In this document: positions 1 to 44,972 of the stretch, in pieces
Position numbering within the stretch: position 1 is the first letter of the stretch
How the letters are laid out: the number at the start of each line of letters is the position of its first letter
NCBI GenBank assembly: GCA_041691215.1
Contig: JBEPVB010000003.1
Location: 1 to 44,972, forward strand
DNA: 44,972 nt
DNA from: Chloroflexota bacterium
GTDB taxonomy: Bacteria; Chloroflexota; Limnocylindria; Limnocylindrales; CSP1-4
Reading direction: 5' to 3'
Made by a program: the position numbers and the translations under genes
The notes under the pieces: generated by a model
What the model saw: only the letters and a program-made list of their open reading frames with translations
Told to the model about the DNA's origin: nothing
The model's database searches: none

Positions 1-38
1 AACGACGGTCGAACCGCCGTCCAGTTGGGGGACAGCCG

Positions 39-1022
39 TTGCGGAAAACCGTAGTTCAGTTGGCGGGTGGGGACCTGACGAGCGAACTCATCCACGCATT
101 CCGCGTTGACTCGTCGGTCCTGTGCCGCTCGCTAATGGCGCCGCCGTGGGGCTTCGGGGTTGCTGCCCGCGCCGCGGGATCGTTCCATCTCGTAATGAAC
201 GGTGAAGGGTGGCTGTCGGTTGATGGCGTCGACGGCTCGTCGCCACTCCAGGCCGGTGATGTCGTCCTGTTGCCGCGCGGCAACGCCCACTGGGTGAGGG
301 ACGCACCCGCCTCGGAAGCGCCCGCCCTCACGTCGATCCTCGCGCAACGCGAGGTAATCGACGGTGAGCTTTATTTCGGCGGTGACTCAGGTCCGCAGAC
401 GGAGATCGTGTGTGGCGTCTTCCATGTGACGGGCGGCCCGTCGTCTGTGCCCGGCGACGTCCTGCCAGCGGTGATCCACACACCCGCCGCATCGGGTGCA
501 GCCTGGTGGGGCCCGGTCGCGTCGGCCGTGCGCAACGAGGCTCGCGCGCCGTCCGCAGGCGGGTCCGCGGTGGTCAATCGGCTGCTCGAGTCTTTGCTCG
601 CAGATGCAATTCGCACGAGGCTGCCGACGATCGGCGACGAGACCGACGGCTCGTCCGGTCTTGCAGATCCGCGGATTGGCGCCGTTCTCGCGCGAATGCG
701 CGAGCAGCCAGAGCTCCACTGGTCGGTCGGTGATCTCGCGCGCGTCGCCGCTATGTCGCGCTCCGCGTTCGTCGACCGATTCCCCACACTCGTCGGCGCG
801 CCACCGATGCGGCACCTGGCGTCGGTCCGATTGGCGAAGGCCGCGGCCCTCTTGCGATCGACCGATCTGACGGTGGCTGACGTCGGCCGTCGTGTGGGCT
901 ATGGCTCGGAGGAGGCGTTCAGCCGCGCATTCCGGACCCAGTTCAACCACACCCCGACCGGCTTCCGCAGGAGTCGCGTACCGGCGGGACGCAAAGGTTC
1001 GCGCGCGCACACGGGCAGATAG
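39..1022 (+). CDS. AraC-family transcriptional regulator (cupin + HTH)
   Basis: N-terminal cupin (FHLVMNGEGWL, AGDVVLLPRGNAH); C-terminal AraC HTH (MSRSAFVDRF...VGYGSEEAFSRAF). Confidence 0.92.
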   Translation: MRKTVVQLAGGDLTSELIHAFRVDSSVLCRSLMAPPWGFGVAARAAGSFHLVMNGEGWLSVDGVDGSSPLQAGDVVLLPRGNAHWVRDAPASEAPALTSILAQREVIDGELYFGGDSGPQTEIVCGVFHVTGGPSSVPGDVLPAVIHTPAASGAAWWGPVASAVRNEARAPSAGGSAVVNRLLESLLADAIRTRLPTIGDETDGSSGLADPRIGAVLARMREQPELHWSVGDLARVAAMSRSAFVDRFPTLVGAPPMRHLASVRLAKAAALLRSTDLTVADVGRRVGYGSEEAFSRAFRTQFNHTPTGFRRSRVPAGRKGSRAHTGR

Positions 1023-1085
1023 CGCGGCCCGCGGCGAGCCGATAGGCGCGCAGACCGACGGCCGACTCGGTCAGACGCGCCCGCG

Positions 1086-1345
1086 CTGAGGATCGTGGTG
1101 TTTACCGACTTTGTCGGCTCGACCTCAGCCGCGGACCCACGCGGCGATCGTGCGTGGAGGGGCCTGCTTGGGACGCACGATGAGGATATCCGGGGTCTGC
1201 CCGAGACGCATTGGGGCCGCGAGGTGAACAGTGACCGGCGACGGATTCCTGGCCACCTGCGACTCGCACGGATGGGCCATCGCTTGTGCCCTTCCCGTGG
1301 CCCGCGGCGCACGCACGCTCGGGATCGACCTTCGCGCAATCAAGA
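1086..1345 (+). pseudogene. Class III adenylate/guanylate cyclase fragment, frameshifted
   Basis: VFTDFVGST in one frame and TGDGFLATCD in another (shift near 1230); ends before the expected GxHxG motif. Confidence 0.7.
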
Positions 1346-1387
1346 AGGCTTTCTCCACGACACGGCTAGGGCTCGGCGATCCGGGAG

Positions 1388-1696
1388 TTATTCCCGACCG
1401 ACGTGAGAGACCTCGAACTCGGCTTGGTCGCCGACGCTGACTCCGGCCGATTTCATCATCGCCTTGGTCACGCTGAGGGCGAGTCGGCCGCCGCCTGCCG
1501 GCATGACGTTCGAGGCGAACCCGGCACCTGCGATTGACCCACGCACACGTTGCTGCTTCAGCCCGCCGAGCGCATCGACCATAGCCAACGGGATATCAGC
1601 GACGGCGAGCCCGCTCGCCTTGTCAGGTTTCCAGTGCCGGATCTGACCGGCGAACCGAATCGGATCGAAGCTCCGGGGGCCCGCATCCTCTGCCAT
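1388..1696 (-). CDS. DUF1905-like small protein
   Basis: VRGSIAGAGFASNVMPAGGGRLALSVTKAMMKSAGVSVGDQAEFEV pattern; last gene of the ArsR operon. Confidence 0.7.
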   Translation of the reverse strand: MAEDAGPRSFDPIRFAGQIRHWKPDKASGLAVADIPLAMVDALGGLKQQRVRGSIAGAGFASNVMPAGGGRLALSVTKAMMKSAGVSVGDQAEFEVSHVGRE

Positions 1697-1722
1697 CAGG
1701 GCGCATCCTCTGCCATCAGGGC
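1683..1722. repeat. Exact 20-bp tandem duplication GCATCCTCTGCCATCAGGGC
   Basis: Copies at 1683-1702 and 1703-1722. Confidence 0.95.
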
Positions 1723-2075
1723 GCGCCCGCGGCCATCAGCGTGGCCGGGTCGAAGTAGAGGTCAATGCGCGCGATGCGGTCGCCCCGCAGCTCAAACGCC
1801 TCAGCCATGGGTACGCGTGCCTGGCCGACTTCGAAGATATAGAGGTTCACGGCCCGCGGCCCGTCGACGACCCGCCTCACATCCGCGAACCGGACCTCGC
1901 CGAACATCGGTGCATTGCGCCGAATGAGCTCGACGAATGCTGCCGGCCCGTCGGCTCGGTCCATCGCCCCACGGAACGCAAAGTCGTCGGTAAGGATCTC
2001 GTGAAAACGCTCGAACTGACCGCTGCCCCAGGCATCGTAATATGCGTCCATAAGATGATTCGTCGCGTCCGACAC
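1716..2075 (-). CDS. SnoaL-like/NTF2-fold protein
   Basis: GTG start after AAGGAGG; YYDAWGSGQFERFHEILTDDFAFRG...RIARIDLYFDP. Confidence 0.85.
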   Translation of the reverse strand: MSDATNHLMDAYYDAWGSGQFERFHEILTDDFAFRGAMDRADGPAAFVELIRRNAPMFGEVRFADVRRVVDGPRAVNLYIFEVGQARVPMAEAFELRGDRIARIDLYFDPATLMAAGAP

Positions 2076-2086
2076 GTCCGTCCTCC

Positions 2087-2503
2087 TTATGGCTTGGGTA
2101 GGTCGCTCGCGGCCAGTCGGGTAGCGAGACGGCCAATGAAATACTCCCAGCCTGCCCGGTGAGTTGCGAGCTCGGCTGGCGGGAGACCTCGATGGACGAG
2201 CCGCAGGAGCGTGGCGCCAGCGTCGTCTTGGAAGGTGATCTCGACCTCGGTCGAGCTCGGCGGGATTCCACGCGAAACCGGCGTTTCCCAGCCGTACCGC
2301 ATCACGATGCGACGCGGACGATCGATCTCCACGAAACGACCCACGACGACATCGCCGTTCTCGTAGACCCATCGAAATTGACCGCCCGGATTCGGATCGA
2401 CCTTGGCTTCCCGCGCCATCCACTCGGTCAGGAGATCGCCGTCAGTGAACATATCGAAAACGACTTCCGCTGGTGCATCGATGTGGACCGAATAGTCGAT
2501 CAC
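2087..2503 (-). CDS. SRPBCC/AHSA1-domain protein
   Basis: VHIDAPAEVVFDMFTDGDLLTEW...TLLRLVHRGLP...GWEYFIGRL; GTG overlaps the ArsR stop. Confidence 0.9.
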   Translation of the reverse strand: MIDYSVHIDAPAEVVFDMFTDGDLLTEWMAREAKVDPNPGGQFRWVYENGDVVVGRFVEIDRPRRIVMRYGWETPVSRGIPPSSTEVEITFQDDAGATLLRLVHRGLPPAELATHRAGWEYFIGRLATRLAASDLPKP

Positions 2504-2838
2504 GGACGCTTCGCCGCTCCGCGCGCGACGGCACGAGCCTCCACTACGCGCTTCAGCTCCGGCAACCGTGGGAGCCAGAGGTCGTCGAGTGCGGCGCGAA
2601 CATGCGCGAGTCGCTCGAACTCGACCCGATAGAGGCGCCGATTGCCATCGCGCCGAACCTGGAGAAGGCCGGCATCCCGCAGGATGCGAAGGTGCTGGCT
2701 GGTGGCTGGCTGCGCGAGCCCGACAAGCTCGGTCAACTCGCCAGCCGCGTGCTCGCCTGCGACGCACAGTCGGACGAGCTCGCGCCTGGCTGGGTGCGCG
2801 AGGGCGACAAGCGCCTCATTGAGGGGTTCGGCCGGCAC
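2500..2838 (-). CDS. ArsR/SmtB-family regulator
   Basis: LVALAHPARRELV...AQPATSQHLRILRDAGLLQVRRDGNRRLY. Confidence 0.92.
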   Translation of the reverse strand: MPAEPLNEALVALAHPARRELVRLCVAGEHAAGELTELVGLAQPATSQHLRILRDAGLLQVRRDGNRRLYRVEFERLAHVRAALDDLWLPRLPELKRVVEARAVARGAAKRP

Positions 2839-2849
2839 GAGTCTAGTTT

Positions 2850-2885
2850 ATATCGCGCATCGTGCATATGCAACGTCACGCATAT
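2850..2885. promoter_or_regulatory. Two overlapping inverted repeats, likely ArsR operator
   Basis: ATATCG-N8-GCATAT (2850-2869) and perfect ATATGC-N8-GCATAT (2866-2885) just upstream of arsR. Confidence 0.6.
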
Positions 2886-3135
2886 TGTCGGACCCCGTAT
2901 TGGGCTCTAGGATCGCCGAGGAGATCGTCGCGACCAGTCGCAGGTACGCGCGCCTCCGTCGCGCTGCGCGGTCGGCAACCCGAGGCCCCCGGCCAAACCT
3001 CATGACTTCGTCATGGTCCGTCAGTGCCGATGTGCCCTCGCCGTTTCCGCGATGTGCTCCCGAGCTGCGGGAACGCATGGCCGGTACGATGAGCTGCTTC
3101 TCGCGATCGAATGCGCCCGCGTTCGTCAGCGACGG

Positions 3136-5262
3136 CTAGACTATCGCCCTCCCGAGCGGGAGTAGCTCAGTCGGCAGAGCGTCTGCTTCCCAAGCAGAAG
3201 GTCGAGGGTTCGAGACCCTTCTCCCGCTCCAACTCCTGCTGCTCGTAGCGAAACACCCTGAGCTGGGTGTTCTCGTCGTTGTCTTGGGTGGGCTCACGGC
3301 TGCCCTGCCGAATCCTTCCTTCGGAGCCAGACCCTCGTATCGGGCTGCGCTGGGCGCGGGCAGCACTTGGACCTCCACCCCTGACGGGTGGGCAGTCGAG
3401 CGAACGACGTGCTGCGTGGCCACCTTGAAGTCCTCTGGCTTCGCGGTCGGGATGTTCACGAACGTCTGGGGATTCCGATCGACGAGCGGGAACCAGCTGC
3501 TCTGGACCTGGACCATTACCCGATGGCCGCGGCGAAACGCGTGATTGACGTCGGGCATCGTGAACGTCACCGCCTCGACCTGGCCGGGCACGAATGGCTC
3601 GGGCTTCTCGAATCCTTTGCGAAACTTTCCGCGAAACGGTTCGCCGCGGACGAGCTGCTGGTAGCCCGAGAGCGTCACGGTCGGCGGTCCGACATCGCTC
3701 CCGCCTCCCGCGCCGCCAGCCGTCGCCGGCGTGGTCCGATCCGGCGGATAGACGTCGACCAGCTTGACGATCCAGTCGGAGTCGGTCCCGGTCGTCGAGA
3801 CGAAGAGCTTCGGCGAGACCGGGCCGGCGAGGGTTAGGTCCTCCTCGAGCGGCTCGGACACGTAGACGAGCACGTCCGGCCTTACCGCGGCGAAGCGCTG
3901 GTCCGAGACCATGTATTCCTCGGGCATTGCCGGCGCTGCGTACCCGATGAACGGCACCGGCTTCGCTGGATCGCTCACGTACGTGTCGCTCGCGTCGGCT
4001 TCCATCGGCGGCTCGAAGGCGAGCCCGCCGCCCTCGCGGAAATACAGGGTCCGAGGTTGCGCGGAAGGTGGCGGCCATGCCGAATACTGTCGCCAGACGT
4101 TGGTGCCGGTCTCGAACACGTATGCCTCAGGCAGCTTCGGGTCTGCCTCGTCCTTCAGATGGAACGCGAAGAATGGCATCACGATGTGGTCGATGAAGAA
4201 CGTCGACGTGTCCGTCGCGAAGTCAACATTTCCCATTCGCCGGCCTTGGTACGCGGTCCAGCCTCCATGAGACCAGGGGCCCATGACGAGGCTGGCGGCG
4301 AGCCCCGGGTTGTCCTCCTTGATCGCTCGATGAACGCGCAGCGGTCCCATGAGGTCCTCGGCATCGAACCAGCCACCCACCGTGAGCACCGGGCAGCGAA
4401 TGTCGTTGAGGTGGCGCCAGATGGCGCGGGACTGCCAGAACTCGTCATAGGTCGGGTGTTCGAGGAGCTCGTCCCAGGTGGGGTTGGGAGCGCCCAAGCG
4501 TGACGTAACGTTGGCCAGCGTGCCAAGCCTCAGGAAGAACTCGTAGCCGTCTTCCGTACCGTAGTCGAACGGCACGTCTGTCGTCGGCGGACGCGTCGGG
4601 CCCGACTGGGGCCGATAGACGGGTGCGGAGTTGAACGCATGGGCGAGCATGAACGCCCCGCCGTGATACCAGTCGTCATCGAGGAACAGGTCGGCGACCG
4701 GCGCCTGCGGCGATGCAGCCCTGATCGCCGGATGGGTGTCGATGATCCCGGCCGCGGTGAAGAAGCCCGAGTAGGAGATGCCCCAGATCCCGACGCGGCC
4801 ATTGTGGTTCGTCACGTGCGCGAGCAACCACTCGACGGTGTCCCAGGTGTCGGTGCTCTCGTCGACGTCGGCCGAGGTTCGCTTGTCGGGCCGATGGGGC
4901 GTCACATGGGTGAATGCGCCCTCCGACATGAGGCGTCCGCGAACGTCCTGCCGTACGAGGATGTAGCCCGCGTTCAGGATTGCCTGGGTCTGGCTGCCGT
5001 AGACGGAGTCCTCGTCGGGACCATACGGCCCGATGCCGAACGGCGTCCGGGTGAGCATGAACGGGTACGTCGTCGATGTGTCCTTGGGGACCAGCACGGA
5101 GGTGAAGAGCCGCACCCCGTCGCGCATCGGGATCCGGTACTCGTACTTCGTGTACCGCCCGTGGACGTCGAAGACGGCGCCGTCGGGATCCGCCATGAGG
5201 ACCTCGCCAAATAACGCACTGGGGGCCTGATCGGGGCCAGAGGAGTGTTCGCGGTCCGACAC
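3136..5262 (-). CDS. CocE/NonD-family serine hydrolase (alpha-amino acid ester hydrolase/acylase-like)
   Basis: IPMRDGVRL, QDVRGR, nucleophile WGISYSG, GGWFDAED, GPWSHG; conserved part ends near VEVQVLP (~3360). Confidence 0.92.
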   Translation of the reverse strand: MSDREHSSGPDQAPSALFGEVLMADPDGAVFDVHGRYTKYEYRIPMRDGVRLFTSVLVPKDTSTTYPFMLTRTPFGIGPYGPDEDSVYGSQTQAILNAGYILVRQDVRGRLMSEGAFTHVTPHRPDKRTSADVDESTDTWDTVEWLLAHVTNHNGRVGIWGISYSGFFTAAGIIDTHPAIRAASPQAPVADLFLDDDWYHGGAFMLAHAFNSAPVYRPQSGPTRPPTTDVPFDYGTEDGYEFFLRLGTLANVTSRLGAPNPTWDELLEHPTYDEFWQSRAIWRHLNDIRCPVLTVGGWFDAEDLMGPLRVHRAIKEDNPGLAASLVMGPWSHGGWTAYQGRRMGNVDFATDTSTFFIDHIVMPFFAFHLKDEADPKLPEAYVFETGTNVWRQYSAWPPPSAQPRTLYFREGGGLAFEPPMEADASDTYVSDPAKPVPFIGYAAPAMPEEYMVSDQRFAAVRPDVLVYVSEPLEEDLTLAGPVSPKLFVSTTGTDSDWIVKLVDVYPPDRTTPATAGGAGGGSDVGPPTVTLSGYQQLVRGEPFRGKFRKGFEKPEPFVPGQVEAVTFTMPDVNHAFRRGHRVMVQVQSSWFPLVDRNPQTFVNIPTAKPEDFKVATQHVVRSTAHPSGVEVQVLPAPSAARYEGLAPKEGFGRAAVSPPKTTTRTPSSGCFATSSRSWSGRRVSNPRPSAWEADALPTELLPLGRAIV
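3156..3231 (+). tRNA. tRNA-Gly(CCC)
   Basis: GCGGGAG/CTCCCGC acceptor stem, TAGCTCAGTCGG D-arm, TCTGC-TTCCCAA-GCAGA anticodon arm, GGTTCGAGACC T-arm, encoded CCA; 76 nt. Confidence 0.97.
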
Positions 5263-5725
5263 GCGAAGTCAATGCCAATCACACGAGCAGGGCCCCGAGA
5301 GGCGATCGAGACCACACGCCGCACGACCCCTTACTACACCGTTTCGATCACCCCTTAGCTGTCCTATGCGCCCTCCCGCGCGGCCAACCCCCATTCGTCA
5401 GCACTCTCGATCAGAATCTGCCTGATTCCTGAGTGGGCATGCGCACGTCCGACTCCTGTCGGGCGCGCCACAACAGCCACTGGCAGCGCGAGCGCTGGTC
5501 CGTGGGCATGCGCCGACTGCGTTTGCATCGATCAGGGACGATGCCGTAGTCAAGACCAGGGCAGCGCTCGGTGAGGCGGCGGGCGCGGCTCGATATGGGA
5601 GACCCGTCGCGTCCCCGGCTCGATCAGGTGACAGACCGTCATGACGTCGCGGGGTCGGGATCGCACACTCGCAGCGAGTTCGGGCGCACAAGATGGGCTC
5701 GACGCAGCCGCCGAAGGTCCGTCTG

Positions 5726-5875
5726 ATGTGCGGCAACTGTGGCTGCAGACGCGCCCCAGACGACATGGGCAAGCCCGGGATCACCATCACCAACGAAGTG
5801 GTCAGGCGGGCTTGCCGACGCAAATGCGATGACGGTCGACAAGGCGGCGACCACGCCGCCACTATGGCTCGACCC
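5726..5875 (+). pseudogene. Frameshifted paralog of the CxxCxC small protein at 10169
   Basis: MCGNCGCRRAPDDMGKPGITITNEVVRRA, then an extra T near 5813 and ADANAMTVDK in the next frame. Confidence 0.75.
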
Positions 5876-5909
5876 CGCAGACAGCCGCACCCACAGGAGC
5901 AACACGATC

Positions 5910-6098
5910 ATGACGAGCGAACGCACCAAAGGCACGATCAAGACGGCCAAAGGCGCCTTGAATGAAGGCGCTGGCAAGCTGACCGGCGACATGGGGCTCG
6001 AGGCCAAGGGCAAGGTCCAGCAGGTCCAGGGCAAGGCGCAAAGAGGCCTCGGTCATGTCCAGGACGGGCTGCACAAGGGCGGCGGCAAGGCCAGTTGA
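5910..6098 (+). CDS. CsbD-family stress protein
   Basis: AGGAG RBS; ERTKGTIKTAKGALNEGAGKLTGDMGLEAKGKVQQVQGKAQ. Confidence 0.88.
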   Translation: MTSERTKGTIKTAKGALNEGAGKLTGDMGLEAKGKVQQVQGKAQRGLGHVQDGLHKGGGKAS

Positions 6099-6123
6099 GC
6101 CTCCTGACCGAGAGGGATGACTC

Positions 6124-6759
6124 ATGAGCAGGACCGAAGTCCATCCGGGCTGGAGCGGTTTCGTCGACGTCACCCGCGAGCGGGGTATCGACCTGGCCGA
6201 CGACGTTCGCACGACCGCCGGCCAGGCCCGTGATGGGCTTGGAGACGCGATCGACCGCCTATCGACAATGGAATGGCCGAAGGTCGAGCTGCCGTCCGTC
6301 GACGTCGGCAAGGCTCTGGCAGGGGCCGCGGCGGCCGCTCACATCGGCCGACGTGCACACCGGCGGCGATGGCCGCTGGTCGTCGGCGGACTGCTTGTCG
6401 CTGGCCTCGTCGGCTGGGCCATCTCGAGTCGCGAGGCACTGCGCGCCCAGTTAGCGCTCGGAGCCAACTCGATCCGAAATCGGATCTCGGCAGCGCGATC
6501 GAACCTGCGCGGCCGACCTGAGATCGAGCGCGGTCATCCGATCGCGTTCACTGCTGCCGAGACCGCGCCGATCGGGGCCTCCCGGTTCACGGATAGCAGA
6601 ACCCATGATGGCGACGGTTATCCGCTGGGCTTCGGCTCGAACAACGGCGACGGCCTCCCCAATGGAGAGAGAGCCGCCGGGCCTCCAATGACGGCTACCT
6701 CGGGCGATGAAACCCACCGCCGTCCGGGGACGCCGAGAACCCCACGAGGCACGACATGA
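6124..6759 (+). CDS. Hypothetical single-TM protein
   Basis: RBS-like GAGGG; RRRWPLVVGGLLVAGLVGWAI TM segment; follows csbD. Confidence 0.6.
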   Translation: MSRTEVHPGWSGFVDVTRERGIDLADDVRTTAGQARDGLGDAIDRLSTMEWPKVELPSVDVGKALAGAAAAAHIGRRAHRRRWPLVVGGLLVAGLVGWAISSREALRAQLALGANSIRNRISAARSNLRGRPEIERGHPIAFTAAETAPIGASRFTDSRTHDGDGYPLGFGSNNGDGLPNGERAAGPPMTATSGDETHRRPGTPRTPRGTT

Positions 6760-7124
6760 TGTCCAGATTCAGCCCACTCGGGCGGCTCGGCCGACTGAGC
6801 CGTCTCGCCGCGGTGCCGGCGATCGCCGACGTGCTCTCGACGGCCGCTCAGTCGCCGACGGTCCGGGAGCTCGCAAGTCATGCCCGGCGAGATCCTCGCG
6901 GTCTTGCCAGGCGCCTCGCCCATCCGGTTGCGACGATTGGCCTCGTTCGCCAGGCCGGTGACGACCCATCGGTTCGCCGATTGGTGAGGGCTAGCCTGCT
7001 CTTCCTGCCGCTCCGCTACTTTGCCGTTGCCCAGGCGGCGCTGTGGAGCGTCGGCCGAGTTGCCCGCCGCGGTCGTCGCCAAAGGGACGCTCGGACGGTT
7101 GTCGTGCAGCAAGGGGGACCGTGA
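6756..7124 (+). CDS. Hypothetical basic protein
   Basis: ATGA overlap with the upstream stop; hydrophobic C-terminal stretch. Confidence 0.5.
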   Translation: MMSRFSPLGRLGRLSRLAAVPAIADVLSTAAQSPTVRELASHARRDPRGLARRLAHPVATIGLVRQAGDDPSVRRLVRASLLFLPLRYFAVAQAALWSVGRVARRGRRQRDARTVVVQQGGP

Positions 7125-7358
7125 GCTCCGAGCCACAAGATTCGAACAGCTGGAGGTTCAGCGCCCTCGCCGGACCTCGCCGGACGGTCCCGGGCATCAC
7201 GAGCTAGGTCCAGGAGGGATTCTTCGGCTTCAGCCCCGACGGTCAGCGCGTCGATCCACCGGCCTATCTATCGCCTGCGGGCGGCTGCTCAGGTACCGGC
7301 CTCGAAGTGCGGCCTCAGCCGGCGCGACGGCCTGCGCATCTTCGAGGAGGAGACTCTG

Positions 7359-7574
7359 ATGTCGGTGGGATCTTGGATCAAACGAGCGTTGTTGGGAGCA
7401 CCGGACCCTTCCGATGCGGAGCATGCCCCGCGCCACGAGCGCCGGGAGGCAGGTCGCGATCGGCATCACGAGACGGGCGAGCCAGCCTGGGAAGAGTCTG
7501 ACCGGCTCGACGAGCCACCGGGCGCCGGAAAGCGCAATCCCGACGCGGCGCCCGAGGTCCTGGGCGGGATCTGA
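7359..7574 (+). CDS. Small hydrophilic hypothetical protein
   Basis: GAGGAG RBS; MSVGSWIKRALLG then charged low-complexity tail. Confidence 0.5.
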   Translation: MSVGSWIKRALLGAPDPSDAEHAPRHERREAGRDRHHETGEPAWEESDRLDEPPGAGKRNPDAAPEVLGGI

Positions 7575-7640
7575 CTCGCCGCTAGCGGTCGCCGCCAATG
7601 GAAGAAGACGCGCTGAGACCATGCCGGCGTCAGCCTGGTC

Positions 7641-7745
7641 CTAGCGTCGGGACAAGTAGCCAGCCCGCAGCCGCCCGGCGTTGATCAACTGCTCTGCAGT
7701 CAGCCCCGAGCGCGCCCTGAGGACAGCGAGGCGGCGCTTCAGTGT
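7641..7745 (-). pseudogene. C-terminal remnant of a small HTH protein
   Basis: TLKRRLAVLRARSGLTAEQLINAG resembles the 7957-8190 copy. Confidence 0.5.
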
Positions 7746-7956
7746 GCCCGCGCTGGGGGTCCTGCCCGACAGCGAGCTCCTGTGGATCTGCGGCATGATC
7801 TCGATCCCGGGGACGATGGTGTGGTGCCTCCTCCTTGGCATCGTCCTTCTTCGACGAGCGTTCGGGCGAGGTTTGACCACGGGGTCGTTCCAGCCATGGT
7901 CGCCGGCTCGACCCAGAAGACGCCCAGGGATCCGCAGGCCCGTGTCGGAAAGGGAC

Positions 7957-8190
7957 TCACGCCCGCTCCAGGCTGGGTACGGTAAGCCAAACCTCCGACC
8001 TGGATGTGTAGATCAGCTGCTCGGTGGTGAGTCCAGACCGGCCCGCAGGTCGGCGAGGTGACGCATCACGGTGCTCGAACGGCTGCCCACGAGCTCGGCC
8101 GCATCGGTCACCGAGCCGCCCCCGGCAACGTAGGCGGCGAGCACGTCGATCCGGCGCTGTCTCGCCTGCGGCGAGAGCGCGCCACGGAGG
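7957..8190 (-). pseudogene. Small LuxR-like HTH protein, frameshifted
   Basis: RRIDVLAAYVAGGGSVTDAAELVGSRSSTVMRHLADLRA / 1-nt shift near 8040 / SGLTTEQLIYTSRSEVWL; no in-frame start found. Confidence 0.6.
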
Positions 8191-8255
8191 CGTCCGTCTT
8201 CACGCCAGCCAACTCGTTCCGACTCGTGCCGGGTGCACGATGAGCAACGCCTGTT

Positions 8256-8786
8256 CTACGGGGTACTTCCAGTGGGGCCGACGACCCGAATCTCGATTTC
8301 CGGCCGGGTTACGCCTGGTGGCGTCTCCAGGACACCCAATAGAGCGCTCAGCTCGTCGTGCGGTGCCAGGACCCCGGGCAGGTACACGATGTGAGCGCCC
8401 ACGGAGTGGACATACTCCGCCAGGGCCCCCATCCCGTGGCCCTTGGGCAGGAAGGCAGCCACCCGGGCCCCTGCGGCCCGGCCCTCATTGACCTGGTCGC
8501 CTAAGGCCGACCGTCCGAGGTACTCGAGATCTGCGAGCCCCAAGCGATCGCTGAAACGATCCCCTGCTCCCTCCGCATCGAGGGCGTTCGGCATTGGCTC
8601 AGTCATGAACCCAGCGGCATCGGCCGCGAACAAGACCACAACACAGCCGTGTTCCCGCGCATGCGCTTGGGCCGCTTGGCGAACCGGGCGATGCCTGTCG
8701 TCCTCGGTCGTGTAGGCGATGACCGCAGGGCCCGCAATGTCTTCGCCGCCACCCGTCCCGATCCCTCGGGCTCCGGTGTCAGCCAT
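8256..8786 (-). CDS. Universal stress protein-like protein
   Basis: AVIAYTTEDDRHRPVRQAAQAHAREHGCVVVLF...ALAEYVHSVGAHIVYLP resembles USP topology. Confidence 0.55.
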   Translation of the reverse strand: MADTGARGIGTGGGEDIAGPAVIAYTTEDDRHRPVRQAAQAHAREHGCVVVLFAADAAGFMTEPMPNALDAEGAGDRFSDRLGLADLEYLGRSALGDQVNEGRAAGARVAAFLPKGHGMGALAEYVHSVGAHIVYLPGVLAPHDELSALLGVLETPPGVTRPEIEIRVVGPTGSTP

Positions 8787-8804
8787 GGGCCGCCTGACCG
8801 GACA

Positions 8805-9242
8805 TCAGGGCCGTGCCTCGGCCCGATATCCCTCAGTCACCTCGTCCTTGTGTGCCGCAAAGGCAGCCAGCACTTCACCCTTCTCCCTCTGGGGCACCTT
8901 GACGAAGTCAAGGGTACGCCCAAGTTCAGCCGCGACCTCGTCGAACTCCTCGGGAGAGATCTGAAGCTCGCGATGGGCCTTCTCCAGTCCAAGGGCAGTC
9001 CTCCCGGGGTTCGTGGCTGTGAACTGAAATGGTCCGCCGGCGACGTTGCAGACCCACAAGGTGCGCATGAACTTGAGCCCCGGCAGTCTGCCCAGATTGT
9101 TGGTGTGCCATTCTCGGAGCGCAGGGTTCGCCGATCGCTGGCCAACGATCGGATTCTGCACGACCGCATCGCTGAAGTGGTCGATCACGGCCGCGATGGC
9201 AAAGGCGCCACCGAGCCGCTCGTACAAACTCGATTCGGTCAT
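8805..9242 (-). CDS. Group I truncated (2/2) hemoglobin
   Basis: SLYERLGG N-terminus, AGGP motif, proximal His in LEKAHRELQISPEEFD. Confidence 0.9.
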   Translation of the reverse strand: MTESSLYERLGGAFAIAAVIDHFSDAVVQNPIVGQRSANPALREWHTNNLGRLPGLKFMRTLWVCNVAGGPFQFTATNPGRTALGLEKAHRELQISPEEFDEVAAELGRTLDFVKVPQREKGEVLAAFAAHKDEVTEGYRAEARP

Positions 9243-9295
9243 TCGATCTCCATATTCGTTCGTGTGACGGTCGCCGGGCTATCCAACCTGCCACT

Positions 9296-9373
9296 TCTAA
9301 CGGTAATGCCAGCTATCGTTACAGGGAAGCCTTGTCATTGTCAACTCTTTTCATAACCATTCTTTCTGTTAGA
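9296..9373. promoter_or_regulatory. AT-rich divergent promoter with two TAAY-N10-GTTA inverted repeats
   Basis: TAAT-N10-GTTA 9304-9321 and TAAC-N10-GTTA 9354-9371. Confidence 0.55.
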
Positions 9374-9381
9374 GTCGCGTC

Positions 9382-10161
9382 ATGACGACGAGAACGGCGG
9401 TCCAGGATCCGGTGGGGGCGATCGCGCTCCTCGACGAGCCGAGGCGTCGACAGCTCTATGAATTCGTCCTGGGAAGCCGTGAGCCCGTCGGTCGCGACGA
9501 GTCGGCGGCGGCATCGGGCATGAGCCGCGAACTCGTCGCCTTCCATCTCGACCGACTCGTCGCGGGCGGTCTGTTGGAGACGGAGTACAGGCGCCTCGGC
9601 GGTCGGCGTGGGCCAGGGGCCGGGCGGCCGGCCAAGCTTTATCGTCGAACGGATCACGACGTGGCGGTCACGTTCCCAACCCGCGACTACGAACGAGCAG
9701 CAGACCTGCTTGCCGGCGCGCTCGAGGGATTGGACCGTGACACAAGCAGATTGGGGAGTACTGCGGTGGGCGATGTCGCCCATGCCCGCGGCGAGGCCGC
9801 AGGGGTCGAGGTACACCGAAACGCCGGGCGCAGCCCAAGTCGTCGTCGTCTGCGGGCAGCGCTCCTGGATCTGCTATGGCGCGCTGGATATGAGCCGGAG
9901 GTCGCGCCCGACACCGGCGGCATCTGTCTTCGCAACTGCCCGTACCACGCGCTGGTGGTGAACCACCGTGACCTGGCCTGCGGGATGAACGTCGCGTGGG
10001 CGAAAGGCCTGCTGGAGGGTCTTGGCGGCGCGCACCTCGAAGCGCAACTCGCCCCGCCCGATGGCCATTGCTGTGTCGTGTTCAGTGATATGGCGCCCGA
10101 CTCCGTGATCACGAAGCGGTCGCAGGACGCTCCTGCGAGGCTGAAGGACAAGACAGGATGA
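9382..10161 (+). CDS. wHTH regulator with C-terminal Cys motif (COG2345/SufR-like)
   Basis: AFHLDRLVAGGLL, GAGRPAKLY, NCPYHAL...ACGMN...CCV. Confidence 0.88.
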   Translation: MTTRTAVQDPVGAIALLDEPRRRQLYEFVLGSREPVGRDESAAASGMSRELVAFHLDRLVAGGLLETEYRRLGGRRGPGAGRPAKLYRRTDHDVAVTFPTRDYERAADLLAGALEGLDRDTSRLGSTAVGDVAHARGEAAGVEVHRNAGRSPSRRRLRAALLDLLWRAGYEPEVAPDTGGICLRNCPYHALVVNHRDLACGMNVAWAKGLLEGLGGAHLEAQLAPPDGHCCVVFSDMAPDSVITKRSQDAPARLKDKTG

Positions 10162-10168
10162 CCATGCG

Positions 10169-10384
10169 ATGTGCTTGAACTGCGGCTGCACGCGCGCTCA
10201 CGACGACATGGGCAAGCCCGACGTCAACCTCACGTACGAGGTGGTCAAGCGGGCCGCCGATGCCAACGACATGACCGTCGAGGCAACGCTGGCCATGATC
10301 ACCCGGACTGCCGACAAGGACCGTGCAGACCATCCCGCCGAGTACGGCGCCGACCAATCAGATCCAGCCCATCGCAGCGGCTAG
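10169..10384 (+). CDS. Small CxxCxC-motif protein
   Basis: MCLNCGCTRAHDDMGKPD; GC3-biased codons; paralog at 5726. Confidence 0.75.
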   Translation: MCLNCGCTRAHDDMGKPDVNLTYEVVKRAADANDMTVEATLAMITRTADKDRADHPAEYGADQSDPAHRSG

Positions 10385-10407
10385 GCGAAGCCGGTTCTGG
10401 CTCGCCT

Positions 10408-10522
10408 ACGGCGAATTCCTATCTGCTGACCCGGCGCATCGAGCGCGCGATGGCGCTGCTATGTCGTGGCGATCTCAGCGTCACCGAGGTCTGCTTCGCG
10501 GTCGGCTGCTCGTCGCCGGGTA
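10408..10522 (+). pseudogene. AraC HTH fragment
   Basis: SYLLTRRIERAMALLCRGDLSVTEVCFAVGCSSPG with no N-terminal domain or plausible start. Confidence 0.7.
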
Positions 10523-11110
10523 ACCCGGACGCCTCACGCGTCAACAACCTGTCGGGCGCGCCGTGCCCTCCCTCAAGGCCAGCCAACAGCTTGGGCATCG
10601 GGGGCCTGTTAGCCTCTGCGGTCTGTGCCTCCGAAGGGCCTACGTGTTGCCACGCCGATTTCAGAGCCGGGCCGGCGCGAGCAACGTCTAGAATCCACCC
10701 GGGCACGAGTGGCGAGCGCATTTGGTGACCGACGCGGCCGGTTCCGACCAGGGGGCCGGCTGGGGCGTCGCACCAACCGCGGACGTGTGACCGCCCAACA
10801 AGCGAGGGCGGTCCGTCCTGCTGTCCCTGGATCCCCACGACGAGTACAGCGCCGGCCACGAAGAAGAACTCCTCGCGCTCCTTCGAGATGTCGACATCTT
10901 CGTCCCCAGCCGGAAGGAGGCGCGGCCAAGTGACCCCCGTACTACCGTCCTGTGGCCGCGAACGAGAGCGACTGCGACCCTACCCATGTGCGGCGGCCCC
11001 TCGTTGCGCACGGCCCGGGTTGGGCTTCTCATCCCGGACCCGAGCCATCCATGGGTGCCCCCAGCACGCATGCCAATGCGTCCGACCCCAGACAGGTACG
11101 GAGCCAACTC

Positions 11111-12598
11111 ATGCCCTTGCGCCCGCGCATGCCATTCCGCCAGTCCGTCGGGCGAACCGTCGGCGCCGCCCTGTTCACGGCATCCCTGCTGCTGACATCG
11201 ATGCCCCCGCCGTCCCTCGCCCTCGATCCGCCGCGTCCCCTCCCCGGCTACGAGCCGGCCTTTGTGACCGAGCGCCAATCGGGACCCTGGGTCGACTGTG
11301 CCTGGGCGGCCGCATCGATGCTCATCGACAAGTGGACGAACGGCGCCACTACGGTCGATCGGGAGCGGCTCCGGATCCTTGCGCGCGACCCCCTCGGGGG
11401 CTCCAATTTCGCGGACCTGCAGCGGGCGTTCGCCCGCCTCGGCTTGCCATTCAGCTGGTCGCCGGCGGGCGGCGATCGGATCACCTGGCCCAAGCTGATC
11501 GACCGTCTGACCCATGGAAGCGGGGCGATCCTGTTCGGCGACGACGGCAAGCTGCCACGCCGGTATGGACGTTGGGACCCGTCGTTCTGGCGGAACACGG
11601 GCGTCCTCGACGACCACGCCCTGTACCTCGACGCCTACGACCGGAAGACCAGGCGGATCCTCGTCATGGATCCACTCGCGCCGGCCGGCTGGCGGGGCGA
11701 GTGGATCCCCGTGTCGGCGCTCAAGAGGTTCGCCTGGCACGCCGGGGCGGTCCTCTGGGCCGCGACAACGCCGACGGCCGCTAACGCCCCGTTCAACGGC
11801 GTCCAGCTCGGCGAACCCGGCGCCAGCGCCGACGCGACAGTCGTGCACCTCCGCTGGCCCGTGGAGGGAGCGCCGGCGGGCTGGAACGCACCCGCCTTCA
11901 GCGCCACGACTCAGATCGAGCCGTTGGCCGGCCCCGATCCGCTCGCAATCGACATCGCCGCGATGCCGATCGACCCCGCTGCCCCGCCGGTGCTGAGGAC
12001 CCAGACCGGGGGCGATGCAACCGGCCTCGAGGCCGCGATCCCGTTGCCGGCGACGCCGGGCATCTACCGATTAACGGTTGCTCTGACGGAGCATCGCTTC
12101 GGCAAGGTCGTCGCGACTGGCGGCCCCTACAACCTGTACGTGCCCGGACCTCGAGCTTGGGGCCTGGGCCTGCCGGATCCGCAGGAGGTCGTCTCCGGGG
12201 AGCAGGTCAGGCTCACTTTCGGCGTCACGAATGTCGGGGTCGAATCGTGGGCGCCGCCCTCGAATCAACCGGGCTCAGCCGAGGCCGGCGAGCCACCCCG
12301 CAATACGAGGCTCGTCGGTACATGGGTCGGTCCGGGCATCCAGGACCCGGATCGCCGCGGTACCGACACGCTCCCCGACGTCGACTTCGGATCCTTGGAG
12401 CTGGACTCGGGCGCCAGCCAGCTCATCGACCAGCTGGTCCGAGTGCCGACCGAGCTCGGCGAGTGGCACCTCGTGGTTCGGCTCGTCGAGAATCACGTCG
12501 GACCGAATCCCTTCCTCGGATCGGCCCCCGGCGACATGACCATCGACATCCTCGACCAGGCCGACGGCGCGCCACCGGCAGGGGCTGTCGCGCCTTAG
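11111..12598 (+). CDS. Secreted papain-fold (C39-like) peptidase with C-terminal Ig-like domains
   Basis: Signal peptide; WVDCAWAA (Cys), DHALYL (His), VMDP (Asp); VRLTFGVTNVGVESW Ig-like strand; start uncertain. Confidence 0.65.
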   Translation: MPLRPRMPFRQSVGRTVGAALFTASLLLTSMPPPSLALDPPRPLPGYEPAFVTERQSGPWVDCAWAAASMLIDKWTNGATTVDRERLRILARDPLGGSNFADLQRAFARLGLPFSWSPAGGDRITWPKLIDRLTHGSGAILFGDDGKLPRRYGRWDPSFWRNTGVLDDHALYLDAYDRKTRRILVMDPLAPAGWRGEWIPVSALKRFAWHAGAVLWAATTPTAANAPFNGVQLGEPGASADATVVHLRWPVEGAPAGWNAPAFSATTQIEPLAGPDPLAIDIAAMPIDPAAPPVLRTQTGGDATGLEAAIPLPATPGIYRLTVALTEHRFGKVVATGGPYNLYVPGPRAWGLGLPDPQEVVSGEQVRLTFGVTNVGVESWAPPSNQPGSAEAGEPPRNTRLVGTWVGPGIQDPDRRGTDTLPDVDFGSLELDSGASQLIDQLVRVPTELGEWHLVVRLVENHVGPNPFLGSAPGDMTIDILDQADGAPPAGAVAP

Positions 12599-12783
12599 GC
12601 AGCCCTCATGGCAAGGCCCGAGCTCGTAACCTCCCCTCGCCGCGCTCGGGACAGATCCGGGACCGCGCGATGGCTCCGTCGCGACAACAAATCATGGCCC
12701 GGGGATCCGATGACGCTCGACACGGCCCTCCTGGTCCTGGGCTCGAGCCGGCGGGGCCCTGGTCGCCATTGGGTTCCTGCGAC

Positions 12784-13704
12784 TCAGTCGAGCAGGTACC
12801 GCGCGACCTCGTTCATCAAGGGCTCTCCAGCTGCGAACCGCCGGATCTGGTCGCCGGCGAGGGCGAACGCCCGCTCGGTGGCTGCGGCAGAATCTCCCGC
12901 GACGTGGGGGCTTATCAGGACGTTCGGCAGGGACCACAGAGCGTGATCGGCCGGCAGCGGTTCCGGGTCGGTGACGTCGAGAACAGCCTGCAGCCGGCCT
13001 GACCGCAGCTCCGCGAGCAGGGCCGCCGCGTCGACCGTGCGGCCGCGACCGCCGTTGATGAGCAGCGCTCCATCGGGCAGCAGCCCGAGCCGCCGCTCGT
13101 CGATGTAGCCGTCGGTCTCGCTCGTGAGCGGCAGCAGGTTCACCACGACGTCGGCAGTGGCCAGGGCGTCGTCCGCGCCGGCGGACCCGAGGACGCCCGC
13201 CCGCGGCGTCCGAGCAACAGCGACGATCTCGACGTCGAAGGGCGTGAGCCGGCGCGCGACCGCCGCCCCGATCGAGCCGAAGCCCAGGATCACGATCCGA
13301 CGGCCAGCCAGCTCGCCTGGTTCGAACGTTGTCCACGTCCCGGCGGCTTGGGCATCGCGAGCCGTGATGAGCCCCCGTTGGACGGCGAGGATCGCCCCGA
13401 CGACCCATTCGGCCAGCGGGCCGTCGTGGACGCCGCGGGCATTGCAGACCACGATGTCGGCCGGTACCCGGCCGATGAGCCAGTCGACCCCGGCGCTCAG
13501 GGTCTGGATGACCCGGAGTGTGCCCGGTGCCGAGAGCGCGTCGAGGAGCAGCCCTCGGACCCGCACGCTCGGAACGATGAGATCCATGCTCGCGAAGTCG
13601 GGCAGCGCAGCCGACCTCCGCGGGATGAGCACCACCTCCACGCCAGGCGGGAGGTCACCCACGAACCGACGCTCGGGGACATCGGGCAGGCCGACCACCG
13701 TCAT
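12784..13704 (-). CDS. D-2-hydroxyacid dehydrogenase family
   Basis: ILGFGSIG, LINGGRG, LDVTDPEPLP, SPHVAG. Confidence 0.92.
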   Translation of the reverse strand: MTVVGLPDVPERRFVGDLPPGVEVVLIPRRSAALPDFASMDLIVPSVRVRGLLLDALSAPGTLRVIQTLSAGVDWLIGRVPADIVVCNARGVHDGPLAEWVVGAILAVQRGLITARDAQAAGTWTTFEPGELAGRRIVILGFGSIGAAVARRLTPFDVEIVAVARTPRAGVLGSAGADDALATADVVVNLLPLTSETDGYIDERRLGLLPDGALLINGGRGRTVDAAALLAELRSGRLQAVLDVTDPEPLPADHALWSLPNVLISPHVAGDSAAATERAFALAGDQIRRFAAGEPLMNEVARYLLD

Positions 13705-13805
13705 GGCTGCGAGTCTATCCGGCGGATCCGACCCGGGTGACGGCCGCGAGGCCAGCTCACAAGGCCGGCGCACAAAGCCGCTCAAGCCTCGCGGGCCCGT
13801 CTGGG

Positions 13806-14714
13806 CTAGTCGTCGTTCGCCTTGAGGACCCAGTTGTCCCAGTCGTCCATGAGCTTGCTGGCGATCGCGTAGCGCTCCAGGGCCGAGTCCTGGATCTTGA
13901 CCGCCACCCCGTTGAGGAGCGCGTTGGCGACGGCCATCGCGGCCACCAGGGTATTGCTGGGACCGATGCCCGAGACGCGCGTGGGGAGCACAACGTCCAC
14001 CAGCTGGCCCACCGGCGAGATCGGTGAATCCGTGATCCCGATGACCTTGACCCCGCGCTGGCTCGCCCACTGGACCGTCCGGAGCACGGTCAGGGCATAC
14101 GAGGGAAAGGTGAACGCGATCATCACGTCCTCGGGCCCGATATCCACCAGCCGACCGACGCTGTCGCTGTCGGCCCGGACGAGGAACGACTGGCCCCGCG
14201 ATCGATCGAGGGCCAGCCACATGAAATGGGCGACACCGAAGGCCGTCCCTTCGCCCGTCACCAGGACTCGCCGGGCCGAGGTGAGGAGGTCGATCGCCCG
14301 GTCGAGCACGGCGATGTCGAGCAGGGCGATCGTGCGCCGGACGTGGTCGAGATCCTGGCCGAACGAGCGGGCGTAGGCCGTATCGCCAAGATGGGCGAGG
14401 ACATGGCTCTCGTCGACCACCGCCGAGGCCGAGCGCATCTGGGAGCGGACGAGGAGCCGAACCCGCTCCTGGAGGTCCTGGTAGCCGGTAAGGCCAAGTC
14501 GGTAGGTGAAGCGGACGACCGTCGAGGGGCTGACGTTCAAGCGGTTGGCCATCTTGTCGACCGTGGCAAAGGCCACGAACTCGGGATCGTCGACGATCGC
14601 CTCGGCGATCCGCTTCTGGGAGCGGGTCAGCTCGTCGTACTTTCGTCGGACAACCTGGATGACGTCCGGGCTCGGAGCATCAAGACTCTTGTCGAGCTTC
14701 ATAAACCTCACCAC
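13806..14714 (-). CDS. MurR/RpiR-family regulator (HTH + SIS)
   Basis: LTRSQKRIAEAI, VSPSTVVRF...LGLTGYQDLQ, IGITDSPISP. Confidence 0.92.
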   Translation of the reverse strand: MVRFMKLDKSLDAPSPDVIQVVRRKYDELTRSQKRIAEAIVDDPEFVAFATVDKMANRLNVSPSTVVRFTYRLGLTGYQDLQERVRLLVRSQMRSASAVVDESHVLAHLGDTAYARSFGQDLDHVRRTIALLDIAVLDRAIDLLTSARRVLVTGEGTAFGVAHFMWLALDRSRGQSFLVRADSDSVGRLVDIGPEDVMIAFTFPSYALTVLRTVQWASQRGVKVIGITDSPISPVGQLVDVVLPTRVSGIGPSNTLVAAMAVANALLNGVAVKIQDSALERYAIASKLMDDWDNWVLKANDD

Positions 14715-14809
14715 GCATCATGCATTCCCGGCCGCGCGTCGCGGGCTGGCTAGAGGCGGGACCACGCATTGCCGGCATCCCGCGTTGCTCCAGTCGAAAA
14801 GGGGCGCGT

Positions 14810-15022
14810 CTAAGCGGATCCGCGGAGGGCGAGGGTGAGGTGCCAGGCCGCCACGGCGAGGACCCCCACGAACAGGACGACCCCGACGGCAGCGGCCCCG
14901 AGGCCGGCCCCGATGAGGAGCCAGCCGAGCACGAGGACCATGATCGGGCCGACGAAGAGCTCCCAGGCATCGCCGACCAGGAAGTCGTAGAGAAAGCGGT
15001 AGAACTGGCCGACGTACTTCAT
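14810..15022 (-). CDS. Small 2-TM membrane protein
   Basis: FLYDFLVGDAWEL then two hydrophobic helices; ATGA overlap with the COG4280 gene. Confidence 0.8.
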   Translation of the reverse strand: MKYVGQFYRFLYDFLVGDAWELFVGPIMVLVLGWLLIGAGLGAAAVGVVLFVGVLAVAAWHLTLALRGSA

Positions 15023-15807
15023 TCGGCCGACCCCGCCGCGCCCTGCGCCGCGACGCCACCGGGAGCCCGTTCGCGCCGCACCCTGACGGCCCGGCGAGCC
15101 AGCCACACGGCCGCCCCACCGGCGATCGCGTAGGCCACGATCAGCATGAAGAGGGTAAGGTCGTTGGCCGGCCACTCGATGCCGATCCCCTCCCCGGCCC
15201 AGAAGGTGCCGAAGGTGATGAGCATGAGGCCGACGGCGAACTTCAGGCCGTTTTCGGGGACCCGGCTCAGGGGCCGGTGGACAAAGAGGCCGACGACCAT
15301 CACCAGGAGCACGGCCAGGACGGCCCCGAGGGCCGCTGCCCCGATCTTGCCGGAGTTCGCCCCGAAGGTGATGACGATGAAGGCAACCTCGAGGCCCTCG
15401 AGGAGGACGCCCTTGAATGAGACGGCGAACGAGATCCCGTCGATGCCAGTCGCCGGGACCGGGGCTTCCTCGCGGAGGCGCTTGACCTCCTTGGCGTAGA
15501 TGAGCTCCTCATCGTGCTTGGCCTTGGCGCCCGAGGCACGGAGGATGGCCTTGGTCGTCCATTGGAGGCCGTAGATCAGGAGGAGGCCGCCGATCACGAT
15601 GCGCAGGGCATTGAGTGGAATGAAGAGGACGATCGCGGTCCCGAAGACGGCGATCACCCCGGTCAGGACGATGAGTCCGGTGAACGCCCCGTACAGGGAC
15701 GATCGCCACTGCCGGGTCACGCCGACGGCCAGGATGATGGTCAGCGCCTCGACCGCCTCGACGAGGGAGGCCAGGAACGCCGGCAGCGCGGCCACGAGCA
15801 GATCCAT
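15019..15807 (-). CDS. COG4280-like membrane protein (FTR1-related putative metal permease)
   Basis: ASLVEAVEALTIILAVG and VLLEGLEVAFIV ExxE motifs; GTFWAGEG. Confidence 0.85.
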   Translation of the reverse strand: MDLLVAALPAFLASLVEAVEALTIILAVGVTRQWRSSLYGAFTGLIVLTGVIAVFGTAIVLFIPLNALRIVIGGLLLIYGLQWTTKAILRASGAKAKHDEELIYAKEVKRLREEAPVPATGIDGISFAVSFKGVLLEGLEVAFIVITFGANSGKIGAAALGAVLAVLLVMVVGLFVHRPLSRVPENGLKFAVGLMLITFGTFWAGEGIGIEWPANDLTLFMLIVAYAIAGGAAVWLARRAVRVRRERAPGGVAAQGAAGSAE

Positions 15808-15964
15808 GGCGTCCTCGTGCGGAGTCGACTTGGGCGGCCTGCGCCGCCTGCCGAGTATCGCCGATGACGGCCTGCGGAGCAAGCCCGGATGAAATTGGCA
15901 ACGTTTCTTGCGAAGAACGGCGCTGATGGCACGGCGCCACGCCTGCTTCGGCGAGGTCGGGCAG

Positions 15965-15991
15965 TGCAACGAACCTTCTGGCTGGCGCGTA
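15965..15991 (+). promoter_or_regulatory. Putative ECF sigma autoregulated promoter
   Basis: TGCAAC-N17-CGTA immediately upstream of the ECF gene. Confidence 0.55.
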
Positions 15992-15998
15992 GGTTGAG

Positions 15999-16622
15999 GT
16001 GATGGAAGCCAGCCTTCGCGACCACGCGATCGATCAGGCCTACCGCGAGCACGCCGCCGAGGTGTATCGCGTCGCCTTCGGCGTCCTCCGTGATCCGGAC
16101 GAGGCCATCGATGCAACGCATGACGCCTTCGCCCGGGCGTGGGAGCGCTGGGACCAGTACGACAGCAACAAGCCCCTCCGAGCCTGGCTCCACGGGATCG
16201 TCGTCCACCTGGCCCTCGATCGGCTCCGCCGCCAACGGGTCCGGCGGCTGGCCCTGCCGGCCCTCGGGAACGCCGCCGTCAACGAGATCAATGCCGGCCG
16301 CGGCCGGGACCTCGCGGCCGACGTCGTGAGCCGGGACGTGGTTGCCGAGGCCCTTGCCTCGCTGCCCGGACCGGTCCGGGCCGTGCTCGTCCTGCGCCAT
16401 TACTACGGCTACGACTACCGCGAGATCGGGGCGTTCCTCGGGATGCGCAGCGGGACCGTCGGCTCGACCTTGTCGCGTGCCCATGCCGACCTCCGGCGCA
16501 GGCTGGTCGGTCGCGAGGAAGGGGCCGGCGCCCCCGCACCGGGAACCACCCATCGCCCGCCGGGCATGGCCCAGGCGAAGCCCGCCGATCTCAACTCCGA
16601 GCCTCCCGAGGTGATCCGATGA
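15999..16622 (+). CDS. ECF sigma-70 factor
   Basis: Region 2 DEAIDATHDAFARAW..RAWLHGI; region 4 GYDYREIGAFLGMRSGTVGSTLSRA. Confidence 0.92.
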   Translation: MMEASLRDHAIDQAYREHAAEVYRVAFGVLRDPDEAIDATHDAFARAWERWDQYDSNKPLRAWLHGIVVHLALDRLRRQRVRRLALPALGNAAVNEINAGRGRDLAADVVSRDVVAEALASLPGPVRAVLVLRHYYGYDYREIGAFLGMRSGTVGSTLSRAHADLRRRLVGREEGAGAPAPGTTHRPPGMAQAKPADLNSEPPEVIR

Positions 16623-18409
16623 CCCACCACGACGACCACATCAGCGAACCGGGCCGCGACCCGTCACCGGGCGGCCAGCGCCTCGACGACGCGGACATCG
16701 GCCGAATCGTCCGGGACGTCGCCGACGGCTGGACGATGCCGGCGGTGCGCCTCGATCAGCCGGGCTGGCGGGATCGCGTCCGGAGCCCGCGCGTCCGTCG
16801 GGCCGCGGCGATCCGCGGCTGGACCGGACGGCTCGGCCAGGCGGCGGGGGCCGCCCTTGCCCTCACCGTTGGCGCCGCCCTCCTGGGGGTCTGGCTGACC
16901 CGGCCGCCAGGCCCGGCCGGCCAGACGGCCGTCCCGAGCCGGAACGGTTCGGCAAACACGACCCCGCGCCCGCGCTCGTCGCAGCCGCTGCCGAGCCAGC
17001 TGCCGAAGCTCTTCGTGGACGGCGAGGTTCCTTCGCCCTCGCAACTCGTCGTCAGCGTCGAGTCGGACTACGCGATCGTCGACCTGGCCAAGGGCACGAT
17101 CGGCAAGACGATCGCCTCCGGCCAGTGGGGTACCGACCTCCGTCGATCGCCCGACGGGTCGCTGTACTGCATCTGCCTCAGCGGCGACCGCTACGCGTCA
17201 GGCTCGTTCACCCACTTCAAGGTCGCCTGGAACAGCTATGACGCGACCGGCGCCGTGACCGCCTCGACCCAGATCGGTGACTACACCGGCGGACCCGACC
17301 CGAGGGATGCGGCGAGCCAGGACCTGGCCCAGCACGTGGCCGTCCACGTGACATACGCCTCCGATCCGCGGCTGGCTTTCGTCGGCTGGACCGTCCACTC
17401 GAATCCGGTCTGGAAGAGCGGCTTCGTCGTCGTCGACGTCAGGGACGGTTCGATCCTCCAGCGGATCGACCTGCCCGACAAGGCCGACGGAACGGCGGAC
17501 TCGCGAACCGGCGTCGACGCCCCGCGCGTGGTCGGGGCCATCGGCGGGGCGCGCCTCGCGGTGGCCCGGCCCTGGTACAGCTGGTCGCCACCGGTCAGCT
17601 CGAATCCGACCATGGTCTTCGGTGCCGACGCCTATTCGGCCGCCCTCGTTGGCAATCACATCGCGGCCGTTGATCCTCTGCCGGCAGCGCTCGGCTGCGG
17701 TGACGCCGTGACGGCCGCCGGCACCCTGCCCGGCTCGGGCTTCTGGCTGGGCTGCGTCGCCAATTCGTATCGCCAGGCGATCATTCGTCGCGTGGCCGGC
17801 GATGGCCACGTGATCGGCAACACGGTGGTCCAGGCCGCCGGCGACCTCGGCGGTGACGCGAGCTCGACGTCGGCCGTGAGCCCCGACGGCAGGGCCGTCT
17901 TCCTCTGGGATCCGACGGCCGATGTCCTGACCCGCGTCGACCTCGCCACCGGCGACACCTCGACCGGGACCGGGCAGACCACGGCCGATCTCGGCGGTCC
18001 CCTCAGTGCCCTCGGCCGGTGGCTGACGCCGACGGCGGAGGCCAAGGTCCTGCTGTCCTCGGGCATCGCAATATCACCCGATGGATCTCGGGTCTATGCC
18101 CTGGGAATCTCGCTCGATGGCGTCGCCGGGGCCGATACCTCGGGCTCGGCCGGGGTCTTCGTCTTCGATACATCGACCATGGTCCAGGTCGCCCACTGGA
18201 ACCCGACGGCGGACTTCGTGTCGCTCGCGGTGAGCAGGGACGGCGGAATCGTCTACGCGGCCGGCAGCCCCCAGTTCAACGCCAACGGCACGTCCACGAC
18301 CCAGGCCGCCTCGATCACCGCCTTCGATGCCAGCAGCGGCTCGATCCGCCTGATCGCGGGCCAGCTCGGGAGCGGGTTCCTGCTCTTCCCGTCGACGATC
18401 GTGCGCTGA
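16619..18409 (+). CDS. Probable anti-sigma factor, single TM plus extracytoplasmic beta-propeller
   Basis: ATGA overlap with sigma; one TM; repeated AVSPDG/AISPDG/AVSRDG blades. Confidence 0.7.
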   Translation: MTHHDDHISEPGRDPSPGGQRLDDADIGRIVRDVADGWTMPAVRLDQPGWRDRVRSPRVRRAAAIRGWTGRLGQAAGAALALTVGAALLGVWLTRPPGPAGQTAVPSRNGSANTTPRPRSSQPLPSQLPKLFVDGEVPSPSQLVVSVESDYAIVDLAKGTIGKTIASGQWGTDLRRSPDGSLYCICLSGDRYASGSFTHFKVAWNSYDATGAVTASTQIGDYTGGPDPRDAASQDLAQHVAVHVTYASDPRLAFVGWTVHSNPVWKSGFVVVDVRDGSILQRIDLPDKADGTADSRTGVDAPRVVGAIGGARLAVARPWYSWSPPVSSNPTMVFGADAYSAALVGNHIAAVDPLPAALGCGDAVTAAGTLPGSGFWLGCVANSYRQAIIRRVAGDGHVIGNTVVQAAGDLGGDASSTSAVSPDGRAVFLWDPTADVLTRVDLATGDTSTGTGQTTADLGGPLSALGRWLTPTAEAKVLLSSGIAISPDGSRVYALGISLDGVAGADTSGSAGVFVFDTSTMVQVAHWNPTADFVSLAVSRDGGIVYAAGSPQFNANGTSTTQAASITAFDASSGSIRLIAGQLGSGFLLFPSTIVR

Positions 18410-18436
18410 CCCGGAGGACGGCGGTGGCCGCGCGCC

Positions 18437-19138
18437 CTACCCGCGGGGCTGGCGGCCAACCTGGCGGCCGAGGGCGCGCTCCATCCGCCGATCCGGGATG
18501 AACCAGGCCGCGGCGATGCCGATGTAGAGCGCAAGGGCCGCCAATGGCGCGACGAGGGCGATGGGAATCGCGACGAGATACACCGCGATCGAGAGCTTTC
18601 CCTTGAGATCGCTGCCGATCGCGGCGGCGATCGTTTCGGGTTGTCCGGGCGTCGCGATAAGCGTCCGGAGCAGGATGAAATAGGCGACGGCCGCGAGGAG
18701 GAGCGACAGCCCGTACACGGCCGTCGGGATCGGGGCGAAGCTGTTCTCCCCCATCCACGCCGTCCCGAACGGGAAGAGCGAGAGCCAAAACAGGAGGTTG
18801 AGGTTCGCCCACAGGACCCGGCCATCGACCACCTTCGCCGCCTGGATCATGTGGTGGTGGTTGCTCCAGTAGATGCCCAGGCTGATGAAGCTGAGGACGT
18901 AGCTCAGGAAGACCGGCCAGAGCTCTGCCAGGCCCGCGAGGGTTGCGCCCTGGGGAACCTTGAGCTCCAGGACCATGATCGTGATGAGGATGGCGACAAC
19001 GCCGTCGCTGAAGGCCTCGAGCCGACCCTTGCTCAAGCCGGGCGCTCCGCGACGACGCCCGTCTCGGTCTGCATTGGCGGATTGTCGGGGCCGCCCCGGG
19101 CAGGCGCAACCGCGGTGGCCCTGGGCAGGGTCGGACAT
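18437..19138 (-). CDS. TMEM175-family K+ channel
   Basis: GRLEAFSDGVVAILITIMVLEL signature, YWSNHH; true start may be near 19036. Confidence 0.92.
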   Translation of the reverse strand: MSDPAQGHRGCACPGRPRQSANADRDGRRRGAPGLSKGRLEAFSDGVVAILITIMVLELKVPQGATLAGLAELWPVFLSYVLSFISLGIYWSNHHHMIQAAKVVDGRVLWANLNLLFWLSLFPFGTAWMGENSFAPIPTAVYGLSLLLAAVAYFILLRTLIATPGQPETIAAAIGSDLKGKLSIAVYLVAIPIALVAPLAALALYIGIAAAWFIPDRRMERALGRQVGRQPRG

Positions 19139-19256
19139 GGTGTCCCACGCCGCGACCCGGTGATCTCATCACGCGCAACAGTTGCGTGCGGCGTGGCGCG
19201 CCAGGCCCCACCATTCGCTCGCGCCGGCGGACGACCGGCGCCCTATCCGAGGCTCG

Positions 19257-20780
19257 ATGCGACCCACGGTTCGCGTCCTCGACGAGGCGCTCATCCGCCG
19301 GATCCTCGATGAGGCCCTGCGCGTCCTGGCCACGACCGGCATGGAGATCCGGGGCGCCGAGATGCGCCGGCGCCTCCTGGAAGCCGGCCTGCCGATGGAT
19401 GCGCGAGGCGAGCGGGTCCTCTTCCCGCGGGATGTCGTCGAGCGGGCCCTGGCCAGCGCCCCGAGGTCGTTCGTGCTCCACGACCGGGAGGGTTCGCCGC
19501 ACGCCGATCTCGGCGGGGATCGCGTCCATTTCGTGCCCGGCTCGTCGGGCCTCAAGGTCCAGGATCACCGGACGGGCGAGGTCCGCCTGGCGAGCACGAC
19601 CGACTTCGTGGAGTACATCCGCCTCGCCGACGGCCTCCCCAACATCGCCTACCTGGCCACGGCCTTCTCGACGAACGACGACATCGAGGCTAACGTCTCG
19701 GATGCCTGGCGCCTCCGGCTGGCCCTCACGAACTCGAAGAAGCCGATCGTCTCGGGCGCCTTCACCGAGCACGGCGTCGAGCGGATGATCGAGATGCAGC
19801 AGCTCTTCCGTCGCGATCGGGCCGATCTCGTCGCCCGGCCGATGGCGATCTTCACGATCACCGCCAGCGGCAACTTCCGGTACAGCGAGGACTCCTGCCA
19901 GAACCTCATCGACTGCGTCGACGCCGGCATCCCCGTGGAGATCGTACCGGTGACCCTGCAGGGCCTGATCGCACCCGTCACCACGGTCGGAGCTACCGTC
20001 TTCCACACGATCGACGTCCTGGCCGGGATCACGATGGCCCAGGTGATCCGGCCCGGTGCGCCGGTCCTGTTCGGTGGCGCTCCGGCAACGTTCCACATGA
20101 AGATCGCCAGCTCGCCGATGGCCGCCATCGAGGCGCTCCAGCTTGACGTGGCCTACGTCGAGGTGGCCAAGGCGCTGCAGCTGCCCTGCCAGGCCTACAT
20201 GGCCCTCTCGGACGCCAAGGTCCTCGATGCCCAGGCGGGGGCCGAAACGTTCGGCAGCGCCCTCCTCGCCGCCCTCGCCGGCGTCAACAGCGTGTCGGGA
20301 CCGGGGATGCTCGACTTCCTCCTGGTCTTCAGCCTCCCGAAGCTCGTCTTCGACGACGAGGTCTGTGCCCAGGTTCTCCACTTCGTCCGGGAGGTCCGGC
20401 CGAAGGACGATCTGCCGGTCGACGGCATCCTCGACCACCTGCTCGCCGACCAGCACCTGATCATGGCCGAGCACACGACCGCGAACTGGCCTACCTCGCT
20501 CCACCTCCCGAGCCGCGCCTGGGAACGCGACAATCGGGAGAACTGGGCGAAGTCAGGATCGCCGGACACCGCCGCCCGCTGCACGGCCGAGGTCGATCGG
20601 CGCCTCGCGGCCTACCAGCCAATCGACACCGACCCCAGGATCGTCGAGGAGCTGGACCGCATCATCCGGGCCGGCCTTGTCGAGCAGACGGTCCTGCCGC
20701 TCGTGCCGGACGCACCGCCACCGATCGCCCTCGTCGATGCGACCGACAGTCGGCGCCACAACCGTCGACGGGGCGGTTGA
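19257..20780 (+). CDS. Trimethylamine methyltransferase (MttB) family, non-pyrrolysine
   Basis: [35 protein letters not shown]; no in-frame TAG. Confidence 0.9.
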
Positions 20781-20833
20781 AACAAGGGCGACTCACACCG
20801 CGCGTCGCGCCGAAGCAACGACGTCTTGGAGAC

Positions 20834-21244
20834 TCAGCGGGCGCGCATCCGGTTGTTCTTGGCGTCGTGGGTGAGCTCGGCCAGGCCGAGAGCCTCGAGC
20901 AGCGGCGGCAGGTACATCCCGAACCGGCCGCGGTAGCCCTTCCGCAGGCCGTACCAGCCGCCGACAGGATTCGCCTCGCTCCGCCCCCAGGCCTCGACCG
21001 TTCCATCGCCCGCCGCCTTCTGCTCGTCGGCGGCGCCGAGCGACATCCAATCGCCGTGGGCCTTGAGCATGGCGTGGAGATCGTCGATCGCCCGGAGGTC
21101 GTACTTGAGCTGGGTCGACCCGACCTGGCAGACCAGGGTCGGCGGGCTGGCGGTCGTGTCCCGCCACATCTGGTACGAGGACGTCCCCGGCGGCGTGCTC
21201 AGCTGCCAGGGATCCTCACGCGTGCCCGAACCCGTTGCGCCCAT
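20834..21244 (-). CDS. Conserved hypothetical protein (DUF6855-like)
   Basis: GTREDPWQLSTPPGTSSY, NPVGGWYGLRKGYRGRFGMY. Confidence 0.75.
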   Translation of the reverse strand: MGATGSGTREDPWQLSTPPGTSSYQMWRDTTASPPTLVCQVGSTQLKYDLRAIDDLHAMLKAHGDWMSLGAADEQKAAGDGTVEAWGRSEANPVGGWYGLRKGYRGRFGMYLPPLLEALGLAELTHDAKNNRMRAR

Positions 21245-21324
21245 GAGCCGATCCTCCCGTCGCACCCGCTTGGGCGCCTGCGCGCAGTCAACCACCACCG
21301 GCGATGCGGGGCAACCCGCCCGGG

Positions 21325-22209
21325 TCAGCCGCCCAGCCGGGCGGCCAGGACGGCCGGGGATCCGGTGCTCCCCGACGCGGGTTCGAGGCTGATGCCGAAC
21401 GTCGAGCCGGACCCGAGGGAGATCGTCGCCCAGCCGTCCAGGGAGCCGATCCAGTAGCCGGTGCCATCGGCAAAGAACATCCGGCCGACGGGCGATCGCT
21501 TGCCATCGAGCTCGACCCAGCAGCGATAGACGCCGTTGGCGGGCGGCGCCGCCAGGGTCGTGGTCAGGACAACGAGATCGTGGCTCGACCAGACGACCGA
21601 TCCACCTGCGGTCCCGGCCGGGGTTCGGAGCTCGACGATGCGATGCCTCGGATCGCGAACGACGCGGTCGAGGGTCACCGTCACCGCCGCCAGGGCCGCG
21701 GCGTCGGCGGTTGCCCGGTTGATCCGGCCGGCCTGGTCGAGGAGGAGCCCGCCGGCTACCACGACGACGGCCAGGACCGCCGCCAGGGGCAACAGCATCC
21801 GGCTGGTCAGCCGAACGCGGCCAGGGAGCGGGCTCGGCCGCAGCGCGCTGAGATCAGGGCCGGCGCCCGCGGCCGCCGCTTCGGCGGCTGAACGGCCTCC
21901 GACCGGGATCCCCTGGACGGCCATCCGGAGGGCGGCCGGCGCCGCGACTCGATCCTCGAGGGCGAGGTCCTCGAGACGTTGCGGTCCGCCGGGGCCGGCC
22001 AGCGCCTCGGCCACGCTGCCGTGGACGCGCTGCCAGTTGGCGATCTCGGCCCGGCAGGCGGCACAGGTCGTGACATGGGCGGCGAGCGGATCGGCCGGAC
22101 CCGGTGCCGGGGCGCCGTCGAGCTCGCCGGCCAGCTGCCGCAGGGCGGCCGGTTCGAGCGCCAGGTCGGCCAGCTGCTCATGGGCCGCCGAGTGGGAGAG
22201 GGGCGTCAC
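21325..22209 (-). CDS. RskA-like anti-sigma factor
   Basis: HVTTCAAC zinc-binding (ZAS) motif, one TM, C-terminal FGISLEPASGS. Confidence 0.85.
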   Translation of the reverse strand: MTPLSHSAAHEQLADLALEPAALRQLAGELDGAPAPGPADPLAAHVTTCAACRAEIANWQRVHGSVAEALAGPGGPQRLEDLALEDRVAAPAALRMAVQGIPVGGRSAAEAAAAGAGPDLSALRPSPLPGRVRLTSRMLLPLAAVLAVVVVAGGLLLDQAGRINRATADAAALAAVTVTLDRVVRDPRHRIVELRTPAGTAGGSVVWSSHDLVVLTTTLAAPPANGVYRCWVELDGKRSPVGRMFFADGTGYWIGSLDGWATISLGSGSTFGISLEPASGSTGSPAVLAARLGG

Positions 22210-22925
22210 CGTCGATCCACCGGGGGCGCCCCGGACGCCACCCGGGGCGAGCCTGGGCGGAGGTCGGGAACGCCTTCGAGGCGGTCGCGGAGACCCGCCA
22301 GCGCTCGGCGAGTCCGGGACTTCACGGTCCCGATCGGGACCGCGAGCCGGGCGGCGATCTCCGACTGGCTGAGGCCCTTGTCGTAGGCAAGGACGAGGAC
22401 ATCGCGTTCCTCGGGGCGCATCTCGGACAGCGTCGTCACCAGCAGGCTCCGGACCCAGCGGCGATCCGCCTCGCTCGCCGGCTCCTCGCGATCCGCGGCC
22501 ATGAGGGCCCGGCCGGCCCACGCGACCGGGTCGCTCGAATCGGATCCGCCGGCGTCGTCGGCCGGACGGACGATCCTCGGCCTGCGGGCCTCGGCCCGGA
22601 GGCGGTCGATGGCCCGGTTCCGGGCGATGCCGAGCATCCACGCGCCGAGCGAGCCGTGTTCGGGGTTGAACTGGTCCGACCGCCGCCAGACCGCGAGCAT
22701 CGTCTCCTGGACGATATCGGCGGCCGTATCCCGATCGCGAAAGAAGCGGAGGGCCGTCCCGAACAGCATGTCGCCGTAGCGGTCGTAGACCGTCATGAAG
22801 GCGCTGTCGTCGCCGCCGGCGATCCGCATCGCCAGCGCTCGATCATCGTGGGCGGCATGCCCCTCCCCGGGCGCGGCGGCAGGTTCCTCGCGCATGGGGA
22901 CATGGTGAGCCACCGCCTCTGACAT
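22206..22925 (-). CDS. ECF sigma factor (SigK-like)
   Basis: AADIVQETMLAVW, AWMLGIARNRAIDRLR, GLSQSEIAARLAVPIGTVKSR. Confidence 0.93.
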   Translation of the reverse strand: MSEAVAHHVPMREEPAAAPGEGHAAHDDRALAMRIAGGDDSAFMTVYDRYGDMLFGTALRFFRDRDTAADIVQETMLAVWRRSDQFNPEHGSLGAWMLGIARNRAIDRLRAEARRPRIVRPADDAGGSDSSDPVAWAGRALMAADREEPASEADRRWVRSLLVTTLSEMRPEERDVLVLAYDKGLSQSEIAARLAVPIGTVKSRTRRALAGLRDRLEGVPDLRPGSPRVASGAPPVDRR

Positions 22926-23401
22926 GTCGACGCCAGGTCAGCCGGTTCGGCGGGCGGGCCTCGTCATCCGGCCGTGGCAGAACGAGAGGCCGGCGAAGAT
23001 GCTCGACGCCGCAGCGATGGGAACCCAGATGTTCACGTCGACACTACGTGGAATGAGCTGGGTTCGGATCTCGCCGGCGGGTCGATCCCCGGGGCGACCG
23101 ATTCCCTCGCGAGGGGCGATTCTCAAGGATCTCTCAGGCGAGGCGACGAGCCTTCGAGTCAGCCCAAGCGCAGCCTCGACACCCTGGCTCTCCTCCGCCA
23201 GGCTGTCGTGGTGCGCGGCGCGGGCGTCCATACGTGATTCGGACCGCCGACCCGACGGCCGGCGGTCCGATTGGCGGCGACGACGGGTGCCGGTCGTCAG
23301 CCACCTGGAGCGCTCTGAGTGATGGCGGGCCTCCCGGGCGACGGCGCGAGTTCCGGCCGCCCGAATGCGGTCAGCGAGTCACCGTCGTCAAGGGGCTTCT
23401 T

Positions 23402-23803
23402 TCAGGCCGTCTCGCGGCGGAACACCTGGACGATCCAGAGGACGATGGCCTCCAGGATCGTCCAGCCCACGAGCGCGGCGAGGGCGGCGATATCGAGGGT
23501 GGATCCGCCGCTCGTGAGGGCGTTGCTATTGAAGATTCCCTCGAACGGCGCCACGAAGAGCTGGCTCGCGTTCAGGATGAAGGCCACGAGATCGTTGCCT
23601 TCGCGGGCATTGAGGAGCAGGAGCACCAGGCGCAGGACGATCAGGATCTGGATGATCCCGAAGATCAGGACCACCACGCGGCGGGCGACCTCGCCGCCGC
23701 TCGGGCTGACCGCGGTCTGGCGCTCGACCACCGAGGCGGATCGCCCGGTGGCCAGATCTTCGTCCTGTCTTCGGACGACACGTTCTTCGTACGTCATGCC
23801 CAC
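23402..23803 (-). CDS. YggT-family membrane protein
   Basis: LRLVLLLLNAREGNDLVAFILNASQLFVAPFEGIF. Confidence 0.8.
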   Translation of the reverse strand: MGMTYEERVVRRQDEDLATGRSASVVERQTAVSPSGGEVARRVVVLIFGIIQILIVLRLVLLLLNAREGNDLVAFILNASQLFVAPFEGIFNSNALTSGGSTLDIAALAALVGWTILEAIVLWIVQVFRRETA

Positions 23804-24056
23804 ATCCTCCGGTCATACGACCATCCGCCAATCAGGCGAGGCGGCGGGGTCTGCGTCCAGCATCTCGCCGGCGTGCTACAGGACCCCTTCCCAACCACCA
23901 GGCTGGCCTTGCATCGGCGAGTCAGCTGGGCACCCGAACTGGGCTTCCGTGCCGCGCGATCGCGATGCGACACGCCGATGCAATGGACTTGGGGCGCCTG
24001 ATGTCCCAGGTGCGCCTTCGAGCAGGCACGATCTGGATCTGCATGGAGGAACCCGC

Positions 24057-24464
24057 ATGAATGCACCGGCACTTCGCCTCGTCCCATCGGTCGACGAGGT
24101 TCGCGACCGGCTACCGGATATGCCCCACGTGAACCTGCCCAGCTTCCAGGACGTCGGCCGTCAGGCGGACGCGACCGTGGATCGCCTGCGTGGGCGTCCG
24201 GCGCGCCCCGGCTGGCTGGTCCCCCTGCTCGTGGTGGGCGTCGTCGGCGTGGTGGCCGCGATCGCCGCGACGGCCATGACGTGGGCTCGACGCCGGCCGC
24301 GCTGGATCGACGATGACGTCGATGGGCCCGATGGCATCGGCCAGCCGATCGGCTCCGATCCGGGCCTCGATGGCGATCCATCGGGTCTCGGCACCTTCGG
24401 TTCGCCTGGCCTGACCGCCTTCGATGGTGGGCCGTCGGTTGATCGCGAGGCCGGCGACCGCTGA
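24057..24464 (+). CDS. Hypothetical single-TM protein
   Basis: GGAGG RBS; PGWLVPLLVVGVVGVVAAIA TM; acidic Gly/Pro tail. Confidence 0.7.
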   Translation: MNAPALRLVPSVDEVRDRLPDMPHVNLPSFQDVGRQADATVDRLRGRPARPGWLVPLLVVGVVGVVAAIAATAMTWARRRPRWIDDDVDGPDGIGQPIGSDPGLDGDPSGLGTFGSPGLTAFDGGPSVDREAGDR

Positions 24465-24519
24465 GGGCGATGGCGTGCCTGCCGGTCCGCAGGCCCGGAC
24501 CCCATCCCGATCGCATCGC

Positions 24520-24558
24520 TGCAATTGTCCTGTCACGTCGACGCGATCGGGATGCAAC
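24520..24558 (+). promoter_or_regulatory. Four hexamers at 11-bp spacing (OmpR-type box array)
   Basis: TGCAAT 24520, TGTCAC 24531, CGCGAT 24542, TGCAAC 24553. Confidence 0.55.
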
Positions 24559-24635
24559 GCTCGCTTCATTACGCCTGTCCGACGATCCGTTGAGTCAAGT
24601 GAGACCGGGGGTCCAGGTCAACGTGGAGGACGTTC

Positions 24636-24764
24636 GTGAACCGCCCAGAGCTCGCCGACCAGCAAGGGGCACGCAACGTCGAGGATGCCTCGATGCGCGC
24701 CCTCGAGTACATCGTCGGCGGACTGGCCGCGATCGCGGCGCTCCTGTTGGGTCTCGTCCGCTGA
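24636..24764 (+). CDS. 42-aa single-TM microprotein (not in ORF track)
   Basis: GGAGG RBS, GTG start; MNRPELADQQGARNVEDASMRALEYIVGGLAAIAALLLGLVR. Confidence 0.65.
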   Translation: MNRPELADQQGARNVEDASMRALEYIVGGLAAIAALLLGLVR

Positions 24765-24804
24765 CCGAGCCTTGCCCGACGGGCCTGCCCGTCAAGAGGT
24801 CGGC

Positions 24805-25773
24805 TTGACCGTCAGCAGCGTCCTCTTCGACAAGTCCGGGGCCCCGACGAGCGTCGAGGCCGACCGCCGCGTTGCGCGGGCGCTCAAGGCTGATCAGCTC
24901 CTATGGGTCGACATCCTCGGCACCCCGGACGAGCTCCACCACGTCAGTGAAGCGCTCGAGATTCCCGAGATCCTGCGCTCGGACGACGGGACATCCAAGG
25001 TCCCCTCGATGGTGCGGGAGCACGGCTGGATCCGCCTCACCGTCGTCGCCATCCAGAACCCCGGCGAAGGAGCGGCCGCGCGGGATCCCATCGTCACCCC
25101 CGGGTTCCGGATCCTCGCCGGGAAGAACATCGTCATCACCATCCACGACGAAAGGATCGACGCCATCGACGCCCTGGCCGAGCAGTTCCGTGACGAGGCG
25201 GGGCTGGGCGTCCTCGCGGCTGCCGACCTTGTGGCCGGGGTCATCGACGAGGTCCTGACTATCTATCTCCGCCACGTCGAGGTGATCGAGCGCCGCATCG
25301 ACGTCCTCGACGAGCTCGCGATCCGGGGCCGGAGCGTGAAGACCTATCTCGGCGAGGTCGTGGCCCTGCGGCGGCGCATCGCCCTCCTCCGTCGATCCCT
25401 GGCGCCCCATCGAGAAGCCTTCGGTCCGCTTGCCCGGCCCGACTTCGAGGTCGCCGATCTCGGCCGGCCGTGGCCGGGCCTGGTCGAGCGCCTGGAGCGC
25501 ACGACCCAGGCCATCCAGAACGTCCGCGAGCTCCTGATCGGCTCCGTGGAGCTTCATCAGAGCAGCACCGCCGAACGGGCTAACGACGTCATGAAGCGCC
25601 TGACCCTGGTGAACGCAATCCTGCTGCCGGCGATCGTGCTGGCCGGGATCATGGGCATGAACTTCGACGTGCCCTTCTTCCAGAACCCGGCGAACTTCTG
25701 GGTGGTGCTGGGAGCGATGGCTGTGCTCGCGGTGGCGATCGTCCTCGTTGCCCGCGCTCGAGGCTGGACGTAG
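24805..25773 (+). CDS. corA: CorA-family Mg2+/divalent cation transporter
   Basis: ANDVMKRLT...GIMGMNF signature and two C-terminal TMs; TTG start after GAGG. Confidence 0.9.
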   Translation: MTVSSVLFDKSGAPTSVEADRRVARALKADQLLWVDILGTPDELHHVSEALEIPEILRSDDGTSKVPSMVREHGWIRLTVVAIQNPGEGAAARDPIVTPGFRILAGKNIVITIHDERIDAIDALAEQFRDEAGLGVLAAADLVAGVIDEVLTIYLRHVEVIERRIDVLDELAIRGRSVKTYLGEVVALRRRIALLRRSLAPHREAFGPLARPDFEVADLGRPWPGLVERLERTTQAIQNVRELLIGSVELHQSSTAERANDVMKRLTLVNAILLPAIVLAGIMGMNFDVPFFQNPANFWVVLGAMAVLAVAIVLVARARGWT

Positions 25774-25839
25774 GGGGTTCCGGTCCGGACGTTGGAGCGG
25801 GATTCTGCGTGACGGAGCGTGTCAGGGTCGGAGTCGGCC

Positions 25840-28800
25840 CTAGCGGTCCTCGTGCATGACCCGGAGAGAAAACCCGAACTCGGCGCCGCCCTCGGGACGG
25901 TTCGCCGCCCAGACCCGGCCGCCCATGGCGTCAAGGAGCCGGGCACAGACGAAGAGGCCGATGCCCGAGCCGCTGACGTGGGTGGCCGTGGACGGCGACC
26001 GGTAGTAGAGCTCGAAGAGACGACCGGCCTCGTCGGCGGGAAAGCCCGGCCCTTCGTCGAACACTCGTACCTGGACTTCCTCGCCCTCGGTCCGTGCCGC
26101 GAGCCGAATCGTCGCCTTCCGACCGCCGTACTTGACCGCGTTGGCGAGGAGGTTGCGGATGACCTGCTCGACGTACGTCGGATCGCCGGCGACCGGCGGC
26201 AGGCCGCCTTCCACGTCGACCTCGAACTGGCCGTCGGGCCAGCGGCTTTGCTCCGATCGGACGACCGTGGGGATGATCCGCTGCAGAAGGACGGGCTCGC
26301 TCCCGATCTCGAGGGCGCCCTCGCCGAAACGAGTCAGGGCCACGACGTCCTCGACGAGGCGGTGGAGGCGTTCCGCCTCCGCGTGGATGTCGTCGAAGAT
26401 GCCCCGGCGAGCCTCCGGCTCGAGGGCCGACTCGCTCCGGGACAGGACCTTGGCCCCGGCGTAGATGGTCGTGACCGGCGTTCGGAGCTCGTGCGACAGG
26501 ATCCCGACGAAGGCATCCCGGATCGCCTCCCGCTCACGGGCCGCGGTGACGTCCCGGAGGAGGACGATGTGCTCCCCGCCGGGCTGGAGCTCGTCGCCAA
26601 CCCCGTAGTTGCTGATCTCGATCCAGCGCTCCGACGGTGCCCGCAGGCGCAGGGTCGCCGAGGCTCCGGGCATCGCCAGCGCAGACCGGGCATGCCCGTC
26701 CGGATCCTCGAGGCGGGCGAGGACGGACTCCCTGGTCCAGTCGTCGAGGGGCTCGAGCATCGCCCTGGCCGTCGGATTCGCGAGCGTGATCCGGCCCTCC
26801 GCATCCATGACGATGAGGCCCTCGCCGATGGCCCCGATGATCGTGTTCAGCTCGGCCGCCCGAGCGTGCTCGGCCCGGGCAAGCTCCGTCAGGCGCCGCT
26901 CCGTCTCGATGCGCTCGCGGATCTCCCGGCTGATCGCCAGGAGCTGCCGTCCCGCTCCCGGGAGATCCACCATCTGCCACCGAATCTCGACCGGGACGCG
27001 CGTGCCGTCGGGTCGGACCCGAACCACGTCGAGCGCCCGGGTCGCCACTTCGTCGGTCAGGACCGGCTTGACGAACTGGCGGAGCTTGGCGAGGGAGAGG
27101 CCCTCGGTCCAGTCCGGTGTCGTCCTGCCCAGGACCTCCTCACGGACACGGCCGACCTGCTCGAGGAAGGCGTCGTTGGCGTAGGTGACCTGGAGGGTCG
27201 TTGGGCTGACCATCGTGACGCCATCGCGGACCGCATCGAGGATCGTCCGGAAGCTGGCCGCGTCGCGGAAGAGACGCGCGTTCTGGATCGCCGAGGCAGC
27301 CCGGGCCGCCACCTCCCGGGCGAACGGGACGTCGTCCGGTCCGAGAGCGTTGGCCGCTCCAACGGTGGCCATCGTCAGGGCGCCGATCGCTTCGCCGCCG
27401 ACGATCAGCGGGGCGCAGATGATCGACGTGCCGACCAACGATCGAATCGCCGTGGCTTCATCGGCCGAGATCGGCGGCAGATCGGCCAGGGCCTCGTCGA
27501 TCATCTCGGCAGTGATGGTCGTCGCGACCGGGATGCCGGACCGGACGACCCGCGAACCCAGCGATTCCGTTCCGAAGTCGGCAAAGCGCTCTCGCAGGGC
27601 GGCGATCTCGGTCAGGCGGGCCGAATCCGCATGGACCAGGGCAAGGTTCTGGAGCTTGCCGTCCTCACCGAGGAGGTCAACCGCGCTCCAATCGGCGATG
27701 GTCGGGACGGCCAGCCGGGCGACGCTGGCAATCGTTTCCTCGTAGTCGAGCGAGCCCGCCAGGATCGCGCTCGAGTCGGCGAGGAATGACGTCTGGACCT
27801 GCTGGCGATGCCGGGCCGTGATGTCCTCGAAGACGGCGACCCCGGCCACCGGCCGTCCGTCGGGCGCCAGGATCGGGGCGGACTGGGCCGCGATCCAGAC
27901 CTCGCCGCCGTCGGCCCGCCGAACACGAAGCTCCTCTGCCCGCACCGCCTCCCCTGTCCGGATCGTCCTGGCCAGCGGCCACTCCTGGGGCGGGATCGGG
28001 GTGCCGTCGGCCTCGAAGAGCTGCAGGTCCCGACGGCGTCGCTTGAGCGGCAGCTCGGACGTGCCGAGGATGCGCTCGAGCGCCTCGTTGGAGATCATCG
28101 TCCGGCCAGACGGAACGTCAGCCACGACGACGCCGCTGGGAAGGTTGCGGATGATCGCCTCGAATTGGTTGCGCTGGACCTCCAGGTCGGAGAGCAGGAC
28201 CTCTGTCCGTGTCGTCGACGCCTCGGCCGCCCGCCGGGCTGCCTGCTCCGCGGCGTAGAGGCGGGCATTGCCGAGGGCCAGGGCGATTCGCCGGGCAAGC
28301 TCCATTGCATAGACCGCGTCCGCCTCCTCGTAGCGCCGCGAATCGTTGGCCGAGGCGAGGAACAGGACGCCCTCGACACTCCCCCGGGCCACGAGTGGCA
28401 CCGCCATCGCGCTCGAGGTCCCGAGCTCCCGGATCGTCTCCATGAGCCCCGGCCGCGTCGGATCGTCGATCAGGTTCTCGGGCGACACGTTGGCGATCAC
28501 CGGGCGCCGTTCGAGGATCGCCCGGTCGCCTGCCCGACCGGCCCCGGGCTCGACGCTGAAGGCCCGCAGCCGATCCGCCAGCTCGACCTGGGCCGCGTCG
28601 GCGACGGCCACGCCGACCCGCTCGACCGAGCCATCGGCATGGACGAGGTCCAGGGTGGCCCAATCAGCCAGGTGGGGAACGGCCAGGGCCATGGCCTTGG
28701 CAACGGTTCGATCGAGGTCCAGCGCTTCGTCGAGTTCATGGGTCGCGTCGGCGAGCAGGCGGGATCTCGCCTCGCTCACTCGCAGCGCTTCCTCGGTCAG

Positions 28801-29235
28801 CTTCGAGGCGGTAACGTCGTGGGTGATGTTGACCGAGAATTCGGCCCGGCCGTCAGCGTCGAGGAGGGGAACGGCCGAGAGCGAGCTCCAGCCCTCGGCG
28901 CCGTTGGTCCGGTCTCGCCAGCGGAGGACGATCGCCTGCGGGAGGCCGGTCCGGAGGGCTACCCGGGACGGCAGCTCCGCCGAATCGACCCGGCGGCCAA
29001 GCTCGTCGAACATCTCGAACCGGTCGAGCCGGCTCGGCCAGTCCGCGGCCAGGAGCTCGTCGTTCGACGAGCGGCCGGATGCCCGGACTGCCGCCGCGTT
29101 GGCGAACACGATGTTGCCGTCCACGTCCTGGACCGTGATGGGATCGACGACCGCGTCGACAACGCCGGCCAGGCGTTCGATCCGAAAGGCATCCCGGCCG
29201 GGGGCGGCAGATTCGAGATCTCGGAGCGCGCTCAT
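25840..29235 (-). CDS. Soluble multi-PAS/GAF sensor histidine kinase
   Basis: PAS and GAF repeats; LSHELRTP, NLLANAVKY, DEGPG, GSGIGL; no TM seen. Confidence 0.93.
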   Translation of the reverse strand: MSALRDLESAAPGRDAFRIERLAGVVDAVVDPITVQDVDGNIVFANAAAVRASGRSSNDELLAADWPSRLDRFEMFDELGRRVDSAELPSRVALRTGLPQAIVLRWRDRTNGAEGWSSLSAVPLLDADGRAEFSVNITHDVTASKLTEEALRVSEARSRLLADATHELDEALDLDRTVAKAMALAVPHLADWATLDLVHADGSVERVGVAVADAAQVELADRLRAFSVEPGAGRAGDRAILERRPVIANVSPENLIDDPTRPGLMETIRELGTSSAMAVPLVARGSVEGVLFLASANDSRRYEEADAVYAMELARRIALALGNARLYAAEQAARRAAEASTTRTEVLLSDLEVQRNQFEAIIRNLPSGVVVADVPSGRTMISNEALERILGTSELPLKRRRRDLQLFEADGTPIPPQEWPLARTIRTGEAVRAEELRVRRADGGEVWIAAQSAPILAPDGRPVAGVAVFEDITARHRQQVQTSFLADSSAILAGSLDYEETIASVARLAVPTIADWSAVDLLGEDGKLQNLALVHADSARLTEIAALRERFADFGTESLGSRVVRSGIPVATTITAEMIDEALADLPPISADEATAIRSLVGTSIICAPLIVGGEAIGALTMATVGAANALGPDDVPFAREVAARAASAIQNARLFRDAASFRTILDAVRDGVTMVSPTTLQVTYANDAFLEQVGRVREEVLGRTTPDWTEGLSLAKLRQFVKPVLTDEVATRALDVVRVRPDGTRVPVEIRWQMVDLPGAGRQLLAISREIRERIETERRLTELARAEHARAAELNTIIGAIGEGLIVMDAEGRITLANPTARAMLEPLDDWTRESVLARLEDPDGHARSALAMPGASATLRLRAPSERWIEISNYGVGDELQPGGEHIVLLRDVTAAREREAIRDAFVGILSHELRTPVTTIYAGAKVLSRSESALEPEARRGIFDDIHAEAERLHRLVEDVVALTRFGEGALEIGSEPVLLQRIIPTVVRSEQSRWPDGQFEVDVEGGLPPVAGDPTYVEQVIRNLLANAVKYGGRKATIRLAARTEGEEVQVRVFDEGPGFPADEAGRLFELYYRSPSTATHVSGSGIGLFVCARLLDAMGGRVWAANRPEGGAEFGFSLRVMHEDR

Positions 29236-29489
29236 CCCCTCCTCGCGGGCGGTGTCCCACTCGGCATCGTAGCCCAGGCCACCCGGGCGGGGGAACTGGG
29301 AGGCGCCGGAATCCCTGCTTACAGCTTCGTCACAGTTTCGGGGCCGCCGGGAGCGGGAAGCGGCCAGCAAGGACGCGAGGCCGTTGTTACGCACGCCCGA
29401 CCCGCCGTAGTCCCCCCGGCGGGTCGCGGCGTCGACAGTGCAGGACGGGCCGAGGCAGGCCCGAAAACATTGATTGGATGGAGGTTCTC

Positions 29490-29771
29490 ATGAGCCTGAT
29501 CGCGTGGATCGTCCTCGGGGCGATCGCCGGCTATCTCGCCGGCTTCCTCGTTCGCGGCGACGAGGGCATGGGCGTTCTGGGACACATCGTCCTTGGGATC
29601 GTCGGCGCCCTCATCGGCGGCTTCCTGGCCAGCGCCCTGTTTGGCGTTGATGCCATCAACGGCGCCCTGGACGTCAGCTCCATCGTCACGGCCACGATCG
29701 GGGCGATCATCGCGGTCCTCGTCTGGAACGCGGTGACCGCTAGAACCCGCACGGGCCGCGGCGTCGTCTGA
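29490..29771 (+). CDS. GlsB/YeaQ/YmgE-family stress membrane protein
   Basis: IAWIVLGAIAGYLA...IVLGIVGALIGGFL...ATIGAII. Confidence 0.92.
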   Translation: MSLIAWIVLGAIAGYLAGFLVRGDEGMGVLGHIVLGIVGALIGGFLASALFGVDAINGALDVSSIVTATIGAIIAVLVWNAVTARTRTGRGVV

Positions 29772-29792
29772 CGCCGGCAAGTCAGGCAGTCC

Positions 29793-29828
29793 GGACGCCC
29801 ACCGAGCAACGGTGGGCGTCCCCATTTT
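29793..29828 (+). terminator. Intrinsic terminator
   Basis: GGACGCCCACCG-agcaa-CGGTGGGCGTCC 12-bp stem followed by CCATTTT. Confidence 0.75.
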
Positions 29829-29947
29829 CCGGGCTACCGAGTCCCGGGAGGCCGTCGAAACGTGCAGCGGAGCCAGCCCATGACCCATATCGTCGAACAC
29901 CTCAGCATCGATCACCAACTGCCCGTCGTGACGGAGCCAGAGCGATC

Positions 29948-30337
29948 ATGACCACGGTCTACGTCGACCACGACGCCATCGTGGAGGGCGCTCGCAGCGC
30001 CAGCAGGCCCGATGAAGGCTCGCTGCGATCGCTCGGCTTCCTGCTCGAGGCCGGCCACGAGGTGATCCTGGTCGTCGAGCCTGGCCATGAGCCTCGCCCA
30101 GCGCCGATCCGCGACTGGGCGACGATCGGCGTGGGCAACGTGCCCCTCCGGCCCGATCACCCCTCCTGGTACCTGACAACCGAGGTCGATCGCTGTCGGG
30201 GCCGGTCGGCCCACCTGCGGACGGTCCTGATCGGGCTGTCACCCGCGGCAGCGGCGATCCACCGCTGCGACACCCTGGCCCGCGATGTCCCGGCCGCGGT
30301 CCTCGAGATCCTGGCCGCCGAGGCGATGCGGCCCTGA
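29948..30337 (+). CDS. Hypothetical protein, truncated HAD-like pattern
   Basis: TVYVDHD, LLEAGHEVILV, LRTVLIG, CDTLARDVPAAV. Confidence 0.6.
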   Translation: MTTVYVDHDAIVEGARSASRPDEGSLRSLGFLLEAGHEVILVVEPGHEPRPAPIRDWATIGVGNVPLRPDHPSWYLTTEVDRCRGRSAHLRTVLIGLSPAAAAIHRCDTLARDVPAAVLEILAAEAMRP

Positions 30338-30651
30338 CGACCCGGAGGGGTCGGGCCACGGAAGCTCGGGCGGCGACCGAAACGCGACTACAAGGCGTCG
30401 CCGCCGAGGGGCATGACCAGCTACCGGGGCGGCAGGGATGATGTCGGCAGGCCCGGCGACCCGCTCGCCGGTTCGTTCCTCCCGGGGGGCCTGCGAAACA
30501 CGCCGGCCCCCCCACCCTCCCCCGACCGTCCGCTCCCCCGGGCGGTCGCGCCCCCGGATTCCCGGACGCTGGCACATCAGAACGCCGCGTCTCGGGGGAG
30601 ACGCGGCGTTCGTGCCGAAGGTGGTTCCCGCCTCTTCGCGGGTCGAGGGCC

Positions 30652-31044
30652 TCACCGGGAGTCGAGCGATCCGCTCCTTGTTCGACCCTGGTCGCGGCGG
30701 TCCATGAGCACGAGGCCCACGGCTGCCACGGGCAGGAGGGCAACGGCGATCAGGATCCGCGGAGCTCCGCCCAGGAGCATCCCGATCGCCAGCCCGAGCG
30801 ACATCGTCGCCCCGGCCGAGATCTGCTGATCCGAACCGGCCTCGATGCGGCGCATGGCGCCCTCAGCGAGACCACGGGACGTTCGCGCGACCTCGGGGAT
30901 CGAGGCCCGCACCGTGTCCACGGCATCGCCCACTTGGGTCGTCGCGGCCCGGACCGCGTCGCGGGCGGTATCGATGCTGTCGCGGGTCCCGGCTCGAGGC
31001 CCACGCCCCGTCGTCGGCTGCTCCAGTGCACTGTTCTTCGTCAT
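30652..31044 (-). CDS. Hypothetical protein with C-terminal TM hairpin
   Basis: AGGAGG RBS; helical N-terminus and two hydrophobic segments. Confidence 0.7.
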   Translation of the reverse strand: MTKNSALEQPTTGRGPRAGTRDSIDTARDAVRAATTQVGDAVDTVRASIPEVARTSRGLAEGAMRRIEAGSDQQISAGATMSLGLAIGMLLGGAPRILIAVALLPVAAVGLVLMDRRDQGRTRSGSLDSR

Positions 31045-31096
31045 TGCTGACCTCCTGTTCCTGTCGGGATGGGCGCCTCCCGCTGGCGTTCACGGC

Positions 31097-31113
31097 TGCA
31101 ACCGGACTGCAAC
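31097..31113 (+). promoter_or_regulatory. Perfect TGCAAC direct repeat at 11-bp spacing
   Basis: TGCAAC at 31097 and 31108 in a divergent intergenic region. Confidence 0.55.
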
Positions 31114-31206
31114 GCCCGGTGCCCTTTGGGGCGTGTGATACGGACCGTCGGCTTCGTACGTTCAGGGCCACTGGAGCCATCGGCTCCTGCAAACGAGGAG
31201 ATCGAC

Positions 31207-31446
31207 ATGGACGATTCCAAGCGCGCCGCTCGGGACATGGAAGACGACGCCAAGGAGGCCTGGCGCGGGGCGGACGGCGAATCGCTCGCCGACAAGGCAG
31301 CCAACGCCGGCGATCGCATTCACCACGGGATCGAGAACGCCGGCGACGAGATCCACAAGGACGTCGACGAAGCCGGACGGCACGTCGAGTACGAGAAGGG
31401 TCGCATCGACGAGATCAACCGCGAGGGTGATCCCGGCGCCCGCTGA
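31207..31446 (+). CDS. Hydrophilin/LEA-like small protein
   Basis: GAGGAG RBS; D/E/K/A/G-rich with 11-aa periodicity (NAGDRIH / NAGDEIH / EAGRHVE). Confidence 0.75.
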   Translation: MDDSKRAARDMEDDAKEAWRGADGESLADKAANAGDRIHHGIENAGDEIHKDVDEAGRHVEYEKGRIDEINREGDPGAR

Positions 31447-31462
31447 GCGGCCGACACGCGAC

Positions 31463-32416
31463 TCATCCGTCGCGGGGGCCCCCGGCCGATCGTGCCACCG
31501 TTCGGTGGTGCGGCAGGCCGGGGGCTCGAATCTGTCCGCCCCAAGATCGGCGCGCTGCTGCTGCCGTGGCCGCATGGCGCCAGTGGTGACCTCGGCGGAT
31601 CCGGCGCGGCCTCGTCATGGCCGCCGAGTCATCGCCACGCGCGAGCGGCTGAGCAGCCAGCTCGGACGCGCCTGGGATGACCCGGTAGGCGCCCGACGGG
31701 AACAGGCCCGCGCCGCCGGCGTGCGCCAGCAGCCGCAGCTGGGCCGCGGTTTCCAGGGTCAGCGGTCCGCTCTGGCGACCCTGCCCGGGAGCCTCGAATC
31801 CGCCACGGGCCCGCAGCGCCGACGCGTCGTAGAGGACGCAGCCACGAATCTCCGAGACGCGATACAGCCGGTCTCGCGTCCGCGGAAGGCGTTCCCGGAG
31901 GTGCTCGAGGTTCGCTCCGCGATGAACACGCCGGCGGTTCCACGCGGGACTCCAGACCTTGACATCCTCGGGCCGAACCGGGCCGTCCCAGAACTCGATG
32001 ACCTCCTCGTCAGGCCGGTGGTCACCCAGGAAACGGAGGTCGACGACGGCCGAACCGACGAACCCGCAGCGCGTCGCCCTTATGGCTGCCACCAGCCGGC
32101 CCAGCAGGTCGGGCTCGAGGTACACACCGTCGTCGATCACCAGGAGGTATGGCGCGGCCACGGCCTCGAGGAGGACCTGGCGCCGGCGGCCGGGTGTCGC
32201 CGCGGCTGGCAGAGCGGCCAGTCGCACCGGGTGGCCGCGGGCTTCGAGGATCGCTGCCAGCCCGGCGACCGGTGAGCTCAACGTCTCACCCGGCGGGCGC
32301 GCCGAGGCCACGCTGAAGGCCGGATAGCGCTGGCTGGCAAGCGACGCGAGCGTCGTGGCCAGGCCATCGGGCGTCCAGGCCTCGGGAACGACGACCTCGA
32401 CCATCGGGGGTATCAC
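31463..32416 (-). CDS. Glycosyltransferase family 2-like protein
   Basis: VEVVVP, TLASLASQRYP, YLLVIDDGV, GCVLYD. Confidence 0.75.
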   Translation of the reverse strand: MIPPMVEVVVPEAWTPDGLATTLASLASQRYPAFSVASARPPGETLSSPVAGLAAILEARGHPVRLAALPAAATPGRRRQVLLEAVAAPYLLVIDDGVYLEPDLLGRLVAAIRATRCGFVGSAVVDLRFLGDHRPDEEVIEFWDGPVRPEDVKVWSPAWNRRRVHRGANLEHLRERLPRTRDRLYRVSEIRGCVLYDASALRARGGFEAPGQGRQSGPLTLETAAQLRLLAHAGGAGLFPSGAYRVIPGASELAAQPLARGDDSAAMTRPRRIRRGHHWRHAATAAAARRSWGGQIRAPGLPHHRTVARSAGGPRDG

Positions 32417-32624
32417 GTGGTCAAGTCTCTCGCCCTCGACGCAACGGGCGTCCGCGAGCGAACGGCCCTGACCTTGCACCGGACCTACAGGGCCGGCGTG
32501 CGGCGCGGCCCCGCGACCGCGCTGGCGCGAGGCACCTGCAAGGGCGACCCCCCGGGAGGGCGCGCGTCCGAGAGTGCCCGGCGGCCAGGATGGACCCCAC
32601 GGCCGAACGCCTGGAGGACCACGC

Positions 32625-32858
32625 ATGCAGAAGCAGGACCCGATCTCGACGCCGGAGCAGCTCCGTTCGAGCCCGGTCGACGACGTCACCTACGACCTGC
32701 TGCAGGCGCTGACCTCGAAGCTCGAGGCGATCGAGGCGTACCAGATGTATGCCGACGACGGCGGCGACGTGGCGGACCTGTTCGGTCGGCTCGCGGCTGA
32801 GGACCGCGTCCACGCCCAGGAGCTCCTGGACGCCCTCCGCGGACGCCTGGACCGCTAG
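32625..32858 (+). CDS. Minimal ferritin-like helical protein
   Basis: GGAGG RBS; YDLLQALTSKLEAIEAY...AAEDRVHA (ExxY, EDxxH). Confidence 0.75.
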   Translation: MQKQDPISTPEQLRSSPVDDVTYDLLQALTSKLEAIEAYQMYADDGGDVADLFGRLAAEDRVHAQELLDALRGRLDR

Positions 32859-32885
32859 ACTCAACGGGCCGCCGACCGCAACCGC

Positions 32886-32913
32886 TGTTATGCGGATGTA
32901 ACGGATATGCAAT
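32886..32913 (+). promoter_or_regulatory. Three hexamers at 11-bp spacing upstream of the response regulator
   Basis: TGTTAT 32886, TGTAAC 32897, TGCAAT 32908. Confidence 0.6.
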
Positions 32914-33086
32914 GTCGGACGGCCGCATCCGGCAGCCATCGGCCGCGACGATGGAGGTAGCTCGGTGCGCTCGGCCAGGGCGGCCTTTCGGGTCGCAGGG
33001 CTCGCCCCACTGGGGTGGCAATCGTTGCCCGGGGTAGCCATCGTTCAGCGCCCGCACACTCGGTGTACCGCACCCAGGAGGCAGCC

Positions 33087-33845
33087 GTGTCGACACAGCC
33101 GCTCGTGCTCGTTGCCGATGACGAGCCCCGGATCACCAAGCTCGTGGCCATTGCCCTGTCTGAGGAAGGCTTCCGCGTCGTAACTGCCAACAGCGGCGAG
33201 CAGGCCCTCGAGAAGGCCGAGGAGATCCGGCCCGACATCGTCCTCCTCGACATCGTGATGCCCGACCTCGACGGCATCGAGGTCATGCGCCAGCTCCGCG
33301 AGCGCCGGCCTGTGCCGGTGATCCTCCTCACCGCCAAGGGCTCGACCGCCGACAAGGCCAAGGGTCTCGATCTCGGCGCCGATGACTACATCGCCAAGCC
33401 CTTCCACCCCGACGAGCTGGCCGCCCGCGTTCGGGCCGTCATCCGGCGCTCAAGCGGTGCCGAGCCGGGCGCCGGCGTCATCCGCTTCGACGACGTCGAG
33501 ATCGACCTCGAGCGGCGGATGGTCACCCGCAACGGCGAGCTCGTCCAGCTTTCCCGGACCGAGTGGCTCCTCCTCCAACACCTGGCCGCGAATGCCGGCA
33601 AGGTCGTCCTCCACACCGAGCTCCTGACCAAGGTCTGGGGTCCGGAGTATCGCGACGACCTCCAGTACCTCCGGGTGTGGGTCAGCCGCGTTCGCCGCAA
33701 GCTCGGTGCCGCGCCCGGCGAACCGGGCCGGATCCGGACCTTCCAGGGCATCGGCTACCTCCTCGACGTCGAGGGCGCGGCGACCATCCGGACCAAGGAC
33801 GAGGTCGAAGCCGAAGGACCGCCCGAGGTCGCCCTGATCGGCTGA
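33087..33845 (+). CDS. OmpR/PhoB-family response regulator (KdpE-like)
   Basis: VADDE, LLDIVMP, GADDYIAKPF, VWGPEY..LRVWVSRVRRKL. Confidence 0.95.
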   Translation: MSTQPLVLVADDEPRITKLVAIALSEEGFRVVTANSGEQALEKAEEIRPDIVLLDIVMPDLDGIEVMRQLRERRPVPVILLTAKGSTADKAKGLDLGADDYIAKPFHPDELAARVRAVIRRSSGAEPGAGVIRFDDVEIDLERRMVTRNGELVQLSRTEWLLLQHLAANAGKVVLHTELLTKVWGPEYRDDLQYLRVWVSRVRRKLGAAPGEPGRIRTFQGIGYLLDVEGAATIRTKDEVEAEGPPEVALIG

Positions 33846-33891
33846 TCCGAGGGCTGGAGGCGGCCTGCGGCCGCGTTCCTGGCGCGGGCTG

Positions 33892-35472
33892 TCAGGCGAG
33901 GGCGCGCTCGACGGGATCCGTCGAATCACCGGTCGAGGCGACCGCCTCGCCGCCGAGCCGGCCCCAGCCGCCGCGGGCGGCCGTCGCCCCCGTGAGGGCG
34001 GGCCAGCCATCGTGCTCGATGGTATCGAACGTCCAGGCGACCGCCGCAAGGGCGCGTTCGGCGTGGTCGAGGGCGATACCGGCCAGCTGCCGCGGCGCCA
34101 GGGATCCGGCCAGGTCCCGGGCGACGTCAGCGGCAGCACGGGCGGCCGAGAACATCGCGGTGGCATCGCCCGATCCCGGCTGCGCCCGGCGGAGCGTGAT
34201 CGCGACGCCGGAGCCGGGCAGGATAGCGGCCGCGATGGCCGGCCATCTGCTGGGCGGCTCCGAGCCAGATGGCTCGACGAAGGCAAGTGGATGATCCGGC
34301 AGGAGCAGCCGACGAAGAGCGACCTCGGCCGCGGCCCGGGCCGCGGTATCGGGTTCGCCGGTCAGCCAGGCCGGCAGGGCGCCGACGATGATCCGATCGG
34401 CCGGCAGGCCCGATGCGATCGCCATGTCGGCGGCGATCATCTGGAGGGCCAGCGCCCGGCCCGAGCGCGTTGGCGGGTCCGCGTTCATCCCGGCGTCGAG
34501 GTCCGGGGCGACGACGAGCGGACCGGCTCCGAGGTGGATGCTCGCCCCCGCCCGGCGGATGACCCGGACCGCAAAGCCGAAGTCGGCCAGGGCCCGCTCC
34601 GGGTCGACGCCGGTGACCACGATCTCGCTCATCGGATCGAGGTCCAGGAGGTCCGCCCGTTCGAAGGCCGCCACGATCGCTCCCTCGGGGGCCGCCAGGG
34701 CCGTCGGCGCGATGGCCAGGCGGACGTAGGCACCCCGTTCCGCGGCCGCGCGATCGAGGACATTGCGCAGATGGGCCAGACCCCGCTGGCTGCCGGCCGG
34801 GGCCGGCTCGAGATCCGAATCGTCGGAACGGGGCCGCCAGCCGATCTCGTGGCCGAGCTCGCCGAGCCGCGTTGCCAGCTCGCGACCGGCTGGGACCTCG
34901 ACACGCACGAGGTCCAGACCGGCCCGGATCAGGGCCGTGGCTTCGCCCTCGGCGTCGTCCGTGCCCGCCTCGTGGAGGGTCGCGCCAATCCACGGCGGCT
35001 GGCGGTCGCCGAGGATCGCCTGGAGCTCGCGGCGAGCCACCCGATTGGCATCGATCCGCGCCACCGCGGCGACGACCAGGCGGCCGAGGTGGTCCGCCGC
35101 CGCGGTCCGCCGCTCGGGCGTTTCGAGGAGGGCCGCCTCCAGGGCCAGGTCCACAGCGCCGCCGGCGACGTCGATGGCTAGCGACTGGGGGGTGGTGTCG
35201 TACTCCAGGAGGGCAACCGCGAACGCCAGCCCGACCCCGGCGGCCAGCCGGTCCTGGCGGCCGCTCACGTAACGATCGACGACCTCGGCCGCGAGCGGCC
35301 TCCCCACCCGGTCGATGCCCCCTACGCCGATGAGCCGCAGGATCGCCCGCTCACGGCCGAGGGTCGTGGCCGAACGGGCGGCCCCCGCCAGCGAGGCACC
35401 GAGCGCTCGCGAGCGCCCGGTCAGGCGGGCATGCTCCTCCGCGAACCCCCCGGTATCCAGCGACCGCGCCAT
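33892..35472 (-). CDS. Divergent lysine 5,6-aminomutase alpha-subunit-like protein
   Basis: TTLGRERAILRLIGVGGID..GRPL, GSQRGLAHLRNVLD...YVRL, APEGAIVAAFERAD resemble KamD. Confidence 0.65.
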   Translation of the reverse strand: MARSLDTGGFAEEHARLTGRSRALGASLAGAARSATTLGRERAILRLIGVGGIDRVGRPLAAEVVDRYVSGRQDRLAAGVGLAFAVALLEYDTTPQSLAIDVAGGAVDLALEAALLETPERRTAAADHLGRLVVAAVARIDANRVARRELQAILGDRQPPWIGATLHEAGTDDAEGEATALIRAGLDLVRVEVPAGRELATRLGELGHEIGWRPRSDDSDLEPAPAGSQRGLAHLRNVLDRAAAERGAYVRLAIAPTALAAPEGAIVAAFERADLLDLDPMSEIVVTGVDPERALADFGFAVRVIRRAGASIHLGAGPLVVAPDLDAGMNADPPTRSGRALALQMIAADMAIASGLPADRIIVGALPAWLTGEPDTAARAAAEVALRRLLLPDHPLAFVEPSGSEPPSRWPAIAAAILPGSGVAITLRRAQPGSGDATAMFSAARAAADVARDLAGSLAPRQLAGIALDHAERALAAVAWTFDTIEHDGWPALTGATAARGGWGRLGGEAVASTGDSTDPVERALA

Positions 35473-35545
35473 CGTCAGAGGATAGGGCCCGGGACCGAGG
35501 CGCGGCGGCGGCGCGGCCGGGCGGGAACGCCGCCACGGGCGCGCC

Positions 35546-36316
35546 TCAGGTTGGGCGCGGCCCCTCGCGCGCGGGCGCGCCGATCCAGACGTGCCCGTCG
35601 ACGAAGCGCTCGGCCTTCCAGATGGGTGCCCGGGCCTTGGTCTCGTCGATGGCATAGGCCGCGGCCACGAACGCCGCGTCGCGATGGGCCGCGCAGGCCA
35701 CGATGGCCACCGAGGCCTCGCCGAGCGGCACGCTGCCCGTCCGGTGCACGATCGCCAGCCGCTCCACGCCAAAGCGTTCCCTGATCTCGTCGGCGATCTC
35801 GCCGAGGACCCGCAGGGCGAGCGGCTCGAGGGCCTCGTAGTCGAGGGCTTCGACGCTTCGTCCGACGTGGCGGGCCGCCTCGTCCTCTTGGCCCGGGGCG
35901 GGGGTGCCGGGTGAGGCCCGGGTGATCCCCAGGAAGGCGACCACGGCGCCGTCCTCGGGAGCCGCAAGTCGTGTGACCAGGTCGCCGACGAAGCCGGCCG
36001 GAAATGGCTCGGCGCGAAGCTCGAGGATTCGTCCCTCGGCGTCGCCCATGCCCGGCCCCGACGCCGCTCCACCGCTGACCGGCGGGATCATGGCGACCTC
36101 GTCACCCGCTTCCAGCGGCTCGCCGGCAGGGGCATAGGCGCCGTTGCGGGCGAACCTGACCGAGGCACCACCGGGGGCAAGCGCGGGGTGGAGGCTGACG
36201 AGGGCCGCCCAGGAATCGGCGATGGTTGCCGGCTCCTCGAGCTCGACGCTCAACTCGCGCGTTCCGGCGAGCTCCCGCTGGACGGCGAAGAGGCGGATGC
36301 GGACGGGGATGGTCAC
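35546..36316 (-). CDS. moaX: MoaD-MoaE fusion molybdopterin synthase
   Basis: RLFAVQRELAG...IPPVSGG followed in frame by GAVVAFLG, HRTG, AHRDAAF, APIWKAE. Confidence 0.9.
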   Translation of the reverse strand: MTIPVRIRLFAVQRELAGTRELSVELEEPATIADSWAALVSLHPALAPGGASVRFARNGAYAPAGEPLEAGDEVAMIPPVSGGAASGPGMGDAEGRILELRAEPFPAGFVGDLVTRLAAPEDGAVVAFLGITRASPGTPAPGQEDEAARHVGRSVEALDYEALEPLALRVLGEIADEIRERFGVERLAIVHRTGSVPLGEASVAIVACAAHRDAAFVAAAYAIDETKARAPIWKAERFVDGHVWIGAPAREGPRPT

Positions 36317-36975
36317 GGACGCCAGGACGCCACGAGCAGCCCGTCGCCCATGGGCAGGATCGTCCCCGTGAAGTGCTCGTCGGCCAGGATCCGCGCGCAG
36401 AACGTACGCAGGGCTTCGGTGCCGTCGCCGGCCCGCGCTTCCCGGGCGCCCGAGCTTCGGCCGCCCCAGAGGACGTTGTCGGCCGTGACCAGCGCGCCGG
36501 GGGCCAGGCGCGGCAGGAGGGCGTCGAGATAGGCCGAGTACTCGTCCTTGAGAGCGTCGATGAAGACGAGGTCGAAGGGCCCGGCCAGGGCGGGCTCTTC
36601 GGCGCCAAACGCCTCGAGGGCCGGCCTGCCCACGATCACGATGCGCTCGTCGGCGACGCCCGCCGAGCGCCAGTGCTGACGGGCCACCGACGTGCGCGCG
36701 GCGTCGGGGTCGATGGTGACGATCCGCCCGTCGGCCGGCTGTCCGAGGGCCATCCAGAGGGTCGAGTAGCCGATCGCCGTCCCGACCTCACAGATGCTCC
36801 GCCGGTCGGAGGCCAGGGCGCCCAGCACACGACCGGCGTCGCGGTCGAGGATCGGCACGCGGCCAGGTGCCGCGGCCGTCTCCAGGGCGGCTAGGATCGG
36901 ATGAATCGGCCGGGCCAGCGATTCGATCCACTCGAAGTCCTTGAGGGTTGGGATCCAGGAGTCGTCGGAACGCAT
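36313..36975 (-). CDS. Class I SAM-dependent O-methyltransferase
   Basis: EVGTAIGYSTLWMA, FDLVFIDALK, ADNVLWGG. Confidence 0.92.
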   Translation of the reverse strand: MRSDDSWIPTLKDFEWIESLARPIHPILAALETAAAPGRVPILDRDAGRVLGALASDRRSICEVGTAIGYSTLWMALGQPADGRIVTIDPDAARTSVARQHWRSAGVADERIVIVGRPALEAFGAEEPALAGPFDLVFIDALKDEYSAYLDALLPRLAPGALVTADNVLWGGRSSGAREARAGDGTEALRTFCARILADEHFTGTILPMGDGLLVASWRP

Positions 36976-36986
36976 GGGGTGCCTCC

Positions 36987-37823
36987 TTAGACGAGGAGCC
37001 CGGCCCCAAAGTAGAGGCCGGCCGCGAGGATGGTGCCGGCCGCGATCGTGCCGACGCTGATGTAGAGGAGCCCGGTTGCCGACTCCATCGAGCGCGTCCT
37101 GGCGGTCTGGATCGCGGCCCAGGTCACGGCCAGCGGGAAGGCGATCCCGACGATGAGACGCAGCCAGACGAAGAGGGCCCACGAGCCACTGAGCGCGGCG
37201 AGGCCACCGACCCCCGCCGGCCCGGCCCCCGCCGCCGTCCAAGCGATGAAGGCGACGAGCTGGACGGCGACCACGGCGGCCAGGATACGGGCAAAGAGGA
37301 CGAGCGGCGCCTCGCCGAGCTTGGGCGTGACGAGGTACCAGTGGCCCAGGATCATCGCCGCGAAGACGCCCCCGGTGGCGCCGGCGAGGAGCGAGAGCTG
37401 GACGAAGAGGGCCACCGAGCCGAGCGGGCTGCCGCCCCACGACAGGGCGGCCGCGACGAGGGCCAAAATGCCCGCGGCAAGACCGGCGAGGCCCACCAGG
37501 GGCGCCCGGCGGCCTCGGCCGATCGCGACCACGTAGGCGGCCGCGAGCCCCGCCAGGGCCCACAGGAAGGCGCGCCTCGGCCCTTCCCAGGACGGGTCGA
37601 CGATGACAGGCGTGCCGCTGGTGGAGCCCGGCAGGGCGCCGTCCGAGAGGATCGCGAGGAGGGCCAGGAGGACGGCGCAGAAGGCGGTAAAACCCAGGTA
37701 GCCCCGCGAGGCATCGGTCCGCAGGCGACCCAGGACCACCGCCCCAAAGGACCCCACCGCGAGGCTCGTCAGGACCGTCCAGTTGATGAAGGCGAGGTTC
37801 TCGGCGATCAGCTCTGCGGGCAC
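36987..37823 (-). CDS. Multi-TM membrane protein (DmsC/NrfD-like anchor)
   Basis: About 8 TMs; AMILGHWYL and ESATGLLYI motifs. Confidence 0.6.
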   Translation of the reverse strand: MPAELIAENLAFINWTVLTSLAVGSFGAVVLGRLRTDASRGYLGFTAFCAVLLALLAILSDGALPGSTSGTPVIVDPSWEGPRRAFLWALAGLAAAYVVAIGRGRRAPLVGLAGLAAGILALVAAALSWGGSPLGSVALFVQLSLLAGATGGVFAAMILGHWYLVTPKLGEAPLVLFARILAAVVAVQLVAFIAWTAAGAGPAGVGGLAALSGSWALFVWLRLIVGIAFPLAVTWAAIQTARTRSMESATGLLYISVGTIAAGTILAAGLYFGAGLLV

Positions 37824-37856
37824 CGCCCGAGTGTACGATGACCGTGGAGGTACGCC

Positions 37857-38588
37857 ATGCGACGCGTAGGCGAGACGGCAATCACGTGGTTCGGGCACTC
37901 CTGCGTCGAGGTCGTGTCGCCGGGCGGCAAGACGATCATCTTCGATCCCTGGTACGCCAATCCGACCAGCCCCAAGGCGCCCGATGCGGTCGACCGTTGC
38001 GACCTCCTGCTCGTCACCCACGGCCACTACGATCACTTCGGGAACGCCTTACAAATCGCCTCGCGAACCAGGCCGGCTTGGCCGGCGATCCACGAGCTGT
38101 CGCTCTGGCTGGGCCGCAACTACGCCGGCAAGGACGAAGTCATCGGGATGAACAAGGGCGGGACCGTCGAGGCGGCCGGCCTGCAGGTCACGATGACCCC
38201 GGCCGACCATTCCGCGGGCGACTGGAACGCCGGCGGGGAGACGACCCTGTACCTCGGCGACCCCGTCGGTTTCGTCGTCACGCTCGAGGACGGGACGCGC
38301 ATCTACGACGCCGGCGACACCGCCCTCTTCGGCGACATGCGGCTCATCCGCGAGCAGTGGCATCCCGACATCGCGTTCCTGCCGATCGGCGGCCACTTCA
38401 CGATGGATCCGGAGTCGGCTGCCATCGCCGTTGAGTACCTGGGCGTCCGGGATGTGCTGCCGATCCATTACGGCACGTACCCGATCCTGGCGGGGACGCC
38501 CGACCGCCTCCGGGCGGCGATCCTGGCCCGGGGCCAGACCGATATCACGGTTCACTCTCCGGCTCGCGGGGAAACGATCCGGATCTAG
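37857..38588 (+). CDS. Metal-dependent hydrolase, metallo-beta-lactamase fold (UPF0173-like)
   Basis: TWFGHS, THGHYDH, AGDTALF, PIGGHFTM, PIHYGT. Confidence 0.92.
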   Translation: MRRVGETAITWFGHSCVEVVSPGGKTIIFDPWYANPTSPKAPDAVDRCDLLLVTHGHYDHFGNALQIASRTRPAWPAIHELSLWLGRNYAGKDEVIGMNKGGTVEAAGLQVTMTPADHSAGDWNAGGETTLYLGDPVGFVVTLEDGTRIYDAGDTALFGDMRLIREQWHPDIAFLPIGGHFTMDPESAAIAVEYLGVRDVLPIHYGTYPILAGTPDRLRAAILARGQTDITVHSPARGETIRI

Positions 38589-38721
38589 CGGCCAACGTGC
38601 GCCCCCGCCCGGATGCACCCGGCCGCGGGGTCCTATTCGGAAACGGGACGTTCGGGTGGATGCGCGTGGGCACCACCGGATGCGATACCCATGCGATCGT
38701 TTCCTGATCCCCGAAGGACCG

Positions 38722-41157
38722 ATGCAGACCATCGCCTCAGACAGCTCCGGAGCACCCGCCGAGATCTCGGACGGCCGCCACAGCCTGCGGGTCGTCAAGC
38801 TTCGGCTCGTCCTGACATTGGTAGCGGTGGCCATCGTGCCCTTGGCCGCGGTCGCGCCGCTGATCCGGACGATCATCGACGACCCGCGGGTCGCCCAGCA
38901 CGAACGCCTGGCAGTCCAGAGCGAGCATGTTGCGGCCGAGATCGAGCGCGAGGTCAAGGACCTTGGCCTCGCCGTTGCGGGGGCCGCGGCCGATCCGGCC
39001 ATGCCGGCGGCCCTTGCTGCCAAGCCAGCCTCGGCCAAGGCAAAGGCGGCGACGGCACCGTTGACGGCGGTCCTCCGCCGTCCATCCGGCGTGGTCACCG
39101 CGACGGCGCTCATCGATGCCCGCGGCGCGACGCACGCGGCCGTTGGCGCCCCGGCCGCATTCACCGCCCCGAAACCGGTGTCCGCGGGCGGAGCCTCCTA
39201 CCAGGTGCTCGCGGCCAGCGGCGATCAGCCCGCCGCCCTGGAAGTCATCGTTGCCGTGCCGGGTGCCGCCGGCGGGCCAGCCCTGGGCGCGGTCGCGGCA
39301 GCCGTGCCCCTCGACATGCTGCTGCGATGGGCCAACGAGGACCTGAGCACCGCCGGCGAGCGTCTCGCGATCGTCTCCGCGAGCGACGGGCCGCTGGCCG
39401 CAGTCACCATCCGGGCCGACGTCGGCGCGACGGCGCAGCCGATCCTCGAGGTCACCGCCAACGACCAGTCCCAGGCGACGGGCAGCGCGGCGGTCGATGT
39501 CGCGGGCATGGGCGGCTGGCAGGTCGTTGCCAGCGCCCAGCTGACGGTCGCGTCGGTGCCCCTTCTCGCCCTCGTCACCCTCGTGGCGCTGCTCGGCTTG
39601 CTGATCGTCGCGGCGGCCTGGATGGGTCGTAAGATCCTCGAGCCGGCGGCCGAGCTGGAAGCCCAGCGGGTCCGGTTTCAGGACCTCTACCACTCGGCCC
39701 GGGAAGCGGCCCTCCTCGACAACCTGACCGGCCTTGGCAATCACCGGGCCTTCCAGGAGGCCGTCGCCCGGATGGTCGACCAGGCGCGTCGCTACGGCAC
39801 CCACTTTTCGCTCGTGATGCTCGACATCGACGAGTTCAAGCTCGTCAACGACACCCGCGGCCATGCGACCGGCGATGAGCTCCTGGCCGAGGTCGGTGAG
39901 CTCATCCGGACCACCATCCGAACGGCGGACGCGGGCTTTCGGATCGGCGGCGACGAGTTCGCCATCCTCCTGGCCGAAACGAGCACCCCGGGGGCCGAGG
40001 TCACGGCCCGCCGAATCCTGAGCCGGGGCCTGGAGGACCGGGGCGGCGGCCGGTACAAGGGCGCCATTTCGTTCTCGGCCGGCGTCACGGCCTGCCCCGA
40101 GTTCGGCAAGACCCGCCTCGAGCTGACCGCCCAGGCCGATGCGGCGCTCTATCGGGGGAAGCGGCACGGGCGGACCATCGTCACCGTCTTCGACGCCGCC
40201 AAGGATCGCGGGCACGTCGATGAAGGGATGCGCAGCGAGCTGTCGGCCTCCGTCTCGGCGGTCATCCAAGCCGGCGCCCTGACGCCCGTCTACCAGCCGA
40301 TCGTCCACCTCCCGACGGGCAGAATCCTTGGCTACGAGGGCCTCGTTCGCGTCGACGCCACATCCGGCTTCGCGAACACCGGGGCGCTCTTCGATGCCGC
40401 CGAGGTCGCCGGCCGCGTCCTCGATCTCGATCGGGCGGCGCTCGAGGTCGTCCTGAAGGGCGCCTCGGCCGTCCCGCTCGACACGCTCGTCAGCCTCAAC
40501 GTCTCGCCCCGCAGCTTCGAGGCGCCCGAGTTCAACGCCACGGTCTTCCTGGCGATCCTGCGTCGCCACGGCATGGACCCCAACCGGGTCCTGCTCGAGC
40601 TGACCGAGCGCGATGCCATCCGCGAGCCGGAGCGGCTGCGGACGACGGTCCAGACGCTCCAGGCGGCGGGCGTCCGCGTGGCGGCCGACGATGTCGGCGC
40701 CGGCAATGCCGGGCTGCGCCTTCTCAGCCAGTTCCGGTTCGATGTCGTCAAGATCGATCTCTCGCTCGTCCAGGGCGGCGCCGCCGAGGACCAGACGATG
40801 TCGGTCCTGACCTCGCTCGTCGGGCTTGCCCGGCGCTGGGGTGCCCTCACGATCGCCGAGGGTGTCGAGACGGCCGCCCAGCTGCGGATGATCCGAGAGC
40901 TCGACGTCGATGCCGGCCAGGGCTACCTGCTCGGCCGGCCGGGCGCCGTCTCGGCCGCGAGGATGATGGACCTGGACGCGCTCGCCGAGAGGCCGGGGGG
41001 ACAGCCCTCCACGACGGCGCCGAGTCTTGCACGGGCACCCGTTTCCTTCCAGATTCCGAGTGGCGGATCGTCGGGACCGTCGGCGGCGGTCGCGCCGGTG
41101 CCGACGGCGGCATCCGTCATCGCCGGCCACGGTCCGAGCGTCTTCAGCACGCGCTAG
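38722..41157 (+). CDS. Membrane-anchored GGDEF-EAL diguanylate cyclase/phosphodiesterase
   Basis: Two TMs; DNLTGLGN, DIDEFKLVND, RIGGDEF; YQPI, YEGLVR, DDVGAG, AEGVET, QGYL. Confidence 0.93.
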   Translation: MQTIASDSSGAPAEISDGRHSLRVVKLRLVLTLVAVAIVPLAAVAPLIRTIIDDPRVAQHERLAVQSEHVAAEIEREVKDLGLAVAGAAADPAMPAALAAKPASAKAKAATAPLTAVLRRPSGVVTATALIDARGATHAAVGAPAAFTAPKPVSAGGASYQVLAASGDQPAALEVIVAVPGAAGGPALGAVAAAVPLDMLLRWANEDLSTAGERLAIVSASDGPLAAVTIRADVGATAQPILEVTANDQSQATGSAAVDVAGMGGWQVVASAQLTVASVPLLALVTLVALLGLLIVAAAWMGRKILEPAAELEAQRVRFQDLYHSAREAALLDNLTGLGNHRAFQEAVARMVDQARRYGTHFSLVMLDIDEFKLVNDTRGHATGDELLAEVGELIRTTIRTADAGFRIGGDEFAILLAETSTPGAEVTARRILSRGLEDRGGGRYKGAISFSAGVTACPEFGKTRLELTAQADAALYRGKRHGRTIVTVFDAAKDRGHVDEGMRSELSASVSAVIQAGALTPVYQPIVHLPTGRILGYEGLVRVDATSGFANTGALFDAAEVAGRVLDLDRAALEVVLKGASAVPLDTLVSLNVSPRSFEAPEFNATVFLAILRRHGMDPNRVLLELTERDAIREPERLRTTVQTLQAAGVRVAADDVGAGNAGLRLLSQFRFDVVKIDLSLVQGGAAEDQTMSVLTSLVGLARRWGALTIAEGVETAAQLRMIRELDVDAGQGYLLGRPGAVSAARMMDLDALAERPGGQPSTTAPSLARAPVSFQIPSGGSSGPSAAVAPVPTAASVIAGHGPSVFSTR

Positions 41158-41198
41158 CGGCGGGGGCGTCGTGACGCTCGAATCCCCGACGCCGGACC

Positions 41199-42908
41199 TC
41201 AGCCCATCCCGGACAGGGCGCCGAGGTGCTCGGTCAGGCGGAGGTTCTCTCGATAGTCGATCGGGACCTCGACGAGGGCCGGGCCGTCGACCGCGAGAGC
41301 CTTCATGAGGGTCGGGTAGAGGTCGTCGGCGGAGGTGGGCCGGAAGCCGGCGATGCCGAACGACTGCGCATAGGCCACGAAATCGGGGTTGCCGAACTCG
41401 ACCCCGAAGGGCTTGCCGAACTCGGTCCGCTGCTTCCAGTCGATGAGCCCATAGCCGTCGTCGCGCCAGACGACCACCACGATGTTGGTCCCGATGCGCT
41501 TGGCCGTCTCGAGCTCCTGGGAGTTCATCAGGAAGCCGCCGTCACCGCACAGGGCGACGACCTTGCGGTCGGGGTGGACGAGCTTCGCCGCAATCGCACC
41601 GGGGACCGAGATTCCCATGGCTGCGAACCCGTTGGAGATGATGACCGTGTTGGGCTCGTAGGCCTGGTACAGCCGAGCAACCCAGATCTTGTGGGCCCCG
41701 ACATCGCTGACCACGATGTCCTCCGGGCCGAGGGCTCGGCGAAGCTCAAAGAGCGCCCGCTGCGGCTTGATCGGGTAGCCCTGATCATTCGCGCAGGCCA
41801 GCAGATCCTCGAGCAGTGCCGTCCGGAGATCGGCGTTGACCAGGGTCTCCTTGGCCTCGTGGCGCTCTCCCGCGTCGCGGCCGCTGATCCCGAGCGGGAG
41901 GACTGCGGTGAGGAGCCTGCGGAGGGATCCCTCGATATCGCCGATGAGCTCGACCTCGGGCTGATAGGCCGCGTCGACCTCGGCCGGCTGGGTGTCGATG
42001 TGGATGATCCGCTTCTTCCCATCGGGGTTCCAGCGAGCCGGGGCGTACTCGACCAGGTCATAGCCGACGCAGATGACGAGGTCGGCCCGGTCGAAGCCCG
42101 TGAGGACGTGGTCGCGCGCCTGCAGGCCGACCGCCATGAGCGAGAGGTGGGATCGATCGTCGATTGCGCCCTTACCCATGAACGTCACCGCGACCGGGAC
42201 GTGGAGGCCGCGCGCGAGCGCCCGCAGCGCTGGCGCCGCATGACGCCGGAGGACGCCATTCCCGGCCAGGATCAGCGGCCGCTCGGACCCGGCGATCAGC
42301 CCGGCGGCGTGGTGGATGGCCTCCTCGGTCGGCTCGGGAAAATAGGCCTTGCCCGGCCGGAGGGGCTGGATGGCGTCACCCGATTCGGGGGCCATGGCAG
42401 CGATGTTCTCGGGGAGCTCGATGTGAGTCGGGCCGGGCTTCGAGAGCGTCGCGGTCCGGAATGCCCGGCGGACGATTTCGGGGATCGCATCGACCCGTTC
42501 GACCCGGGTGTTCCACTTGGTGATCGGCTTGAACATCTGGACGATGTCGACGACCTGGTGGGCCTCCTTGTGGAGCTTGTCCGAGCCGGCCTGGCCGGTG
42601 ATCGCGACCATCGGCGCCCGGTCGAGGTAGGCATCGGCGATGCCGGTCATGAGGTTGGTGGCGCCCGGGCCCAGCGTGGCCATGGCCACGGCGGCGCGGC
42701 CGGTCAAGCGGCCGTAGACGTCGGCCATGAAGGCCGCGCCCTGCTCGTGGCGTGTCGTGACATGCCGGATCGAGGGGCTCCGGGAGAGGGCGTCGAGGAC
42801 GTCCATGGTCTCCTCGCCGGGGACCGAGAAGACGAATTCGCAGTTCTCGGCCTCGAGGCACTCGACAAGGAGGTCAGCCGCGGTCCGTGAGGCATGAACG
42901 TGGGACAT
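41199..42908 (-). CDS. Acetolactate synthase large subunit-like TPP enzyme
   Basis: RHEQGAAFMAD, GPGATN, GDGGFLMN. Confidence 0.92.
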   Translation of the reverse strand: MSHVHASRTAADLLVECLEAENCEFVFSVPGEETMDVLDALSRSPSIRHVTTRHEQGAAFMADVYGRLTGRAAVAMATLGPGATNLMTGIADAYLDRAPMVAITGQAGSDKLHKEAHQVVDIVQMFKPITKWNTRVERVDAIPEIVRRAFRTATLSKPGPTHIELPENIAAMAPESGDAIQPLRPGKAYFPEPTEEAIHHAAGLIAGSERPLILAGNGVLRRHAAPALRALARGLHVPVAVTFMGKGAIDDRSHLSLMAVGLQARDHVLTGFDRADLVICVGYDLVEYAPARWNPDGKKRIIHIDTQPAEVDAAYQPEVELIGDIEGSLRRLLTAVLPLGISGRDAGERHEAKETLVNADLRTALLEDLLACANDQGYPIKPQRALFELRRALGPEDIVVSDVGAHKIWVARLYQAYEPNTVIISNGFAAMGISVPGAIAAKLVHPDRKVVALCGDGGFLMNSQELETAKRIGTNIVVVVWRDDGYGLIDWKQRTEFGKPFGVEFGNPDFVAYAQSFGIAGFRPTSADDLYPTLMKALAVDGPALVEVPIDYRENLRLTEHLGALSGMG

Positions 42909-42937
42909 CGCGTGGAAGTGTAGCGATGCGGCGCGGG

Positions 42938-43561
42938 CTATCTCCGGCGCGTGGCCCCTGCGGTCCGGCGACGATTCGGCGCCATCGAGGATACGGGCAT
43001 GGGAGCTCCGGCCGGCTCGGCAGCGAGGCGACGGGTCTGCCTGACTGGAGCCGGCCGCGCGGCGCTCGGGCCGTCGAGCAGCATGATGAGGGCCAGCAGC
43101 ACGCCGCCGCCGCCGAGGGCGGCCGCCAGCCCGCTGGGCTGCGAGAGCGCCGCGACGACGTAACCGAGGCGGGGGACCGCTACCAGCAAGCGGCCCTGGA
43201 CGGACGTTGCCGGGATGATCGACGCGTCGGCGGAGGCGTTGGCGTCGCCCTTGGTCTCGATCCAGAGCCCGTCCGGGCGGTGGACGAGCCGGCTGATCCG
43301 GTGGGTGAAGATCGCCTGGTCGGGGCCAACCTTGATGGTCACGATGTCGCCGACCGCGAGGCTCGAGATGGGGACCGACTCGATGACGATGGCCGAGCCG
43401 AGCGACAGCACCGGCTCCATCGACCCTCCGCCCACCACCAGGACGGAATGCCCGGCCAAGGGCGCGCCCCGGACGAGCAGGACGGTCGCGAGGATGCCGG
43501 TCGCCAGGCCTGCCAGGCCCAGCTCGAGCACGCGCCGCGCGATGCGAGCCGCTGTGGTCAC
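42938..43561 (-). CDS. sipW: SipW-type (Ser/His) signal peptidase I
   Basis: GGSMEP, FTHRI, TKGDANASAD. Confidence 0.88.
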   Translation of the reverse strand: MTTAARIARRVLELGLAGLATGILATVLLVRGAPLAGHSVLVVGGGSMEPVLSLGSAIVIESVPISSLAVGDIVTIKVGPDQAIFTHRISRLVHRPDGLWIETKGDANASADASIIPATSVQGRLLVAVPRLGYVVAALSQPSGLAAALGGGGVLLALIMLLDGPSAARPAPVRQTRRLAAEPAGAPMPVSSMAPNRRRTAGATRRR

Positions 43562-43645
43562 TCGAGCTCCTTCACGAAGCCGAACGCCGGACGCCCGTGG
43601 GGCATCCGGCATGATCGGCATCGTTGTCCTTGGGCTTCAGCCGGC

Positions 43646-44227
43646 TTACGGGTTGTTGGCCGTCTGCTCGGAGGCGAAGGTGAAGGTGGCCGTGGTCGTG
43701 GCGCCCTGGAAGGCGTTGCCCGTGCCCTGCGCCAGGGACCACGCGAAACAGAGGTTCTCGCTCGCCCCGCCGGCCAGCACTCGATCACCGCTCTGGCTCC
43801 CGGTTGCCGGGTTGCCGAAGGACGCGGAACCGAGGGCGGCCGCTCCGTACAGGACCGTGGCCGAGACCGGGCACGCCCCGGCTGCGATGGTGAGCTGGAG
43901 CTGGGTCGCCAGGCCCAGACCGTCCGTGTTCGTGGCGATCGTCGTAAGGGCGTACCGGAGTGAGCCGGTGCCGCTGTTGGTGACGGCCACGGTCTGGGTC
44001 CCGGAATCACCGGGGAAGATGGCCGCGGCCGTGAAGACCGTCGTCGGGGAGAGCGTCAGGCTGATCGTGCCCGTGCTGAACGACGCGGTCGCGTTCTTGG
44101 AATCGGTAAACACGGCGAGGGTGGAGATGCCCGAGCCGAGGGTCAGCACTGCGCTCCCGAGCAGGAGGGCGAGGATTCCGAGGCGGCGCCTGCTGGAGCG
44201 CCGGCCGGGGCTTGCTGTGTCGTTCAA
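43646..44227 (-). CDS. TasA/CalY-like SipW-dependent secreted protein
   Basis: GGAGG RBS + TTG; TLA|VFTD signal end, FSTGTISL, PGDSGT..VTNSG. Confidence 0.8.
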   Translation of the reverse strand: MNDTASPGRRSSRRRLGILALLLGSAVLTLGSGISTLAVFTDSKNATASFSTGTISLTLSPTTVFTAAAIFPGDSGTQTVAVTNSGTGSLRYALTTIATNTDGLGLATQLQLTIAAGACPVSATVLYGAAALGSASFGNPATGSQSGDRVLAGGASENLCFAWSLAQGTGNAFQGATTTATFTFASEQTANNP

Positions 44228-44440
44228 GCGAGAACCTCCGAGGGACGCACCCGTCAGGGTGGTCCGTATCGCCAATCGGTCCGGTGGAGGTGCCACCGCG
44301 ATCGCACGTTGGACACATGGGACTCGCGTTGAGCCAACCGCGTTCTTCGGGCAATTTGGCGTTCACGGTGCGCGGATGCCATAACTCCTCTGGGGGATTC
44401 GCGTAGGAAAATCGTCCTGCCCCGGCAGCCCGGCGCTGCC

Positions 44441-44972
44441 TCATGGCACGACGGTCAGCAGGACATCGTTGCCGTCGCCGCCAACGTACGAAACCAGGGC
44501 GTGGAGACCGCTGCCGAGGAAGTTCGGGATGAGCGCTCCTTCGGCAAGGCCGTTGAACGTGCCGTTGATGGCACCGGCGCCGACCTTGTCCACGATCGTG
44601 AAGGTCTGGCCGAGGGCCGGGCTGAAGCCGCTGATTCCGGCCAGCGACAGGCTGACGGTCGCTCCGATGGTGACGCCGCCGGCCGAGATCCGCTCCTGGT
44701 CGTAGCCGGTCGCGGCGACGGTGCCGCCGATCTCCACGGAGAACGTTGCGCCGGCGGCGAACGTCAGCGCGCCGCTGATCAGGCGGCCCGGCGACCCGCC
44801 CGGGGTCAGCTGCCCGGTCATCGCCACGGTGCCGCCGATCGTGCCCGAACCTCCGAGCCTGGCGCTGGCGGCGACGCTGACGGCGCTGCCAGCGGCCGTG
44901 CTGCCGTCGACCGCCAGGATCCCGGCGCTGACGGTGGTGACCCCGGTGTAGGTATTGGCGGCGGCCAGGGTG
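44441..44972 (-). CDS. C-terminus of an autotransporter-associated beta-strand repeat surface protein (5' part outside window)
   Basis: NTYTGVTTVSAGILAVDG, LGGSGTIGG, GTFNGLAEG, YVGGDGNDV. Confidence 0.8.
   Translation of the reverse strand, partial: TLAAANTYTGVTTVSAGILAVDGSTAAGSAVSVAASARLGGSGTIGGTVAMTGQLTPGGSPGRLISGALTFAAGATFSVEIGGTVAATGYDQERISAGGVTIGATVSLSLAGISGFSPALGQTFTIVDKVGAGAINGTFNGLAEGALIPNFLGSGLHALVSYVGGDGNDVLLTVVP

Follow-up and report, generated by a model that had tools for sequence, protein, structure and literature searches.

An 11-bp-phased direct repeat precedes nearly every transcription unit of a Chloroflexota accessory island that is probably under its own two-component control

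The window, a stretch of 44,972 nucleotides of DNA from an uncultured soil member of the Chloroflexota, carries an accessory island of about 10 kb in which mostly small genes, a CorA-type channel gene and a GT2-like gene surround the genes of a multi-PAS/GAF histidine kinase and an OmpR/PhoB-family response regulator (Table 1). The names given in an earlier sequence-only reading stand for CorA, the kinase, GlsB/YeaQ and the regulator, which pass their Pfam cut-offs, but not for YggT, for the GT2-like protein (Glyco_tranf_2_3, 22.1 bits; cut-off 27), whose true start is probably near 32413, or for the ferritin-like protein (Rubrerythrin, 18.5 bits against 22.8; EncB_fam, 21.1 against 90), all of which fall below threshold. 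The 79-aa protein, formerly called LEA-like, matches no family and has only 17 relatives, none of them named or carrying a Pfam domain. Pfam likewise returned no family for the 135-aa protein (orthologues in relatives at 30–46% identity) or for the 130-aa protein (orthologues at 49–75%), the latter falling in the Atlas among hypothetical Chloroflexota clusters with a weak DUF883_C lead at 0.79. True CorA orthologues (57–67% identity) occur in 4 of 60 genomes of the genus, always with the kinase alongside, and the 42-aa micro-ORF is conserved at all five CorA-orthologue loci. GlsB and the 129-aa gene probably share one transcript: the sequence ahead of 29948 yielded no box pair, and the closest relative has GlsB, an SRPBCC gene and the 129-aa gene head to tail, most island copies of the SRPBCC gene being without boxes of their own. 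Across 24 sequences, pairing in the 5'-UTR helix of the 79-aa gene reaches 92.3%, and in 12 cells both partners are altered; 0 of 500 shuffles attain this.

Table 1. Genes, predicted promoters and other features of the island (promoter boxes are hexamers; distances run from the last box to the -10-like element)
Feature	Position	Strand	Evidence
YggT-like membrane protein gene, ATG 23797	23402..23797	-	Pfam YGGT 24.7 bits, cut-off 27 not reached
YggT promoter: weak TGACTC (23924-23919), strong TGCAAG (23913-23908), 43 nt, -10-like GATGCT (23864-23859)	23859..23924	-	
135-aa gene promoter: CGACAC 23968, TGCAAT 23979, -10-like CACGAT 24027-24032	23968..24032	+	
135-aa single-TM protein	24057..24464	+	RBS GGAGGA before ATG 24057
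Micro-ORF/CorA promoter: TGCAAT 24520, TGTCAC 24531, CGCGAT 24542 (degenerate), TGCAAC 24553, -10-like GACGAT 24581-24586 (44 nt past box 2)	24520..24586	+	
42-aa transmembrane micro-ORF upstream of corA	24636..24764	+	RBS GGAGGA before GTG 24636
CorA-type Mg2+/Co2+ channel gene	24805..25773	+	Pfam CorA, E 1.1e-41
Multi-PAS/GAF histidine kinase, 1131 aa, ATG 29235	25840..29235	-	Pfam PAS, GAF, HisKA, HATPase_c
Kinase promoter: TGTGAC (29334-29329), TGTAAG (29323-29318), 46 nt, -10-like TACGAT (29271-29266)	29266..29334	-	5/5 loci
GlsB promoter: CGCGAG 29374, TGTTAC 29385, 43 nt, -10-like GACAGT 29434-29439	29374..29439	+	
GlsB/YeaQ-type gene	29490-29771	+	Pfam Transgly_assoc, E 4.2e-10
129-aa gene, no assigned family	29948-30337	+	
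130-aa protein, C-terminal TM segment, divergent from 79-aa gene	30652..31044	-	
79-aa gene promoter: TGCAAC 31097, TGCAAC 31108, 43 nt, -10 TACGTT 31157-31162	31097..31162	+	
Short 5'-UTR hairpin of 79-aa gene	31173..31187	+	6-bp helix
79-aa hydrophilic protein	31207..31446	+	
GT2-like gene with tentative box pair TGTAGG (32489-32484) / TGCAAG (32478-32473)	31463..32489	-	
77-aa ferritin-like promoter: CGCGAG 32526, TGCAAG 32537, 43 nt, -10-like CAGGAT 32586-32591	32526..32591	+	
77-aa ferritin-like/EncB-like protein gene	32625..32858	+	
Regulator promoter: TGTTAT 32886, TGTAAC 32897, TGCAAT 32908, 33 nt, -10-like GACGAT 32947-32952	32886..32952	+	Ortholog loci
OmpR/PhoB-family response regulator, 251 aa, GTG 33090	33090..33845	+	Pfam Response_reg and Trans_reg_C above cut-off; start set by ortholog alignment and RBS

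TGYAAY hexamers phased at 11 bp, which the sequence-only reading had placed in several intergenic regions, are present there in the sequence. Counting both strands, the 2,472,242-bp genome contains the exact pattern TGYAAY-N5-TGYAAY twice, each time inside the window; from its 401 single TGYAAY hexamers, about 0.03 such pairs would be expected. With one mismatch allowed, spacing 11 gives 12 pairs, more than any other of the 28 spacings between 6 and 33 (0–9 each), and four of the 12 fall in the window. In a looser pair model spacing 11 does not stand out across the genome (22 pairs, compared with 16–31 at spacings 9–13), nor does it in a position-weight-matrix (PWM) genome scan, so that the box signal is local. 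In 78 of 81 boxes the base after the hexamer is G, and position 3 is C in 39 and T in 39.

In related genomes the boxes survive, within intergenic DNA that otherwise no longer aligns, ahead of the orthologues of nine of the island's approximately ten transcription units: the regulator, the PAS/GAF kinase, the micro-ORF with CorA, GlsB, YggT, the 135-aa gene, the 79-aa gene, the 77-aa ferritin-like gene and, on thin evidence, the GT2-like gene. They behave like conserved cis-acting direct repeats of the OmpR/PhoB kind and mark nearly every unit. The array before the regulator gene is the strongest and longest: all three boxes are kept (≤2 mismatches) in 15 of 17 same-genus orthologous loci, with two kept in one locus and none in another, conservation is 0.87 in the box columns and 0.56 elsewhere, and more distant regulator orthologues (62–83% identity) retain YGCAAY repeats at 11 bp. 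The 79-aa pair, at -106 to -134, is kept in the upstream regions of 26 of 29 orthologues with TAnnnT 42–44 nt past box 2. YggT orthologues, which sit near the regulator in relatives, have TGCAAY/G followed by nAnnnT at 42–44 nt in 12 of 13 cases and TGTCAT in the remaining one. In the remaining counts of this paragraph the window's own row is included. The minus-strand pair predicted before the kinase is conserved together with TACGAT/TAGGAT in 5/5 loci; CorA-promoter boxes 1 and 2 are also kept in 5/5, with box 4 as TGC..CGC and box 3 not conserved. Two of three pairs first listed as weaker are supported, namely 29374/29385, where TGTTAC is conserved in 8/9 GlsB upstream regions (as TGYWAYG with nAnAGT/CATCGT; in the ninth, GlsB lies directly behind YggT), and 32526/32537, where box 2 is kept as TGCAAG/C in 4/4 ferritin-like loci. 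The third, 23955/23966, was off register by 2 nt, and the conserved pair is instead the one listed in Table 1, with GCGACAC-N-TGCAA and CACGAT/GAGGAT in 5/5 aligned 135-aa loci. The GT2 box obeys the 42–44 nt rule, and in one relative TGCGAT-N5-TGCAAC occupies the corresponding side.

The promoters share one order, in which a weak box is followed after 5 nt by a strong TGYAAY(G) and after a further 42–46 nt by a -10-like nAnnnT, with a third box one turn closer in the regulator promoter and one or two more in that of CorA. The orientation is single, each site reading TGYAAY on the sense strand of the downstream gene. A strong box with nAnnnT at 42–44 nt downstream has 203 matches in the genome. 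Eight of them fall within 23300-33100, an interval for which about 0.8 would be expected and in which six control offsets of no relation gave 0, 0, 1, 1, 1 and 1 matches; an offset one repeat further gave three there, all of them upstream boxes belonging to these promoters. Genome-wide, a loose promoter model is weakly enriched (48 matches against 30–40 in controls). That the boxes are a functionless by-product of chance or local composition, as the missing genome-wide spacing-11 excess in loose pair models might suggest, is exceedingly improbable given this offset-specific control and position-specific conservation in dozens of genomes within otherwise diverged spacers.

The box pair would lie at about -73 to -56 relative to the predicted transcription start, positions that, like the -10 elements, are deduced from conservation only. 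No strong conserved -35 element was found in the aligned 79-aa upstream regions or the promoters of the window. Activator-dependent (class I) promoters usually have, as do those of the island, their site upstream of the -35 region in a fixed helical phase and lack a strong -35. Pho boxes take the place of the -35 element, whereas the conserved pair here is about two turns farther upstream. It is very unlikely that the hexamer is instead the -35 of an alternative (ECF-type) sigma factor: an ECF sigma gene (22206-22925) does adjoin the island and lies near YggT in two relatives, and TGCAAC presumably resembles some ECF -35 motifs, but the conserved -10-like element is 42–46 nt from the box rather than 16–18 nt, the 79-aa upstream alignment has no conserved CGT-type element 16–17 nt past the box, and repetition two to four times at 11-bp phase is unlike a -35 element.

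The half-site matches the WalR/PhoB class of OmpR-family sites. In the excerpted text of PMC4168254, the WalR/VicR site is given as TGTWAH-N5-TGTWAH and the PhoB box as CTGTCATA(A/T)A(A/T)CTGTCACA. As described there, WalR/VicR (YycF) of Firmicutes is an OmpR-family regulator acting on two hexamers 5 nt apart, and TGTTAT-N5-TGTAAC of the window fits its consensus exactly; VicR sites also have a conserved seventh base, comparable to the G found here. In contrast to WalR/VicR, C and T are equally frequent at position 3, the kinase is a soluble protein encoded outside any operon with the regulator, and the targets are small proteins without assigned function and CorA instead of cell-wall hydrolases. 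The pho box, in the same excerpts, is a direct repeat that recurs every 11 bp and has TGTCA as its core, and PhoB/PhoR is an autoregulated two-component system, as is suggested here; unlike in that system, the partial translations inspected showed no phosphate gene among the targets. The HLR1 half-site of cyanobacterial RpaB, (G/T)TTACA, reads TGTAA(A/C) on the opposite strand (excerpts of PMC6525291), and RpaB governs small membrane proteins under stress with an effect that depends on site position, but HLR1 has a 10-nt period (8-nt repeats, 2-nt gap) in place of 11, and the island has no photosynthesis genes and a kinase of another type. The regulator reaches none of the NCBIfam equivalog cut-offs, with RpaB as its best match (215 bits; cut-off 330) and scores of 192 for PhoB (296) and 189 for YycF (340), and its specificity therefore cannot be read from a known family.

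The regulator is present in 36 of 60 genus genomes, and the island genes are found almost only in these: it accompanies GlsB in 30/30 genomes, the SRPBCC gene in 24/25, the 79-aa gene in 26/30 and the kinase in 12/12, co-occurrence that was assessed with hypergeometric values and whose counts overstate independence, since the genomes are related. Genomes without the regulator lack the whole island, so the targets are never seen apart from it. The exact pattern has 74 matches in the 36 regulator-bearing genomes and 7 in the 24 others, or about seven times more per genome, against 19 and 4 for a reversed-pattern control. We consider it likely that the local regulator activates the island and its own gene. 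Binding of the boxes by another factor, such as a different OmpR/PhoB-family regulator for which the local gene is merely one target, is unlikely, though the genome encodes 14 further OmpR-type regulators, TGTNAY-N5-TGTNAY is common to the WalR and PhoB classes, several subfamilies use this half-site class, and the local regulator falls under every orthologue threshold. The clustering of sites around the local regulator gene in many genomes, with the strongest array in its own promoter, argues against such a factor, as does the higher pattern frequency where this regulator occurs; no phosphate or cell-wall gene, expected for a PhoB or WalR regulon, was noted behind any match among genes seen by partial translation.

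Nine of the 13 kinase cores of the genome adjoin a receiver, but no receiver gene lies beside the PAS/GAF kinase, the nearest being the local regulator. The kinase has no hydrophobic segment (maximum 19-residue Kyte-Doolittle mean 1.81), indicating a soluble protein, and among NCBIfam models it scores best with the PnpS and PhoR types, under cut-off in each case. We lean slightly toward this soluble orphan kinase as the partner of the local regulator in this genome. A quite unlikely alternative is that the regulator binds the boxes but as a repressor or dual regulator, or is run by a different kinase, with the PAS/GAF kinase a target and not a partner. Kinase orthologues occur in just 12 of the 36 regulator-bearing genomes (MAGs 58–94% complete), the boxes of two further genomes stand before another PAS kinase, membrane-bound and not found in the genome under study, and only 20–50 nt separate the start of the divergent 130-aa gene from box 1 ahead of the 79-aa gene, so that binding there could hinder it. 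Against repression stands the usual activator-dependent layout of the sites, and against the kinase as a mere target stand the regulator's presence in all 12 kinase-bearing genomes and the fully conserved boxes of the kinase promoter.

The island content, with GlsB/YeaQ-type, small hydrophilic or membrane, ferritin-like and SRPBCC proteins, recalls what we take to be typical of SigB, RpoS and PhyR-EcfG regulons, from which it differs in that control apparently depends on a response-regulator site ahead of an ordinary -10 rather than on a special sigma promoter. Control by the local kinase and regulator, as originally put forward, agrees with the boxes, the array before the regulator gene and the co-occurrence, and less well with the limited distribution of the kinase; the 'general stress' role is suggested by weak family names, of which several miss their threshold or are absent.

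In the favoured reading of activation by the local regulator, its phosphorylated form would bind the box pairs head to tail and, from upstream of the -35 region, activate transcription of the island; in this genome its phosphodonor is probably the soluble multi-sensor kinase. The activated targets would include the genes of the regulator itself and of the kinase, giving positive feedback. Because the same conserved repeat precedes almost every gene, including those of the regulator and the sensor kinase, the accessory island probably forms a small response module under its own control, of the ordinary two-component type.

The assembly (2.47 Mb, 70.6% G+C, 221 contigs) holds the window as contig C3, and the genes at 23.4-33.9 kb, re-called from third-position G+C, ribosome-binding sites and ortholog alignments, are set out in the table below. 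The corA product is a CorA metal ion transporter by its CorA domain and its C-terminal pair of TM segments, whereas the YGGT, GT2 and rubrerythrin/ferritin-like labels all miss their Pfam gathering cut-offs. Profile searches of Pfam and NCBIfam found no family for the 79-, 129-, 130- and 135-aa proteins, the first of which has just 17 relatives, all without a name. The 42-aa TM micro-ORF is conserved in 5/5 loci with the same CorA orthologue and could act as a leader peptide or as a small subunit. Rfam gave nothing at E ≤1 across 22000-35000.

Genes of the island and its border, with the conservation of the upstream box element in orthologous loci ("incl." = the window's own row included)
Feature	Coordinates	Strand	Assignment	Box element in orthologous loci
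ECF-type sigma factor gene	22206-22925	-	borders the island	
YggT-like	23402-23797	-	Pfam YGGT, 24.7 bits against cut-off 27 (lead only)	kept in 12/13
135-aa single-TM protein	24057-24464	+	no family match	kept in 5/5 (incl.)
42-aa TM micro-ORF	24636-24764	+	own ribosome-binding site, directly 5' of corA	with corA: boxes 1 and 2 in 5/5 (incl.), box 3 not conserved, box 4 partly
CorA	24805-25773	+	Pfam PF01544, 143.5 bits, profile positions 2-289 of 292	as for the micro-ORF
Kinase, 1131 aa	25840-29235	-	Pfam PAS/GAF/HisKA/HATPase_c	kept in 5/5 (incl.)
GlsB/YeaQ	29490-29771	+	Pfam Transgly_assoc	8/9 (incl.); in the ninth, GlsB follows YggT
129-aa protein	29948-30337	+	no family match	
130-aa C-terminally anchored protein	30652-31044	-	no family match	
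79-aa hydrophilic protein	31207-31446	+	no family match	26/29: pair at -106 to -134, TAnnnT 42-44 nt past box 2
GT2-like protein	31463 to ~32413	-	Glyco_tranf_2_3, 22.1 bits against cut-off 27 (lead only)	
77-aa ferritin-like protein	32625-32858	+	Rubrerythrin, 18.5 bits against cut-off 22.8 (lead only)	kept in 4/4 (incl.)
Regulator	33090-33845	+	Pfam Response_reg and Trans_reg_C	see text

The sequence-only reading had described hexamers phased at 11 bp in the intergenic regions of this island, and all those that it listed are present in the sequence; two of its three weak pairs are correct as given, and the third, 23955/23966, is 2 nt out of register. The genome has just two exact matches to TGYAAY-N5-TGYAAY (31097 and 32897), against ~0.03 pairs expected from the 401 genome-wide occurrences of the single hexamer. 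With one mismatch allowed there are 12 pairs at spacing 11 (start to start), the top of 28 spacings, and 4/12 lie inside the window. Under looser models, neither relaxed hexamers nor a PWM built from the regulator sites of other genomes gives a genome-wide excess at spacing 11; the box signal is therefore local. The PWM also missed 31097/31108 because it over-weighted the G after the hexamer.

For almost all of the island's transcription units the boxes recur in orthologous loci, as the same reading had required. Regulator orthologues with 85-97% identity are present in 36/60 other genomes of the genus, and their upstream DNA, otherwise unalignable, retains three boxes in 15/17 loci, two boxes in one locus and none in another, with the consensus TGTAATGC-N3-TGYAACGGTTCTGCAATG. 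Allowing ≤3 mismatches, the three-box array is found in 27/36 distinct orthologous regulator upstream regions, and in the regulator upstream alignment conservation is 0.87 for the box columns vs 0.56 for the 257 other non-coding columns. More distant regulator orthologues (62-83% identity) retain YGCAAY repeats 11 bp apart. This conservation contradicts a chance origin of the boxes. The GT2 gene is tentatively a further box-bearing unit: a box that fits was seen in the window and in a single relative. In five loci (L029, L030, L032, L034, and L018) the distance from the boxes to the regulator gene is 410-450 nt and takes in a small extra ORF ending ...NVxVxLP...AP..., suggesting that the two genes form an operon in these loci.

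Read on the sense strand, the promoters share a common layout of a weak hexamer, 5 nt, a strong TGYAAY (mostly followed by G), 42-46 nt and a conserved nAnnnT, which would place the pair at about -73 to -56 if nAnnnT is the -10 hexamer. The regulator promoter has a third box 33 nt before a -10-like GACGAT, and in the CorA promoter there are four box positions, with 22 nt between the fourth and GACGAT; these additional boxes keep the 11-bp phase of the common pair. The spacing proves specific in a control: eight matches in the island have the 42-44 nt offset, against 0, 0, 1, 1, 1, and 1 at six unrelated offsets. Lengthening the offset by one more repeat gives three matches, which are the upstream boxes of these promoters. 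A reading of the boxes as -35 elements of an ECF sigma factor is contradicted by their spacing and tandem repetition. An ECF-type sigma factor gene does border the island and lies near YggT in two relatives too, and no link between it and the boxes was found. The 5' UTR of the 79-aa gene contains a hairpin (31173-31187) between the proposed -10 and the ribosome-binding site; in an alignment of 24 orthologues, 92.3% of its cells are paired and 12 are changed on both sides, a level reached by 0/500 shuffles, with compensatory changes of the type GGAGC/GCTCC vs GCGGC/GCCGC, and it may act as a 5'-terminal stabiliser.

The half-site of the boxes is, as judged from its sequence, of the type to which OmpR-family regulators bind. 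According to excerpts of the source, WalR/VicR sites have the form TGTWAH-N5-TGTWAH, to which the PhoB box is closely similar (PMC4168254), and the half-site of the RpaB element HLR1, as excerpted elsewhere, is the reverse complement of this half-site class with a 10-nt period (PMC6525291). The pair 32886/32897 (TGTTAT-N5-TGTAAC) fits the WalR consensus in that excerpt exactly (PMC4168254), whereas most other boxes in the window carry C as the third base (TGCAAY) or are themselves weak upstream half-sites. The regulator itself is a member of the OmpR/PhoB family (Response_reg E 3.3e-32, Trans_reg_C E 2.7e-19) and is ~40% identical to the solved PhoP, RegX3, KdpE, and MtrA structures, and it falls in none of the named orthologue groups, every NCBIfam score lying below its equivalog cut-off (best-scoring models: RpaB 214.9/330, MtrA 205.8/300, PhoB 192.1/296.2, YycF/WalR 189.1/340, and KdpE 185.6/325). 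An assignment to KdpDE, proposed by the KdpE/KdpD-like appearance by eye of the regulator recognition helix and the kinase H-box, fails on both scores, which are far below cut-off.

Binding of the boxes by one of the genome's 14 further OmpR-type regulators is a less probable alternative to binding by the local regulator, and several observations bear on this choice. The best array stands at the local regulator's own promoter, and in many genomes the sites cluster near the regulator gene. The exact pattern has 74 matches in the 36 regulator-bearing genomes and 7 in the 24 without the regulator, where a reversed-pattern control has 19 and 4. Among the 60 genus genomes, the regulator accompanies GlsB in 30/30, SRPBCC in 24/25 and the 79-aa gene in 26/30 cases, counts whose probabilities overstate independence because the genomes are kin and the MAGs incomplete, and the genomes without the regulator are also without the island. 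Array position, clustering, pattern tracking and co-occurrence together point to the local regulator as the probable binder, which may, less probably, act by repression instead of activation.

The kinase is a HisKA-type histidine kinase (HisKA E 4e-13, HATPase_c E 1.9e-23) with at least three PAS and two GAF domains, in which no hydrophobic or TM segment was found. It does not form a classical two-component operon with the regulator, the two genes being 3.85 kb apart on opposite strands, and it is not among the 9/13 kinase cores of the genome that lie within 1.2 kb of a same-strand receiver; it is an orphan whose nearest receiver is the island regulator. The conserved box pair at its promoter would make it a target in any case. 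Orthologues of full length, with cores 79-84% identical, occur in six genus genomes and shorter forms (67-70%) in six more, mostly on the same contig as the regulator, CorA or the 79-aa gene where positions are comparable. All 12/12 kinase-bearing genomes also carry the regulator, and no kinase orthologue was found in the other 24 regulator-bearing genus genomes. At two loci in relatives (L116, G014:C86; L121, G050:C235) the gene behind the exact box pair encodes a membrane-bound PAS sensor kinase, with a core ~43-45% identical to that of the window's kinase and with no counterpart found in the window's genome; the regulator may be paired with different kinases in different species. Promoter boxes, co-occurrence and neighbourhood lead us to favour, by a slight lean, the island kinase as the regulator's cognate partner in the window's genome.

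Beyond the island, an unlinked site at C34:16355 (-) precedes an SRPBCC gene with the island geometry, which is retained at stand-alone copies in three relatives, and a pair with a correctly spaced -10 is found in 4/28 SRPBCC upstream regions (own genome and three relatives). The island copies of SRPBCC, arranged in the row GlsB-SRPBCC-129-aa, lack separate boxes and appear to be co-transcribed. The surrounding part of contig C34 (~10400-18000; L210) looks like a second small island, with an orphan PAS kinase of 391 aa, a 391-aa gene that has a box pair 73 nt in front of it (14460), the SRPBCC gene with its well-formed site, a second paralogue of GlsB and a membrane protein. A loose promoter model (strong box, 42-44 nt, nAnnnT, then ribosome-binding site and ORF) has 48 genome matches vs 30-40 at control offsets, and so cannot by itself define unlinked members. 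Its unlinked matches include C167:410 (-), C37:13323 (+), C120:500 (-), and C1:41918 (-), followed by genes for a Ni-superoxide-dismutase-like protein (presumably so, from an HCDLPCGVYDP motif), a hemerythrin-like fragment, a 95-aa protein rich in glycine and a protein of 134 aa; at the background of this model, some of these are likely chance matches. Separately, a nearly identical stretch, tcaagcagNgaTGCAACCGNTGTGCAAYgNcagcggacc, occurs at L112, L119, and L137 (G001, G069, and G046), of which 2/3 genomes lack the regulator, and a simple gene call placed no gene downstream of it; the stretch is probably coding sequence, or else a conserved element of another kind with a chance match to the pattern.

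The sequence-only reading saw here a stress regulon run by the local kinase and regulator. Conserved cis-elements at nearly every unit and the co-occurrence of island genes with the regulator agree with it; the kinase has an orthologue in 12/36 regulator-bearing genomes. This reading is partly supported, and the circuit is probably a two-component regulon of a familiar, autoregulated OmpR-family type. Among the stress-type gene names, Transgly_assoc alone is above its Pfam cut-off, and the 'general stress' label comes from GlsB/YeaQ and from an island gene set reminiscent of sigma-factor stress regulons. It is a rather doubtful proposal that the island is a core stress response (e.g., drying, osmotic, or oxidative) of soil Limnocylindria, in which a cytoplasmic multi-PAS/GAF kinase would work through an orphan OmpR-type regulator at a fixed site near -65, without an alternative sigma factor, as an accessory module in ~60% of the genus that includes several small-protein families without known relatives and a micro-ORF-led CorA channel. 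A full-text literature search on the class name, which is not a survey, found no described transcription-factor site or regulon in Limnocylindria. The mechanism itself would be an ordinary autoregulated two-component circuit. The island offers a compact regulon candidate of about nine promoters with a shared geometry, together with a defined regulator and a kinase as its candidate partner, and puts several small proteins without a family into a regulatory context; this makes heterologous tests straightforward.
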